Part shown: one piece after another, positions 1 through 64,000 of the stretch | How positions within the stretch are numbered: position 1 is the first letter of the stretch | Layout: each line of letters opens with the position of its first letter | From: Haliotis rufescens | Lineage: Eukaryota | Direction of reading: 5' to 3' | Length of the DNA: 64,000 nt | Assembly (NCBI RefSeq): GCF_023055435.1 | Contig: NW_025964334.1 | Coordinates: 3,410,001 to 3,474,000 of the forward strand | Notes under the pieces: model-generated | Told to the model about the DNA's origin: nothing | Databases searched by the model: none | Seen by the model: only the letters and a program-made list of their open reading frames with translations | Position numbers and translations under genes: made by a program

Positions 1-230
1 TATTCAGTTTACTGTAGCAATATTCTTAAAGTACTGTCAGAAATGCTAGAAACATTCTTTTTGCCCATTAAAACAAGATAGAATGTTTCGCGGACTGTTC
101 ATATTGATATAACTATGTATGTATGTATGTATGTAGGTAGGTAGGTAGGTAGGTAGGTAGGTAGGTAGGTATCTATGAGCGTCGGTTCACACATCGAATT
201 GAACCAATGAAATATCTCTTGAATATGAGT

Positions 231-385
231 GGGTGACGTTTCACGCCGCTTTTAGCAATATTCCAGCAATATCACGGCCGGGGACACCAGAAATGGGCTT
301 CACACATTGTACCCATGTCGGGAATCGAACATGGGTCTTCGGCCTGACGAGCGAACGCTTTAACCACCGGGCTACCCGACCGCCC
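231..385 (-). mobile_element. tRNA(Asp-like)-headed SINE, family A
   Basis: A and B boxes; 15-bp TSD CTCTTGAATATGAGT (216-230, 386-400). Confidence 0.9.
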
Positions 386-466
386 CTCTTGAATATGAGT
401 AATTCTTCATGTATTAACCAACATGTATGGTATTCGCGGGGTTTTTTGTCGGTGAATATATATATA

Positions 467-601
467 GTTGGCTGACATTCAGCTGTAGACAAGGACAACT
501 TATAATGAACACTAAGTAAAGTGATCTATAGAATATGTAAATATCACTTTACTAAGAGTTCATTATAAGTTGTCCTTGTCTACAGTTGAATGTCAGCCAA
601 C
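467..601. mobile_element. Palindromic MITE, TA-flanked
   Basis: Near-perfect inverted arms of about 55 bp, GTTGGCTGACATTCA...TGAATGTCAGCCAAC. Confidence 0.75.
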
Positions 602-1563
602 TAACATCAAACTTGATACCCTTTTGCAGCCTCTGTGATTTCACCAGCTTCACCTGGACTTCCCCATATCTATTTTTAGATACTTCCTACTATTACTGTG
701 TTGCATCATGACTTCCTTTAATACCTGTCAGCTGCAACCTGTCTTCTGATTGGCCCTTTGGACAACTTCTCTTAACTTCCAATCTTACCTGCCCTCTTCC
801 TGCATTCGGCAAATACTCTTATGGAGGGAGGTGTTCTGTTTTCAGATGAGAAACGTTTCAGTATTCTTATCTTCTTCCATTCTGTTCTATAAACAAATAT
901 ATTCATAAAAAAGTATCACAGAATTTCATAAACGCAAAACATATGTAATTACATTATTATTTAATTTATTCTATCGAAATATTTGCAAGTCTACACATTG
1001 TTGTTACATTTATCGAGCACATGGTCTTCAACAATGTGCTGTAACAGATATACATTATAACGGTCATTTTTTTTCTAGACAGGCTTGTTACAAGGACCTA
1101 TATGGTTACTTTCGGGATGAAAAGAAGGTCATATGTACTTTTTCATTTTGCAGTTGTACTGTATTGACGTGACGTGACGTAAACTTTCCATTTGGCATTA
1201 GATTTTAGCCATGGTAATGCCCCCAAAACATATGGATTTCCCTCGTTATATTTTGCAGCCTAAATTTTCACTCTCTTTGGTGAAGCTAGATTGCTAGGAT
1301 TTAAAAATGCATTATATGTTTCCACATTAGCATAAAATAGCATCCATCTCTCTTCAATTGAAGGTACATCACAATGTTGCATCTGAAAATTGAAAATTGA
1401 CACTTCCACACAATGGTATGATTGTTATATTTTCTTGAATTCTACATACAATTTTGTACTACTCATGTGTAAACAAAATGTGCAAAAGTATTGCTGTTTT
1501 GTTGTTTTTTGCCAACATTCGGAATACCAACAAAAAATGGCATGATTATCATGTATGATCAGG

Positions 1564-1876
1564 CAGGGTATGAAACTCCCAAAAACTTCAGCCAGACCAC
1601 AGGACTGGCTAGCTGAAATACTTGCCAGCCCTGACCAAAACCTGCCTGCCCACTATAATCATATGTTCCTCGGGATAAGCTAACGGGGTTTCTTTTTGGT
1701 TACATTTTATCATTCATCTTAACATGTGAATTAATGATTATCATCGGGAAATATTTAGAATATTGTCACATATGAAATATAACCCGACCGTCGGGCAGGG
1801 GGATTTGAAAATCTGGCAGCCCGAGTTGAAATCAACCCGTCTCGGACGGTCGGGCAGGCAGGTATTTCGAACACTG
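1564..1876. mobile_element. Non-autonomous CAG...CTG DNA transposon (hAT/P-like)
   Basis: Imperfect TIRs CAGGGTATGAAA / TTTCGAACACTG; direct repeat GATCAGG on both sides. Confidence 0.6.
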
Positions 1877-1894
1877 GATCAGGTTTATGTAAGC

Positions 1895-3325
1895 AGGTGA
1901 GGGTCAAACATTGCTATGTTCTGCATATGTGTTATAGTGCCCGTAGCCCCAGGGCTATTGCAGTACGTAACAAAAGCTGACTGTGTGTACTTTAATTTAT
2001 CATCCAAAACTGGCTCCCACAGAGGATATCGCTTGGATGAGATCAAGCGATATCTACACTGTAGATATCGCTGCAATGAAATTACAGCACATGGTTATCA
2101 TGACGTCACAATCAAATGACATCACTATGGCTCTGCTACTGAAGCTGTTAGCAGTACTTTTTATACTGAAGACACTGCTAATTAATGTCGACAAACTGAA
2201 AAAGTTGGAAGAATGGTGTTGGATGGTAAATAAAATCTCACCATCGTGTCTTTTAATATCAAATATATCAACACTCGTTGATAAAAGTGGCAAAAATTCG
2301 GCAAGCCTTGGAATGTTTCCACTCTTATCAACTCGTGTTGATATATTTGATATCAAAAGACACTCGGGTCAGATTCTCTGTATATTTTAAGGTTGTCCCA
2401 GGCTACTAATCTCTGGTGGCGTTGTTTGAATTCCCTTGCATAGGCAACTGTGGTATAGGAAAATAAATGGCCGTAGCCATGTAGTGCCCGTAGCCCCTAT
2501 TTTAATGCCTGGTATTTTGACTGAACAGTTCAGTTAGTAACTTAACCACAGGAGATACTTCATGTAATATGTAAACCTTCAATCTGACCTATTTGCTCTA
2601 CTCTATTCAATTGGTTTTGAATATTTGGGACATTTTACAACATGTAGAGTCCGTAGCCCCAGATTATCAGATGTCTCGATTTTCTGTTTTATTGAGTAGT
2701 TTCCAAAGACAAAAGTTGTCGATTTGACAATTAACATTAGTTTTTAACTTATTACAGTGTGACTGTTAACTAATCAGCGCTTTGCAAAATGTAGTGTCCG
2801 TAGCCCTAAGTACAGGCACGTGAGCCAGTTGCCCAGATATTTATATTTGCGCTTATTGGTTTAAGAGTCTGTCATGCACTACTGTCTAAAGTTTTGAAAG
2901 GATTTTATAAAACTTACTAGATATTGATTACCAGGTATTTTCAGAAGAGAAACTGCCACTTTCAGTTTATTTGCATAATTTTCAATCATGTTTCGTCTGT
3001 TTTCTCAGACAGATGTTTACTTTGCAATAGGTACAATTGTGTCCAGTCAAATAGAACACATACCTGCCCTCAATGTTATGTTAATTAAACTGTCTACTTC
3101 AAGAGTCTGTGTATATCTCTCCAATGTTATATAGTATTTTGCAGTGTCCGAAGCCCATGGTAAGTTTATAATGAGTTAGGGACGAAACCGGATGAAATTA
3201 AGAAAAACCCTTTTCAGGCTTAAAAGTGCTTATACAGTCCTATAATTGTCTTACACTACCAGCACTTTAATTGCGCTTGATTTTTCAAGAAAAATGTGAC
3301 CCCTGATTGTGACCAGGCCGTTAGC
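1895..3325. mobile_element. Probable non-autonomous DNA transposon with dispersed GTGYCCGTAGCCC motifs and an internal hairpin (about 2246-2364)
   Basis: Motif at about 1937, 2470, 2484, 2647, 2794 and 3143; inverted arms of about 45 bp. Confidence 0.45.
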
Positions 3326-3934
3326 AAATTATTTACTTCAGCAAACACGTGTCTGTGAATCGCCGCCAAACACTGTTATCTTACTCTCGCTCGCTGCTGT
3401 GTCGAGAGAGCGGTCAATACGCAAACTGTTGTACGCTTGCCGATACTCAAGCAAACAAGAACACAATATTGAAAGTTATATTTTAAAAACCTTCCCTTAA
3501 TGAGGGGAAAGAATGATCTTTAACTGCCCAACTGATGTCGCCATACCTATTATGCAACAGACAGTTTGTAGAAAGCTATCTCTGAGTGAGTGAGTGAGTG
3601 AGTGAGTGAGTGAGTGAGTGAGTGAGTGAGCTGGGTTTTACGCGTAGCCTGTCGGGTAATCCGAAGTAATCTGGTATAACGGTAGCGCACGCGTAATTTG
3701 ACGACTGCAGACTATTCTGGTGAAAGGGCTTCTTGTGAACTCATGTCAGTCGGTTACCAATTACTGTCACTGATAAGGGGAGCGAACACATTTTATACTG
3801 ATTATAGATTAATTTATTTTAGTAAGCGAATTTATTCAATTTGAGTATAAGTACAAGATAGTCATGGACCATTGCACAGCATGGTAATATGTCTAACGCA
3901 CAAGTGCCTCTGAGATCAGTCCATTCAACAACCA

Positions 3935-4195
3935 CCCTGAACTACCTCGCGACCACCTACAACAACTGACACAATCCTCCAAAATCGACGGTTCCAAACC
4001 TAACCTCTTCAAGATGCTCTACTTTATAAAGACAGAACAGTCTTTCGTTGACGTGGCCGTTCTTCAGCTCCAAGCAGACGGTGTGAAGAAAACAAAATGC
4101 CAACAACTTCAAGATGTTTTGAGCGTTACAAAAGACAACTTCTTGCTGGGACGAAATGTCCTGTAGAGTACCTCGATGCCATCTCACGTCCAACT
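3935..4195 (+). mobile_element. Mutator/MULE-type transposase C-terminal remnant
   Basis: KPNLFKMLYFIKTEQ...VLQL and, after a frameshift, EYLDAIS. Confidence 0.5.
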
Positions 4196-4311
4196 GGGAA
4201 CTGATCTTAATGAATCAACATGAATAAAAAGAAGTTGTATTGACGTATATATCTATTAATGTTTATCATGTCAAGTGAGTGATAAGTCACTGCTCTGGTG
4301 AAAACGTTTGG

Positions 4312-5385
4312 TGTGCATTGGTGTCTGATTTACTGCCGTACATTGGTGTCTGATTTACTGCCGTACATTGGTGTCGGATTTACTGCCATACATTGGTGTC
4401 TAATATACTGCCGTACATTGGTGTCTGATTTACTGCCGTACAGTGGTGTCTGATTTACTGCCGTACAGTGGTGTCTGATTTACTGCCGTACAGTGGTGTC
4501 CGATTTACTGCCGTACATTGGTGTCTGATTTACTGTCGTACAGTGGTGTCTGATTTACTGCCGTACATTGGTGTCTAATATACTGCCGTACATTGGTGTC
4601 CGATTTACTGCCGTACAGTGGTGTCTGATTTACTGCCGTACAGTGGTGTCTGATTTACTGCCGTACATTGGTGTCGGATTTACTGTCGTACAGTGGTGTC
4701 TGATTTACTGCCGTACATTGGTGTCTAATATACTGCCGTACATTGGTGTCCGATTTACTGCCGTACAGTAGTGTCTGATTTACTGCCGTACAGTGGTGTC
4801 TGATTTACTGTCGTACAGTGGTCTCTGATTTACTGCCGTACATTGGTGTCGGATTTACTGTCGTACAGTGGTGTCTGATTTACTGCCGTACAGTGGTGTC
4901 TAATATACTGCCGTACATTGGTGTCTGATTTACTGCCGTACAGTAGTGTCTGATTTACTGTCGTACAGTGGTCTCTGATTTACTGCCGTACATTGGTGTC
5001 TAATTTACTGCCGTACAGTGGTGTCTGATTTACTGCCGTACAGTGGTGTCCGATTTACTGCCGTACATTGGTGTCGGATTTACTGTCGTACAGTGGTGTC
5101 GGATTTACTGCCGTACATTGGTGTCTGATTTACTGCCGTACATTGGTGTCGGATTTACTGCCGTACAGTGGTGTCTGATTTACTGCCGTACAGTGGTGTC
5201 TGATTTACTGCCGTACAGTGCTGTCGGATTTAATGCCGTACATTGGTGTCGGATTTACTGCCGTACATTGGTGTCGGATTTACTGCCGTACAGTGGTGTC
5301 TGATTTACTGCCGTACAGTGGTGTCTGATTTACTGCCGTACATTGGTGTCTGATTTACTGCCGTACAGCGGCGTCCTATTTACTG
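4312..5385. repeat. 25-bp minisatellite
   Basis: GGTGTCTGATTTACTGCCGTACA(T/G)T. Confidence 0.95.
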
Positions 5386-6221
5386 CGATTTCTTATTTAC
5401 TGTGTTTTGGCATGTTGTTTGTACACTGACAGTTTTGTAAATACGGAGCAGTGGAGTCTCATTTACTGCGGTACATTGGTATCCTTTTTAGTGCGGTATC
5501 TTATTTACTGCTCTACATTGGTATTTTATACAGTGTGATCTTATTCAATGTGATATTCACATTCCCACTCACTCTCCAACCTATTAATCCACTCTCGCGC
5601 TCACCCAGCCACTCACCCACTCCTCTCTCTCTCTCCCACACACGCTGTCATGCGCACACCCACCCTTCCGCCCATCCATCCATTTCCCCACCCTCTCTCC
5701 CACCCTCTCACCCACTCTTCCACCCGCTCTTCCACCCCCTACCCACCAACATATCCACTCACCCACAAACATCTACCCCGCCACCACCACCACAAACACC
5801 CACCTCCCCCCTCTCCCCACTCAGCCGATGATGTAAAGTTTGGTTTTGATAATGACTGCTCATGATCAAAGTAAGCGTTGAATGTAACAGCGTCAATGAC
5901 GTACAGCCTGCCAAATTCACTTCATTGCAGATCTGCCAAACAGAGTAGATCACATGTCTTAAGATATTAATTTCTCCGATTAGGAAAAGGCGTACTTGCC
6001 TAATGGTTGAGTTTCTGTGAAGTCCGGGAGGCGCCTTGTGAAGTCAGGAGCTGCATTTCACCTCTATTTCCCTTCCCCGGAACTGTACAAGCGTGGCTGC
6101 AGTCGCTGCTCACACCTCGGCGGAAACATGTCTTCTCGAGTTCAGGGAGAAACTCCATCATTGATCTCGCGTTTAAGAAAACAATGTTAATTTTGCATCT
6201 GCGAAAAAAGTACAACAAAAG

Positions 6222-6695
6222 GATGTTTAGGACTTTTGGGGGAGTGTGAAGACTCCCCAATACTGCAGCTTTCTGCATTACCCAGACTGTACCCAGGCTG
6301 CATTCCTGGCAGCAAACCCGGGAACTCTCCCAATGTCTGTCAACAGATTCAGAGGTACCAAACCTAAGGCGCCGAGAACAATGGGGAGTCGGACAACTTT
6401 ATAGTTTTGGCCAGGGCTGCGGTAAAACATTTCCCAATCAGACATTTTGTTCCCAACTCTTGAGACCTGCAGTGGGTATCTGGTTAGGGTCGGGTAACAG
6501 GGGCTAGTAAATTTGAACTCGTCCTAGCCCTATTGGGATGCAAGTGTGACATTTCGAAAGCGTGGTCCGCATATTTGCCATGTTTATTCCAGAATCTTGT
6601 CCAACACATTAGAATCAAAAGGGACAGAAAACTCAATGATGTAAATGATTTCGTTGGATTTATCAAAAAGGACAAGATCAAGTTTGTTGGTCTGC
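6222..6695 (-). mobile_element. Decayed 3' end of an RLE-type non-LTR retrotransposon (R4/Dong/NeSL-like restriction-like endonuclease)
   Basis: Minus-strand translation: NKLDLVLFDK..IYIIEFSVPFDSN..., KY.D.AFE, VVRLPIVLGALGLVP, MQKAAVLGSLH..KVL, with stops and frameshifts. Confidence 0.75.
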
Positions 6696-6707
6696 AGAGG
6701 TCAGAGG

Positions 6708-6845
6708 TAATAATGATAATTATTATTATTTTTATGATTATTATTTATGATAATTATTATTGTTGTTGTTGTTGTTATTATTATAATTATCATTATTAGC
6801 ATTAGCATTATTAGCATTAGCATTAGCATTATTAGCATTATTGCA
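6708..6845. repeat. Compound TTA/TTG/TTAGCA microsatellite; others: (TATG)n(TAGG)n 115-170, (GAGT)n 3583-3630, poly-G 37804-37855
   Basis: Direct inspection. Confidence 0.9.
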
Positions 6846-7523
6846 TCGAAACCGATTCGTGGTATTAACGATATTTAGTAACATCAACTGGTCATATCTA
6901 AAAGTCACGGTTTTTTTCAATACAATCGAATGACTGACAACACCAAATCCACATTGCCAGTTCCTTGCTCTCGAAATAAACTGTTGGCTACGTAGGCAAT
7001 AGAAGCCACAGTGTGATGGAACTTGTTCAACATACGACACCTTCGTATGAAGAGAGTGTCAGAAAGACGGAACAGATGACGTATACTAACGATAGAAATT
7101 AAGGGAACATAGAAATATTGAAAATAGTGTCTGTCACTTTGTTCAATAAATATGCCTTGTCAGGCACCAAGTGGACTGCCTGTTGATTTGCATGGTTAAC
7201 TACGGTATTTCGTGAAAACACAAATGCTTTCTGTTATAACCTTTCCTAAAGTGCCGGGCAAAAGAGAGCATACAAGAAAAAATACAAATGTCACCAGGCT
7301 GAAACAAGCGCCGAAACACTGCAAATCGATGAACTATTTTAATTTGTTTCTTTTGAGCTACCATCAAACATACTCTTTTTTCCCCAGGTTTGTTTCCTTC
7401 CCTAAGCATATGATCTCAAATATATAACATCCTATCTACTAATATTTTTGGGAAACCCCGGGATTTTTGGGGTAACAGCAAGTTAAATGCTCCCTAAGAT
7501 CTAATTCACTGTAATACTTAGCC

Positions 7524-7692
7524 GGGGCGGTCGGGTAGCCTAGTGATTAAAGCGTTCGCTCACCACGCCGAAGACCCGTGTTCGATTCCCGACATGGGTA
7601 CAATGTGTGAAGCCCATTCCTGGTGTCCCCCGCCGTGATATTGCTGGAATATTACTGAAAGCGTCGTAAAGCTATACTCACTCACTCACTCA
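7524..7692 (+). mobile_element. SINE family A
   Basis: GGGGCGGTCGGGTAGCCTAGTG...GTTCGATTCCC...(ACTC)n. Confidence 0.9.
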
Positions 7693-8514
7693 ATGTTTAC
7701 AAGACTCACTCACTCACTAATACTAAGCCCAAAGCAGCCACTTGACTTTCCTTTCCTACGATATATATTATTGATGTCAGTGATGCGGTTTTTAAATTAT
7801 AAAAAGTATCTCGTAAAGGTTTCTAAAATGATTTAATGATATGTGAAAATCGATATCGCTTAGACACTTAATACTTCATAACATATGACGTTATAATGTC
7901 ATGGCTTTTCGGAGAATTAGCGTCATTCTATCGGGAACCAAACTATCCTTATATGGACAGGCCTGAACGGTGCTGTGTCACGTGCTGTGTCACGTGGTCC
8001 AGTCGGCCTACCAATGACCAGGGATGAGCCTAATCTCTCCTTCTATCCTCTTATTATTGCGCCGCACAATCTAGACCGGAATCAAGTGGCCTATTAATAT
8101 CATTAATTTGCACTGCTTTTAGATCAAAGAAAACGACATAGAAGCCGCCGATGTGAATTTATCTGTTTGTAATTAGTTGCGAGTCGGCTTTGACCGATTA
8201 AAGCGTAGCATTATCTTCACGGAGATATTCAATATTCAATATTAATTTGCTTTGCGAAAAACTGATGTTTTGTTCTTATTTAAGAGAACTTATTATTATA
8301 TTTTTCCTAATGAGTACGAACAATACATCAACAGCGTGATGTGATTTGATTTGGATTAAATGTTCTTGACTGCGTCTGGGGTGTTGTGTATCAAAGCTGG
8401 GTCATTACATCAACACAAACCAATATATTTATCGACAATTAAAGTCAAATAAGAAACATACTTTTCATTATTCTGAATTGGCCAAGATTTCATTTTCAAA
8501 CCTTTAATATTTGC

Positions 8515-10810
8515 AGCCATATCTATCTGATGCTATTCTTCATCTGTATATATCCAATCTGTTGCTCTTCCTCACCTGTATATATCCCATCTGTTGCTAT
8601 TCGTCACCTGTATATATCCCATCTGTTGCTATTCTACACCTGTATATATCCCATCTGTTGCTATTCGTCACCTGTATTCATCCCATCTGTTGCTATTCGT
8701 CACCTGTATGTATCCCATCTGTTGCTATTCTACACCTGTATATATCCCATCTCTTGCTATTCGTCACCTGTATATATCCCATCTGTTGCTATTCTACACC
8801 TGTATTCATCCCATATGTTGCTATTCGTCACCTGTATATATCCCATCTGTTGCTTTTCGTCACCTGTATTTATTCAATCTGTTTCCATTCGTCACCTGTA
8901 TATATCCCATCTGTTACTATTCTACACCTGTATTTATCCCATCTGTTGCTATTCTTCACTTGTATATATCCCATCTGTTGCTATTCTTCACATGTATATA
9001 ACCCATCTGCTGCTATTCTTCACCTGTGTATATCCCATCTGTTCCTATTCTTCACCTGTATATATCCCATGTGTTGCTATTCTTCACCTGTATTTGTCCC
9101 ATCTGTTGCTATTCTTCACCTGTATATATCCAATCTGTTACTATTCTTCACCTGTATATATCCCATCTGTTGCTATTCTTCACCTGTATATAATCCCATC
9201 TGTTGCTAATCTTACCCTGTATTTGTCCCATCTGTTACTATTTTTCACCTGTGTATATCCCATCTGTTGCTATTCTTCACCTGTATAATCCCATTTGTTG
9301 CTATTCTTCATCTGTATTTATCCCATCTGTTGCTATTCTTAACCTGTATATATCCCATCTGTTGCTATTCTTCACCTGTATATATCCCATCTGTTGCTAT
9401 TCTTCACCTGTATTTATCCCATCTGTTGCTATTCTTCACCTGTATATATCCAATCTGTTACTATTCTTCACCTGTATATATCCCATCTGTTGCTATTCTT
9501 CAGCTGTATATAATCCCATCTGTTGCTAATCTTACCCTGTATTTGTCCCATGTGTTGCTATTTTTCACCTGTGTATATCCCATCTGTTGCTATTCTTCAC
9601 ATGTATATAACCCATCTGTTGCTATTCTTCACCTGTGTATATCCCATCTGTTGCTATTCTTCACCTGTGTATATCCCATCTGTTGCTATTCTTCACCTGT
9701 ATTTGTCCCATCTGTTACTATTCTTCACCTGTTTATATCCCATCTGTTGCTATTCTTCACCTGTATATATCCAATCTGTAACTATTCTTCACCTGTTTTT
9801 ATCCCACCTGTTGCTATTCTTAACCTTTATATATCCCATCTGTTGCTATTCTTCACATGTATATATCCCATCTGTTGCTATTCTTCACCTGTATTTGTCC
9901 CATCTGTTGCTATTCTTCACCTGTGTATATCCCATCTGTTGCTATTCTTCACCTGTATTTATCCCATCTATTGCTATTCTTAACCTGTATATATCCCATC
10001 TGTTACTATTCTTCACCTGTATATATCCCATCTGTTGCTATTCTTCACCTGTATTTGTCCCATCTGTTGCTATTCTTCCCCTGTATATATCCCATCTATT
10101 GCTATTCTTAACCTGTATATATCCCATCTGTTACTATTCTTCACATGTATATATCCCATCTGTTACTATTCTTCACCTGTTTATATCCCATCTGTTGCTA
10201 TTCTTCACCTGTATATATCCCATCTGTTACTATTCTTCACATGTATATATCCCATCTGTTACTATTCTTCACCTGTATATATCCCATCTGTTGCTATTCT
10301 TCACCTGTATTTGTCCCATCTGTTGCTATTCTTCCCCTGTATATATCCCATCTATTGCTATTCTTAACCTGTATATATCCCATCTGTTACTATTCTTCAC
10401 ATGTATATATCCCATCTGTTACTATTTTTCACCTGTATTTGTCCCATCTGTTGCTATTCTTCACCTGTATATATCCCATCTGTTGCTATTCTTCACCTGT
10501 ATATATCCCATCTGTTACTATTCTTCACCTGTATATATCCCATCTGTTACTATTCTTCACCTGTATATATCCTATCTGTTACTATTCTTCACCTGTATAT
10601 ATCCCATCTGTTACTATTCTTCACCTGTATATATCCCATCTGTTACTATTCTTCACCTGTATTTGTCCCATCTGTTACTATTCTTCATATGTATATATCC
10701 TATCTGTTACTATTCTTCACCTGTATATATCCCATCTGTTACTATTCTTCACCTGTATATATCCCATCTGTTACTATTCTTCACCTGTATATATCCCATC
10801 TGTTGCTATT
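8515..10810. repeat. 32-bp minisatellite
   Basis: ATCCCATCTGTTGCTATTCTTCACCTGTATAT. Confidence 0.97.
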
Positions 10811-10904
10811 CCGTCTCCAAACATCTGACTTGCTAGCTAGCAGTACATTGTGTTTCTCTCTGGAGCTTCAGGACGAGGTTTTTCTATAGGTCAAGGCCGT
10901 CGAG

Positions 10905-13230
10905 TTTCTCTGTACAATACCAGGGCTTTAAGTATCTCTCTATAGTACCAGGGCTTTAAGTATATCTCTATAGCACCAGGTCGTTGAGTATCTCTCTATA
11001 GTACCAGGGCTTTAAGTATATCTCTATAGCACCAGGTCGTTGAGTATCTCTCTATAGTACCAGGGCTTTAAGTATCTCTCTATAGCACCAGGTCGTTGAG
11101 TATCTCTCTATAGTACCAGGGCTTTAAGTATATCTCTATAGCACCAGGTCGTTGAGTATTTCTCTATAGTACCAGGGCTTTAAGTATATCTCTATAGCAC
11201 CAGGTCGTTGAGTATCTCTCTATAGTACCAGGGCTTTAAGTATATCTCTATAGCACCAGGTCGTTGAGTATCTCTCTATAGTACCAGGGCTTTAAGTATA
11301 TCTCTATAGCACCAGGTCGTTGAGTATCTCTCTATAGTACCAGGGCTTTAAGTATCTCTCTATAGCACCAGGTCGTTGAGTATCTCTCTATAGTACCAGG
11401 GCTTTAAGTATATCTCTATAGCACCAGGTCGTTGAGTATTTCTCTATAGTACCAGGGCTTTAAGTATATCTCTATAGCACCAGGTCGTTGAGTATCTCTC
11501 TATAGTACCAGGGCTTTAAGTATATCTCTATAGCACCAGGTCGTTGAGTATCTCTCTATAGTACCAGGGCTTTAAGTATATCTCTATAGTACCAGGTCGT
11601 TGAGTATCTCTCTATAGTACCAGGGCTTTAAGTATATCTCTATAGTACCAGGTCGTTGAGTATCTCTCTATAGTACCAGGGCTTTAAGTATATCTCTATA
11701 GTACCAGGTCGTTGATTATCTCTCTATAGTACCAGGGCTTTAAGTATATCTCTATAGCATCAGGTCGTTGAGTATATCTCTATAGCATCAGGTCGTTGAG
11801 TATCTCTCTATAGTACCAGGTCGTCGGTCGAGTATCTCTCTATAGTACCAGGGCTTTAAGTATATCTCTATAATACCAGGTCGTTGAGTATCTCTCTATA
11901 GTACCCGGTCGTTGAGTATCTCTCTGTAGTACCCGGTCGTTGAGTATCTCTCTGTAGTACCCGGTCGTTTGGTATCTCTCTATAGTACCAGGTCGTTTAG
12001 TATCTCTCTATAGTACCAGATCGTTGAGTATCTCACTATAATACCAAGGCGTTGAGTATCTCTCTTTAGTACCAGGTCGTTGAGTATATCTCTATAGTAC
12101 CAGGTCGTCGGTCGAGTATCTCTCTATAGTACCAGGTCGTTGAGTATCTCTCTATAGTACCCGGTCGTTTAGTATATCTCTATAGTACCAGGTCATTGAT
12201 TATCTCTCTATAGTACCAGGGCTTTAAGTATATCTCTATAGCATCAGGTCGTTGAGTATATCTCTATAGCATCAGGTCGTTGAGTATCTCTCTATAGTAC
12301 CAGGTCGTCGGTCGAGTATCTCTCTATAGTACCAGGGCTTTAAGTATATCTCTATAATACCAGGTCGTTGAGTATCTCTCTATAGTACCCGGTCGTTGAG
12401 TATCTCTCTGTAGTACCCGGTCGTTGAGTATCTCTCTGTAGTACCCGGTCGTTTGGTATCTCTCTATAGTACCAGGTCGTTTAGTATCTCTCTATAGTAC
12501 CAGATCGTTGAGTATCTCACTATAATACCAAGGCGTTGAGTATCTCTCTTTAGTACCAGGTCGTTGAGTATATCTCTATAGTACCAGGTCGTCGGTCGAG
12601 TATCTCTCTATAGTACCAGGTCGTTGAGTATCTCTCTATAGTACCCGGTCGTTTAGTATCTCTCTATAGTACCCGGTCGTTTAGTATCTCTCTATAGTAC
12701 CAGATCGTTGAGTATCTCACTATAATACCAAGGCGTTGAGTATCTCTCTTTAGTACCAGATCGTTGAGTATCTCACTATAATACCAAGGCGTTGAGTATC
12801 TCTCTTTAATAGCAGGGCGTTGAGTATCTCTCTAAAGCACCAGGTCGTTGAGTATCTCTCTTTAATAGCAGGGCGTTGAGTATCTCTCTAAAGCACCAGG
12901 TCGTTGACTTTCTCAAAAAGTTCAGGGCATCTGTCTTTTCTTCAGGTCCAGGAATGGGAGTATCTCTATATGGCTCCAGTAAGTCGAGTTTCTCTATAGC
13001 TCCAGTAAGTAGAGTTTCTCTATAGCTCCAGTAAGTAGAGTTTCTCTATAGCTCCAGTAAGTAGAGTTTCTCTATAGCTCCAGTAAGTAGAGTTTCTCTA
13101 TAGCTCCAGTAAGTAGAGTTTCTCTATAGCTCCAGTAAGTAGAGTTTCTCTATAGCTCCAGTAAGTCGAGTTTCTCTATAGCTCCAGTAAGTCGAGTTTA
13201 TCTCTGTCACAGTCTTTATAGCTCCAGGAT
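10905..13230. repeat. 28-bp minisatellite (56-bp dimer, about 484-bp higher-order duplication) grading into a related 26-bp array
   Basis: AGTATCTCTCTATAGTACCAGGGCTTTA / ...GGTCGTTG, then AGTTTCTCTATAGCTCCAGTAAGTAG. Confidence 0.95.
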
Positions 13231-13499
13231 CTTGAGTTTCGAAGCCGTCGAGTTTATCTCTGCGGCTTTGAAGTGAATATTTGAAGATGCAGAACGTCGA
13301 GTCATTTGAGAGAAAAATTCATCAAATTATGTGAAGCGCCTCTAAAAGGACTGACTCGTGTCTGTTGCTGAAATTGTTCAACGAATACCTCATATATTCA
13401 TTAACTGCAAAGATGTCTAAGTTCCTGATTTTCAGTTAGTCAGCCTCACCTAGTGTATCAATATCACAGTGCCACCTACTGTATATATATAACAGCCAG

Positions 13500-15170
13500 A
13501 TGGACAGGAAAGAGACAATGTGGAGTAGGCACGTGGACAGGAAGGACACAATGTGGAGTAGGCACGTGGACAGGAAGGATATAATGTGGAGTAGGCACGT
13601 GGACAGGAAAGAGACAATGTGAAGTAGGCACGTGGACAGGAAGGAGAGAATAGTGGTGTGGGCACGTGGACAGGAAAGAGACAATGTGAAGTAGGCACGT
13701 GGACAGGAAGGAGAGAATAGTGGTGTAGGCACGTGGACAGGAAGGAGACAATGTGAAGTAGGCACGTGGACAGGAAAGAGACAATGTGAAGTAGGCATAT
13801 TGACAGGAAGGAGAGAATAGTGGTGTAGGCACGTGGACAGGAAAGAGACAATGTGAAGTAGGCACGTGGACAGGAAGGAGAGAATAGTGGTGTAGGCACG
13901 TGGACAGGAAGGAGACAATGTGAAGTAGGCACGTGGACAGGAAGGAGAGAATGTGGAGTAGGCACGTGGACAGGAAAGAGACACTGTGAAGTAGGCACGT
14001 TGACAGGAAGGAGAGAATAGTGGTGTAGGCAGGAGAGAATAGTGGTGTTGGCATGTGGACAGGAAAGAGACAATGTGAAGTAGGCACGTGGACAGGAAGG
14101 AGAGAGTAGGGAGTAGGCACGTGGAGAGGAAAGATACAATGTGAAGTAGGCACGTGGACAGGAAAGAGACAATGTGAAGTATGCACGTGGACAGGAAAGA
14201 GACAATGTGAAGTAGGCACGTGGACAGGAAGGAGAAAATGTGAAGTAGGCACGTGGACAGGAAAGAGACACTGTGAAGTAGGCACGTGGACAGGCAAGGG
14301 ACATTGTGAAGTAGGCACGTGGACAGGAAGGAGAGAGTAGGGAGTAGGCACGTGGACAGGAAGGAGAGAATAGTTGAGTGGGCACGGGCAGGAAGGAGAG
14401 AATAGTGGTGTAGGCACGTGGACAGGAAAGAGACACTGTGAGTGGGCACGTGGACAGAAAGGAGAGAGTAGGGAGTAGGCACGTGGAGAGGAAAGAGACA
14501 ATGTGAAGTAGGCACGTGGACAGGAAAGAGACAATGTGAAGTAGGCACGTGGACAGGAAAGAGACAATGTGAAGTAGGCACGTGGACAGGAAAGAGACAA
14601 TGTGAAGTAGGCACGTGGACAGGCAAGAGACATTGTGAAGTAGGCACGTGGACAGGAAGGAGAGAGTAGGGAGTAGGCACGTGGAGAGGAAAGAGACAAT
14701 GTGAAGTAGGCACGTGGACAGGAAGGAGAGAGTAGGGAGTAGGCACGTGGAGAGGAAAGAGACAATGTGAAGTAGGCACGTGGACAGGAAAGAGACAATG
14801 TGAAGTAGGCACGTGGACAGGAAAGAGACACTGTGAAGTAGGCACGTGGACAGGAAGGAGAGAGTAGGGAGTAGGCACGTGGAGAGGAAAGAGACAATGT
14901 GAAGTAGGCACGTGGACAGGAAAGAGACAATGTGAAGTAGGCACGTGGACAGGAAAGAGACAATGTGAAGTAGGCACGTGGACAGGCAAGAGACAATGTG
15001 AAGTAGGCACGTGGACAGGAAAGAGACAATGTGAAGTAGGCACGTGGACAGGCAAGAGACATTGTGAAGTAGGCACGTGGACAGGCAAGAGACATTGTGA
15101 AGTAGGCACGTGGACAGAAAGGAGAGAGTAGGGAGTAGGCACCTGGACAGGAAGGAGAGAATAGTTGAAC
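13500..15170. repeat. 33-bp minisatellite
   Basis: GTGGACAGGAAAGAGACAATGTGAAGTAGGCAC. Confidence 0.96.
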
Positions 15171-15179
15171 ACGTAGCCA

Positions 15180-15495
15180 GGGCAGACGCACTATCCACGA
15201 CATCATGGAGGCGATCTCCGGGCAGACGCTCCATACACTACACTGCGGAGGCGGCCTGCGGGCAGACGCACTATCCACTACACCACGTAGGCGGCCTCCG
15301 GACAGACGCTCTATCCACTACACCGCAGAGGCGGCCTCCGGACAGGCGCTCTATCCACTACACCACGTAGGCGGCCTCCGGGCAGACGCTCTATCCACTA
15401 CACCGCAGAGGCGGCCTCCGGGCAGACGCTCTATCCACTACACCACGTAGGCGGCCTCCGGGCAGACGCTCTATCCACTACACCACGGAGGCGGT
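15180..15495. repeat. 40-bp GC-rich minisatellite
   Basis: GGGCAGACGCTCTATCCACTACACCACGTAGGCGGCCTCC. Confidence 0.92.
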
Positions 15496-17011
15496 CTATT
15501 AATATTGTAATGTAATGCGACTCATTTGATTTATAACTATCAGAGAGAAACATTTATCGGAACTCGTTTCAGATTAAGATTGAAATAGACAATCTTAATC
15601 TGAAACCAGTTCCATTGCTGGCCATGACTGCATTTGGCACGTGATTTTAAATGCCGCAATAAAAATTAATGTTTCAGATAACTTGCTCCTTTCTTTGAAA
15701 CACTGACATTTGTAGAATTTAACAGGCTTACTAAAGTATACTTGATTCAATACAATTTGATAACCAATGGAGATAAGTCTGTCTTAATTTAGCAAAAGGG
15801 AATACATAATATTCATCTGACCACAAAAGTAACCTGCGTACAGTCTTTTCTTGTGCACCATTGCTAACATGTTTTCGTCACAAGTTAACCTTGAAATCAT
15901 GAAGTGACACCCTTTATTATCAATAACTCATTATTAATGTTTTATTAAAGTTGTTTGTTGTATAACATTCTGGTTGAAGTGAAGATTTAATTCCACAGTC
16001 ATGCGTTGGGTACTTTAAAGACGAAATAGATTCGTGCCATTCATAGTGAACAGAAATGTCCTTCAAACGTTGTTTTACTTGATATACAAACACGTGTAAT
16101 CACCAAGGCGTTGGCCCCATGAAGATCCGGAATAGGTTCTCAGCAACCCATGTGTGCCGCAAAAGGCGACCATGCTTGTCGTAAGAGGCTGATTTGGTTG
16201 ATGCATGTCATCGATCCCAATTTCGTGGATCGATGCTCATGATATCACACAGACTCGATTATTTACAGATGTCATATAGATTGAATATTGTCGAGTGTGA
16301 CGTTAAACAAACAAACACACAAACACACATACATATATTGGTGACTTGGTTGACAACGTGGCGTCCCGCCCCAACGACATGGATCACTGCTCTTGATACT
16401 GATCACTGATCACTGGATTATCTGGATAGACTCGGTTGTTTTCAGACCACCGTCGTATTGCAGGAGTATTGCTGGGTGCGGCGTTAAGGAACAAACAAAC
16501 TCATTTATACCTGTGTGCGCGTGACAGATGCTGCCGGTAGAGGACATGCCGAGTCTTTCCGCGAACAACTGTTGTCATCAGTGATCCATACGTATTATTT
16601 TCACCACTATGTTTTCTTTTACGCTCGATGGAATCTGTTTCGGCATATCATCGTAAGAGGCGACTAACGGGATCGGGTGGTCAGGCTCGTTGACTTGGTT
16701 GATGCATGTCATCGATCCCAATTGCGTGGACCGATGCTCATGATGACAATCACTGGATTGTCTGGTCCAATCTGGATAATTTACAGACCTCCGTCATATG
16801 GCTGTAATATTGCTGAGTGCGGCGTTAAACAACAAACAAAACAAGTAATTCAAGCCGTAGTATTAACCATACACAGAAAAATCCTAAACACCATACACCT
16901 TAAATTGGATACCAAATTGGGTTTACCATCTTCATCTGTCGTGAATGAGGTGGAAGCACATTGTATATTCTCTGTACGGCTCAAGGGCGTGTTATGGAGT
17001 GTCCGTCTTTG

Positions 17012-17177
17012 TGAGTGAGTGAGTATGGTTTAACGCCGCTTTTAGCAATATTCCAGCAATATCAGGGCCTGGGACACCAGAAATGGGTCACACATCGTAC
17101 CAATGTCGGGAATCGAAACCGGGTCTTCGGCGTGACGAGCGAACGCTTTAACCACTAGGCTACCCAACCGCCCCCCA
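17012..17177 (-). mobile_element. SINE family A
   Basis: Reverse complement of the family consensus. Confidence 0.9.
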
Positions 17178-17665
17178 TTATTGTGAACACGTGTTATGAT
17201 CCTTAGCTGACAGCAACATTGATGACGAGATGTGTTCTAAACTTATGTTGGTTACATTCTTAAGCTTGTATAGAACCTTACTTTTGCAGAGCATGTACAT
17301 AGATATGTTATATATCGTGACGATCATTTTACTGCTCTTACAGAAAACTATAAATGGCTGAGGATATGATTATAACGTGCACACATGTGTCTTATATTGT
17401 GCTATGTTTGATTCATCTTATCGTCGTAATACCCTTGGCAGCTGCAGAACGCGGTTTTCGTGTAATGTATATACTGAACGTGATTCACGAAGCACTTGCT
17501 TGCTTCTCCAAAGCTCAGTCTCTCAGCCTGACCGTTGTTCTGGCACTTCAGAGTACATGACCTGGTGACCTTGCACATAGCGGTGTCGGTGTAGGAACTA
17601 CTGGAACCACGGCACAAACAATACATATTGGGAATATAGTTCGGTAGGTTTCGTTTAAGCACAAA

Positions 17666-17833
17666 GGGGGCGGTCGGGTAGCCTAGTGGTTAAAGCGTTC
17701 GCTCGTCACGCCGAAGACCCGGGTTCGATTCCCGACATGGGTACAATGTGTGAAGCCCATTTGTGGTGTCCCCCGCCGTGATATTGCTGGAATATTGCTA
17801 AAAGCGGCGTAAAACCATACTCACTCACTCACT
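17666..17833 (+). mobile_element. SINE family A
   Basis: Full copy; TSD TTAAGCACAAAG. Confidence 0.92.
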
Positions 17834-17944
17834 TAAGCACAAAGACGGGAACTCGTTTAAGCACATAGATGGGAACACGTGACTCCCATGGTCTGGGGCG
17901 CTACATCTACCCCGGACAGATTTGCGTCCCTTACAGTTGTACCG

Positions 17945-18185
17945 GGGTGTGCTGATCCCCAGTTTTTCCTTATATGGCTGACCCCTAATGCGTCCTGGCA
18001 TGGCTGATCCCTAGATCGTCGTGATATGGCTCATCTCTTGATCATCCTGGTGTGGCTGATCCCCAGTGTGTCCTGATATAGCTGACCCCTAGTTCGTCCT
18101 GACATAGCTGATCCCTAGATCGTCGTGATATAGCTGACCCCTAGTTCGTCCTGATATGGCTGATCCTTGGTTCGTCCTGATGTGG
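17945..18185. repeat. Degenerate minisatellite, about 26 bp
   Basis: GCTGA(T/C)CCCTAGTTCGTCCTGATAT. Confidence 0.75.
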
Positions 18186-18348
18186 ATCTTCTGTCTGTCC
18201 ACACCGTGCTTGTGTCTTAATCCAAAGTGGTAGTTTCCTCCCAAGTCAATTCAAAACGCTAAAGCCAGAGAAAAATCAGTCTTGATTATGCGCCGAAACA
18301 GATTCCATAGAGCGTAAAAGAAAACATAGTGGTGAAAATAAAACGAAT

Positions 18349-19040
18349 GGATCACTGATGACAACAGGTGTTCGCGAAAAGGCTAGGCATGTCCTCTACT
18401 GGCAGCATCTGTCACGCGCACACAAGTATACTCAACAACAAAAGTTCCGTTTGATAGTGGTAGAGGGAAATCTCAATGGACAGCGGTACCGCTTCGAGAT
18501 CATCGGCCCTGTTGTTCTACCGTTTTTGCGTCGTCGTCGTTACCTTTCAACATGACAACGCCCGGCCTCATTTTGCTCGACTTGTTCAGGATTCTCTTCA
18601 ACAAAACAACGTGAATGTCATCCCCTGGCCGGTTCGCTCCCCTGATCTCTCACCAATCGAGAACATGTCGGATGAGATGGTTCGGCGCCTTCGTCGTCAA
18701 CCACGTGTTCCACAGACACTCCAGGAACTTCGAAATATGCTCCAGCAGATATGGACAGATATCCCACGACGCCTGGTCCATTTCATGAGACGAAGGTGTG
18801 TTGCTTGCATCGCAACCAGAGGTGGACACACACGCTATTGATTTGTAAATTGATATTTTGGCATGTTCATGTTTTTTTATGAAATCACGCATTTTCTGAA
18901 GTCAGTATGGCAAATTAAACCATTTGAACACTTACAGGAGTCTGTTATCTGTTGCAAACCGAAATTGTTTCAGATTTGGTAAAAAACAGAACTTTGCATT
19001 AAATCTTATTCAATGTTACATGAACGTTTGTCGTTCAGTA
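18349..19040 (+). mobile_element. Tc1 3' fragment
   Basis: GNLNGQRY, FQHDNARPH, WPVRSPDLSPIE, RGGHTRY*; ends CAGTA|TA. Confidence 0.88.
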
Positions 19041-19166
19041 TATATTTGAGTTAGTTTGTTCCTTAACGCCGCACCCAGCAATACTCCTGTCATACGACGG
19101 TGGTCTGAAAACAACCGAGTCTATCCAGATAATCCAGTGATCAGTATCAAGAGCAGTGATCCATGT

Positions 19167-19626
19167 CAATCTCATTAAAATCAGATCTTAGTTCTTGCTA
19201 CCGCTAAACAAAGATATGAGGACATCCCATTACGGGTCACGTCAGACCGACCTTGCGCGAACTTTGACCGACCAATGGAATGACCAATCAGAAGGCATCT
19301 TTCTCGTGCTTTACCGCACTAATTTCAAATTGGCGACTACGCTTCGAAACATATTTTGACAAATTCTCTATTACAAATTTGAAACCTGAACAAAATAGCT
19401 AATGGCTGGAATGGCTAATAGATGGTCTAGACTGTATTGATTCAGTCGTTAAACCCGTAACTATCGTTCGGAGTTAAAGTTTTCGAGGCTGCATGATTAG
19501 AAATCACATTCCGACTGTCACTTTCATAATCTGGTAGGCGATGCTCTGATTGGTCGGATGAATGGGATGTCCTCAGATCTTTGTTTTGCGGTAGCGAGCA
19601 CTGAGGTCTGATTTTAATGAGATTGT
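19167..19626. mobile_element. MITE with about 60-bp TIRs and about 10-bp TSD (Mutator-like)
   Basis: CAATCTCATTAAAATCAGA...TCTGATTTTAATGAGATTG; TSD TGAT(C/T)CATGT. Confidence 0.8.
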
Positions 19627-19851
19627 GATTCATGTCGTCGGGACGGGACGCCACGTTGTCAACCAAGTCACCGTTATATGTGTGTTTGTTTCTTTAACGT
19701 CACACTCGACCATATTCCATCTATATGACATCTGTAAATAATCGAGTCTGTGATATCTTGAGCATCTGTTCACGTACCTGGGATACGACGCCATGCATCA
19801 ACCAAGTCAGCGAGTCTGACCACCTGATCCCGTTAGTCGCCTGTTACAAGT

Positions 19852-20006
19852 ATCGAAGGCAGTTTGGCAGGGTATAGGTTTTAACAGGGAGTATATATAT
19901 ATATGTCTTATAAATTCCCTGAGTTGAATAAGTTAAATATATATATAGATAAATAATAGCCCAGCTGCTATATATAAGACCTATACCCTGCCAAACTGCC
20001 TACGAT
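19852..20006. mobile_element. Small foldback element inside a family C SINE
   Basis: Arms ATCG.AGGCAGTTTGGCAGGGTATAGGT / ACCTATACCCTGCCAAACTGCCT.CGAT. Confidence 0.7.
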
Positions 20007-23000
20007 GCAAGCATGGATTGCTGAAGACCTATTCTAACCCGGCTTTTTAATATATGAATGATTTTGCATATATGGATGCACCTCTCATAATTTACATGAC
20101 AGTTTGGGAATATTGAAGAAATGTGCTTTCTGTCTCTATGTCTGTTTAGTGTGCACACATTGGCGGATCCGATGTTGGTAGGTTCGAATCTTGCCCTAAA
20201 TATGATTCTTGGTTTCTCAGCATTAAACCCATGCTTTCACTAGAGGGGAACACGTCTAAGGGGTACTTAAAGACGTGTCGGTTAGGTGCTGAAGTAAAGT
20301 CAGACATAACTGCAGAAACCGACTGACTGTCTAGGCGTGGAGTCGATCGTTTTATATATAGTTTAGTGGGACAGTCGCAGCAAGAACATGCAGTCAGTCA
20401 CTCTGACAAATCGGACAAGACGACAGTGATTAAGTGGTCTTTAATCATGCCCCCTTATCTTTGACCGTAACACACTGAATTATTAGTTAAACACCGCTTG
20501 AGATGGGAGGATCTTCTTTTTTCCCCTCTATCTACCTTGATGAAAAACTCGTGTCGCCAGCGGGATGCGAAGCCGCGAAGTTCGCCCCGAAGGCTAACGA
20601 ATGTAGTCTTCTGTCGCGGCGACATAGGAGAATAGACAGTGACCTATATATTAACAACAAGACTAATAGATAATCTGTGCATTAAATGTACGCGTGATTT
20701 GGTAGTTTTTCTAATGAAAATGCTCCTTTCTCGATCAGGGCTAGGATTGCTCATAATAGGCCCATCAACTCGGGAAAATTTCTGTGATTGATAAATGTGC
20801 TGGGGTTGGTCCAAAATAAATTGTATATTAGGCCCGGGTCGCAAGAGAGCGAGCCCACTGACACCACGCCTCAGATTAACATGGATACCCAGCTAAGACA
20901 GGGTAACAACAAGTACCATCCTTTAACGTCATTTGGTATGGTGAGGCCGGGGATCGAACCACAGACCTTCCACCCTCCTGGCAAACGCTTTACCCACTAC
21001 ACCTCGGAGGCGGTCCAAAAAGTAGTATATTGACAATATATGAAACAACTTCGGACTTCTAACATCGTTGAGGTGCAGATGTCCATGTCAGCTTCTTACG
21101 ACCTGTATCGATGGAGAACATTGCAACACAACAATAGTCTCCTTACAACTTGGTTGGACGGTAACCCGTGCAGCATGTGTGAAAGGTGCACCTACTGGCG
21201 TCAGGCGAGGAATGTGCGGAGGGATCACTGTCGCTTCCTGCTCAACACAGCTATAGTTCAATGCACATATTTAGCTTTTTGATAGCATTTTTTACAAACA
21301 GTTGGAATTTACAAAATGTCATCGTGCCCTGCACATGATCGTCTTTTGACCCAGCGCGAGCCTCTGTGATGACGTCACTCCAACTCAAGCTCCACACAGC
21401 GTTCTACACATCCGTATTCAACAGGCACAGTCGCATGTCTGAATCCGAGTTGTCATATTAAAATATGGATACAAATTTATTATTGACACTGTTGATTCTG
21501 GCCACAGGGTGCATGGCGGGTAAGTAGAAATTATATTGATAATGTTCGTTGTCTTAGTGACATCACAGCAGAATGTATGATTAAGTTTGTCAAATTAAAT
21601 ACGCAATGGTTGCAGGGTGTCTGAATGTTTCCCTTGCCCCAAACTAGCGTTCTTAACTCAAGCGAAGTTAGAATGTCAACAATGTAATGGATGTGTTATT
21701 CAATGTGTTCTTGTGCGGAAGTATTTGAGTCAGCTGGTATGATGTCAAGCGAATGTTCTTGAAATTACGTTGTTCATATGTGTGGTACAGACAAGCTCCT
21801 CGGACATCGTACGATGAGCACATGTTGGTCCATAGGATCTGCACAGCTCAAGAATTGAGCTACAATTTCAGGAATGCTTAAACTATCCGATGCGTGTTAA
21901 AACCATTAAAAACCACATGTTTTGGACTTGTCAATCGTATATATAAGGATCAAATGTCTAAAATGAGTTAGAAAAACTTTATCAAGGGTCACGGATATGC
22001 TCATAGATTTTGATTGAAATATGAAAAAGTCCATTTTCACTCATTTTAGCAGGCTTAGTGCTTTCTCATTTGAAGAATACAAAACATCCCAGTTGTCCTA
22101 TAATTTTAATACCGATATTTCACAGTTTCTGCACCTTAATATTTCACATTATCGTGAGCCAAAGGGACTCTGAGCACATCTCGTTCTTTATAGCATCACG
22201 TCTCCTTCAATGTTTAAACTGAACCGGGGTCGGGTCATGTGACCTGGGTGGCAACGTTTTTTCCTGTCCGTGGATCGTGGTTTATGCTTTCATTCACTGG
22301 TTTGCCTGGTTTAGCAGCCTGTATAATACAACATGGCGGGTCCATTAGCTGAATACTGAAATTTTCTTATCTCTAACAAATTGGCGGAGTGCATGAAATT
22401 GACAAACTGGTTTTTACTTAACTTAATTGTGCATATTATCGAATCTTTCATTTACAAAACAATGTGTACTGCATTCGTAAGACGCGACTAACAGGATCGG
22501 GTGGTCAGACTCGCTGACTTGGTTGATGCATGTCATCGTATCCCAATTGCGTGGATCGATGCTCATGATGTCATTCACTGGATCGTCTGGTCCACACTCG
22601 ATTATTTACAGACCACCGTCATATAGCTGGAATACTGCTGAGTGCGGCGTTAAACAACAAAGAAACAAACAAGCGAAACCTTACGGTACATTTCAGCTCT
22701 CGGTGACAAATGGTTGAGTAAATTAAATTATCGTACAAGCTGAAAGATAATTTAATTTCCTCACAATGTATGTTATCAGCCCATTGTTGGAGAAAGCCCT
22801 ATGGGCGTAGGCGTGTCAACATGTCAGCATTTAATTTCAATGTCCCTGGTGCTGGGTATCCAACGGAGGTTATGTCAAGGCCTGTGTGTCGGTCGTCGTC
22901 AATACAATTGTGCAAAAACAACACCCCAACAGATTGGGTTGCGTTGATATATTTTTGCACGGATTTTGTTTATTTTACAGATCTTAACGGGCGTTCAAAT

Positions 23001-25303
23001 GTCCATACTGAATGTCATATCATATGGTTTTTAATTTTATAAAATAAGAAAATACGTCATCGTCTCAGAAACTCCCCAGCCCAGAAACGTTTGTTGGGGG
23101 TGGAGTGTGCTAAATAATATCAGGGTACAAGCTCACCTTATGGGGGCACGGCTGGCCCAGTCGTCTAAGGCGCCGCTATTAGCTGTGCAGAGTTGCGTCC
23201 CTTGGGCACGCCAGAAACCAATGATTGTGGGTTTGCATCCCAGTTCGCCCCGATTATGTTTCTAAGTTTGTCAGCACCATACCCGTGCTCGTGGGTTTCA
23301 CCGAAGTGGTAAACGTCTTAGATCTATATCACTTCGGGCTTCCCACCTACATTAAGCTGACACACCGTTATATAACTGGAATAATGTTAAAAGCAGCGTT
23401 AAACCCAACTCACTCACCTTTAATACGTCATAGTATAATACCTAAGTATTGAAGGTTTACTTAGATAGCTAGTTTGTCTCATAATCATACTTGGTAGACT
23501 TTCTTCCATTGCCATTTCCTTGTTTTCAGTGCATTGAAAATGTAATGGCACATGCTGCTTATATCCGATGGCATGATCGCCCAGCTCAGAAATGACGAAC
23601 AGAGCTAATCATAAACTTCGGAAGCCTCATAAACCGGGATGTGGCAGAAATACAAGTCTTATCGGAGGTAGTCGATTTTATGGTGTTAAGTGACAATAAA
23701 TATTCAAGTACTGTGGGAGAACATTCTCCGTGAGTGCATTTTGTTGACTAATGAATTCCTGAATATGATAGCGACTGGTAAACACCATAAGGTATTCAAT
23801 AAAATCATCGAGCCACATGACACCTTTGTTTCCCGGCAGGCTTTTACGTGGATTATCTTTCTGAGGGTTCAGGGGACTCAAGGTCTTTGATTGTAGGAGC
23901 CCAAAGCTCGACAAATGGAGTCCAGGGGAAATGCACAAAAATTGAATACCATCCTCAACCACAAGCGACAAATGATTGCGCATGCTCAGAGGCCGTTATC
24001 TAAACATAGACATGGAGTCCCCAAACTGAATTGAATCTTCAAGTGTCAGTGATATCGACGAGGATTCGTGTGTTGTTGTTTTTTATATAATCGTGTGCGG
24101 AAATTAATCTAAGTTGTACCAAATTATCAAAAAGCAGCATTCATTCCTGAGCATTCATACACATTTTCCTCATCCCAGTGGATGCACTTTGAAATGTTTA
24201 GGGTCCTTTTTTTAATTTTAATGGGTATACAAATGCAGGATTTGGCGTCCGCTTGAAAATTACTGCAGTTGGTCTCTCAGATGTACAAATACATTAACGA
24301 AAGAAGTAAATATATAAAGAGTTCTTTATGAGTTCGGTGATCTGGATATTTTCTCATGATATTTTTTCCTTCTAACACGTGTTTCTTGCGCTACACGTGG
24401 TCCTGCATCGGCTTATGTCATCGCATCAATCTGTCGCAGCTGCCACAGCTGACCAGTCACCTGATGTAGAAACAAGCATGGTGTTCACCAGCTGTATGCG
24501 AGCTGTGCCTGTATTCCAGCGATGTTGCCGTATGTTCGGAATGGGCGGTATTTAGCTGTGCTGCTTAGTTTAGACGAATAGCTTCCTGATGCGAGCAAAT
24601 CAACCCGAGTTTTCCGTGAGTCGTACCGTACCTTCTGATACCAAACCATCGCGGCTGCCCCTCCGAATCTCCACACACGGTTGTGCTGCTCTGAGCTCTG
24701 AGCGACACGTGTGGCGGATCGGTTCCCACAGCGCTCATTCAGTTTATCTTATCGCGACACTTATTCTGGTAACAGTGGTGCTCAGGTGGGATCAGAGTGA
24801 CATCATTGGCATTAGGTGATGATTGGCTCGCCGCAGTTCGGGGGATAATGAAGACGAGACCAGGGAAGGGCGTTACTCCGCACTTGTACAAGATGCGGCG
24901 TGTCAAGGAAACCTCCAGGGCTCATATCACCGTCTATGCAAGTGACTGCAGGCTTGCCTCCCTTAGTCGTGTCGGATTCGCTGATTATGAACCTTGGTCA
25001 CCACTACACTTATACCCAAGGGTGCCCCTGAGCGGACGGTCAATGGTTCCCCGGTCGCGTTATAACAAAGAACGTAAAAATATAAAGGGGATAAACAAGG
25101 ACTGGTCGGCTCTAAGTGGTGGTCATGTTAAACTGTGGCATGGTAGCTCAGTGGAAAGGCACTATCAAACCGACATATATCCGGACAGGTACAAGCAAGC
25201 ACACACACACACACCCCACCCCTAACATACACACGCACATACGCACATACGCACATACGCACGCACGCGCTCGTGCGCGTCACTCTATAGGTGCATTAAT
25301 CCA

Positions 25304-25412
25304 GGGCCCACTTGCACAAAGCGATCTTAGCACTACAACTATTGTAAGCCGATGTTAAAGTATGGGAGTTACGATCATCTTAGCGCTAAGATCGCTTTGT
25401 GCAAGTGGGCCC
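25304..25412. mobile_element. About 108-bp MITE (Harbinger/Tourist-like, CWG flanks); second copy at about 34231-34338
   Basis: TIR GGCCCACTTGCACAAAGCGATCTTAGC. Confidence 0.75.
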
Positions 25413-25782
25413 TGAACTTCTAGTCCGTATCCAAGGCACAGTACAAACCACATACATACAGTCAAGAACAGTTACCGGTATTTTGTTTTTGCGTGAGACC
25501 AATATCACTCCCAAATGCCCGTTCCAGTAAATTACATTAGCATTAAGACGATCGTAACTTTCATTCATTACTATGGACTTACGGCAGTCGTAGCGCTGTG
25601 ATTGCTTTGAGGAAGGGGGTCCAAGCTTCCAAATACCTGGACAGAAAATTGAACACTTCCAGTGGGGTAATCAGAATTGTATTAGTGAGTGGCTCAAAGA
25701 CAACGACACATTGGCAACATTTCAACCATATTCTCGGTGGGAAGTGTGTTGCAATCAAGTTGCGTCCCTTCTGTATGCTACA

Positions 25783-26063
25783 GGGGGCCCAGGTGGCCCA
25801 GTCGTCTAAGGCGCCGTGACTCGCTGTGCAGAGTTGCGTCCCTTGAACGCCAGAAACCTATGATTGGGGGTTCGAATCCCGGTTCCCCCTGATTTTGTTT
25901 CTAGGTTTGTCAGCACCATACCCGTGCTCGTGGGTTTCACCGAAGTGGTAAACGTCTGAGACCTGCATCACTTCGGGCTTTCCTCCCACATTAAGCTGAC
26001 ACGCCGCGATATAACGGGAATACTGTTAAAAGCGGCGTTAAACCCAACTCACTCACTCACTCA
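25783..26063 (+). mobile_element. tRNA(Leu-like)-headed SINE with V-domain-like body (family D)
   Basis: GGCCCAGTCGTCTAAGGCGC...GGTTCGAATCCC...GTGGGTTTC...TTTCCTCCCACA...(ACTC)n. Copies at about 23142-23417, 26080-26245, 35350-35565, 42325-42575(-), 45750-45900 and 54030-54220. Confidence 0.8.
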
Positions 26064-26680
26064 GGATGCTACAAACCTTTGACCGTGGGTTCGAATCCCA
26101 GTTCGCCCTGATTATGTTTCTAGGTTTGTCAGTCACGTGCTCGTGGGTTTCACCCAAGTGGTAAGCGTGTTGGACCTGCATCACAAACGCCGTGATATAA
26201 CGGGAATGCTATTCAAAGCGGTGGTAAACCAAACTCTCTCACGCACTCGCTGATATGTCGTAAGATAATAACGGTTTAACCCAGCTCATTCACTCACTCA
26301 TTCCTCAAAGTGGCATGTTCAGTGAACAGCGCGGGCACTTGTTCTGGATTTGACTCGTCTTATTTATATAAATGCAAGTAGTGAATGTCATACATTATCT
26401 TAGCATGCTATTCCCATCACATGATAGGGGCAAATAAAATCGAAACATGCCAGCCGTTATCTGAGTGTATGTGTGTATATATTTAATGTTGTATGTGAAC
26501 GTGTACGTCTCGGGGGATCATTTTAGAACCATGGTCTGTAAGACCTGACACAGCGCAAGGTATTAACATGTTCATTTGTGCTGTAACTGTGTCACTTATT
26601 ATAGTGGGAGTAAATATATCAATGCAGTGCATACACATATTGCTATGGAATACATCAGGGGGAACATCACGCACGATATA

Positions 26681-28208
26681 TACTGAGTCAAATTAAAAAC
26701 TTCACATTTTTAAAAGTAATCCCATATATGATATACAACGGACAACTGTATCAGAGAAGGTAATTTTAATCATTAATGTCCAAAGAAGGATTTTAATTAA
26801 CGGTGGTAAACATAATTTGTTCCAAGCACCTACGGTATTCGGTAATAACATCAACAGTTTAAATCATAAGTCCCAAGCACGAGAATCTGATGGCACACAA
26901 GTTCAGTAGCGTTTATGGCCACCATGTGCGTTGACAACTGCCACACAACGCCTCCGCATGGACCTTGTGATGCTTGTGAACACATGATTGGAAAGACGAC
27001 GCCATTGTTGCTGCAAAATGGTGCCAAGATCTTGCAAATTCTGTGGTTGGTTCTGGAGAGTGCGCAGACTTCTGCCAAGAGCATCCCAGACGTGTTCGAT
27101 GGGATTGAGGTCGGGAGACCTTGACGGCCAGTCCATGACGTTGACTCCCGCATTCTGAAGGAAATTCCTTGTCAAAATTGCTGTGTGGGGTCTGGCATTG
27201 TCGTGTTGGAAGATCAAACCGGGTCCATGTGCTGCCATAAATGGCAGAAGTTCTGGTGCCAGTACCTGGTCGCGGTAAGCAGCAGCGTTGAGGTTGCCAC
27301 TGATGACAAGAAGCCTGGAACGTGCATTGCCACAGAAAGCACACCACACCATGACACTTCCGCCCTCGAAATCTGTCAACTTCCTGTACACAACACTGGG
27401 CGTAACGTTCATGACGGCGCCTCCACACCCTCGCCCTACCATCAGCAAATCGTAGATTAAATCGGGATTCATCACTGAAGACGACTTGATTCCAATTCCT
27501 CTGAGTCCATCGTAAGTGTCGCTGTGCCCACAATTGACGTTGACGTCTGTGTAATTGAGTCAGAATAGGCCCGCAGTATGGCCGTCGTGCTTGAAGGTGA
27601 GCAGTTCTCAGACGGTTTCGAACAGTTTGCGCACTCAGTCTACCCCTAAACAGTTCAGTTCTGGTTGATGAAGCCGTCAAATTACGGAGGTGACGTAAGA
27701 CAATCTGACGATCCTCTGCATGTGACGTCACACGTGGTCGACCTGGCCGAGGGCGATCAGCGGTGGTACCCGTTTGCTGTAGACGCGTCTGTAAATCATA
27801 AACAGTCCGTCGACTACAACCCATCGTCCTTGCGACTTCAGCTACGGACGTTCCCGTCTGCAACATGCCGATGGCACGTTCACGTTGCACATTTGAAAGG
27901 CGTGGCATGACAAATGGCCGTAAAGACTTTTGTTTTCTTGTGTTTTTCTTTTTTTGTTAATGACTGCTAACAAGTATGGCTGAAAACACTTGCGGTATTA
28001 TGGCCACGTGACCAGTTGCACGTGAAAAACCACTTTTGCCACTATAGTGCTGTGCGCATGATTTTGATCGATTCACCTGCACAAAAACGGGTGTTATCTG
28101 AAAACAATGCGTGGCCATTACTTTTTAAATACACAATAAGGGCCCACAATGATAACTGGTCAAAATGTTAAAACATTAGGATTGTGAAGTTTTTAATTTG
28201 GTCCAGTA
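26681..28208 (-). mobile_element. Near full-length Tc1 (DD34E) DNA transposon, frameshifted transposase (27908..26903)
   Basis: TIRs TACTG...CAAATTAAAAACTTCACA at both ends, TA TSDs; HTH MPRLS..., VFSDESRF, FQHDNARPH, WPSRSPDLNPIE (34 residues between D and E); frameshift near 27367. Confidence 0.95.
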
Positions 28209-28211
28209 TAC

Positions 28212-28600
28212 CATAAGGGAACATCACGATTCAAGAATCATAAGGGAACGTAGCTTATATATCACGGTACAAATATCCCTTGGGAACATCACGGTACGTA
28301 TATCTTTTGGGAACATCACGTTACGTATGTCCATTGGGAACATCATGGTACACATATCGCTCGGGAACATCACGTCACCTGTAACTCTTGGGAACATCAC
28401 GGTACATATATCAATTAGGAACATCACGGTACTTACCTGCCTTGGGAATATCACGTCATGTATATCCCTTGGGAACATCACGTCACCTATATCACTTTGG
28501 AACATCATGGTGCATACATCACTGGGGAACATCACGTTACGTATATTCCTTGGGAACATCACGTCACGTATATCACTTGGGAACATCACGTCACCTATAT
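28212..28600. repeat. About 30-bp minisatellite
   Basis: TTGGGAACATCACG... unit. Confidence 0.85.
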
Positions 28601-29540
28601 CAAAGCATTCGTCACCACTCGCCCCTTTCCGTCACCTGCAAGAAGTCTCGTCCCCCTATCGATGAATGTTATGTGCGAAAATACGACAAACCAATCAGAA
28701 TGCGCGTATGATTTCAAGTTCTTCGTCAAAGAATCCCTCAGGAATAATTTTTGAATTCACATATGTCTTGCATCTAAAAATATACCAAAGACACAGTTAA
28801 ATGTGTTCAATCATACTGTATAATTCCGCACGTCCCGATGTGCTTTAAATTGCATCTGAAATATATATAATATATGGGGAAAATGTGTGAACCATTACGC
28901 AACGAGTTGACAATTGTTTTAGGTATGCCCGTTTGCGCTAAGACGGAACCCGGTCGCAAAAATGGCCACGAGAGGGGCACGAGTCGCTATTTGGCTTGTC
29001 CCGGAATAACACGCGTTGGTCACGAATGATATCAAATATGTTGTCATTCATTGAAATGAACACCATTTGAACACAACTACCTTACTACCGTTTTCTCCAG
29101 TCTTACGAACACATCAGACTAACATCTTGTCTCTGAAATGAAAGTATTTTACAGAACAAACCACTTGTTAACTTAACTAAATAAAATGTAATAAAAGAAG
29201 CCTAGAGACTTTTCATTTTCAGAAACTGCAATAATCTAGACTTGTGGACAGGTCTGTTTGAGCAAACGCAGCAGAGAAACAGTGCTAAAAAATGCACCCA
29301 AACGATCTTTGAAATGAACATGAAAATATTGGTTTCACGTCACGATGAACGTTACACGTAATTCAACTGTGGTTTGGAGTTAGTTGTGTTCTGTAGTTGT
29401 CAGGTGGCAGCACGTGCTGGTGTTTCGTCCCAATACAGGAATTTAGAAACGTTGTGTTAAAACAACTCAATTAATTAGAAATATATGTTCACATATAAAA
29501 GTGGACTGATATAAGTGGACTTATATAGTTCCCTGAGATA

Positions 29541-30213
29541 TACTCTGCATAAAAAGAAACGCAAAAGTAGAAAAGTAGCGTGTTGCCGACATCCATACAA
29601 ATTTAATACCAAATATGAATTGGTCATTTCTGCATGGATTGGGATCGATTTGTGCGGAAAGAATGAGGTACTGCAGAAATTTGGAGCAAAGATGGTAAAC
29701 ACGCAAAAACATAACCACGTGAGAGCCTGGCGCCGACACACACCAACACAACATGCACGTGCAACATCACTTGTTGGGCTATGAGAAGCGTTCGGTTTTC
29801 ATTTGCTTCCCATCACAATCTTACAGCAAGTGGAAAGCCAAAACATGCCCTGACAGACGGAAGCCCAACTCAACAACGCCTTCGGCCGACTGTAAACAGG
29901 AGAGTCATCTTCAGTTGTAGCCAAGTTCTTCCACGTCGCACCAAGCACCATTACAACACTGCGGAACCGTTATCAGACACACAGGACAACACGTGACCTT
30001 CCCAGATCCGGTTGATCACGTGTCACTACTAGAGCACAGGACAGATTCATACGGTTACGCCCTTTTCGTGAAAGAACCACCACGGCCACCTCTACAACTA
30101 CGACAATACCAGGATTGCGTAGGGTATCAGCCCACACAGTGACGGCCGATGGCGCTGTTGCGTCTGTCAGATTTACGATTTTACGACTTTTGCGTTTCTT
30201 TTTTGCATATGTG
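29541..30213 (+). mobile_element. Internally deleted, decayed Tc1 (HTH region only)
   Basis: TIR TACTCTGCATAAAAAGAAACGCAAAAGT with inverted copy at about 30180-30212; stop-interrupted MP..TEAQ..NA.GRL..G...DLPRSG..RVTT..QDRFIRL. Confidence 0.8.
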
Positions 30214-30379
30214 ATTGTGTTATCTTTCATCTGTATGGTTTATGTGTTTGTTATTTACTTGGTGTTGGCAAATTGACTACTGAAACCACTATGGATCTGG
30301 GAAATTCGAAGGTATGAACTATCATTACTATCCAAAAACGTTCATTATTATCTTACAAGAATAATCACAATCCTGAAAG

Positions 30380-31235
30380 TCAGCAGCGAGTGTAACCGCC
30401 CTGTGCCCTGATGACAGATTCTACCCTTCTCCTCATTCCTCCAGTGGGGGCGGTCGGGTAGCTTAGTGGTTAAAGCGTTCGCTCGTCCTGCCAAAGACCC
30501 GGGTTCGAATCCCGACATGGGTACAATGTGTGAAGCCCATTTCTGGTGTCCCTAACCGTGATATTGCTGGAATATTGCTAAAAGCTACGTAAAACCATAC
30601 TCACTCACTCACTTATTCCTCCTGTGAGTCTTCTGGCACGATCAAGAGATAACTGCTGCCACTCCCGATGCAATGCAGCCTCTAACACTGTCACATCCTG
30701 AAGTGGTAGATCCATTACCTGCAGCCGACGTCCACGAATGTCCAAAACATGCTCCAATGGATTCAAACATGGTCTCATAGCAGGCCAAGGCAAAGTTCAG
30801 AAACGTGTCCTTGCAGAAATGCACTCAGAGCACGAGAACGATGGGGTCTAGCGTTGTCGTCCATAAACACAGGTCAAGTGGCAAGTGCATGATTGTCAAA
30901 ATGTGGCACAACAACAGCATTGAGGATGTCTTGGATGAAGCAATCGCCGTTGAGATTGCCTCGTACTGTAACCATGTCCAGTTTACAAGCATGAGATATT
31001 GCTCCTTACACCACGACGGAGCATCCACCATACGGGATTGTCGGAACAATGTTTCCAGGGATGTACGCAGTGTTTCTCTGTCTCCAAGCCCGCATTATGT
31101 GACGTGCAAATCTCTTTTCGTCAGACCAGTGGATCCTTCGCCTCGGATTCCAATCTGGTGTACAGATGTCTGATGCGAAGCCATTGTTCTTTCGAAGAAA
31201 AGGGTTGTCGCCTCACAAGACATGCTAGAGTCCTG
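30380..31235 (-). mobile_element. Decayed Tc1 DDE fragment split by a SINE
   Basis: HWSDEKRF and PWPAMRPCLNPLEHV; GGMRRRVESVIRAQGGYTR* continues on the far side of the SINE. Confidence 0.8.
30447..30614 (+). mobile_element. SINE family A inserted in Tc1
   Basis: TSD ATTCCTCC(A/T)GTG at 30435-30446 and 30615-30626. Confidence 0.92.
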
Positions 31236-31763
31236 TACTCCCGACATTCATTCTATGAATGAGTATCATGAAACTTGATGTCTTATAAACGTGTACATCA
31301 CTGTTTGATTTGTCAGGGAGTGCTCAATTAATTTCTAGGTGTATATTTTTGCAGTTAGTACATTATTTTAAAATATTATTTGATGGATAGCAATCTCTAC
31401 AAACTGATCAGTAAATTGCACTAATATACGATAGACCACCTACTAATCTAATTAGCGTTAATTTACTAACTAGTTAGTAAAGTCTACTAACAGGTTAGTG
31501 TCAGAGTTGGCAGTGAAATTCACTAAGTTAGTAAACTTCACTGACTATTTGTGAGTGCATGTAGACATCAAAGACTGAAACCGCTGGAATATTTCACGAC
31601 ATATTTAGCGACAGCTGACTAAGGAACACAACTCTGCAGAGTTGCAAAGGACCAAAAATAAGTTCGTTATATCCGTCAGTTCGTTATGAGCATGTTCGTT
31701 ATAAACGTAGTTTCCTGTAAGTATAAAGAACGTCAATTGTTCATTGTCCTCACAATACACCAG

Positions 31764-31818
31764 GACGATGACGTCACGCTGTTGTTGTTGTTGTTACATC
31801 TGAGCCACGAAGTCATTG
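31764..31818 (+). CDS. Candidate signal-peptide exon of the hexosaminidase-like gene (DDDVTLLLLLLHLSHEVI-A)
   Basis: Preceded by ccag. Encodes a Leu6 core and ends in a phase-1 donor G|gtaatt, which joins exon 34541 (CT) to give ...EVIA|QKRQR. The ATG at 31768 is one base out of frame. Confidence 0.5.
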
Positions 31819-32404
31819 GTAATTTGAAAACTTTGTATTTAGCCATGGCTCACTAAATACGTTTTTTCTTAATACAGGATATTTACCATCCCAAAACACA
31901 CTCGGGTGATTAATTCCACATATTTGTAAATGTCAACATATAGGATCTCATTCGACATGTTTACATGGTAGACCAACGCAGTTGCGTCGTATCCGCGAAG
32001 AGAGGATAGGATAAACATCCTGGTCGATCACTCAGGGTGAGAATACCTCACGTCTAGCAGTCATGCATAAGTCAAGGTGGCCCAGTCGCTGTGCGTCACG
32101 TATTAACATGTTGCAACACTTCACTTTACCCGTGAAAATCCGGGTTAGAATTGGTCTTCAGCAACCCATGTTTGCCGTCATCTTCCCGAGGCAAGGGCGT
32201 TAACTGACTATAAAAGTCCAGTAACAACCCTTGCCGTACTAGGCTGGATATTTCAGGCTCGATCGTAGGGCCACCAGTGGCTATTATGTCCCTTCTATGT
32301 ACCTCGTATTGACTAATCAGATTCCATCTCTCATAGCACTTGCATTTGCTTCAATCGAAATGGCGGCGCCAAGTCAAGACGATCTGATCGATAATCAATA
32401 TCTA

Positions 32405-33491
32405 TACTGAACCGCAAAAGAAACGTCACCATGGATAGACATATGATAAACTTTATTTGTCCCAACACTGTAAACATACTTTGAGACATATTAAAAAGAT
32501 GAAACTTGGCAAAACTGATCATCAAGGTTGAAATTAAAGTGTCAAATGTTCTGAAAGTGAAACACAACACTAGTCTCTGAGAAAATGGCATCACAAGTCA
32601 GTATCCCGTGTGTCCGCCATGTGCATTGGTGACTGTCGTACAACGTCGATACATGGAAAGGCTGAGGCGGTTGATGAAAGCAATAGGCCCTTGAGCCCAT
32701 ACTCTGAGGAACGCCTGACGCAGTATAGCTGCAGTTGTCGGCCTTGGTCGGAGGTCATTCAGCCGTCTTTGAATCTCGTCCCACAGGTGCTCAATTGGAT
32801 TTAAATCGGGACTGAGGGCAGGCCACTGCATGGTTCTGATGCCATTCTGCTGGGGGAAGTCTCTTGTTGCTCGCACAGTGTAGGCACGGGCGTTATCATG
32901 CTGAAACTCGTGGTTGCGGCGACGTGCGATCGAGCTCGAGTTGTTTCCGCAGCAGTTACAAAGCGATCTTAAAGATGCTGTCGCACAATCTAACGATCCT
33001 GACGTCGGGTGCTGTCCCTTGGTCTTCCACTACGTGGTCGGTCATCTGTAGTGTTGGTGGTCTGGTACCGTTGCTGGAGCCTGTGTATGGTCCTTACGTG
33101 GACTTGAAATACATTGCCTACTTGCCGGGCGCTTTGTCCAGCTTGCAATCGTCCAAGGGCTTGGTGTCGCTGATTTCTTGTCAATCTTGGCATGTGGTAG
33201 CAATTCAATAAGGAATGAATGTTATCCGATCTGGGTGGAATTTTATAGGGCAAGAAATGGGGGAACGCATGTGCATTTCAACTCACGTGCATCGGGTTAC
33301 CAGGGCCGTTGATGTGATGCGTTTTGGCCATCGGTTTTATTGTCATCTGCTTTGTTTTTTTTATCATCAAGTTTCATTTTCAGGACAAGGTAATGTTAAA
33401 TTTTAGAAACTTTGACAAAAATTACCCAGATATTTAAATGACACCTTTTCATGCAATGTTACTTGGGTGACGTGTCTTTTGCGGTTCAGTA
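32405..33491 (-). mobile_element. Internally deleted Tc1 element
   Basis: 26-bp TIRs TACTGAACCGCAAAAGA.ACGTCACC, TA flanks; HTH part (MPRLTRNQRHQALGRL) fused to the FQHDNAR...WPALSPDLNPIEH part. Confidence 0.9.
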
Positions 33492-34540
33492 TATATTGAA
33501 ATAAAACGGGTCTTACCCAGCGAAGCGCTTCAAATCTTTTGAGTATCTTGATTAAAAAGATAAACAATTTGCAAAATATCTGTCGACGCCCAGTTGGCGG
33601 TACACATGCTTTGCAAATCCTACAGTCGACCGAAATCTGTTGTTTTCTTAGCTGTAGGTTTTATTTATTATTCATGACATCCATAGTCCTTGTTTGAGAG
33701 GAACAAAATTGTAACTTAGCGATTTTAAAAAGGGAAATTGACCATATAGGTGTGTATCATCGACGTTGTTTACGAACCGGAAGTCTAGTTCGCGATTTTG
33801 ATTGGACTATGTGCATACACTCGTTAGTCCAGCCAAAATGTAACTCCATAATTGCTGTCTTGTTCGGCATGGGTGGAAACTGGACTTTTAAAGTCAGTAA
33901 ACTCCTTTGCCTCGGGAAGATGGCTTGCCGTAAAAGGCAACTATGCTTGTCGTAAGAGGCGACTAACGGGATCGGGTGGGCAGGTTCGCTAACGTGGTTG
34001 ATGCATGTCATCGTATCCCAGTTACGCAGATCGATGCTCATGATGTCAATGCTTGTCTGGTCCAGACTCGATTATTTACAGACCGCGGTCATATAGCTGT
34101 AATATTGCTGAGTGCGGCGTTAAACAACAAACAAATAAACAAACAAACAAATCACCTCATTCAAAATATTTTAGCCATCCATCCCTTTACCATCCTTTGT
34201 CTAACAACGTACTATCCTTGCTCCTGACCTGGCCCACTTGCACAAAACGATCTTAGCGCTACGACTATTGTAAGCCCAAGTTAAAATTTGGCTGTCACAA
34301 TCATCTTGACGCTAAGATCGCTTTGTGCAAGTGGGTCCAGTGGCATTAGTCATCTACATATTCTTACTCAGCTTAGCAGGTCGGGTTTCTTCTTGTCACC
34401 CGGGTTGTTTTCAAATCCAATTCCGTAATATTCCGATTATGGCCCTTGGTGGACCTTCGTACACTGGGACTCCAATGAGTCCCCGTGACGCTTCGTAGAG
34501 ACTCACTGTTGAGACCCGACTCTCAATATTCACTTTGCAG

Positions 34541-34819
34541 CTCAGAAGCGCCAAAGAGAAAGGCTCTACAGAGGGTCCAGAAGGCCGAACAATCATATTT
34601 ACCGAGCTTCTGGTAAAGGTCGTGGAGGAAAGGTCAGGGGTGATATGCTGCAGAACTTGCTGCCGTATGAGGCCGTGGAGAACGTTCCGGTGAAGGAAAG
34701 GATGGACGTGTCCTTGTGGCAAACCAGAGGGCAGGCGAAACCAAACCGACGTCGCCCAAAGAGATGGATCAAAGGTCAATTTCATCTGCAAATGCAAACA
34801 GGTCCCACAGAAACGGATC
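34541..34819 (+). CDS. Hex-like exon: Arg-rich N-terminal extension or propeptide
   Basis: tttgcag acceptor, open frame, C|gtgagt phase-1 donor matching the next exon (C+AT = His). Confidence 0.7.
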
Positions 34820-37800
34820 GTGAGTTTTCAAACGGTAGGATACGGAGGACTATGTATGCAAGAGTTGGAGGTGACAGGCTGGCGGGGGTGGGGGGTTGCA
34901 AAACTATGTAACTGGAGGTCAAAACAGCTAGCTACTGTTAGATGAGACCCGATGCAAAAGCCGGGGTCCGACCTTACGTTTCTTCTGATTATATTGGGGG
35001 AAAAATCTACTCCATTTAATCTTGTAAATAATAATTAGTTCCCAAAAGGTACAAAAAGGTTACTGAACATACTTAAATTTCTGTTTGTGTTTTGAGTTTT
35101 CAACATTTCTTTTACTTCCCCATTCAGACAAAAAGATCGCATGCCTCGGAACGCTGACTGAAAAAATATTCTTTCTCAAATAATAATCCAAACATATCGC
35201 TCCCTTGTGGTCCAGGGTCGTACTGCCCCTCTATTTTGTTGCTTTCTCTGTGTGGATGGACTCCCTCGGACTAACGTTTATTCTGATGGATATGTAATAA
35301 GGGATATGTTGTCATAATATAACAATGTTGTCATAACTACCGCATCTATCTATGTAGAGTTGTGCCCCCTTACATGCCATGATCTGGTGATAGTGGGTTC
35401 GAATCTCAGATATGCCCGAATCATAGTCTTTGGTCAGCGCCGTACTTGTGATCGTGGGTTTTGGCCAAATGTTAAACATGTAAAACCTGCGTCACTTTGA
35501 GCACCCATTCAACATTACGCTGATACGCTGTGGGTATAACTGAAATATCGTTCAAAGTGGCATTTCAAAAGAGTTATGTTAAAGTATAGTTTGACAACGC
35601 AAACAGGCAATTTTCATCGGTAGAGAGTGAGCGGCAACCTCGCCACTCGTGTAGAACTTTCATAGGGCAATCTCGTCAGTTCCGTATATGAATGTTGAAT
35701 TTAATTTGCTATTGTAATATATTTTTTTAACAGATTATCGAAGTAAAACACACGAGTCCTACCTGACAGAGGCAAGACTTGGAAGACACGGTCTACCCTG
35801 GCCATTACCACGTCACTTCCGGTCGGACTCCAACATGGTTTATCAGCTGGATACTAACTTCCGGTTTGTTATTGGCCCGCTGTCTCGGTCGTGTGTCACG
35901 CTAACCAGGGCCCTGAGACGCTACTACGTCATCATTACGGGTCGACTACCCCGAAGACAATCAGTTGTCGTCAGAGATGAGGAAGAGTTCGAATCCCCGG
36001 TGGCACATGGCAACCCTGCTACTCTTCGCCACGTGGATGTATCAGTGCTGTACTCGTGTAGTGATGCGCATCCAGAACCCACAGCGAATGAAACATGTAC
36101 GTAAAGGCAATGACGTCACCACAGTACAGTCAAACGACTTAATGGGCCCGTGAAGATCCGGGGTAGAATAGGTCTTCAGCAACCCATGCTTGCCGTAAGA
36201 GGCTACTATGACTGTCGCAAGAGGCGACTAACGGGATCGGGTGGTCAGGCTCGCTGACTTGGTTGATGCATGTCATCGATCCCAATTGTGTTGATCGATG
36301 CTCATGGTGTCAATCACTGGATTGTCTGGTCCAGACTCGATTTTTTACAGACCGCCGTCATATAGCTGGAACATTGCGGCGTTAAACAACAAACAAACAA
36401 ACGACTTAATGGGGTGGGCAATTGTCTGTGCCTGCGGAGTTCTCTCTACAGTTGAATATCCTTAATCCGTATTATCCCTAATTATGAATTTTGGTCTGTC
36501 GGCTCCATTTCGTGCTCGTGGGTTTCTCGAAAGTATCAAAAGTCATGTTTAAAAGTATTTTTCATCTTTCTTTTTGCAAAGAGTGACAATTCAATAAAAT
36601 AGCTTGCCCTAAGACTGTGGGTGTGCATTCTTTGTGGACGTCCCAGTCACTGTACTTGTATAGTCACAGAGTCACAGAATTCTTTAATTAAATGCCAATA
36701 TAAAAAAAATTCATGTATTCAGATTGAAACGATTACATATTTTACTTTCCAAAGCTGTTATACCTGTTATATGTAAAGATATTTTGTCACATTTCAGACG
36801 CGTTACAGATTAACAACAACACAGCGTCCATCATTGCCGGTGAGGTCTGGGGAGCTTTGAGGGGCCTGGAGACCCTGTCTCAGCTGGTATATGTGTCAGA
36901 ACACAGGCAGGTACATACAACAGCTCATAGTGAGCAGGTACATACTACAGCTCATAGTGTGCAGGTACATACTACAGCTCATAGTGTGCAGGTACATACT
37001 ACAGCTCATGGTGTGCAGGTACATACTACAGCTCATAGTGAGCAGGTGCACACAACAGCTCATACTGTGCAGGTACATACTACAGCTCATAGTGTGCAGG
37101 TACACACAACAGCTCATAGTGTGCAGGTACATACTACAGCTCATAGTGAGTATGTACATACTACAGCTCATAGTGTGCAGGTACACACAACAGCTCATAG
37201 TGAGCAGGTACATACAACAGCTCATAGTGAGTATGTACATACTACAGCTCATAGTGTGCAGGTACACACAACAGCTCACAGTGAGCAGGTACACACAACA
37301 GCTCATAGTGAGCAGGTACATACAACAGCTCATAGTGAGCAGGTACACACAACAGCTCATAGTGAGCAGGTACATACAACAGCTCATAGTGAGCAGGTAC
37401 ACACAACAGCTCATAGTGAACAGGTACATACAACAGCTCATAGTGAGCAGGTACACACAACAGCTCATAGTGAGCAGGTACACACAACAGCTCATAGTGA
37501 GCAGGTACACACAACAGCTCATAGTGAGCAGGGACATACAACAGCTCATAGTGAGCAGGGACATACAACAGCTCATAGTGAGCAGGTACACACAACAGCT
37601 CATAGTGAGCAGGGACAAACAACAGCCCACCAGACTGAGTACACAAGAAGACCACCCGCAAGAGGATCGCAATCTGCGTACGTTACATCTGCGGAACCGA
37701 TTCCCGACGGCGACGTCATCGGCGTTGAGTGTACGTCGCATCAGCAGAGCCGCAGTGTCAGACGATTACCTGCTACAAGAAGTCGGGCCTTCAGACCTGA

Positions 37801-40800
37801 CCGCGGGTGGGTAGGGGGGTGGGGGGTGGGGGGGGGGGGGGGGGGTGGGGGGGATGGTTGGTTAAAGAAGTTGCTCTGTGATGCACCCGAGAGGTTCACC
37901 CTGTAAGAGGCGGTGGCGTCGTGATGTGGTTTCCGATTTCCTACATGGGTACAATGTGTGAAGCCCATTTCTGGTGTCCCCCGCCGTGATATGGCTGGAA
38001 TATTGCTACAACCATCATCAAACCATACTCACTTTTCACTCATGATGTGGGACGGTGTTTGTGGTGGAGGAAGACACGTCTTGTCGTCATCCGTAGAAAT
38101 TGGAACCCTCAATTCTATAGGCATGTCATTCTACAGACAGCTGTTATTTCCCTGCTCAGCAGACAGTCCCAAGGTAAAATGTTCCAACAGGACAATGTCC
38201 GGCCCCACACTGCTCACATTATCCTGAACTTTCTCAGCACCAAAAACGTACCCGTGTTGACCTGACCGTCACGCTCACCGACTCCCCCAATCGCTGTGAG
38301 GAGGCCATACAAGGTACTGATGTCATCGTCGAGGTGCTGTGGAAATGCTCAGCTTTGTGTAAACGTTACAGCTATGACCCCAGATGTGTTTGATTGCTTT
38401 TTGTTTATTCATCCCAACTTCCCAAGATCATATGAAATGTGCAATTTTCTCATTTTATAAGCAGTTCAAGTCGATGTACACTTACTTTTGATCAGTACTT
38501 ACTTATTTATAGTATGACAAGGGATAGAGGGATGCTAGGCATACACTCATAGCCGTACACTCGACCCATGCAGATCCGGGGTGGAATTGGTCTTCAGCAA
38601 CCCATGCTTGCCGTTTATAGGCGACTAACGGTATCGGGTTGTCAGGCTCGCTGACTTGGTTGATGCATGTCATCGTATTCCAGTTGCGTGGAACGATGCT
38701 CATGATGTCAATCACTGGGATGCCTGGTCCAGACTCTATTTTTTATAGAGTTTCGTCATGCAGCTGGATTACTGCTGAGTGCGGCGTTAAACAACAAACA
38801 AACAAACCGTACGCTCATAGCCGTACACTCATAGCCGTACACTCATAGCCGTACACTCATAACCGTACACTCATAGCCGTACACTCATAGCCGTACACTC
38901 ATAGCCGTACACTCATTGCCGTACACTCATAGCCGTACACTCATAGCCGTTCACTCATAGCCGTACACTCATTGCCGTACACTCATATCCGTACACTCAT
39001 TGCCGTACACTCATTGCCGTACACTCATTGCCGTACACTCATAGCCGTACACTCATAGAAGTAGACTCATAGCCGTACACTCAATGCCGTACACTCATTG
39101 CCGTACACTCATAGCCGTACACTCAATGCCGTACACTCAATGCCGTACACTCAATGCCGTACACTCAATGCCGTACACTCATTGCCGTACACTCATAGCC
39201 GTACACTCAATGCCGTACACTCATAGCCGTACACTCATAGCCGTACACTCATAGCCGTACACTCATAGCCGTACACTCATAGCCGTACACTCATTGCCGT
39301 ACACTCATAGCCGTACACTCATTGCCGTACACTCATTGCCGTACACTCATAGCCGTACACTCATTGCCGTACACTCATAGCCGTACACTCATAGGCGCAC
39401 ACTCATAGCCGTACACTCATAGCCGTACACTCATAACCGTACACTCATTGCCGTACACTCATTGCCGTACACTCATAGCCGTACACTCATATCCGTACAC
39501 TCGTAGCCGTACACTCATAGCCGTACACTCATAGCCGTACACTCATTGCCGTACACTCATAGCCGTACACTCATATCCGTACACTCATAGCCGTACACTC
39601 ATAGCCGTACACTCATAGCCGTACACTCATTGCCGTACACTCAATGCCGTACACTCATTGCCGTACATTCATTGCCGTACACTCATAGCCGTACACTCAT
39701 AGCCGTACACTCATTGCCGTACACTCATAGCCGTACACTCATTGCCGTACGCTCATAGCCGTACACTCATTGCCGTACACTCATAGCCGTACACTCATAG
39801 CCGTACACTCATAGCCGTACACTCATTGCCGTACACTCATAGCCGTACGCTAATTGCCGTACGCTCATTGCCGTACACTCATAGCCGTACACTCATTGCC
39901 GTACGCTCATAGCCGTACACTCATTGCCGTACACTCATAGCCGTACACCCATTGCCGTACACTCATAGCCGTACACTCATAGCCGTACACTCATTGCCGT
40001 ACACTCATAGCCGTACACTCATAGCCGTACACTCATTGCCGTACACTCATAGCCGTACACTCATTGCCGTACACTCATAGCCGTACACTCATTGCCGTAC
40101 ACTCATAGCCGTACACTCATTGCCGTACACTCAATGCCGTACACTCAATGCCGTACGCTCATAGCCGTACGCTCATAGCCGTACACTCATAGCCGTACAC
40201 TCATAGCCGTACACTCATAGCCCTACACTCATAGAAGTAGACTCATTGCCGTACACTCATTGCCGTACACTCATTGCCGTACACTCATAGCCGTACACTC
40301 ATAGCCGTACACTCATAGCCGTACACTCATATCCGTACGCTCATAGCCGTACACTCATAGCCGTACACTCATAGCCGTACACTCATAGCCGTACACTCAT
40401 TGCCGTACACTCATAGCCGTACACTCATAGCCGTACACTCATAGCCGTACACTCATTGCCGTACACTCATAGCCGTACACTCATAGCCGTACACTCATAG
40501 CCGTACACTCATTGCCGTACACTCATTGCCGTACACTCATAGCCGTACACTCATAGCCGTACACTCATAGCCCACAATTGTATGTTCCAGCCGTGTGTTC
40601 ACATGGCCGACATCGTGGACTTCCCACGCTTCCACCACCGCGGCGTCATGATCAACACCGGTATCCACTTCCTCCACCCAACAACCATCAAGAAGAACCT
40701 GGTGAGATCAACACTACCATAAGTATCATCAATTTGTATGTGTCATGTATGCAATTCTTCGACCAGCCGCTATGGTCACCCAGTGCCATACATGTCTCCC

Positions 40801-43800
40801 TCGTGTCCTGGTAGTACAGGTGTCTACATTGTCACTGTCTTCTCCAGGAAGCAATGGATCACCGCTATGGTCACCCAGTGCCAACATGTCTATCTAGTGT
40901 CCTGGTAGTACAGGTGTCTATATTGTCACTGTCTTCTCCAGGAAGCAATGGAACACAACAAACTGAATGTCCTGCATTGGCGCTTAGTGGATGACCAGTC
41001 CTTTCCCTGGGTTAGCAAGGCCTACCCTGACCTCAGCAACAGGGTGAGTATCTCCATGTGACCTCAGCAACAGGGAGAGTATCTCCATCTGACCTCAGCA
41101 ACAAAGTGAGTATCTCCATCAGACCTCAGCAACAGGGTGAGTATCTCCATCTGACCTAAGCAATAAAGTGAGTATCTCCATCTGACCTCAGCAACAAAGT
41201 GAGTATCTCCATGTGACCTCAGCAACAGAGTAAGTATCTCCATGTGACCTCAGCAACAAAGTGATTATCTCCATGTGACCTCAGCAACAGGGTGAGTATC
41301 TCCATGTGACCTCAGCAACAGGGTAATTACCTCCATGTGACCTCAGCAACAAAGTGAGTATCTCCATGTGACCTCAGCAACAGGGTGAGTATCTCCATGG
41401 GCAAGACCTACCCTACCCCCCTACCCTGATATCAAAAAGGTCAGCAAGTTACTACCCTGAAATCAGGATAAGAACAAGATATAAGATAAGAATAAGATAA
41501 GTATTATGTGTGTATTATAGAAAGTCCCAGCGCGTGAGAGCATGAAGCTAACATATGGAATACATCTGCGGTGGTAACTATATCGTTGTTTTATTTAAGA
41601 AATAAACGACGAGTGGGAGTTGTTTATCGTACAATTAAACACTGCAGGGAGATCCATTCCTATATGAGATATCAACAATATGTAACAGGCCCTTAAAGGA
41701 TGTTGATAAAATGTACAAGCTTTAAAAATACTTAACCCTATTTATATAATGATGAGTCCTTCAATAGAATCCGACTTCGGTAACGTCGGACAAGTACATG
41801 TTATGCACAGGTGGGTATTTCCCGCATATTCTCACAATCCCCACGTTGATAAATCTTCCAATACCGATTGTCTCCCGGTTCTGGATGCGATCGTTCGGCC
41901 ATCGCGTTTGTCTGCGTTGCCCTGCTACATCTATGGGGAACAACTCACTAGACACTCCTCCCTCAAAAATAACGTCATCAAACATATGACGTCATCAGGT
42001 TGCGAGCGCTTTTTAGAATCTCCAGAAATGAAGTCATGATAGAACAATGTTTCATTGTGAAAATAAACCTCGCTTCGTTCTTCATTGTTCTTTGCGATTT
42101 ATCGCGTAGCTAGCTATCTTATATATTATAGTCACTATGACAGGTCTATAACGTACTGGCATTACGTTCCCCAGAGCTCCAAAAGGGAGACCTACAACGC
42201 TGCTGACATTGCGGGTATCGTGGAGTTCGCCCGACAGAGGGGTATCCGGGTAGTTCCTGAGCTCGACTCTCCAGGTAGGGAGCCAGTCCTTGTACAAGCC
42301 TTACTATGAAGCATGTGGAATTATCTGAGTGAGTTTGGTTTAACGCCGCTTGTAACAGTATTTCAGTTTTATCACGGCGAGATGTGGAGTGAGGCAGGTC
42401 TTGGAGGACGTTTACAGATTAGGTGAAACCCACGACTACGGATAAAGTGTTGACAAACCAAGACACATAATCAGGACGAACTGGGATTCGAACCTACGAT
42501 CACAGTTTCTGACACGCCTTTATTGAAGGGATTGAACTTTGCACAGCGAATGACGGGGCCTTAGACGCTTTGATCTACACGTGGATCCGGGGTCACAGTG
42601 ACCACAGGACTAGTAGTAGCGGAGTGAACCTTGTCTACATACTATATGTTGTACACTGCTGGGATAGAACTAATAAACCCTGTCCAAAACTTATCCCTGT
42701 CGCAATAAATCCTTCAGACATTCGGGCGGTGGGGTAGCCCAGTGGTCAAAGCGTTCGCTCGTCACGCCGAAGATCCGGGTTCGATTGCCCACATGGGTAC
42801 AATGTGTAAAGTCCGTTTCTGGTGTCCCCCGCCATGATATTGCTGGAATATTGCTAAAAGCGGCGTAAAACCATATTCACTCCTTCAGACATTCAGCACC
42901 CTCATGTTCATCTTTGTATACATGTATAATATATATTATAATTAAATGTTTACACCGGACACTATCGATGTTATTTGCTCTGGACAATGCTGTCTTTGCG
43001 AATGAATAAATATTAAACGGTTTCGTTCGAAAATTCCAGGATGTTGTATGTGTGGTATAAATGGATTGAAACTTTGAACAATATTAAGACGAACGCAACA
43101 ACGTAAGCCATGCTTGCCTAACCGTTCTCTTCTCGTCAAGGTCACACCGCCTCTTGGAGAAACGGCGTCCCCGACGTCATGATCAACTGCGCCGACAACA
43201 ACTCTCAACAAGTGCTCGACGTCAGCATTAACATCACCTACACCGTGTTAAGAGGGTTGTGGGATGATATGCTCACAACGTTCCCGGGACGATATGTACA
43301 TCTTGGAGGGGACGAGGTGCCCACGTTGTGTTGGTGAGTGTTGTTACCCACGTGTCTGTTACATGGACGCTGTGTACATCTCGGAGGGGACGAGGTGCCC
43401 ACGTTGTATTGGTGAGTGTTGTTACCCACGTGTCTGTTACATGGACGCTGTGTACATCTGGGAGAGGACGGAGTGTTGTTACACACGTGTCTGTTACATG
43501 GACGCTGTGTACGTCTGGGAGGGGACGGAGTGTTGTTACACACGTGTCTGTTACATGAACGCTGTGTACGTCTGGGAGGGGACGGAGTGTTGTTACCCAC
43601 GTGTCTGTTACATGGACGCTGTGTACATCTGGGAGGGGACGGAGTGTTGTTACACACGTGTCTGTTACATGAACGCTGTGTGCGTCTGGGAGGGGACGGA
43701 GTGTTGTTACACACGTGTCTGTTACATGAACGCTGTGTACGTCTGGGAGGGGACGGAGTGTTGTTACCCACGTGTCTGTTACATGGACGCTGTGTACGTC

Positions 43801-46800
43801 TGGTAGTGAGTGTTGTTACACACGTGTCTGTTACATGAACGCTGTGTACATCTGGGAGGGGACGGAGTGTTGTTACATGTGTGTCTGCTAGTGATGTGAA
43901 TCCTTACACATCTAGGTGGAGACGAGTCGAGATGCCTCATGTTATCGACCATTGGTCGCTGTCATGTACTTGTGGTATTTCTGAAACAAGACTCTCACAC
44001 TCTCACTCACTCACTCACTCACCCACACCTTCCTCAAGACGTACGTAGCACTTGTTATCAAACATAACGCTAACTATTTGTTCACAGGGCTAAATCCAAA
44101 GATGTCGCTATATTCATGGAAAGAGAAAAAATTAAAGATTACGGAGAATTGCAGAACTATTTCACCAGAAGGTAGGTGATCCACTCACGTGGTCCGTGGT
44201 TTCTGAAATACACGAGTAGGAGGCTAGGTGACTAGGAGGATCTACGATGTCATTTAATAAGAAGGATGTTGGAAGTATGTTTTGTTGCCCCCAACCCGAA
44301 CTCTCTGTGGCAGTACAGCACATATATCTTGGCATGCGTCTAAAATATCACTAAAATATCTCACTAAAATATTTTAAATATTCATGTTACATGGATGGTA
44401 TTAACGCTACTTGAGAATTGATATGTTTACATTCTCATGAATTAAAGTTGTAAACCTCTTAAATGTATCCTTTATCAATCAAAATCGTTACTGACATGTG
44501 TGGACCTAAGTCCCCAGGGCTAATAGGGGCACGGGTGACACAGTCACCTGATTCGTTGTGCAACTGACCCTCCATTTAAGTCTCAGCTAATCAATTTATA
44601 TCCAGTGTACAAAACAAACTAATACGCACATCGATATGCACATTGAAACAACATTGGCATCCTGTTTGTAAGTGTTGGAAGTTGATGTTGATTCGTCGGT
44701 TACCTCCCCCTGCATGTCTCCGCCAGAGGGCGCTGCCAGCAACCGCAAACAGGTGGTGTCTGGTGTTACTAGACTGAGCTGTTGTCGCTCGCAGTTCCAA
44801 AACTCCAGTATCATCAATGCTCATTATAAGAGCACCACTTAAAACCAGCGAATTCATCTTAAACCGCCTACGATCATTAGAAGAATGTTTTGGCAAAGAA
44901 CGCCAGACTATGACTCATGGTGTATGATGCAACAGATGACGATGCAGTCGCGTGACGTTCACGTCGCTCGCCGTCTGGGTCGAGTGTGGGCCGACATTTC
45001 CTGATACGCATGGCGGAGTGTTTGTGGACGTGAGTCAAAGATAACATCTCAACAACGTTCCCTTTTTAATTCTTTTTACTACAGTGGTTTTGAAAGGTGA
45101 AAAACAACATTTCCCGCATGCATTGATGTGAGAAAGAATGTTTCGCCTAAACTGTTTGTTGTTAGATAAACGTCTGGAAAACAGTCATGGCGTGTTTTAA
45201 AGAAGAGCTATTATTCTTCACGGTCCGTTGTCTCACTCAAGTCTAGTCCTAGGTCTGGACGTTGTAACTAGTGCCCAGATTGAAAGTTCATACCCGTTAT
45301 GAAATCAAAGTAATCTTTATGTGCAAGATTAGTTAGACAAACGAAAGAGGCGTATGATCGACTTGAATAAAATTTGCCAGGGCTGCTAATTTAGCCGAGC
45401 CTTGTCTTCCATTCCCATGACGCCGTTACTATGACAACCTGTCTCTGGAACAAACATTTCTGGTTATTTCGACAAGGTGTCTTAGAAATCATAAGGTCGA
45501 TGGTTTGAATCTCAACACACAATTGGAGCACACTTTATGTAACAGATACATTGACATGAGCAATAGGGTGTGGTTTGACGCCGCTCTGTAGCAATTTTCC
45601 AGCAATAGCACGGCAAGGGACACCATAAATGGGCTTCACACATGTACGCATGTTGGGAATTGAATCCGGATCTTTGACGTGACGAGCGAACGCTATAACC
45701 ATTTGGCTACCCAATCGGCCCCATAAACATCAGGCCTTTACTCTGGTACGGGGACCCAGTCGTCTAAGGCGCCGCGATTCGCGGTAAAAGTCTGAGACCT
45801 GCATCGTTTGGGACTTTCCTCCCACATTAAGCTAACAGCCGCGATATAACTGGAATATTGATAAAAGCAGCGTTAAACCCAACTCACTCACTCACTCACT
45901 ATTCTGGTAGGATATCTCTCTGCGTGAAGATAGTGACAGATAGGAGGTCGCGTCAGGTGAACTTTCCAATCAGCCAATCAGTATCGAGGCTTCTTCTCAT
46001 ACTAGTGGTCGAGGCATTCATACAAGCATATCTGAGTTCATAATCTCGAAAACGAACAGTTCCGAATGCAAAAAGTAAAGGCGCGCTATTATGTTGTTTA
46101 CGTACTGTCGTTTCTGAGCACCATGGTATCTACAACCCAAGGGATGTGCCATTGAGGTTACATCTGGGTTCTTTGGCGGTTCTCGTTTGCTGAAGTTCGT
46201 AAAGAAATGAAATCGAATTTTTCCGACAGCTGTCATCTGGCCAACGTTCTCCAACTTCGATTGAGCGGTCAAAGGGATTCACACTTCTGCGAACTTTTGT
46301 GGCGGTGCTCTCCGGTCCACGCACAGGTGTCGGTGTTAAAGATCTCAGTTTAATTAAATTGGACTATCACTGATCCCGAGGAGCACATCCAAGGCCTTAT
46401 CCCCGCTCCTTGCCCAAACCCACACACCAAAATTACTACTCAACAATACTTCTCTCAGACCTAAACTTACCTCGGGTTCGATTCCCCACATTGGAACGAC
46501 CGCCTCCGTGGACTAGTGGTACAGCGTTCGTCCGTTGAGTGGACGGTTCGGGGTTCGATCCCCGGCCGCGTCATACCAAAATACGTTAAACGATTTTATT
46601 TGTTGATACCCTGTCTGGTGCTCGGCATTAAGGGGTTAAAACAAGGACTGGTCGGCTCGGAGTCAGTATACTGTGTCTGAGTGGGGTATTCTTGTTAAAC
46701 TGCGGCATGGTATCTCACTGTGCTAGCACTATAAATCGGCATGAGTCCGGACTAGTACAAGCAGCCACACTCACACGTGCTTGACGTCGCTATATAAGTG

Positions 46801-49800
46801 CAATAATCTTGGACGCGACGTCAAACCCCATTTCACCTCGCCTCACCCACATGGGTACAATGTGTGAAGCCCATTTCTAGTGTCCCTCGCCATGATATTG
46901 CTGGAATATTGCTAAAAGCGGCGTAAAACCGAACTCACTTACTCACCCAACCTAACGTCTGTTCGAGCAAACCACCTTTTCACCAATCCTCGCCTGATGA
47001 CGCTGTTAGTGGAATTTCTGTGTTTACCAATATGACTATACATCTGTTGTGGTGGCCAAGTTTTCTTGCCTTGTTATCAAGTCATTGTCTGTTCCAGATT
47101 ATCAAGCATTGTAAATCAGCTAGACAGCAACAGGAAGCTTGTGTTCTGGCAAGATGTACTGGACAGTGGAATCAGTGTACGTACGTTACGTGTAGATGTG
47201 AAACAGTGAAACAATAGTGTGCATATGTTACGTACGGGTGTCAGCGAGTGTTGGACGGTAGACACAAGTGTACGTACGTGACGTGTGGATGTCAGCACGT
47301 ACTAGACAGTCGGTCCAAGTGTACGTACGTTACGTATGGATATCAGTGAGTGCTGGACGGTAGACACGAGTGTACGTACGTGACGTATGGATGTCAGCAC
47401 GTACTAGACTGTCAACCCATGTGTACGTACGTTATGGATGGATGTCAGCGAGTGTTGGTCGGTAGACACAAGTGTACGTACGTGACGTATAGATGTCAGC
47501 ACGTACTAGACAGTCGACCCAAGTGTACGTATGTGACGTATGGATGTCAGCATGTACTAGACAGTCGACCCAAGTGTACGTATGTGACGTATGGATGTCA
47601 GCATGTACTAGACAGTCGACCCAAGTGTACGTACGTGACGTATGGATGTCAGCATGTACTAGACAGTCGACCCAAGTGTACGTATGTGACGTATGGATGT
47701 CAGCATGTACTAGACAGTCGACCCAAGTGTACGTACGTTATGGATGGATGTCAGCATGTACTAGACAGTCGACCCAAGTGTACGTATGTGACGTATGGGT
47801 GTCAGCATGTACTAGACAGTCGACCCAAGTTTACGTACGTGACGTATGGGTGTCAGCGAGTGTTGGTCGGTAGACACAAGTGTACGTACGTGACGTATGG
47901 ATGTCAGCATGTACTAGACAGTCGACCCAAATGTACGTATGTGACGTATGGATGTCAGCATGTACTAGACAGTCCACCCAAGTGTACGTACGTGACGTAT
48001 GGATGTCAGCACATACTAGACAGTCGACCAAAGTGTACGTATGTGACGTATGGATGTCAGCATGTACTAGACAGTCGACCCAAGTGTACGTATGTGACGT
48101 ATGGATGTCAGCATGTACTAGACAGTCGACCCAAGTGTACGTACGTTATGGATGGATGTCAGCATGTACTAGACAGTCGACCCAAGTGTACGTACGTGAC
48201 GTATGGATGTCAGCATGTACTAGACAGTCGACCCAAGTGTACGTATGTGACGTATGGATGTCAGCATGTACTAGACAGTCGACCCAAGTGTACGTATGTG
48301 ACGTATGGATGTCAGCATGTACTAGACAGTCGACCCAAGTGTACGTACGTTATGGATGGATGTCAGCATGTACTAGACAGTCGACCCAAGAGTACGTATG
48401 TGACGTATGGATGTCAGCATGTACTAGACAGTCGACCCAAGTGTACGTATGTAACGTATGGGTGTCAGCATGTACTAGACAGTCGACCCAAGTGTACGTA
48501 CGTGACGTATGGGTGTCAGCGAGTGTTGGTCGGTAGACACAAGTGTACGTACGTGACGTATGGATGTCAGCATGTACTAGACAGTCGACCCAAGTGTACG
48601 TATGTGACGTATGGATGTCAGCACGTACTAGACAGTCGACCCAAGTGTACGTATGTGACGTATGGATGTCAGCATGTACTAGACAGTCGACCCAAGTGTA
48701 CATATGTGACGTATGGGTGTCAGCATGTACTAGACAGTCGACCCAAGTGTACGTACGTGACGTATGGGTGTCAGCGAGTGTTGGTCGGTAGACACAAGTG
48801 TACGTACGTGACGTATGGATGTCAGCATGTACTAGACAGTCGACCCAAGTGTACGTATGTGACGTATGGGTGTCAGCATGTACTAGACAGTCGACCCAAG
48901 TTTACGTACGTGACGTATGGGTGTCAGCGAGTGTTGGTCGGTAGACACAAGTGTACGTACGTGACGTATGGATGTCAGCATGTACTAGACAGTCGACCCA
49001 AATGTACGTATGTGACGTATGGATGTCAGCATGTACTAGACAGTCCACCCAAGTGTACGTACGTGACGTATGGATGTCAGCACATACTAGACAGTCGACC
49101 AAAGTGTACGTATGTGACGTATGGATGTCAGCATGTACTAGACAGTCGACCCAAGTGTACGTATGTGACGTATGGATGTCAGCATGTACTAGACAGTCGA
49201 CCCAAGTGTACGTACGTTATGGATGGATGTCAGCATGTACTAGACAGTCGACCCAAGTGTACGTACGTGACGTATGGATGTCAGCATGTACTAGACAGTC
49301 GACCCAAGTGTACGTATGTAACGTATGGGTGTCAGCATGTACTAGACAGTCGACCCAAGTGTACGTACGTGACGTATGGGTGTCAGCGAGTGTTGGTCGG
49401 TAGACACAAGTTCACGTACGTGACGTATGGATGCCAGCATGTACTAGACAGTCGACCCAAGTGTACGTATGTGACGTATGGATTTCAGCATGTACTAGAC
49501 AGTCGACCCAAGTGTACGTATGTGACGTATGGGTGTCAGCATGTACTAGACAGTCGACCCAAGTGTACGTACGTGACGTATGGGTGTCAGCGAGTGTTGG
49601 TCGGTAGACACAAGTGTACGTACGTGACGTATGGATGTCAGCATGTACTAGACAGTCGACCCAAGTGTACGTATGTGACGTATGGATGTCAGCATGTACT
49701 AGACAGTCGACCCAAGTGTACGTATGTGACGTATGGATGTCAGCACGTACTAGACAGTCGACCCAAGTGTACGTATGTGACGTATGGATGTCAGCATGTA

Positions 49801-52800
49801 CTAGACAGTCGACCCAAGTGTACGTATGTGACGTATGGATGTCAGCATGTACTAGACAGTCGACCCAAGTGTACGTACGTTATGGATGGATGTCAGCATG
49901 TACTAGACAGTCGACCCAAGAGTACGTATGTGACGTATGGATGTCAGCATGTACTAGACAGTCGACCCAAGTGTACGTATGTAACGTATGGGTGTCAGCA
50001 TGTACTAGACAGTCGACCCAAGTGTACGTACGTGACGTATGGGTGTCAGCGAGTGTTGGTCGGTAGACACAAGTGTACATATGTGACGTATGGGTGTCAG
50101 CATGTACTAGACAGTCGACCCAAGTGTACGTACGTGACGTATGGGTGTCAGCGAGTGTTGGTCGGTAGACACAAGTGTACGTACGTGACGTATGGATGTC
50201 AGCATGTACTAGACAGTCGACCCAAGTGTACGTATGTGACGTATGGATGTCAGCATGTACTAGACAGTCGACCCAAGTGTACGTATGTGACGTATGGATG
50301 TCAGCACGTACTAGACAGTCGACCCAAGTGTACGTATGTGACGTATGGATGTCAGCACGTACTAGACAGTCGACCAAAGTGTACGTATGTGACGTATGGA
50401 TGTCAGCATGTACTAGACAGTCGACCCAAGTGTACGTACGTTATGGATGGATGTCAGCATGTACTAGACAGTCGACCCAAGAGTACGTACGTGACGTATG
50501 GATGTCAGCATGTACTAGACAGTCGACCCAAGTGTACGTATGTAACGTTTGGGTGTCAGCATGTACTAGACAGTCGACCCAAGTGTACGTACGTGACGTA
50601 TGGGTGTCAGCGAGTGTTGGTCGGTAGACACAAGTGTACGTACGTGACGTATGGATGTCAGCACGTACTAGACAGTCGACCCAAGTGTACGTATGTGACG
50701 TATGGATGTCAGCACGTACTAGACAGTCGACCAAAGTGTACGTATGTGACGTATGGATGTCAGCATGTACTAGAGAGTCGACCCAAGTGTACGTTTGTGA
50801 CGTATTGATGTCAGCATGTACTAGACAGTCGACCCAAGTGTACATATGTGACGTATGGATGTCAGCATGTACTAGACAGTCGACCCAAGTGTACGTATGT
50901 GACGTATGGTTGTCACCGAGTGTTGGTCGGTAGACACAAGTGTACGTACGTGACGTATGGTTGTCAGCATATACTAGACAGTCGACCCAAGTGTACGTAT
51001 GTGACGTATGGGTGTCAGCGAGTGTTGGACGGTAGACACAAGTGAATGTACGTGACGTATGGATGTCAGCACGTACAAGACAGTCGACTCAAGTGTGCGT
51101 ACGTGACGTGTGGAAGTCAGCACGTACTAGACAGTCGACCCAAGTGTACGTATGTGACGTGTGAATGACAGCGAGTGCTAAACGGACGACACAAGTGTAC
51201 GTGTGTTACGTGTGGATGTCAGCGAATGCTGGACGGACGACACAAGTGTACGTTTGTTACGTATGGATGTCAGCGAATGCTTGACGGACGACACAAGTGT
51301 ACGTACGTGACGTATTGATGTCAGCGAGTGCTTGACGGACGACACAAGTGTACGTTTGTTACGTATGGATGTCAGCGAATGCTTGACGGACGACACAAGT
51401 GTACGTACGTGACGTATGGATGTCAGCGAGTGATGGACGGACGACACAAGTGTACGTACGTGACGTATGGATGTCAGCGAGTGGTAAACGGACGATACAA
51501 GTGTACGTGTGTTACGTGTGGATGTCAGCGAATGCTTGACGGACGACACAAGTGTACGTACGTGACGTATGGATGTCAGCGAGTGATGGACGGACGACAC
51601 AAGTGTACGTACGTGACGTATGGATGTCAGCGAGTGATGGAAGGACGACACAAGTGTACGTACGTGACGTATGGATGTCAGCGAGTGCTAGACGGACGGC
51701 ACAAGTGTACGTGTGTTACGTGTGGATGTCAGCGAGTGATGGACGGACGACACAAGTGTACGTACGTGACGTATGGATGTCAGCGAGTGATGGACGGACG
51801 ACACAAGTGTACGTACGTGACGTATGGATGTCAGCGAGTGCTAGATGGACGACACAAGTGTACGTGTGTTACGTGTGGATGTCAGCGAGTGCTAGATGGA
51901 CGACACAAGTGTACGTACGTTACGTGTGGATGTCAGCAAGTGCTGGACGGACGACACAAGTGTACGTACGTTACGTGTGGATGTCAGCGAGTGCTAGATG
52001 GACGACATAAGTGTACGTGTGTTACGTGTGGATGTCAGCGAGTGCTAGATGGACGACACAAGTGTACGTGTGTTACGTGTGGATGTCAGCGAGTGCTAGA
52101 TGGACGACACAAGTGTACGTACGTGACGCATGGATGTCAGCGAGTGCTGGACGGACGACACAAGTGTACGTACGTTACGTGTGGATGTCAGCGAGTGCTA
52201 GACGGACGACACAAGTGTACGTACGTGACGTATGGATGTCAGCGAGTGCTAGATGGACGACACAAGTGTACGTACGTGACGTATGGATGTCAGCGAGTGC
52301 TAGACGGACGACACAAGTGTACGTACGTGACGTATGGATGTCAGCGAGTGCTAGACGGAAGACACAAGTGTACGTACGTGACGTATGGATGTCAGCGAGT
52401 GCTAGACGGACGACACAAGTGTACGTACGTGACGTATGGATGTCAGCGAGTGCTAGACGGACGACACAAGTGTACGTGTGTTCCGTGTGGATACATGAAT
52501 GTCAGTGAATGAAGGCCAAGGGTGATCCCATTACTTCTGTATCATTACACCAATACCACATGGGGCGAGGTCTCTTTAAACGTGTTCCTCATGTTATATC
52601 TGTGGAGAATCGAACCTGTGGATGAATACACACACAAAGCCGTTCGATTGTTCGGCGTCAAGTCGTACTGGGAAGCGTTACCAAAGGATAAAGAGGCTTC
52701 ATTTAGTGTCCAACAGTGTGACTGTTACGTCATGATAAAACGTTAGGCAGATCAGTAGAAAACTCGACTTTCCTGAAGCTACCTCAGTTGGATTCTGGTG

Positions 52801-55800
52801 TCCCTAGCAGTGGTTACCGTATCCGTCATCCGTTCGTACGGGTCCTCACCACGGGTGTTCACTACGGTTGTTCAATATGATTTTTCACAATGGGTCTTCA
52901 CAACGGGTCTTCACCACGGGTGTTCACTACCGCTGTTCACTACGGTTGTTCATGACTGGTCTTCACTACGGTTCTTCACTGCAGCTGTTCACTACGGGTA
53001 TTCACTATGGGTGTTCATTACGGGTCTTTACTATGGGTCTTCACTACGGGTGTTCACAACGGGTATTCGCTACAGCTGTTCACTATGGGTCTTTACAACG
53101 GTTGTTTACTACGGGTGTTCACTATGGCTGTTCACTGCGGGTCTTCACTACGGGTCTTTACTACGGTTGTTCACTACAGGTCTTCACTACGGCTGTTCAC
53201 AACCGGTCTTTACAACGGGTCTTCCCTACAGTTGTTCACTGCGGTTGTTAGCTATGGGTCTTCACTTCGGGTGTTCACTATGGGTCTTCTCTACGACTGT
53301 TCACAACGGGTCTTCACTATGGTTGTTAACTATGGGTGTTCACTACGGATATTCACTACGCTACGGGTCTTCACTACGGGTATTCATTCCGCTACGGGTG
53401 TTCACTACGGGTATTCACTACGCTACGGGTCTTCACTACGGGTTTTCACTATGCTATGGGTGTTCACTGCGGTTGTTAACTACGGTTGTTCACTACGGTT
53501 GTTAACTACGGTTGTTCACTACGGGTCTTCATTACGGGTCTTCACTACGGGTCTTCACTACAGGTGTCCACTATGGTTATTTTCACTATGGGTCTTCACT
53601 ACGGTTGTTCACAATTGGTCTTCACTACGGTTGTTCACTACAGCTTTTCACTACGGGTCTTCACTATGCTACGGGTCTTCACTCCGGGTCTTCACTACGG
53701 GTCTTCACTACGGGTTTTCACTTCGGGTCTTCAATTCGCTACGGGTCTTCACAACGGTTGTTCTGTATGGGACTTCACTACGGTTGTTCACTTTGGTTGT
53801 TCACTACGGGTCTTCACTGCGTTTGTTCACTACGGTTGTTCACTATGGGTCTTCAGTACGGGTGTTCACTACAGGTATTCACTACGCTACGGATGTTCAC
53901 TACGGGTCTTCACTACGCTTCGGGTCTTCATTACGGGTCTTCACTACGGGTCTTCACTGCTCCTGTTGGGGTACAATAGCCCAGTCATCTTAGACAACCC
54001 TATTCGCTCGGTGAAGTTGTATTCTTTCAGTGTGCCAGAAACTGATCGTGGGTTCGAATCCCAGCTTCCCCCGATCATGCTTCTAGGTCTGTCAGCACCA
54101 AACCTGTGCTGTTTGGTTCTCTGAAAGTGGTAAACGTCTTAGACCTGCATCACCTCCCACACCAAGCTGACACCCCGTGATACAACTGGAATACTGTTCA
54201 AAGCGGCATAAAACACAATGCACGCACTCTGAAGTCGAGATATGACGCCTCTTGTCTTCTTACGTGTTTGTTGCGCAATACACCCTTTGTATTCAAAGCA
54301 ACGCTAAACCAAACTCGATCAATCGCTCACTCTATGCTCCTGAAATATTCGGTGCTGATGAAGTCTTTGACCCTACAAATATGGCTTCCTAGTAATAAAA
54401 TTGTTTGTTCTTTAACGCTGCACTCAGCAATATTCCAGCTATATGACGGCGGTCTGTAAATAATTGTGATTTACATCATGAGGATCGATCTACGCAATTG
54501 AGATAGATTATATGCATCAAACACGTCAGCGAGCCTGACCACCCGATCCCGTTAGTTGCCTCTTACGACAAGCATGGGTTGCTGAAGACCTATTCTACCC
54601 CGGATCTTCACGGGCTTTTAGTAGTAAAGATAAGTAGTTGCGTTAGTAGACTATATTGTATAGACTTACAACTGGGGTTCGTATCCCATTTGTGTCCCGA
54701 GTGCCTGTAGTCGCTGAGTGTCATTTCTACATTTTTGCATCTTTTCTTTCATTCAGATAGATGAACGAGCCGTAATTCAAATATGGAAACCGAATCCTAA
54801 GGCCGCCACGACTTTAGCGGTCAGCAGAGGCCATAGGGTCATCTACTCAAGTCCGTGGTGTCTGAACTACGTCACATCCGGTATGGACTGGGCGATGCTC
54901 TACTTAGCCGATCCCCTGGAACACACAGGTCAGTAGGTGCATATTTTACATCCCTAGAACACACAGGTCAGTAGGTGCATATTTTACATCCCGAGAACAC
55001 ACAGGTCAGTAGGTGCATATTTTACATCCCGAGAACACACAGGTCAGTAGGTGCATATTTTACATCCCTAGAACACACAGGTCAGTAGGTGCATATTTTA
55101 CATCCCGAGAACACATAGGTCAGTAGGTGCATATTTTACATCCCGAGAACACACAGGTCAGTAGGTGCATATTTTACATCCCCTGAACGCACAGGTCAGT
55201 GGGTGCGTATTGTACATCCCCGTAACGCACAGTGGGTTGATAGATGTAGGAGGGCGCGGAGTCATCCCACAGATGACATCCTTACCTTGTCAGCTTGCTG
55301 TCGGGGTTAACCTCTTTGGTCATGTGGACAAGGCGTCCGACCTGTGATCAGAAGGTCCGTGGTTCGAATCCAATCACGGGACTCTGAAATTCTATGGCCG
55401 CAACATTGGCGCCCAAAGTGGGGCTGAGCATGTTCATATTAAATTTGTACAAAATAAGCCTCAGTACCCTACTATGCGGCCCGGGACGTGCCTTCTGTTG
55501 ACAGGGGAGTATGTAGCAGGGCATGGAGTCATCCCACAAATGACCTCCTAACATTGTCAGCTTGCTGACGGGGTTAACCTCTTTGGCCATGTGGACAAGG
55601 CGTCCGACCTCGGATCAGAAGGTCCGTGGTTCGAATCCCAACAGGGGACTCGGAAATGTTATGGCCGCTACAAAGATATGCGCACAGACTTACAGGACAA
55701 TTTGAGAGGAGGTGATTTGAAATGGTGTGCATGCACGTGCAGGTGTGCTTGCAGATGCTTGCACTAAACCGGACTTCAGTGCGTGAGTGCGTGCGCACGT

Positions 55801-58800
55801 ACCAGTCCTGACAAATGCCGGGTTTAAAGTGCGAAGCCCACGGAGACACCATGCAGCATTTTACATTGGATACCCCACTCGGTATACTGAGTACCAGTCC
55901 TTGTTTTCTCACCAGTGCCAGATAGGTAACAAGCACTATCGTTTCAGGTATTTTAGTATGACCCGACCAGGGCATCGAGCCACCAACCTCCCGCTCCCCG
56001 GGCAAACGTTCAATCCACTAGACCACGGAGCCGGCCACATTGTTTTTGTTTTTTGTTTTGATTGATTGTTGTTTAACGCCCCACTCAGCAATAGTCCAGT
56101 CATATGACGGCGGTCTGTAAATAATCGAGTCTGGACCAGACAGTTCTGTTGTCTCGATCCATGCAATTGGGATACAATCACATGCATTAACCAAGTCATC
56201 GCCTGGCCACCCGATCCCTCTGTCGCCTCTTTCGCCTCACTGGATTGTCTGGTCCAGACTCGATTATTTACAGACCGCCGTCATATAGCTGGAATATTGC
56301 TGAGTGCGACGTAAACAACAACAAACAAACAAACAAACACACACACCACCGTATTGTTACAGAATCCCTCATCTTCCTTTGTTTCACTGGTTGTTGTTGT
56401 TTTTGTTGTTTTTGTAGTTGACATCAGCTACACAACACACTGAAATAGTCCTTAACAGACCGTTTCCTGCCGGTTGTTATCACGTGCGTGACAGAGGCAC
56501 TATTGTCTGTACTGGAACGTCGCAGGCAAACAATGGTGTCTGACAATGTCGAAGTTGTAATCCATAAGCTCACGCTGTCTTCAGTCCCAATAACGGTGTA
56601 TTGCGCAGTACACAGGTCAGAGGACAACACAGCCCATATCCTCGCTTCAGAGTGAGTTGGTTTAACACCACTTTAATGTCATGACTGTCACATTGATGTG
56701 AGCGGAAAGCCCGTTTACAACTGACGTGAAACACGGGTATGGTGCTGACAAACCAAGAAACATAATGAGATTCGAACTATGGCCAAGGGTTTTAGTATCC
56801 AAGGGACGAAACTCTACCTTTTATGTGTGTTTGTTGTTTAACGCCGCACTCTAACTTTATGACTTGACCTTAGTCTCTTCATATAAAAACGAGGCATGGT
56901 GGAGTACTGTCATAAATGTGATTGTTCGGGGTCGCAATCTGCGAAATCACAACGCACTTCACATCAATGCCAAACATCGGAAGTGTATGAAGAAAACATA
57001 GTCCCTCTGGAATATTCCCCGATAGAAACCTATTTCCGGATACGTACTGCCCCAACAAAAGCAATAACCGTGGATAATGTTGAATGTGAAACACTGACGA
57101 GAGACAAGCCGTATTGTTTATATAAAGAAAACAAGTCAGTGTATCACCAAGTCCGGGAGATCCGGGAACGGGGCCTCTACTGTCTGCACTTCCTGAACTC
57201 CGCGCATCATGTGTGCTGCGTGACCCATTGCATGCCGGGTCAATAAGACTTACCACTGCGCATTGATACATTCAGCAGCCATCACGGCTCGGATAAAAAA
57301 AAGATATTTTGGTAACATTTCATGCTTATTTATTTCTTTAGCAGATGTTGTCGACATATCGGAGTTAATCATACCCGCTGAACTCCCTTGGCGGTCTTCT
57401 GTGGCCGGATGTTGCTATCTCCAACAGGAATTCAGTTATTCCGAACAACGGGTCTTTATCTGAAGGGGGCGTTGTTCTTGCAGGAGAGGTGCACGGGCAG
57501 GAGTAGAAACTGACATCCACATTCTTTCCATTGTGTGCAACATGTGTGCTGTATGTTTGTTGTATGAAGACGTGGGCGTTTGGCGCCCAAACCTGCCGAA
57601 AAGTTGGTATTATTACGTGACGATATGTTTGAGAAAAGAAAAGGCCAAAAGAAGAACGAAAAAAGTATTTTTTTCACAATTGTTTCTTAAAAACACAGTA
57701 CCTACTTCGCGAAAGAATTTCTTCCAATGTCTGACAGTGCCTTGTAGAGCGAATGGGTTTCAGCTCCCCTCATTGATTTCAATACAGATTCCGGATTTCA
57801 GTGTAGCGTTTGAAAGTACCAACATACAGTGTTGGTACAAGAACACTGTATATCATTACCGGGTGCCCTACATGTTACATATCACAATGTATATTACCGG
57901 GTGCCCTACATGTTACATATCACAATGTATATTACCGGGTGCCCTACACGTTATATATCGCAATGTATATTTCCGGGTGCCCTACATGTTACACATCTCC
58001 GTGTATATTTCCGGGTGCCCTACATGTTACACATCTCCGTGTATATTATCGGGTGCCCTACATGTTACACATCTCCGTGTATATTACCCGGTGCCCTACA
58101 TGTTACACATCTCCGTGTATATTATCGGGTGCCCTACATGTTACACATCTACGTGTATATTATCGGGTGCCCTACATGTTACACATCTACGTGTATATTA
58201 TCGGGTGCCCTACATGTTACACATCTCCGTGTATATTATCGGGTGCCCTACATGTTACACATCTACGTGTATATTATCTGGTGCCCTACATGTTACACAT
58301 CTCCGTGTATATTATCTGGTGCCCTACATGTTACACATCTCCGTGTATATTATCGGGTGCCCCACATGTTACACATCTCCGTGTATATTATCTGGTGCCC
58401 CACATGTTACACATCTCCGTGTATATTATCGGGTGCCCCACATGTTACACATCTCCGTGTATATTATCTGGTGCCCCACATGTTACACATCTCCGTGTAT
58501 ATTATCGGGTGCCCTACATGTAACACATCTCCGTGTATATTATCGGGTGCCCTACATGTTACACATCTCCGTGTATATTATCGGGTGCCCTACATGTTAC
58601 ACATCTACGTGTATATTATCGGGTGCCGCAGGTTACTAATGTATAACGTTCTGCCTCGAGGTACTCACATGTTCTGACTTTGGTTGTAGTTGGTGCCACT
58701 GAAGAGGAGGTGGTGATGGGTGGGGAGGCCTGCGTCTCGGGGGAACACGCGGTGGACTCCAGCCTTCTACAGACGGTGTGGTGAGTGACGGCAGGTGGTA

Positions 58801-61800
58801 TAGCCATGACATATCTCCTCACCCGACCTCAAGATAGGATAGGTCCAAATATCCACGTCATATCTCCTCACCCGACCTCAAGATGGGATAGGTCAAAATA
58901 TCTACGTCATCTTCCCTCACCCGACCTCAATATAGGATAGGTCCAAATATCCACGTCATATCTCCTCACCCGACCTCAAGATGGGATAGGTCCAAATATC
59001 CACGTCATATCTCCTCACCCGACCTCAAGATGGGATAGGTCAAAATATCCACGTCATATCTCCTCACCCGACCTTAAGATAGGATAGGTCCCAATACCCA
59101 CGTTATATCTCCTCACCCACCTCAAGTTCGGATAAGTCGAAATATCCACGTCATATCTCCTCACCCGACCGTAAGTTCGGATAAGTCGAAATATCCACGT
59201 CATATCTCCTCACCCGACCTCAAGTTAGGATAAGTCGAAATATCCACATCATATCTCCTCACCCACCTCAAGTTCGGATAAGTCGAAATATCCACGTCAT
59301 ATCTCCTCACCCGACCTCGTTCGGATAAGTCGAAATATCCACGTCATATCTCCTCACCCCACCTCAAGTTCGGATAAGTCGAAATATCCACGTCATATCT
59401 CCTCACCCCACCTCAAGTTCGGATAAGTCGAAATATCCACTGTACATATGGCTAGGCCAGGCTGACCAGTGCTTGGAAGTATAAACAGCGATGGTCACTA
59501 TCGGGACATGATGACGCCAATCTCCCACGTCAAGGAGTCTAACCTTCTCTCGGGTTTTGGTATAAGCATAGGTGTAGGCAAATGAATAAAGTGTTCGCTC
59601 GTCACGCCGGAGACCCGGGTTCGATTCCCAACATGGTTACAATTTTTTAAGCCCATTTTTTGTGTCCCCCGCCGTGACATTGCTGAAATATTGCCAAAAG
59701 CGACGTAAAACCAACTAACCAACCCTCACTCACTCACTCACTCACTCACTCACTCATTCACTTTTAGAACTCCTCTCTGCACAATTGACGTCTCAGTGAC
59801 CCAACAGGCATTTCTTCTTCCAAATGTTTATTCTTTCCATATGTCCCCGGCATGTAGGTCCCGTGCCAGTGCCATGGCGGAGCGGATGTGGAGCGACCGC
59901 AACGTCAGGAATGTACCGGAAGCGCAAGTCCGTCTGGAGGAACAACGGTGTCGCATGATAAGGTCAGCTGTACACGTGACCCACATGAGTGACCAGTCAT
60001 AGGGGTGTTAGTCAGTGTCAACTGACCTGTACTCGACAGTCAATCTGTCCCCGAGCGACAGTCTAACATCCCCACTCTCCACAACGTCTACTACAGAATG
60101 TCAGCTTGTTTCCCACAAGGCTCTAATAACGCAGATCATATGACCGTCTGCAATAAAGTCAGCAATAAAAATGTTTAAAATCCTTATACAACAACAAAAA
60201 ATGATATGGGTGCAGATTTTGCAATATTAAAACAAGTATTGATACACTTATTCCAGAACAAAATACAAGTTCTGTTTTGTAAATCAATACTAGGAGTAGG
60301 CAGGGAAACACATAACTGGGCCTGTCATGCAGAACTTGGAGTATACCAACTGCTAGTACCAATAATAAAGAAATGAGTCCTATTTAGATAACTCAACAAA
60401 TGTCATTCTTAAACATGCTTTGGAAGCAAATATCAACCTTTCTTGTCAAAACGTTGGCTGGGTTCATAAATTCAATAAAATACAACAAACGTTTGAAGTA
60501 GTGAACACATAAAATAGTAATAAATCCACTGTAAATAAACTCCAAATGTCAAGACAAAGTCAAGGATTCATTAAGAGAAAACAACCCCGCTTGAACGACG
60601 TCGCTGTGAAACGTAATGTCGTAGAAGATGAGCAACACTATGCAATATCCTGTATAAAATATAATCAAGAAAGAGAATCGCTTCTACAAATAATGCTCAA
60701 TCATAATACAGAATTTGGTACGCTCAACTTGGTGCCAACAGTCATCATCTTGACGTCGATACAAGTATATAGGTATTTAGTAGCAGAGCTACCGTGAAGA
60801 CCCGGGATAGAATAGGTCTTCAGCAACCCATGCTTGCCGTAAAAGGCGACTATACTTGTCGTAAGAGGTGACTAACGGGATCGGGTGACTTGGTTTTATT
60901 GTGCATTGGTCGTATTTAGCCTGTATAAAACAACATGGCGGGTCCATAAGCTGAATACTGAAATTTTCTTATTTCTAACAAATTGGCGGAGTGCATGAAA
61001 TTGACAAACTGGTTGTAACTTAACTTCATTGTGCATATTACCGCATCTTTCATTGACAAAAAAATGTATTCGTAAGACGCAACTAACAGTATCGGGTGGT
61101 CAGGCTCGCTGACTTGGTTGATGAATGTCATCGTATCCCAATAGCGTGGATCGATGCTCATGATGTAAAAAACTGGATTCTCTGGTCCAGATTCGATTAT
61201 TTACAGACCGCCGTCATATAGCTGGAATACTGCTGAGTGCGGCGCTTAACAACAAATAAACAAGGCAGCAGAATCAAAGACATAGATTCCAGACTGGTCT
61301 GCAATGTTTCCGTGGAAACCGGAGTCATCCCCTTCCGACTGTGTATTCCGCAATATGTGACACAAGGCTTCCCGGTGATATATCCAAATAACCCCATCCT
61401 CGATTATCCAGTGTAATATACCCCTGTCATCGGGTGCATCGCTAGATGCCGTGAACCCAACCGCTATGAAAGGTACGCCTGGAGCCCGATTCGAATGGTA
61501 TGATGCTGAAACAACCGTCCAATCTAAGAACATTCATGAGCGAGATACAATCTGTAAAAAGTTAGAGTAGATAAGACATGAGTCCAGGGTATTTATCCAA
61601 CTTGAATAATACACTGGAGAATCGCGGATGAAGGATTTCCGACATAGGGTTCTTGTAAATTCCACAGGTATATTTCATGTCCAATTCAAATGTCTTGAAA
61701 ACTATGAATACACAATGCCATTTAGAAAGTGGTCAAATGTAACAAATGTTATATTTGAGATAACACTTTCTTAGTAAAGTACAGATTCTAGTACTTTTTT

Positions 61801-62160
61801 GGGTTGAGTCCCGTCCGGTATTTGAACCCTCACCTGACAGGGTGCACCTAATCGCCAGCACACAAAGTCAGCGATCTAAGTGTGCTGGCGATTAGGTGCC
61901 TCACCCTGGCAGGTGTGGGTTCGAATCCCGGACGGGGCTCAACCCAAAAAAGTACTAGAATACTTTACTAAGAAAGTGTTATCCCAAATATAACATTTGT
62001 TAGTCTTGAAAATTAGCCGACAAGATGGGATATTTTACTGGCGCTTCGGGTTTACCTGGAAACATAATAGATAACATTGACTGCTGTACTCTGTTTCAGG
62101 AGACGCATCCCCATCAGTCCTCTGAACGAACCCAGCTCGTGCAATCTGCACGTGCCATGA
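34541..62160 (+). CDS. HEXA/HEXB-like: Beta-N-acetylhexosaminidase (GH20, HEXA/HEXB-like), divergent paralog; join(34541..34819,35734..36096,36798..36910,40591..40701,40942..41043,42175..42274,43141..43333,44088..44171,47098..47176,54757..54928,58690..58780,59858..59962,62100..62160); 5' end unresolved
   Basis: Manual splicing gives 1853 nt with consistent phases and GT-AG introns. Motifs in order: [111 protein letters not shown]. Exon sizes 113, 111, 102, 91 and 105 match my recollection of human HEXA exons 3+4, 5, 6, 12 and 13. Confidence 0.93.
35734..36096 (+). CDS. Hex-like exon: GH20 N-terminal domain (PWPLP...RALRRY...ANET)
   Basis: ttttaacag acceptor, gtacgt donor, WPLP motif. Confidence 0.9.
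36147..36397 (+). mobile_element. Headless SINE-like retroposon (family C), full length
   Basis: 16-bp TSD CAAACGACTTAATGGG and (AAAC)n tail. Other copies at about 16116-16325, 16650-16845, 19630-20043(-), 22475-22672, 32129-32178, 33922-34150, 38563-38806, 54400-54615(-), 56060-56335, 60791-61262 and 62705-62905(-). Confidence 0.88.
36798..36910 (+). CDS. Hex-like exon (YALQI...[16 protein letters not shown])
   Basis: atttcag acceptor, CAG|gtacat donor, canonical GH20 motif. Confidence 0.95.
36911..37625 (+). repeat. 27-bp donor-site minisatellite
   Basis: GTACA(T/C)ACAACAGCTCATAGTGAGCAG. Confidence 0.97.
37650..38497 (+). mobile_element. Highly decayed Tc1 with poly-G and SINE insertions
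   Basis: [30 protein letters not shown] and a PSRSP remnant; ends CAGTA. Confidence 0.7.
38808..40572. repeat. 14-bp minisatellite
   Basis: CCGTACACTCAT(A/T)G; ends about 18 bp before the acceptor at 40591. Confidence 0.97.
40591..40701 (+). CDS. Hex-like exon ([19 protein letters not shown])
   Basis: gttccag acceptor, gtgaga donor, 111 nt. Confidence 0.95.
40942..41043 (+). CDS. Hex-like exon ([22 protein letters not shown])
   Basis: ttctccag acceptor, gtgagt donor, 102 nt. Confidence 0.95.
41028..41400 (+). repeat. 31-bp exon/donor-derived minisatellite
   Basis: TGACCTCAGCAACAGG|GTGAGTATCTCCATG. Confidence 0.95.
42175..42274 (+). CDS. Hex-like exon ([29 protein letters not shown])
   Basis: ttccccag acceptor, G|gtaggg donor. 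Confidence 0.92.
42724..42880 (+). mobile_element. SINE family A
   Basis: TSD TCCTTCAGACATTC. Further diverged copies at about 37907-38035, 45565-45722(-), 46470-46948 (split) and 59570-59760. Confidence 0.92.
43141..43333 (+). CDS. Hex-like catalytic exon (GHTASW...[14 protein letters not shown])
   Basis: Catalytic Asp-Glu pair in HLGGDE; tcaag acceptor, gtgagt donor. Confidence 0.95.
43295..43880 (+). repeat. 78/60-bp catalytic-exon-derived minisatellite
   Basis: TGTACATCTGGGAGGGGACG(...)GAGTGTTGTTACCCACGTGTCTGTTACATGGACGCTG. Confidence 0.95.
44088..44171 (+). CDS. Hex-like exon ([12 protein letters not shown]...LQNYF)
   Basis: ttcacag acceptor, gtaggt donor, phase 2-2. Confidence 0.9.
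46499..46848 (+). mobile_element. tRNA-headed SINE with Meta/MESC-like central domain (family B), nested in a family A SINE
   Basis: GTCATACCAAA...CATTAAGG...AAGGACTGGTCGGCTCGG...GCTAGCACTATAAA. Related copies at about 20860-21015(-), 25030-25200 and 55780-56035(-). Confidence 0.75.
47098..47176 (+). CDS. Hex-like exon ([14 protein letters not shown])
   Basis: gttccag acceptor, gtacgt donor, WQ[ED]V motif. Confidence 0.9.
47225..52495 (+). repeat. 51-bp exon/donor-derived minisatellite, about 100 copies, two subtypes
   Basis: CATGTACTAGACAGTCGACCCAAGTGTACGTA(C/T)GTGACGTATGGATGTCAG. Confidence 0.98.
52835..53960. repeat. Degenerate 13-14-bp minisatellite
   Basis: TTCACTACGGGTC / TTCACTACGGTTG. 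Confidence 0.9.
54757..54928 (+). CDS. Hex-like exon (AVIQIWK...[10 protein letters not shown]...DW..LY..DP)
   Basis: Pyrimidine tract plus cag acceptor, gtcagt donor. Confidence 0.93.
54911..55235 (+). repeat. 37-38-bp exon/donor-derived minisatellite
   Basis: ATCCC..GAACACACAG|GTCAGTAGGTGCATATTTTAC. Confidence 0.95.
55255..55670 (+). pseudogene. Two tandem tRNA-Arg(TCG)-like pseudogene units, period about 267 bp
   Basis: TGGCCATGTGGACAAGGCGTCCGACCTCGGATCAGAAGGTCCGTGGTTCGAATCCC at about 55577-55650 and a diverged copy at about 55310-55382; acceptor stems poor. Confidence 0.6.
57848..58627. repeat. 38-bp minisatellite
   Basis: CGGGTGCCCTACATGTTACACATCTCCGTGTATATTAT. Confidence 0.95.
58690..58780 (+). 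CDS. Hex-like exon ([12 protein letters not shown]...W)
   Basis: ttgtag acceptor, gtgagt donor, 91 nt. Confidence 0.93.
58808..59440. repeat. 49-bp minisatellite
   Basis: CATATCTCCTCACCCGACCTCAAGATAGGATAGGTCCAAATATCCACGT. Confidence 0.95.
59858..59962 (+). CDS. Hex-like exon ([12 protein letters not shown]...RCRMIR)
   Basis: tgtag acceptor, gtcagc donor, 105 nt. Confidence 0.93.
60160..60750 (+). mobile_element. Decayed LINE ORF2 C-terminal remnant
   Basis: [18 protein letters not shown] and VEDEQHY..SC.KY..ER motifs, typical of non-LTR ORF2 3' ends. Confidence 0.6.
61742..62000. mobile_element. About 260-bp palindromic element with tRNA-like arms, TA-flanked
   Basis: Inverted arms of about 120 bp, each with a B-box-like motif. 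Confidence 0.75.
62100..62160 (+). CDS. Hex-like last coding exon ([19 protein letters not shown])
   Basis: ctgtttcag acceptor; resembles the HEX C-terminus RRG..A.PL..G.C; TGA at 62158-62160. Confidence 0.85.
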
Positions 62161-62919
62161 CGACTAGTGACGTCATGACTGGAAACTCTCTGTGACAGTG
62201 CAATGGTAAATGGATGTGATGCCCAAGTCGACCGACTGCCAGGCACCGTGCTTCACACATCGACAAAAAACATTACCCCTACATATTAACGGAACTATAT
62301 TGTGTATGCTTGAACCATGAGAAACCTTTGTCTTGCGATAACCGTGGCAAGCTGCACGCTTCAGTGTCAGCAAATTGCCTTATCACTCCTATTGTATCAA
62401 TACGCCACTGGAAACTATAAGGCCCCTAAGCCCACTAGACCGTCATAATTGAAGTCTGAACGCTCGATGTATCGTGTAGCTTATATTGAATATGTGGCTG
62501 TGGAATGAGTTTATTGCCAACTCCAGGCCATTCTGTTCTGGACAGACTCCGGCCAGAGGCTGTGAGATGATGAGTTACATGTGGTGGTACTGAGCTGAAA
62601 CCATCGCAAGGCCGTCGCGACCTGACTGCGTTCTCAACACACAGCTTTCTATACATTGTCTTTCATGATTCGAATTACCTATAATCATACTTAACAGTTT
62701 TGTTGTTTTTTTGTTGAACGCCGCACTCAGCACTAGTCCAGCTATATGACGGCGGTCTGTAAACAATCGAATCTGAACCAGACAATCCAGTGATTGTCAT
62801 TATGAGCATCGATCCACGCAATTGGGATACGATGACATGCATCAACCAAGTAAGAGAGCCTGACCACCCAATCCCGTTAGTTGCCTCTTACGACAAGCAT
62901 GGGTTTCTTATTGTATAGA

Positions 62920-64000
62920 TTTGATGTAATCGTCTACCTGTGCAGTAATTGATATAATCTACCTGTGCAGTACATTATATAGTCTACCTGTACAGTAACT
63001 GATGTAGCCTACCTGCACAGTAATTGATATAATCTACCTGTGCAATAACTGATGTCGCCTACCTGTACAGTAACTGATATAGTCTACCTGTACATTTACT
63101 GATGTAGTCTACCTGTACAGTAACTGATTTAGTCTACCTGTGCAGTAACTGATATAATCTACCTGTGCAGTAACTGATATAGTCTACCTGTACAGTAACT
63201 GATGTAGTCTACCTGTACAGTAACTGATTAAGTCTACCTGAACAGTAACTGATATTGTCTACCTGTACAGTAACTGATGTAGTCTCCCTGTGCAGTAACT
63301 GATGTAGTCTACCTGTACAGTAACTGATGTCGTCTACCTGTACAGTAACAGATATATTCTACCTGTACAGTAACTGATGTCGTCTACCTGTACAGTAACT
63401 GATGTCGTCTACCTGTACAGTAACTGATGTATTCTACCTGTACAGTAACTGATGTAGTCTCCCTGTACAGTAACTGATGTAGTCTACCTGTGCAGTAACT
63501 GATATTGTCTACCTGTGCAGTAACTGACATAGTCTACCTGTAAAGTAACTGAAATAGCCTACCTGTAGAGTAACTGACATAGTCTACCTGTACACTAACT
63601 GATATTGTCTACCCGTGCAGTAACTGATATTGTCTACCTGTACAGTAACTGATGTATTCTACCTGTGCAGTAAATGATGTAGTCTACCTGTACAGTAACT
63701 GATGTAGTCTACCTGTACAGTAACTGATGAAGTCTACCTGTACAGCAACGGATGTCGTCAACCTGTACTGTAACTGATGTAGTCTACCTGTACAGTAACT
63801 AATGAAGTCTACCTGTACAGTAACTAATAAAGTCTACCTGTTCAGTAACTGATATAGTCTACCTGTACTGTAACTGTGTAATCTACCTGTACAGTAACTG
63901 ATATAGTCTACCTGTACAGCAACGGATGTCGTCAACCTGTACAGTAACTGATATAGTCTACCTGTACAGTAACTGATGTAGTCTACCTGTACAGTAACTG
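62920..64000. repeat. 25-bp minisatellite, runs off the window
   Basis: CTACCTGTACAGTAACTGATGTAGT. Confidence 0.95.

What the first reader, a model, noticed from the sequence alone, without database searches (positions are those of the whole stretch)
40654..58739. Intact GH20 hexosaminidase with a rebuilt -1 subsite: candidate pseudo-enzyme or new specificity
Seen: 13 exons splice without stops or frameshifts. HLGGDE and the equivalents of H262, W373, W392, D207 and E462 are kept. Changed motifs: LDTSRH to INTGIH (D>N 40654, R>I 40663), HWH to HWR (40981), PWYL to PWCL (54859), CMWGE to CVSGE (58737). Established: in HEXA numbering R178 binds the sugar OH3/OH4, Y421 hydrogen-bonds the acetamido group needed for substrate-assisted catalysis, and W460 stacks the sugar; R178 substitutions cause B1-variant Tay-Sachs. 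Inference: coordinated loss of pocket residues in an undamaged gene suggests a non-catalytic GH20 (lectin, matrix or regulatory subunit, analogous to chitinase-like GH18 proteins) or a new substrate, not decay.
Basis: partly seen in the sequence, partly recalled or inferred. Interest (0 to 1): 0.8.

Follow-up and report, generated by a model that had tools for sequence, protein, structure and literature searches.

The report
Abalone hexosaminidase relative without sugar pocket
An intact abalone gene descended from the sugar-cleaving enzyme hexosaminidase has lost the residues that grip its sugar yet is kept in four abalone species, so it probably serves a non-enzymatic role that is still unknown.

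Summary
The window (red abalone, Haliotis rufescens) carries a complete GH20 gene of 14 coding exons, not 13, at 21465-62160 on the + strand. All 13 introns are GT-AG, and the exons reproduce NCBI protein XP_048242294 exactly. The changed motifs sit at the stated coordinates. In HEXA numbering they are D175N, R178I, H204R, Y421C and W460S; D207, H262, D322, E323, W373, W392 and E462 are kept. These residues are invariant or nearly so in 214 other animal homologues. They are also kept in four paralogues of the same genome.

Orthologues exist in H. cracherodii, H. rubra and H. asinina and share the losses. The pocket keeps drifting between species: R178 to I/T, Y421 to C/S, E323 to D, W392 to L. 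Substitutions between species still avoid ancestrally conserved columns (19/160 against 73/210, p=3e-7). The modelled fold matches human HexB (TM 0.95).

Best reading: a genus-restricted, secreted, non-catalytic GH20 protein under fold-level constraint. Expression could not be shown, codon-level dN/dS could not be run, and the H. rubra models are frame-disturbed. No natural GH20 pseudoenzyme turned up in my paper searches.

The parts
21465..21519 (+). Exon 1: start codon and signal-peptide-like hydrophobic N-terminus
   Evidence: Exact match to residues 1-18 of P0338, P0120 and P0339. Donor gtaagt. Modelled as a helix, residues 3-30.
34541..34834 (+). Exon 2: basic N-terminal extension that canonical HEX lacks. 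It holds a 23-residue stretch invariant in four species (34660-34728) and an RRRPKR dibasic site (34747-34764). Isoform X2 uses an earlier donor.
   Evidence: coordinates. (invariant [23 protein letters not shown] in ruf, cra, rub, asi). pLDDT is below 50 for residues 32-127. No Pfam family and no Atlas hit.
35734..36096 (+). Exon 3: most of the N-terminal GH20b2 domain
   Evidence: PF14845 at 60.7 bits on P0338 residues 138-267.
36798..36910 (+). Exon 4: end of the GH20b2 domain. An alternative donor at 36937, inside the in-frame 27-bp array, adds VHTTAHSEQ in NCBI isoforms X1 and X2.
40591..40701 (+). Exon 5: first barrel strand, INTGIH in place of LDTSRH. D175N at 40654-40656 and R178I at 40663-40665.
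40942..41043 (+). Exon 6: HWRLVDD. H204R at 40981-40983; D207 and D208 kept.
42175..42274 (+). Exon 7
43141..43333 (+). Exon 8: GHT (H262 kept) and HLGGDE (D322 and E323 kept in this species)
44088..44171 (+). Exon 9
47098..47176 (+). Exon 10: FWQDV (W373 kept)
54757..54928 (+). Exon 11: IQIW (W392 kept here), PWCL (Y421C at 54859-54861) and VTSG, where human HEXB Tyr456 is Ser. Tyr456 is the residue a subunit lends to its partner's active site.
   Evidence: Role of beta-Tyr456 from passages of PMC4449183.
58690..58780 (+). Exon 12: [11 protein letters not shown]460S at 58737-58739; E462 kept.
59858..59962 (+). Exon 13: [12 protein letters not shown] (canonical WPRA reads WSRA here)
62100..62160 (+). 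Exon 14: C-terminal tail with the last conserved Cys, and stop codon TGA at 62158-62160. The canonical xGxC tail element is changed.
   Evidence: Consensus. Role of the tail from passages of PMC4449183.

Best explanation
The gene encodes a signal-peptide-bearing protein with the GH20 fold. It descends from a HEXA/HEXB-type beta-N-acetylhexosaminidase and, in the collections searched, occurs only in abalones.

Shown:
- It has lost the arginine that binds the sugar's 3- and 4-hydroxyls, the tyrosine that steers the 2-acetamido group, and one tryptophan of the acetamido pocket.
- It also carries D175N and H204R, and a Tyr-to-Ser change at the residue (human beta-Tyr456) that one subunit lends to its partner's site.
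- The barrel, the N-terminal domain, the conserved cysteines and 115 of 160 highly conserved columns are kept.
- Changes between abalone species still avoid conserved columns.
- The 14 former pocket positions differ between species about as often as unconstrained columns do.

Inferred: it no longer hydrolyses HexNAc glycosides by substrate-assisted catalysis, and it is kept for a role that needs the fold but not the chemistry.

My committed guess for that role is untested. It acts by binding: either as a catalytically dead dimer partner of the canonical abalone HEX subunits (animal GH20 enzymes work only as dimers), or as a stand-alone binder. A cleavable basic N-terminal extension with an invariant 23-residue peptide would be a second functional module.
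For: - Gene intact: 14 exons and 13 unique GT-AG introns, identical to NCBI XP_048242292-4.
- Losses mapped on human HEXB and HEXA chains.
- The same positions are invariant or nearly so in 214 other animal homologues and kept in four paralogues of the same genome.
- Orthologues in four species share N175, R204, S460 and Ser at the beta-Tyr456 position.
- The pocket drifts. H. rufescens and H. asinina differ at 4 of 14 pocket sites, against 15/146 other conserved columns (p=0.066) and 73/210 variable columns (p=0.78). E323 is Asp in H. asinina and H. rubra, and W392 is Leu in H. asinina.
- Constraint persists. Differences between H. rufescens and H. asinina fall at 19/160 conserved, 33/142 intermediate and 73/210 variable columns (Fisher 2.7e-7). 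The canonical gene gives 5/160, 23/143 and 68/215.
- Quick tree: stem of 2.8 changes per column, but a crown path of 0.35 against 0.27 for the canonical gene.
- Fold: AF2 pLDDT 81.8 with 402 residues at or above 90. Foldseek against 1nou_A gives target-normalised TM 0.95 and rmsd 1.5. PF00728 scores 243.6 bits.
- Cysteine columns C165, C220, C400, C447, C621 and C639 are kept in H. rufescens and H. asinina.
- Dimers are needed for catalysis, and beta-Tyr456 plus the partner's C-terminus complete the other site (passages of PMC4449183).
Against: - No evidence of expression. 0 of 20 holder rows are on record as RNA. No fragment of this gene appeared among 128 candidates searched with a four-exon piece; the best identity was 59% at 39% coverage. 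No full-length Logan transcript appeared.
- No codon-level dN/dS, because orthologue DNA was out of reach.
- Both H. rubra models read the start of exon 7 in another frame. One is also frame-shifted in exon 12, and one is flagged LOW QUALITY. The canonical H. rubra protein carries the same flag, so assembly error is possible but unproven.
- In H. rufescens the pocket is not hit more than other conserved columns: 5/14 against 40/146, p=0.54.
- D322-E323, D207, H262, W373 and E462 are all kept here, so some chemistry or sugar contact is not excluded.
- Conserved columns evolve 3.8 times faster than in the canonical gene.
- The binding or partner role has no direct support.
Confidence: 0.6

Rival explanations
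1. It is still an enzyme, with a rebuilt -1 subsite and a new substrate. Candidates are a sugar without the 2-acetamido group or a charged sugar. The new arginine at the H204 position, Asn175 and Ser460 would form the new pocket.
For: - The D322-E323 pair is intact in H. rufescens and H. cracherodii.
- D207, H262, W373 and E462 are kept in all four species.
- N175, R204 and S460 are fixed in all four species.
- The fold is fully kept.
Against: - E323 is Asp in H. asinina and H. rubra, and W392 is Leu in H. asinina.
- The R178 and Y421 positions differ between species (I/T, C/S).
- The pocket differs between species at the rate of unconstrained columns.
- The residue lent to the partner's site (beta-Tyr456) and the C-terminal element are changed too.
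Confidence: 0.15
2. It is a dying or silent relic. The duplicate lost its function and is slowly decaying, and the gene models exist only because the frame has not yet broken.
For: - No RNA evidence was found.
- Both H. rubra copies are frame-disturbed.
- Conserved columns change 3.8 times faster than in the canonical gene.
- 45 of 160 highly conserved columns are already changed.
Against: - The frame, start, stop and all 13 GT-AG introns are whole in H. rufescens.
- Full-length proteins exist in H. cracherodii and H. asinina, although 73/210 unconstrained columns differ between the lineages.
- Substitutions avoid conserved columns (p=2.7e-7).
- 34 of 45 derived states predate the split of the lineages.
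- The crown rate is close to the canonical gene's.
- NCBI lists three isoforms. As far as I recall, its pipeline derives isoforms from transcript alignments; I did not check this.
Confidence: 0.12
3. It is an assembly or annotation artefact.
For: None beyond the many minisatellites at exon borders, which could mislead assemblers.
Against: - 20 of the 24 listed runs, from 9 studies, hold all or part of the stretch. Five of them hold at least half of its sampled words.
- The same residue states occur in proteins from three other species' assemblies.
Confidence: 0.02

Closest known systems
Human lysosomal beta-hexosaminidase subunits HEXB and HEXA (PDB 1nou, 1o7a, 2gjx)
   Same: - Two-domain architecture (GH20b2 plus GH20 barrel), 33-34% identity, model TM 0.94-0.95 and rmsd 1.5-1.8.
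- D207, H262, D322, E323, W373, W392 and E462 are kept.
- Conserved cysteine columns are kept.
- Exon layout of the multi-exon HEXA/B type, 14 coding exons here. That the human genes also have 14 is recalled.
   Different: - D175N, R178I, H204R, Y421C and W460S.
- Ser at the beta-Tyr456 position, a changed C-terminal element, and P-to-S in WPRA.
- About 110 extra basic, disordered N-terminal residues.
- No activity data.
Canonical abalone HEX gene (G000 contig C1; NCBI XP_046377967 and XP_046377968 and their orthologues)
   Same: Same genome, same family, multi-exon gene, present in the same four species.
   Different: - It keeps all pocket residues.
- It keeps 152/160 conserved columns, against 115/160 for this gene.
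- It evolves more slowly: ruf-cra 98.6% identity against 95.5%, and ruf-asi about 83% against 73%.
- No paralogue stands out as the parent.
GH18 chitinase-like proteins (YKL-40, YKL-39) and other pseudoglycosidases listed in PMC7828330 (klotho GH1, CyRPA GH33)
   Same: A glycosidase fold kept after loss of residues needed for hydrolysis, and lineage-restricted duplicates of an expanded family (passages of PMC7828330).
   Different: The pattern of loss is the reverse. Chitinase-like proteins lose the catalytic acid and keep the sugar cleft. Here the sugar-gripping residues go, and the acid is kept in two species. The family also differs, and that review lists no GH20 case.

Membership tests
Glycoside hydrolase family 20 (sequence and fold family; Pfam PF00728 plus PF14845) | Sequence match above the curated cut-offs | tested here: met
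   On P0338, which is identical to the window's exons: PF00728 243.6 bits (cut-off 22.3) and PF14845 60.7 bits (cut-off 27). Exon by exon, 4 of the 10 exon ORFs sent pass the PF00728 cut-off and one passes PF14845.
Glycoside hydrolase family 20 (sequence and fold family; Pfam PF00728 plus PF14845) | GH20b domain followed by a (beta/alpha)8 barrel | tested here: met
   AF2 model with pLDDT 81.8. Foldseek TM 0.95 and rmsd 1.5 against human HexB 1nou_A.
Active beta-N-acetylhexosaminidase (EC 3.2.1.52, substrate-assisted mechanism) | Catalytic Asp-Glu pair (HEXA D322-E323) | tested here: met
   HLGGDE is present in the window. The pair reads Asp-Asp in H. asinina and H. rubra.
Active beta-N-acetylhexosaminidase (EC 3.2.1.52, substrate-assisted mechanism) | -1 subsite residues R178, Y421 and W460 (HEXA numbering), which hold the sugar and its acetamido group | tested here: not met
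   Ile, Cys and Ser in the window. In 214 other homologues the counts are 213, 214 and 214 of 214.
Active beta-N-acetylhexosaminidase (EC 3.2.1.52, substrate-assisted mechanism) | Elements lent to the dimer partner's site (beta-Tyr456 and the C-terminal xGxC element) | tested here: not met
   Ser at the Tyr456 position in all four species. The tail reads differently from the consensus. The roles come from passages of PMC4449183.
Active beta-N-acetylhexosaminidase (EC 3.2.1.52, substrate-assisted mechanism) | Measured hydrolysis of HexNAc glycosides | not testable with these tools
   This needs recombinant protein.
Pseudoenzyme (pseudoglycosidase) | Descent from an enzyme family, with loss of residues needed for the ancestral reaction | tested here: met
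Pseudoenzyme (pseudoglycosidase) | Maintained by selection (intact orthologues, constraint on the fold) | tested here: inconclusive
   At protein level the feature is met: full-length proteins in three species, and avoidance of conserved columns at p=2.7e-7. Codon-level dN/dS was not run, and the H. rubra copies are frame-disturbed.
Pseudoenzyme (pseudoglycosidase) | Expressed as a protein | tested here: inconclusive
Only NCBI gene models exist.
Pseudoenzyme (pseudoglycosidase) | Retained or new binding function | not testable with these tools
   This needs glycan arrays or pull-downs.

The most novel reading that the evidence does not exclude
This is the first natural GH20 pseudo-hexosaminidase: an abalone-only protein that has swapped chemistry for binding. 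Asn175, Arg204 and Ser460, fixed in four species, would form a new conserved pocket or surface. The protein would pair with the canonical HEX subunits as a dead partner that cannot complete their active sites, because beta-Tyr456 is replaced by Ser. It would thereby tune hexosaminidase activity. The cleavable basic extension would release or present its invariant 23-residue peptide as a separate signal.
Probability: 0.2. Interest if true: 0.7.

Novelty: new variant of a known kind. Interest (0 to 1): 0.45.

Why it matters
Pseudoglycosidases are known for GH18, GH1 and GH33. I found no natural GH20 case in print: 0 papers for 'GH20' plus 'pseudoenzyme', and one review for 'hexosaminidase' plus 'pseudoenzyme', which lists no GH20 case. 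A search for 'GH20' plus 'catalytically inactive' plus 'lack' found 20 papers, of which 15 were listed; none shows one by title or abstract.

The pattern of loss here is unusual, because the sugar grip goes while the catalytic pair stays. The gene therefore bears on which parts of a GH20 fold are kept once catalysis is dispensable. It also bears on whether an obligate-dimer glycosidase can evolve a dead regulatory subunit.

In practice, four abalone genome annotations name this protein 'beta-hexosaminidase subunit alpha/beta-like'. Counts of 'active' GH20 genes in molluscs, such as those in PMC7560691 (passages), would include it. Without expression or activity data its importance stays moderate.

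Tried and rejected
- **Codon-level dN/dS against orthologue DNA.** I replaced it with protein-level tests.
- **Spliced transcript fragments in the protein collection.** None of this gene among 128 candidates.
- **Parent paralogue.** tblastn of P0120 against the four other HEXA/B-like loci gave similar per-exon identities of about 29-72%, so none stands out.
- **Placement on a tree.** The careful search did not finish in two runs. Only the quick tree is used. Its placement of the long branch outside all bilaterian HEX is probably long-branch attraction and is not claimed.
- **Origin of the N-terminal extension.** No Pfam family and no Atlas hit.
- **Neighbouring genes.** Only minisatellites and Tc1/mariner-type remnants were seen.
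- **Scan notebook by words.** Nothing for 'hexosaminidase GH20'.
- **Shell-matrix role.** GH20 proteins appear in a Laternula shell protein table and among Mytilus shell-repair genes (passages). Nothing ties this gene to shell.
- **Papers on abalone hexosaminidases.** Listings only; none concerns this gene.
- **Supplements.** I did not ask for supplementary files. Expression tables of PMC7560691, abalone shell, tissue or gamete proteome tables, and Table S1 of PMC4774620 (dimer-interface residues) might bear on expression and on the partner idea.

Full report
**What is there**

The window is G000:C556:3410001-3474000. A search with Pfam PF00728 over the whole genome gave 55 matches among 62 candidates. 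Three of them lie in this window. Reading the frames and the DNA showed HEXA/B-like exons on the + strand.

- Ten exon ORFs were run against Pfam. Four pass the PF00728 cut-off and one passes PF14845.
- Exon 8 alone (63 residues) was run against 1.84 billion representatives. It gave 119 hits at E up to 0.001. The best was P0001 at 66% identity.

P0001 is NCBI 'beta-hexosaminidase subunit alpha-like [Haliotis asinina]'. A search with P0001 scored 8000 candidates; 758 had E up to 1e-10 and the best 120 were listed. It found two more abalone proteins at 70-78% identity. The next hit was at 39% or less.

P0120 (H. rufescens isoform X2) is 100% identical to the window's exons. Its cluster holds isoforms X1 and X3 and an H. 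cracherodii orthologue. Contig C1 of G000 has the same length, 94,228,061 bases, as the NCBI contig of the canonical H. rufescens gene. So the window is red abalone.

I never built or sent a joined model of my own. The whole-protein analyses below use these database proteins.

**Gene structure**

Isoform X3 (P0338, 640 residues) maps to 14 exons with one unique GT-AG solution for each of the 13 introns:
- 21465-21519
- 34541-34834
- 35734-36096
- 36798-36910
- 40591-40701
- 40942-41043
- 42175-42274
- 43141-43333
- 44088-44171
- 47098-47176
- 54757-54928
- 58690-58780
- 59858-59962
- 62100-62160, with TGA as the stop codon

Its count of 13 exons is one short, and its span misses exons 1-4, 13 and 14.

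**Residue mapping**

phmmer against PDB chains aligns P0120 and P0338 to human HEXB (E 1e-97 to 1e-101) and HEXA. The index of chain 2gjx_A plus 22 reproduces the published numbers at D207, H262, D322, E323, W373, W392, Y421, W460 and E462. That fixes the changes as D175N, R178I, H204R, Y421C and W460S.

Passages of PMC3377590 and PMC9126592 name these residues:
- R178, D322, Y421 and E462 for binding and orienting the sugar.
- E323 as the catalytic residue.
- W392 and Y421 as flanking a hydrophobic pocket.

That R178 substitutions cause the B1 variant is recalled. I saw only a search listing.

| HEXA position | Other full-length animal homologues with the canonical residue (of 214) |
|---|---|
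| D175 | 213 (one gap) |
| R178 | 213 (the exception, P0249, looks like a bad model) |
| H204 | 214 |
| E323 | 214 |
| Y421 | 214 |
| W460 | 214 |

The four other HEXA/B-like loci of the same genome (contigs C1, C79, C190, C594) keep R, HWH, Y and W.

**Trans-acting elements**

According to passages of PMC4449183, HexA, HexB and OfHex1 dimerise through the GH20 domains, and dimerisation is essential. Beta-Tyr456 and the partner's C-terminal element complete the other subunit's site.

In chain 3lmy_A the index gives Y450, D452 and L453. These match the HEXB numbers as I recall them, so the index appears to equal HEXB numbering. There Tyr456 aligns with a serine of P0338. It is Ser in all four abalone species. 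The C-terminal xGxC consensus is also changed.

**Orthologues and rates**

Pairwise protein identities (the canonical values compare matched isoforms):

| Species pair | Divergent gene | Canonical C1 gene |
|---|---|---|
| H. rufescens - H. cracherodii | 95.5% | 98.5-98.7% |
| H. rufescens - H. rubra | 73-74% | about 86% |
| H. rufescens - H. asinina | 73% | about 83.5% |
| H. rubra - H. asinina | 81% | about 92% |

Pocket states in H. rufescens / H. cracherodii / H. rubra / H. asinina:

| HEXA position | ruf / cra / rub / asi |
|---|---|
| D175 | N / N / N / N |
| R178 | I / I / T / T |
| H179 | H / H / H / Q |
| H204 | R / R / R / R |
| E323 | E / E / D / D |
| W392 | W / W / W / L |
| Y421 | C / C / S / C |
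| W460 | S / S / S / S |
| D207, H262, D322, W373, E462 | kept in all four |

**Constraint test**

Columns were classed by their conservation among 68 non-abalone homologues. The table gives the columns that differ between H. rufescens and H. asinina, out of those compared.

| Column class | Divergent gene | Canonical gene |
|---|---|---|
| At least 90% conserved | 19/160 | 5/160 |
| 60-90% conserved | 33/142 | 23/143 |
| Below 60% conserved | 73/210 | 68/215 |

- For the divergent gene, Fisher's test of the first class against the last gives p = 2.7e-7.
- The background rate at variable columns is the same in both genes. The excess lies in formerly conserved columns, yet these are still protected.
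- The divergent protein keeps the canonical residue in 115/160 conserved columns, against 152/160 for the canonical abalone protein.
- 34 of its 45 derived states are shared with H. asinina.

The 14 pocket sites behave as follows:
- They differ between the two species at 4/14. That compares with 15/146 for other conserved columns (p = 0.066) and 73/210 for variable columns (p = 0.78).
- In H. rufescens the pocket is not hit more often than other conserved columns: 5/14 against 40/146, p = 0.54.
- In H. asinina it is: 8/14 against 41/146, p = 0.034.

A quick tree of 39 rows (the careful search did not finish) gives the divergent clade 100% support and a stem of 2.8 changes per column. The crown path from H. 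rufescens to H. asinina is 0.35, against 0.27 for the canonical gene. I do not trust the clade's position outside all bilaterian HEX.

**Fold**

AlphaFold2 on a 71-row alignment gave mean pLDDT 81.8 and pTM 0.79, with 402 residues at or above 90. Residues 32-127 are disordered. Foldseek's best matches are human HexA and HexB, with target-normalised TM 0.94-0.95 and rmsd 1.5-1.8. The cysteine columns C165, C220, C400, C447, C621 and C639 (P0120 numbering) are kept in H. rufescens and H. asinina. That they form the three HexB disulfides is recalled.

**N-terminal extension**

Exon 2 encodes a basic stretch that canonical HEX lacks. It has no Pfam family and no Atlas hit. Within it, 23 residues are invariant in four species, and a dibasic RRRPKR or RRRSKR site follows. 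Reading this as a furin-type cleavage site is inference from the motif only.

**What speaks against a working gene**

- No RNA evidence. Of 24 runs listed, 20 hold all or part of the stretch, 5 hold half or more of its words, and none is on record as RNA.
- A 170-residue piece spanning exons 5-8 found no fragment of this gene among 128 candidates.
- Both H. rubra models read the start of exon 7 in another frame, and one also misreads exon 12. The canonical H. rubra protein is flagged LOW QUALITY as well. Assembly error is therefore plausible but unproven.
No codon-level dN/dS could be run.

**Reading**

- Shown: an intact, genus-restricted GH20 paralogue that has lost the cis and trans elements holding HexNAc in the -1 subsite. 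Its fold is kept and fold-level constraint persists.
- Inferred: no hexosaminidase activity, with a non-catalytic role. My confidence is 0.6.
- Rivals: a rebuilt pocket for a new ligand (0.15), a silent relic (0.12), an artefact (0.02).
- Compared with GH18 chitinase-like proteins the loss is reversed, so a plain GlcNAc lectin seems less likely than a partner-binding or other-ligand role.

**Literature**

- 'GH20' plus 'pseudoenzyme': 0 papers.
- 'Hexosaminidase' plus 'pseudoenzyme': 1 review. In the passages read it lists GH18, GH1 and GH33 examples but no GH20 case.
- 'GH20' plus 'catalytically inactive' plus 'lack': 20 papers, 15 listed. None shows a natural case by title or abstract.
- PMC7560691 (passages) reports GH20 expansion in molluscs and assigns a single activity.

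I did not ask for supplementary files. Expression tables and proteome lists there may bear on this gene.

Noticed in passing
window 36907-37626, 41028-41399, 43287-43877, 54919-55220; also 40767-40956: Four of the gene's 13 splice donors (exons 4, 6, 8 and 11) lie inside tandem arrays whose unit contains the exon end plus the donor. One acceptor (exon 6) is duplicated in a 94-bp repeat. Large arrays fill other introns: 14 bp x 126 at 38807-40572 and 51 bp x 102 at 47254-52477. Another first-reader note already covers this (s1-816364).
   Followed up: partly
window 36907-37626: The 27-bp array is in frame with exon 4. NCBI isoforms X1 and X2 use the second donor and carry one extra VHTTAHSEQ unit, while X3 does not. 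This relates to note s1-816530.
   Followed up: partly
L032:9304-9128 and L032:7159-6974 (G000 contig C1, minus strand): The canonical abalone HEX gene has two tandem copies of the exon that holds the WYL motif. NCBI isoforms X1 and X2 differ only within residues 395-448 (WYLNY against WYLSR), and H. asinina has a third form (WYLNK). By recall, in humans the residues just after the WYL motif distinguish the alpha from the beta subunit. Abalone may therefore make alpha-like and beta-like subunits by mutually exclusive splicing.
   Followed up: partly
L031:8159-8067 and L031:6748-6656 (G000 contig C594): Another HEXA/B-like paralogue carries two identical copies of the exon encoding GGEACLWAEY, about 1.4 kb apart.
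   Followed up: no
G000 contig C46, about 23.99-24.11 Mb, and 1.22-1.25 Mb: A cluster of large-exon GH20 matches that looks like several tandem genes, some with stops inside. This is part of the 55 GH20 matches in the genome.
   Followed up: no
window 26916-27956 (-), 32601-33029 (-), 18464-18838 (+): Tc1/mariner-type transposase remnants. A 347-residue open frame in intron 1 has HTH_29, HTH_28 and HTH_Tnp_Tc3_2 matches, and a second remnant in intron 1 (32601-33029) has a DDE_3 match. A third, with DDE_3 just below its cut-off, lies upstream of exon 1 (18464-18838).
   Followed up: partly
proteins P0121 and P0341 (H. rubra), exon 7 equivalent: The two H. rubra copies are 94% identical and lie on different contigs. 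They share the same out-of-frame reading at the start of exon 7. The H. rufescens sequence there has short A and G runs. This could be a real frameshift or a repeated homopolymer error.
   Followed up: partly
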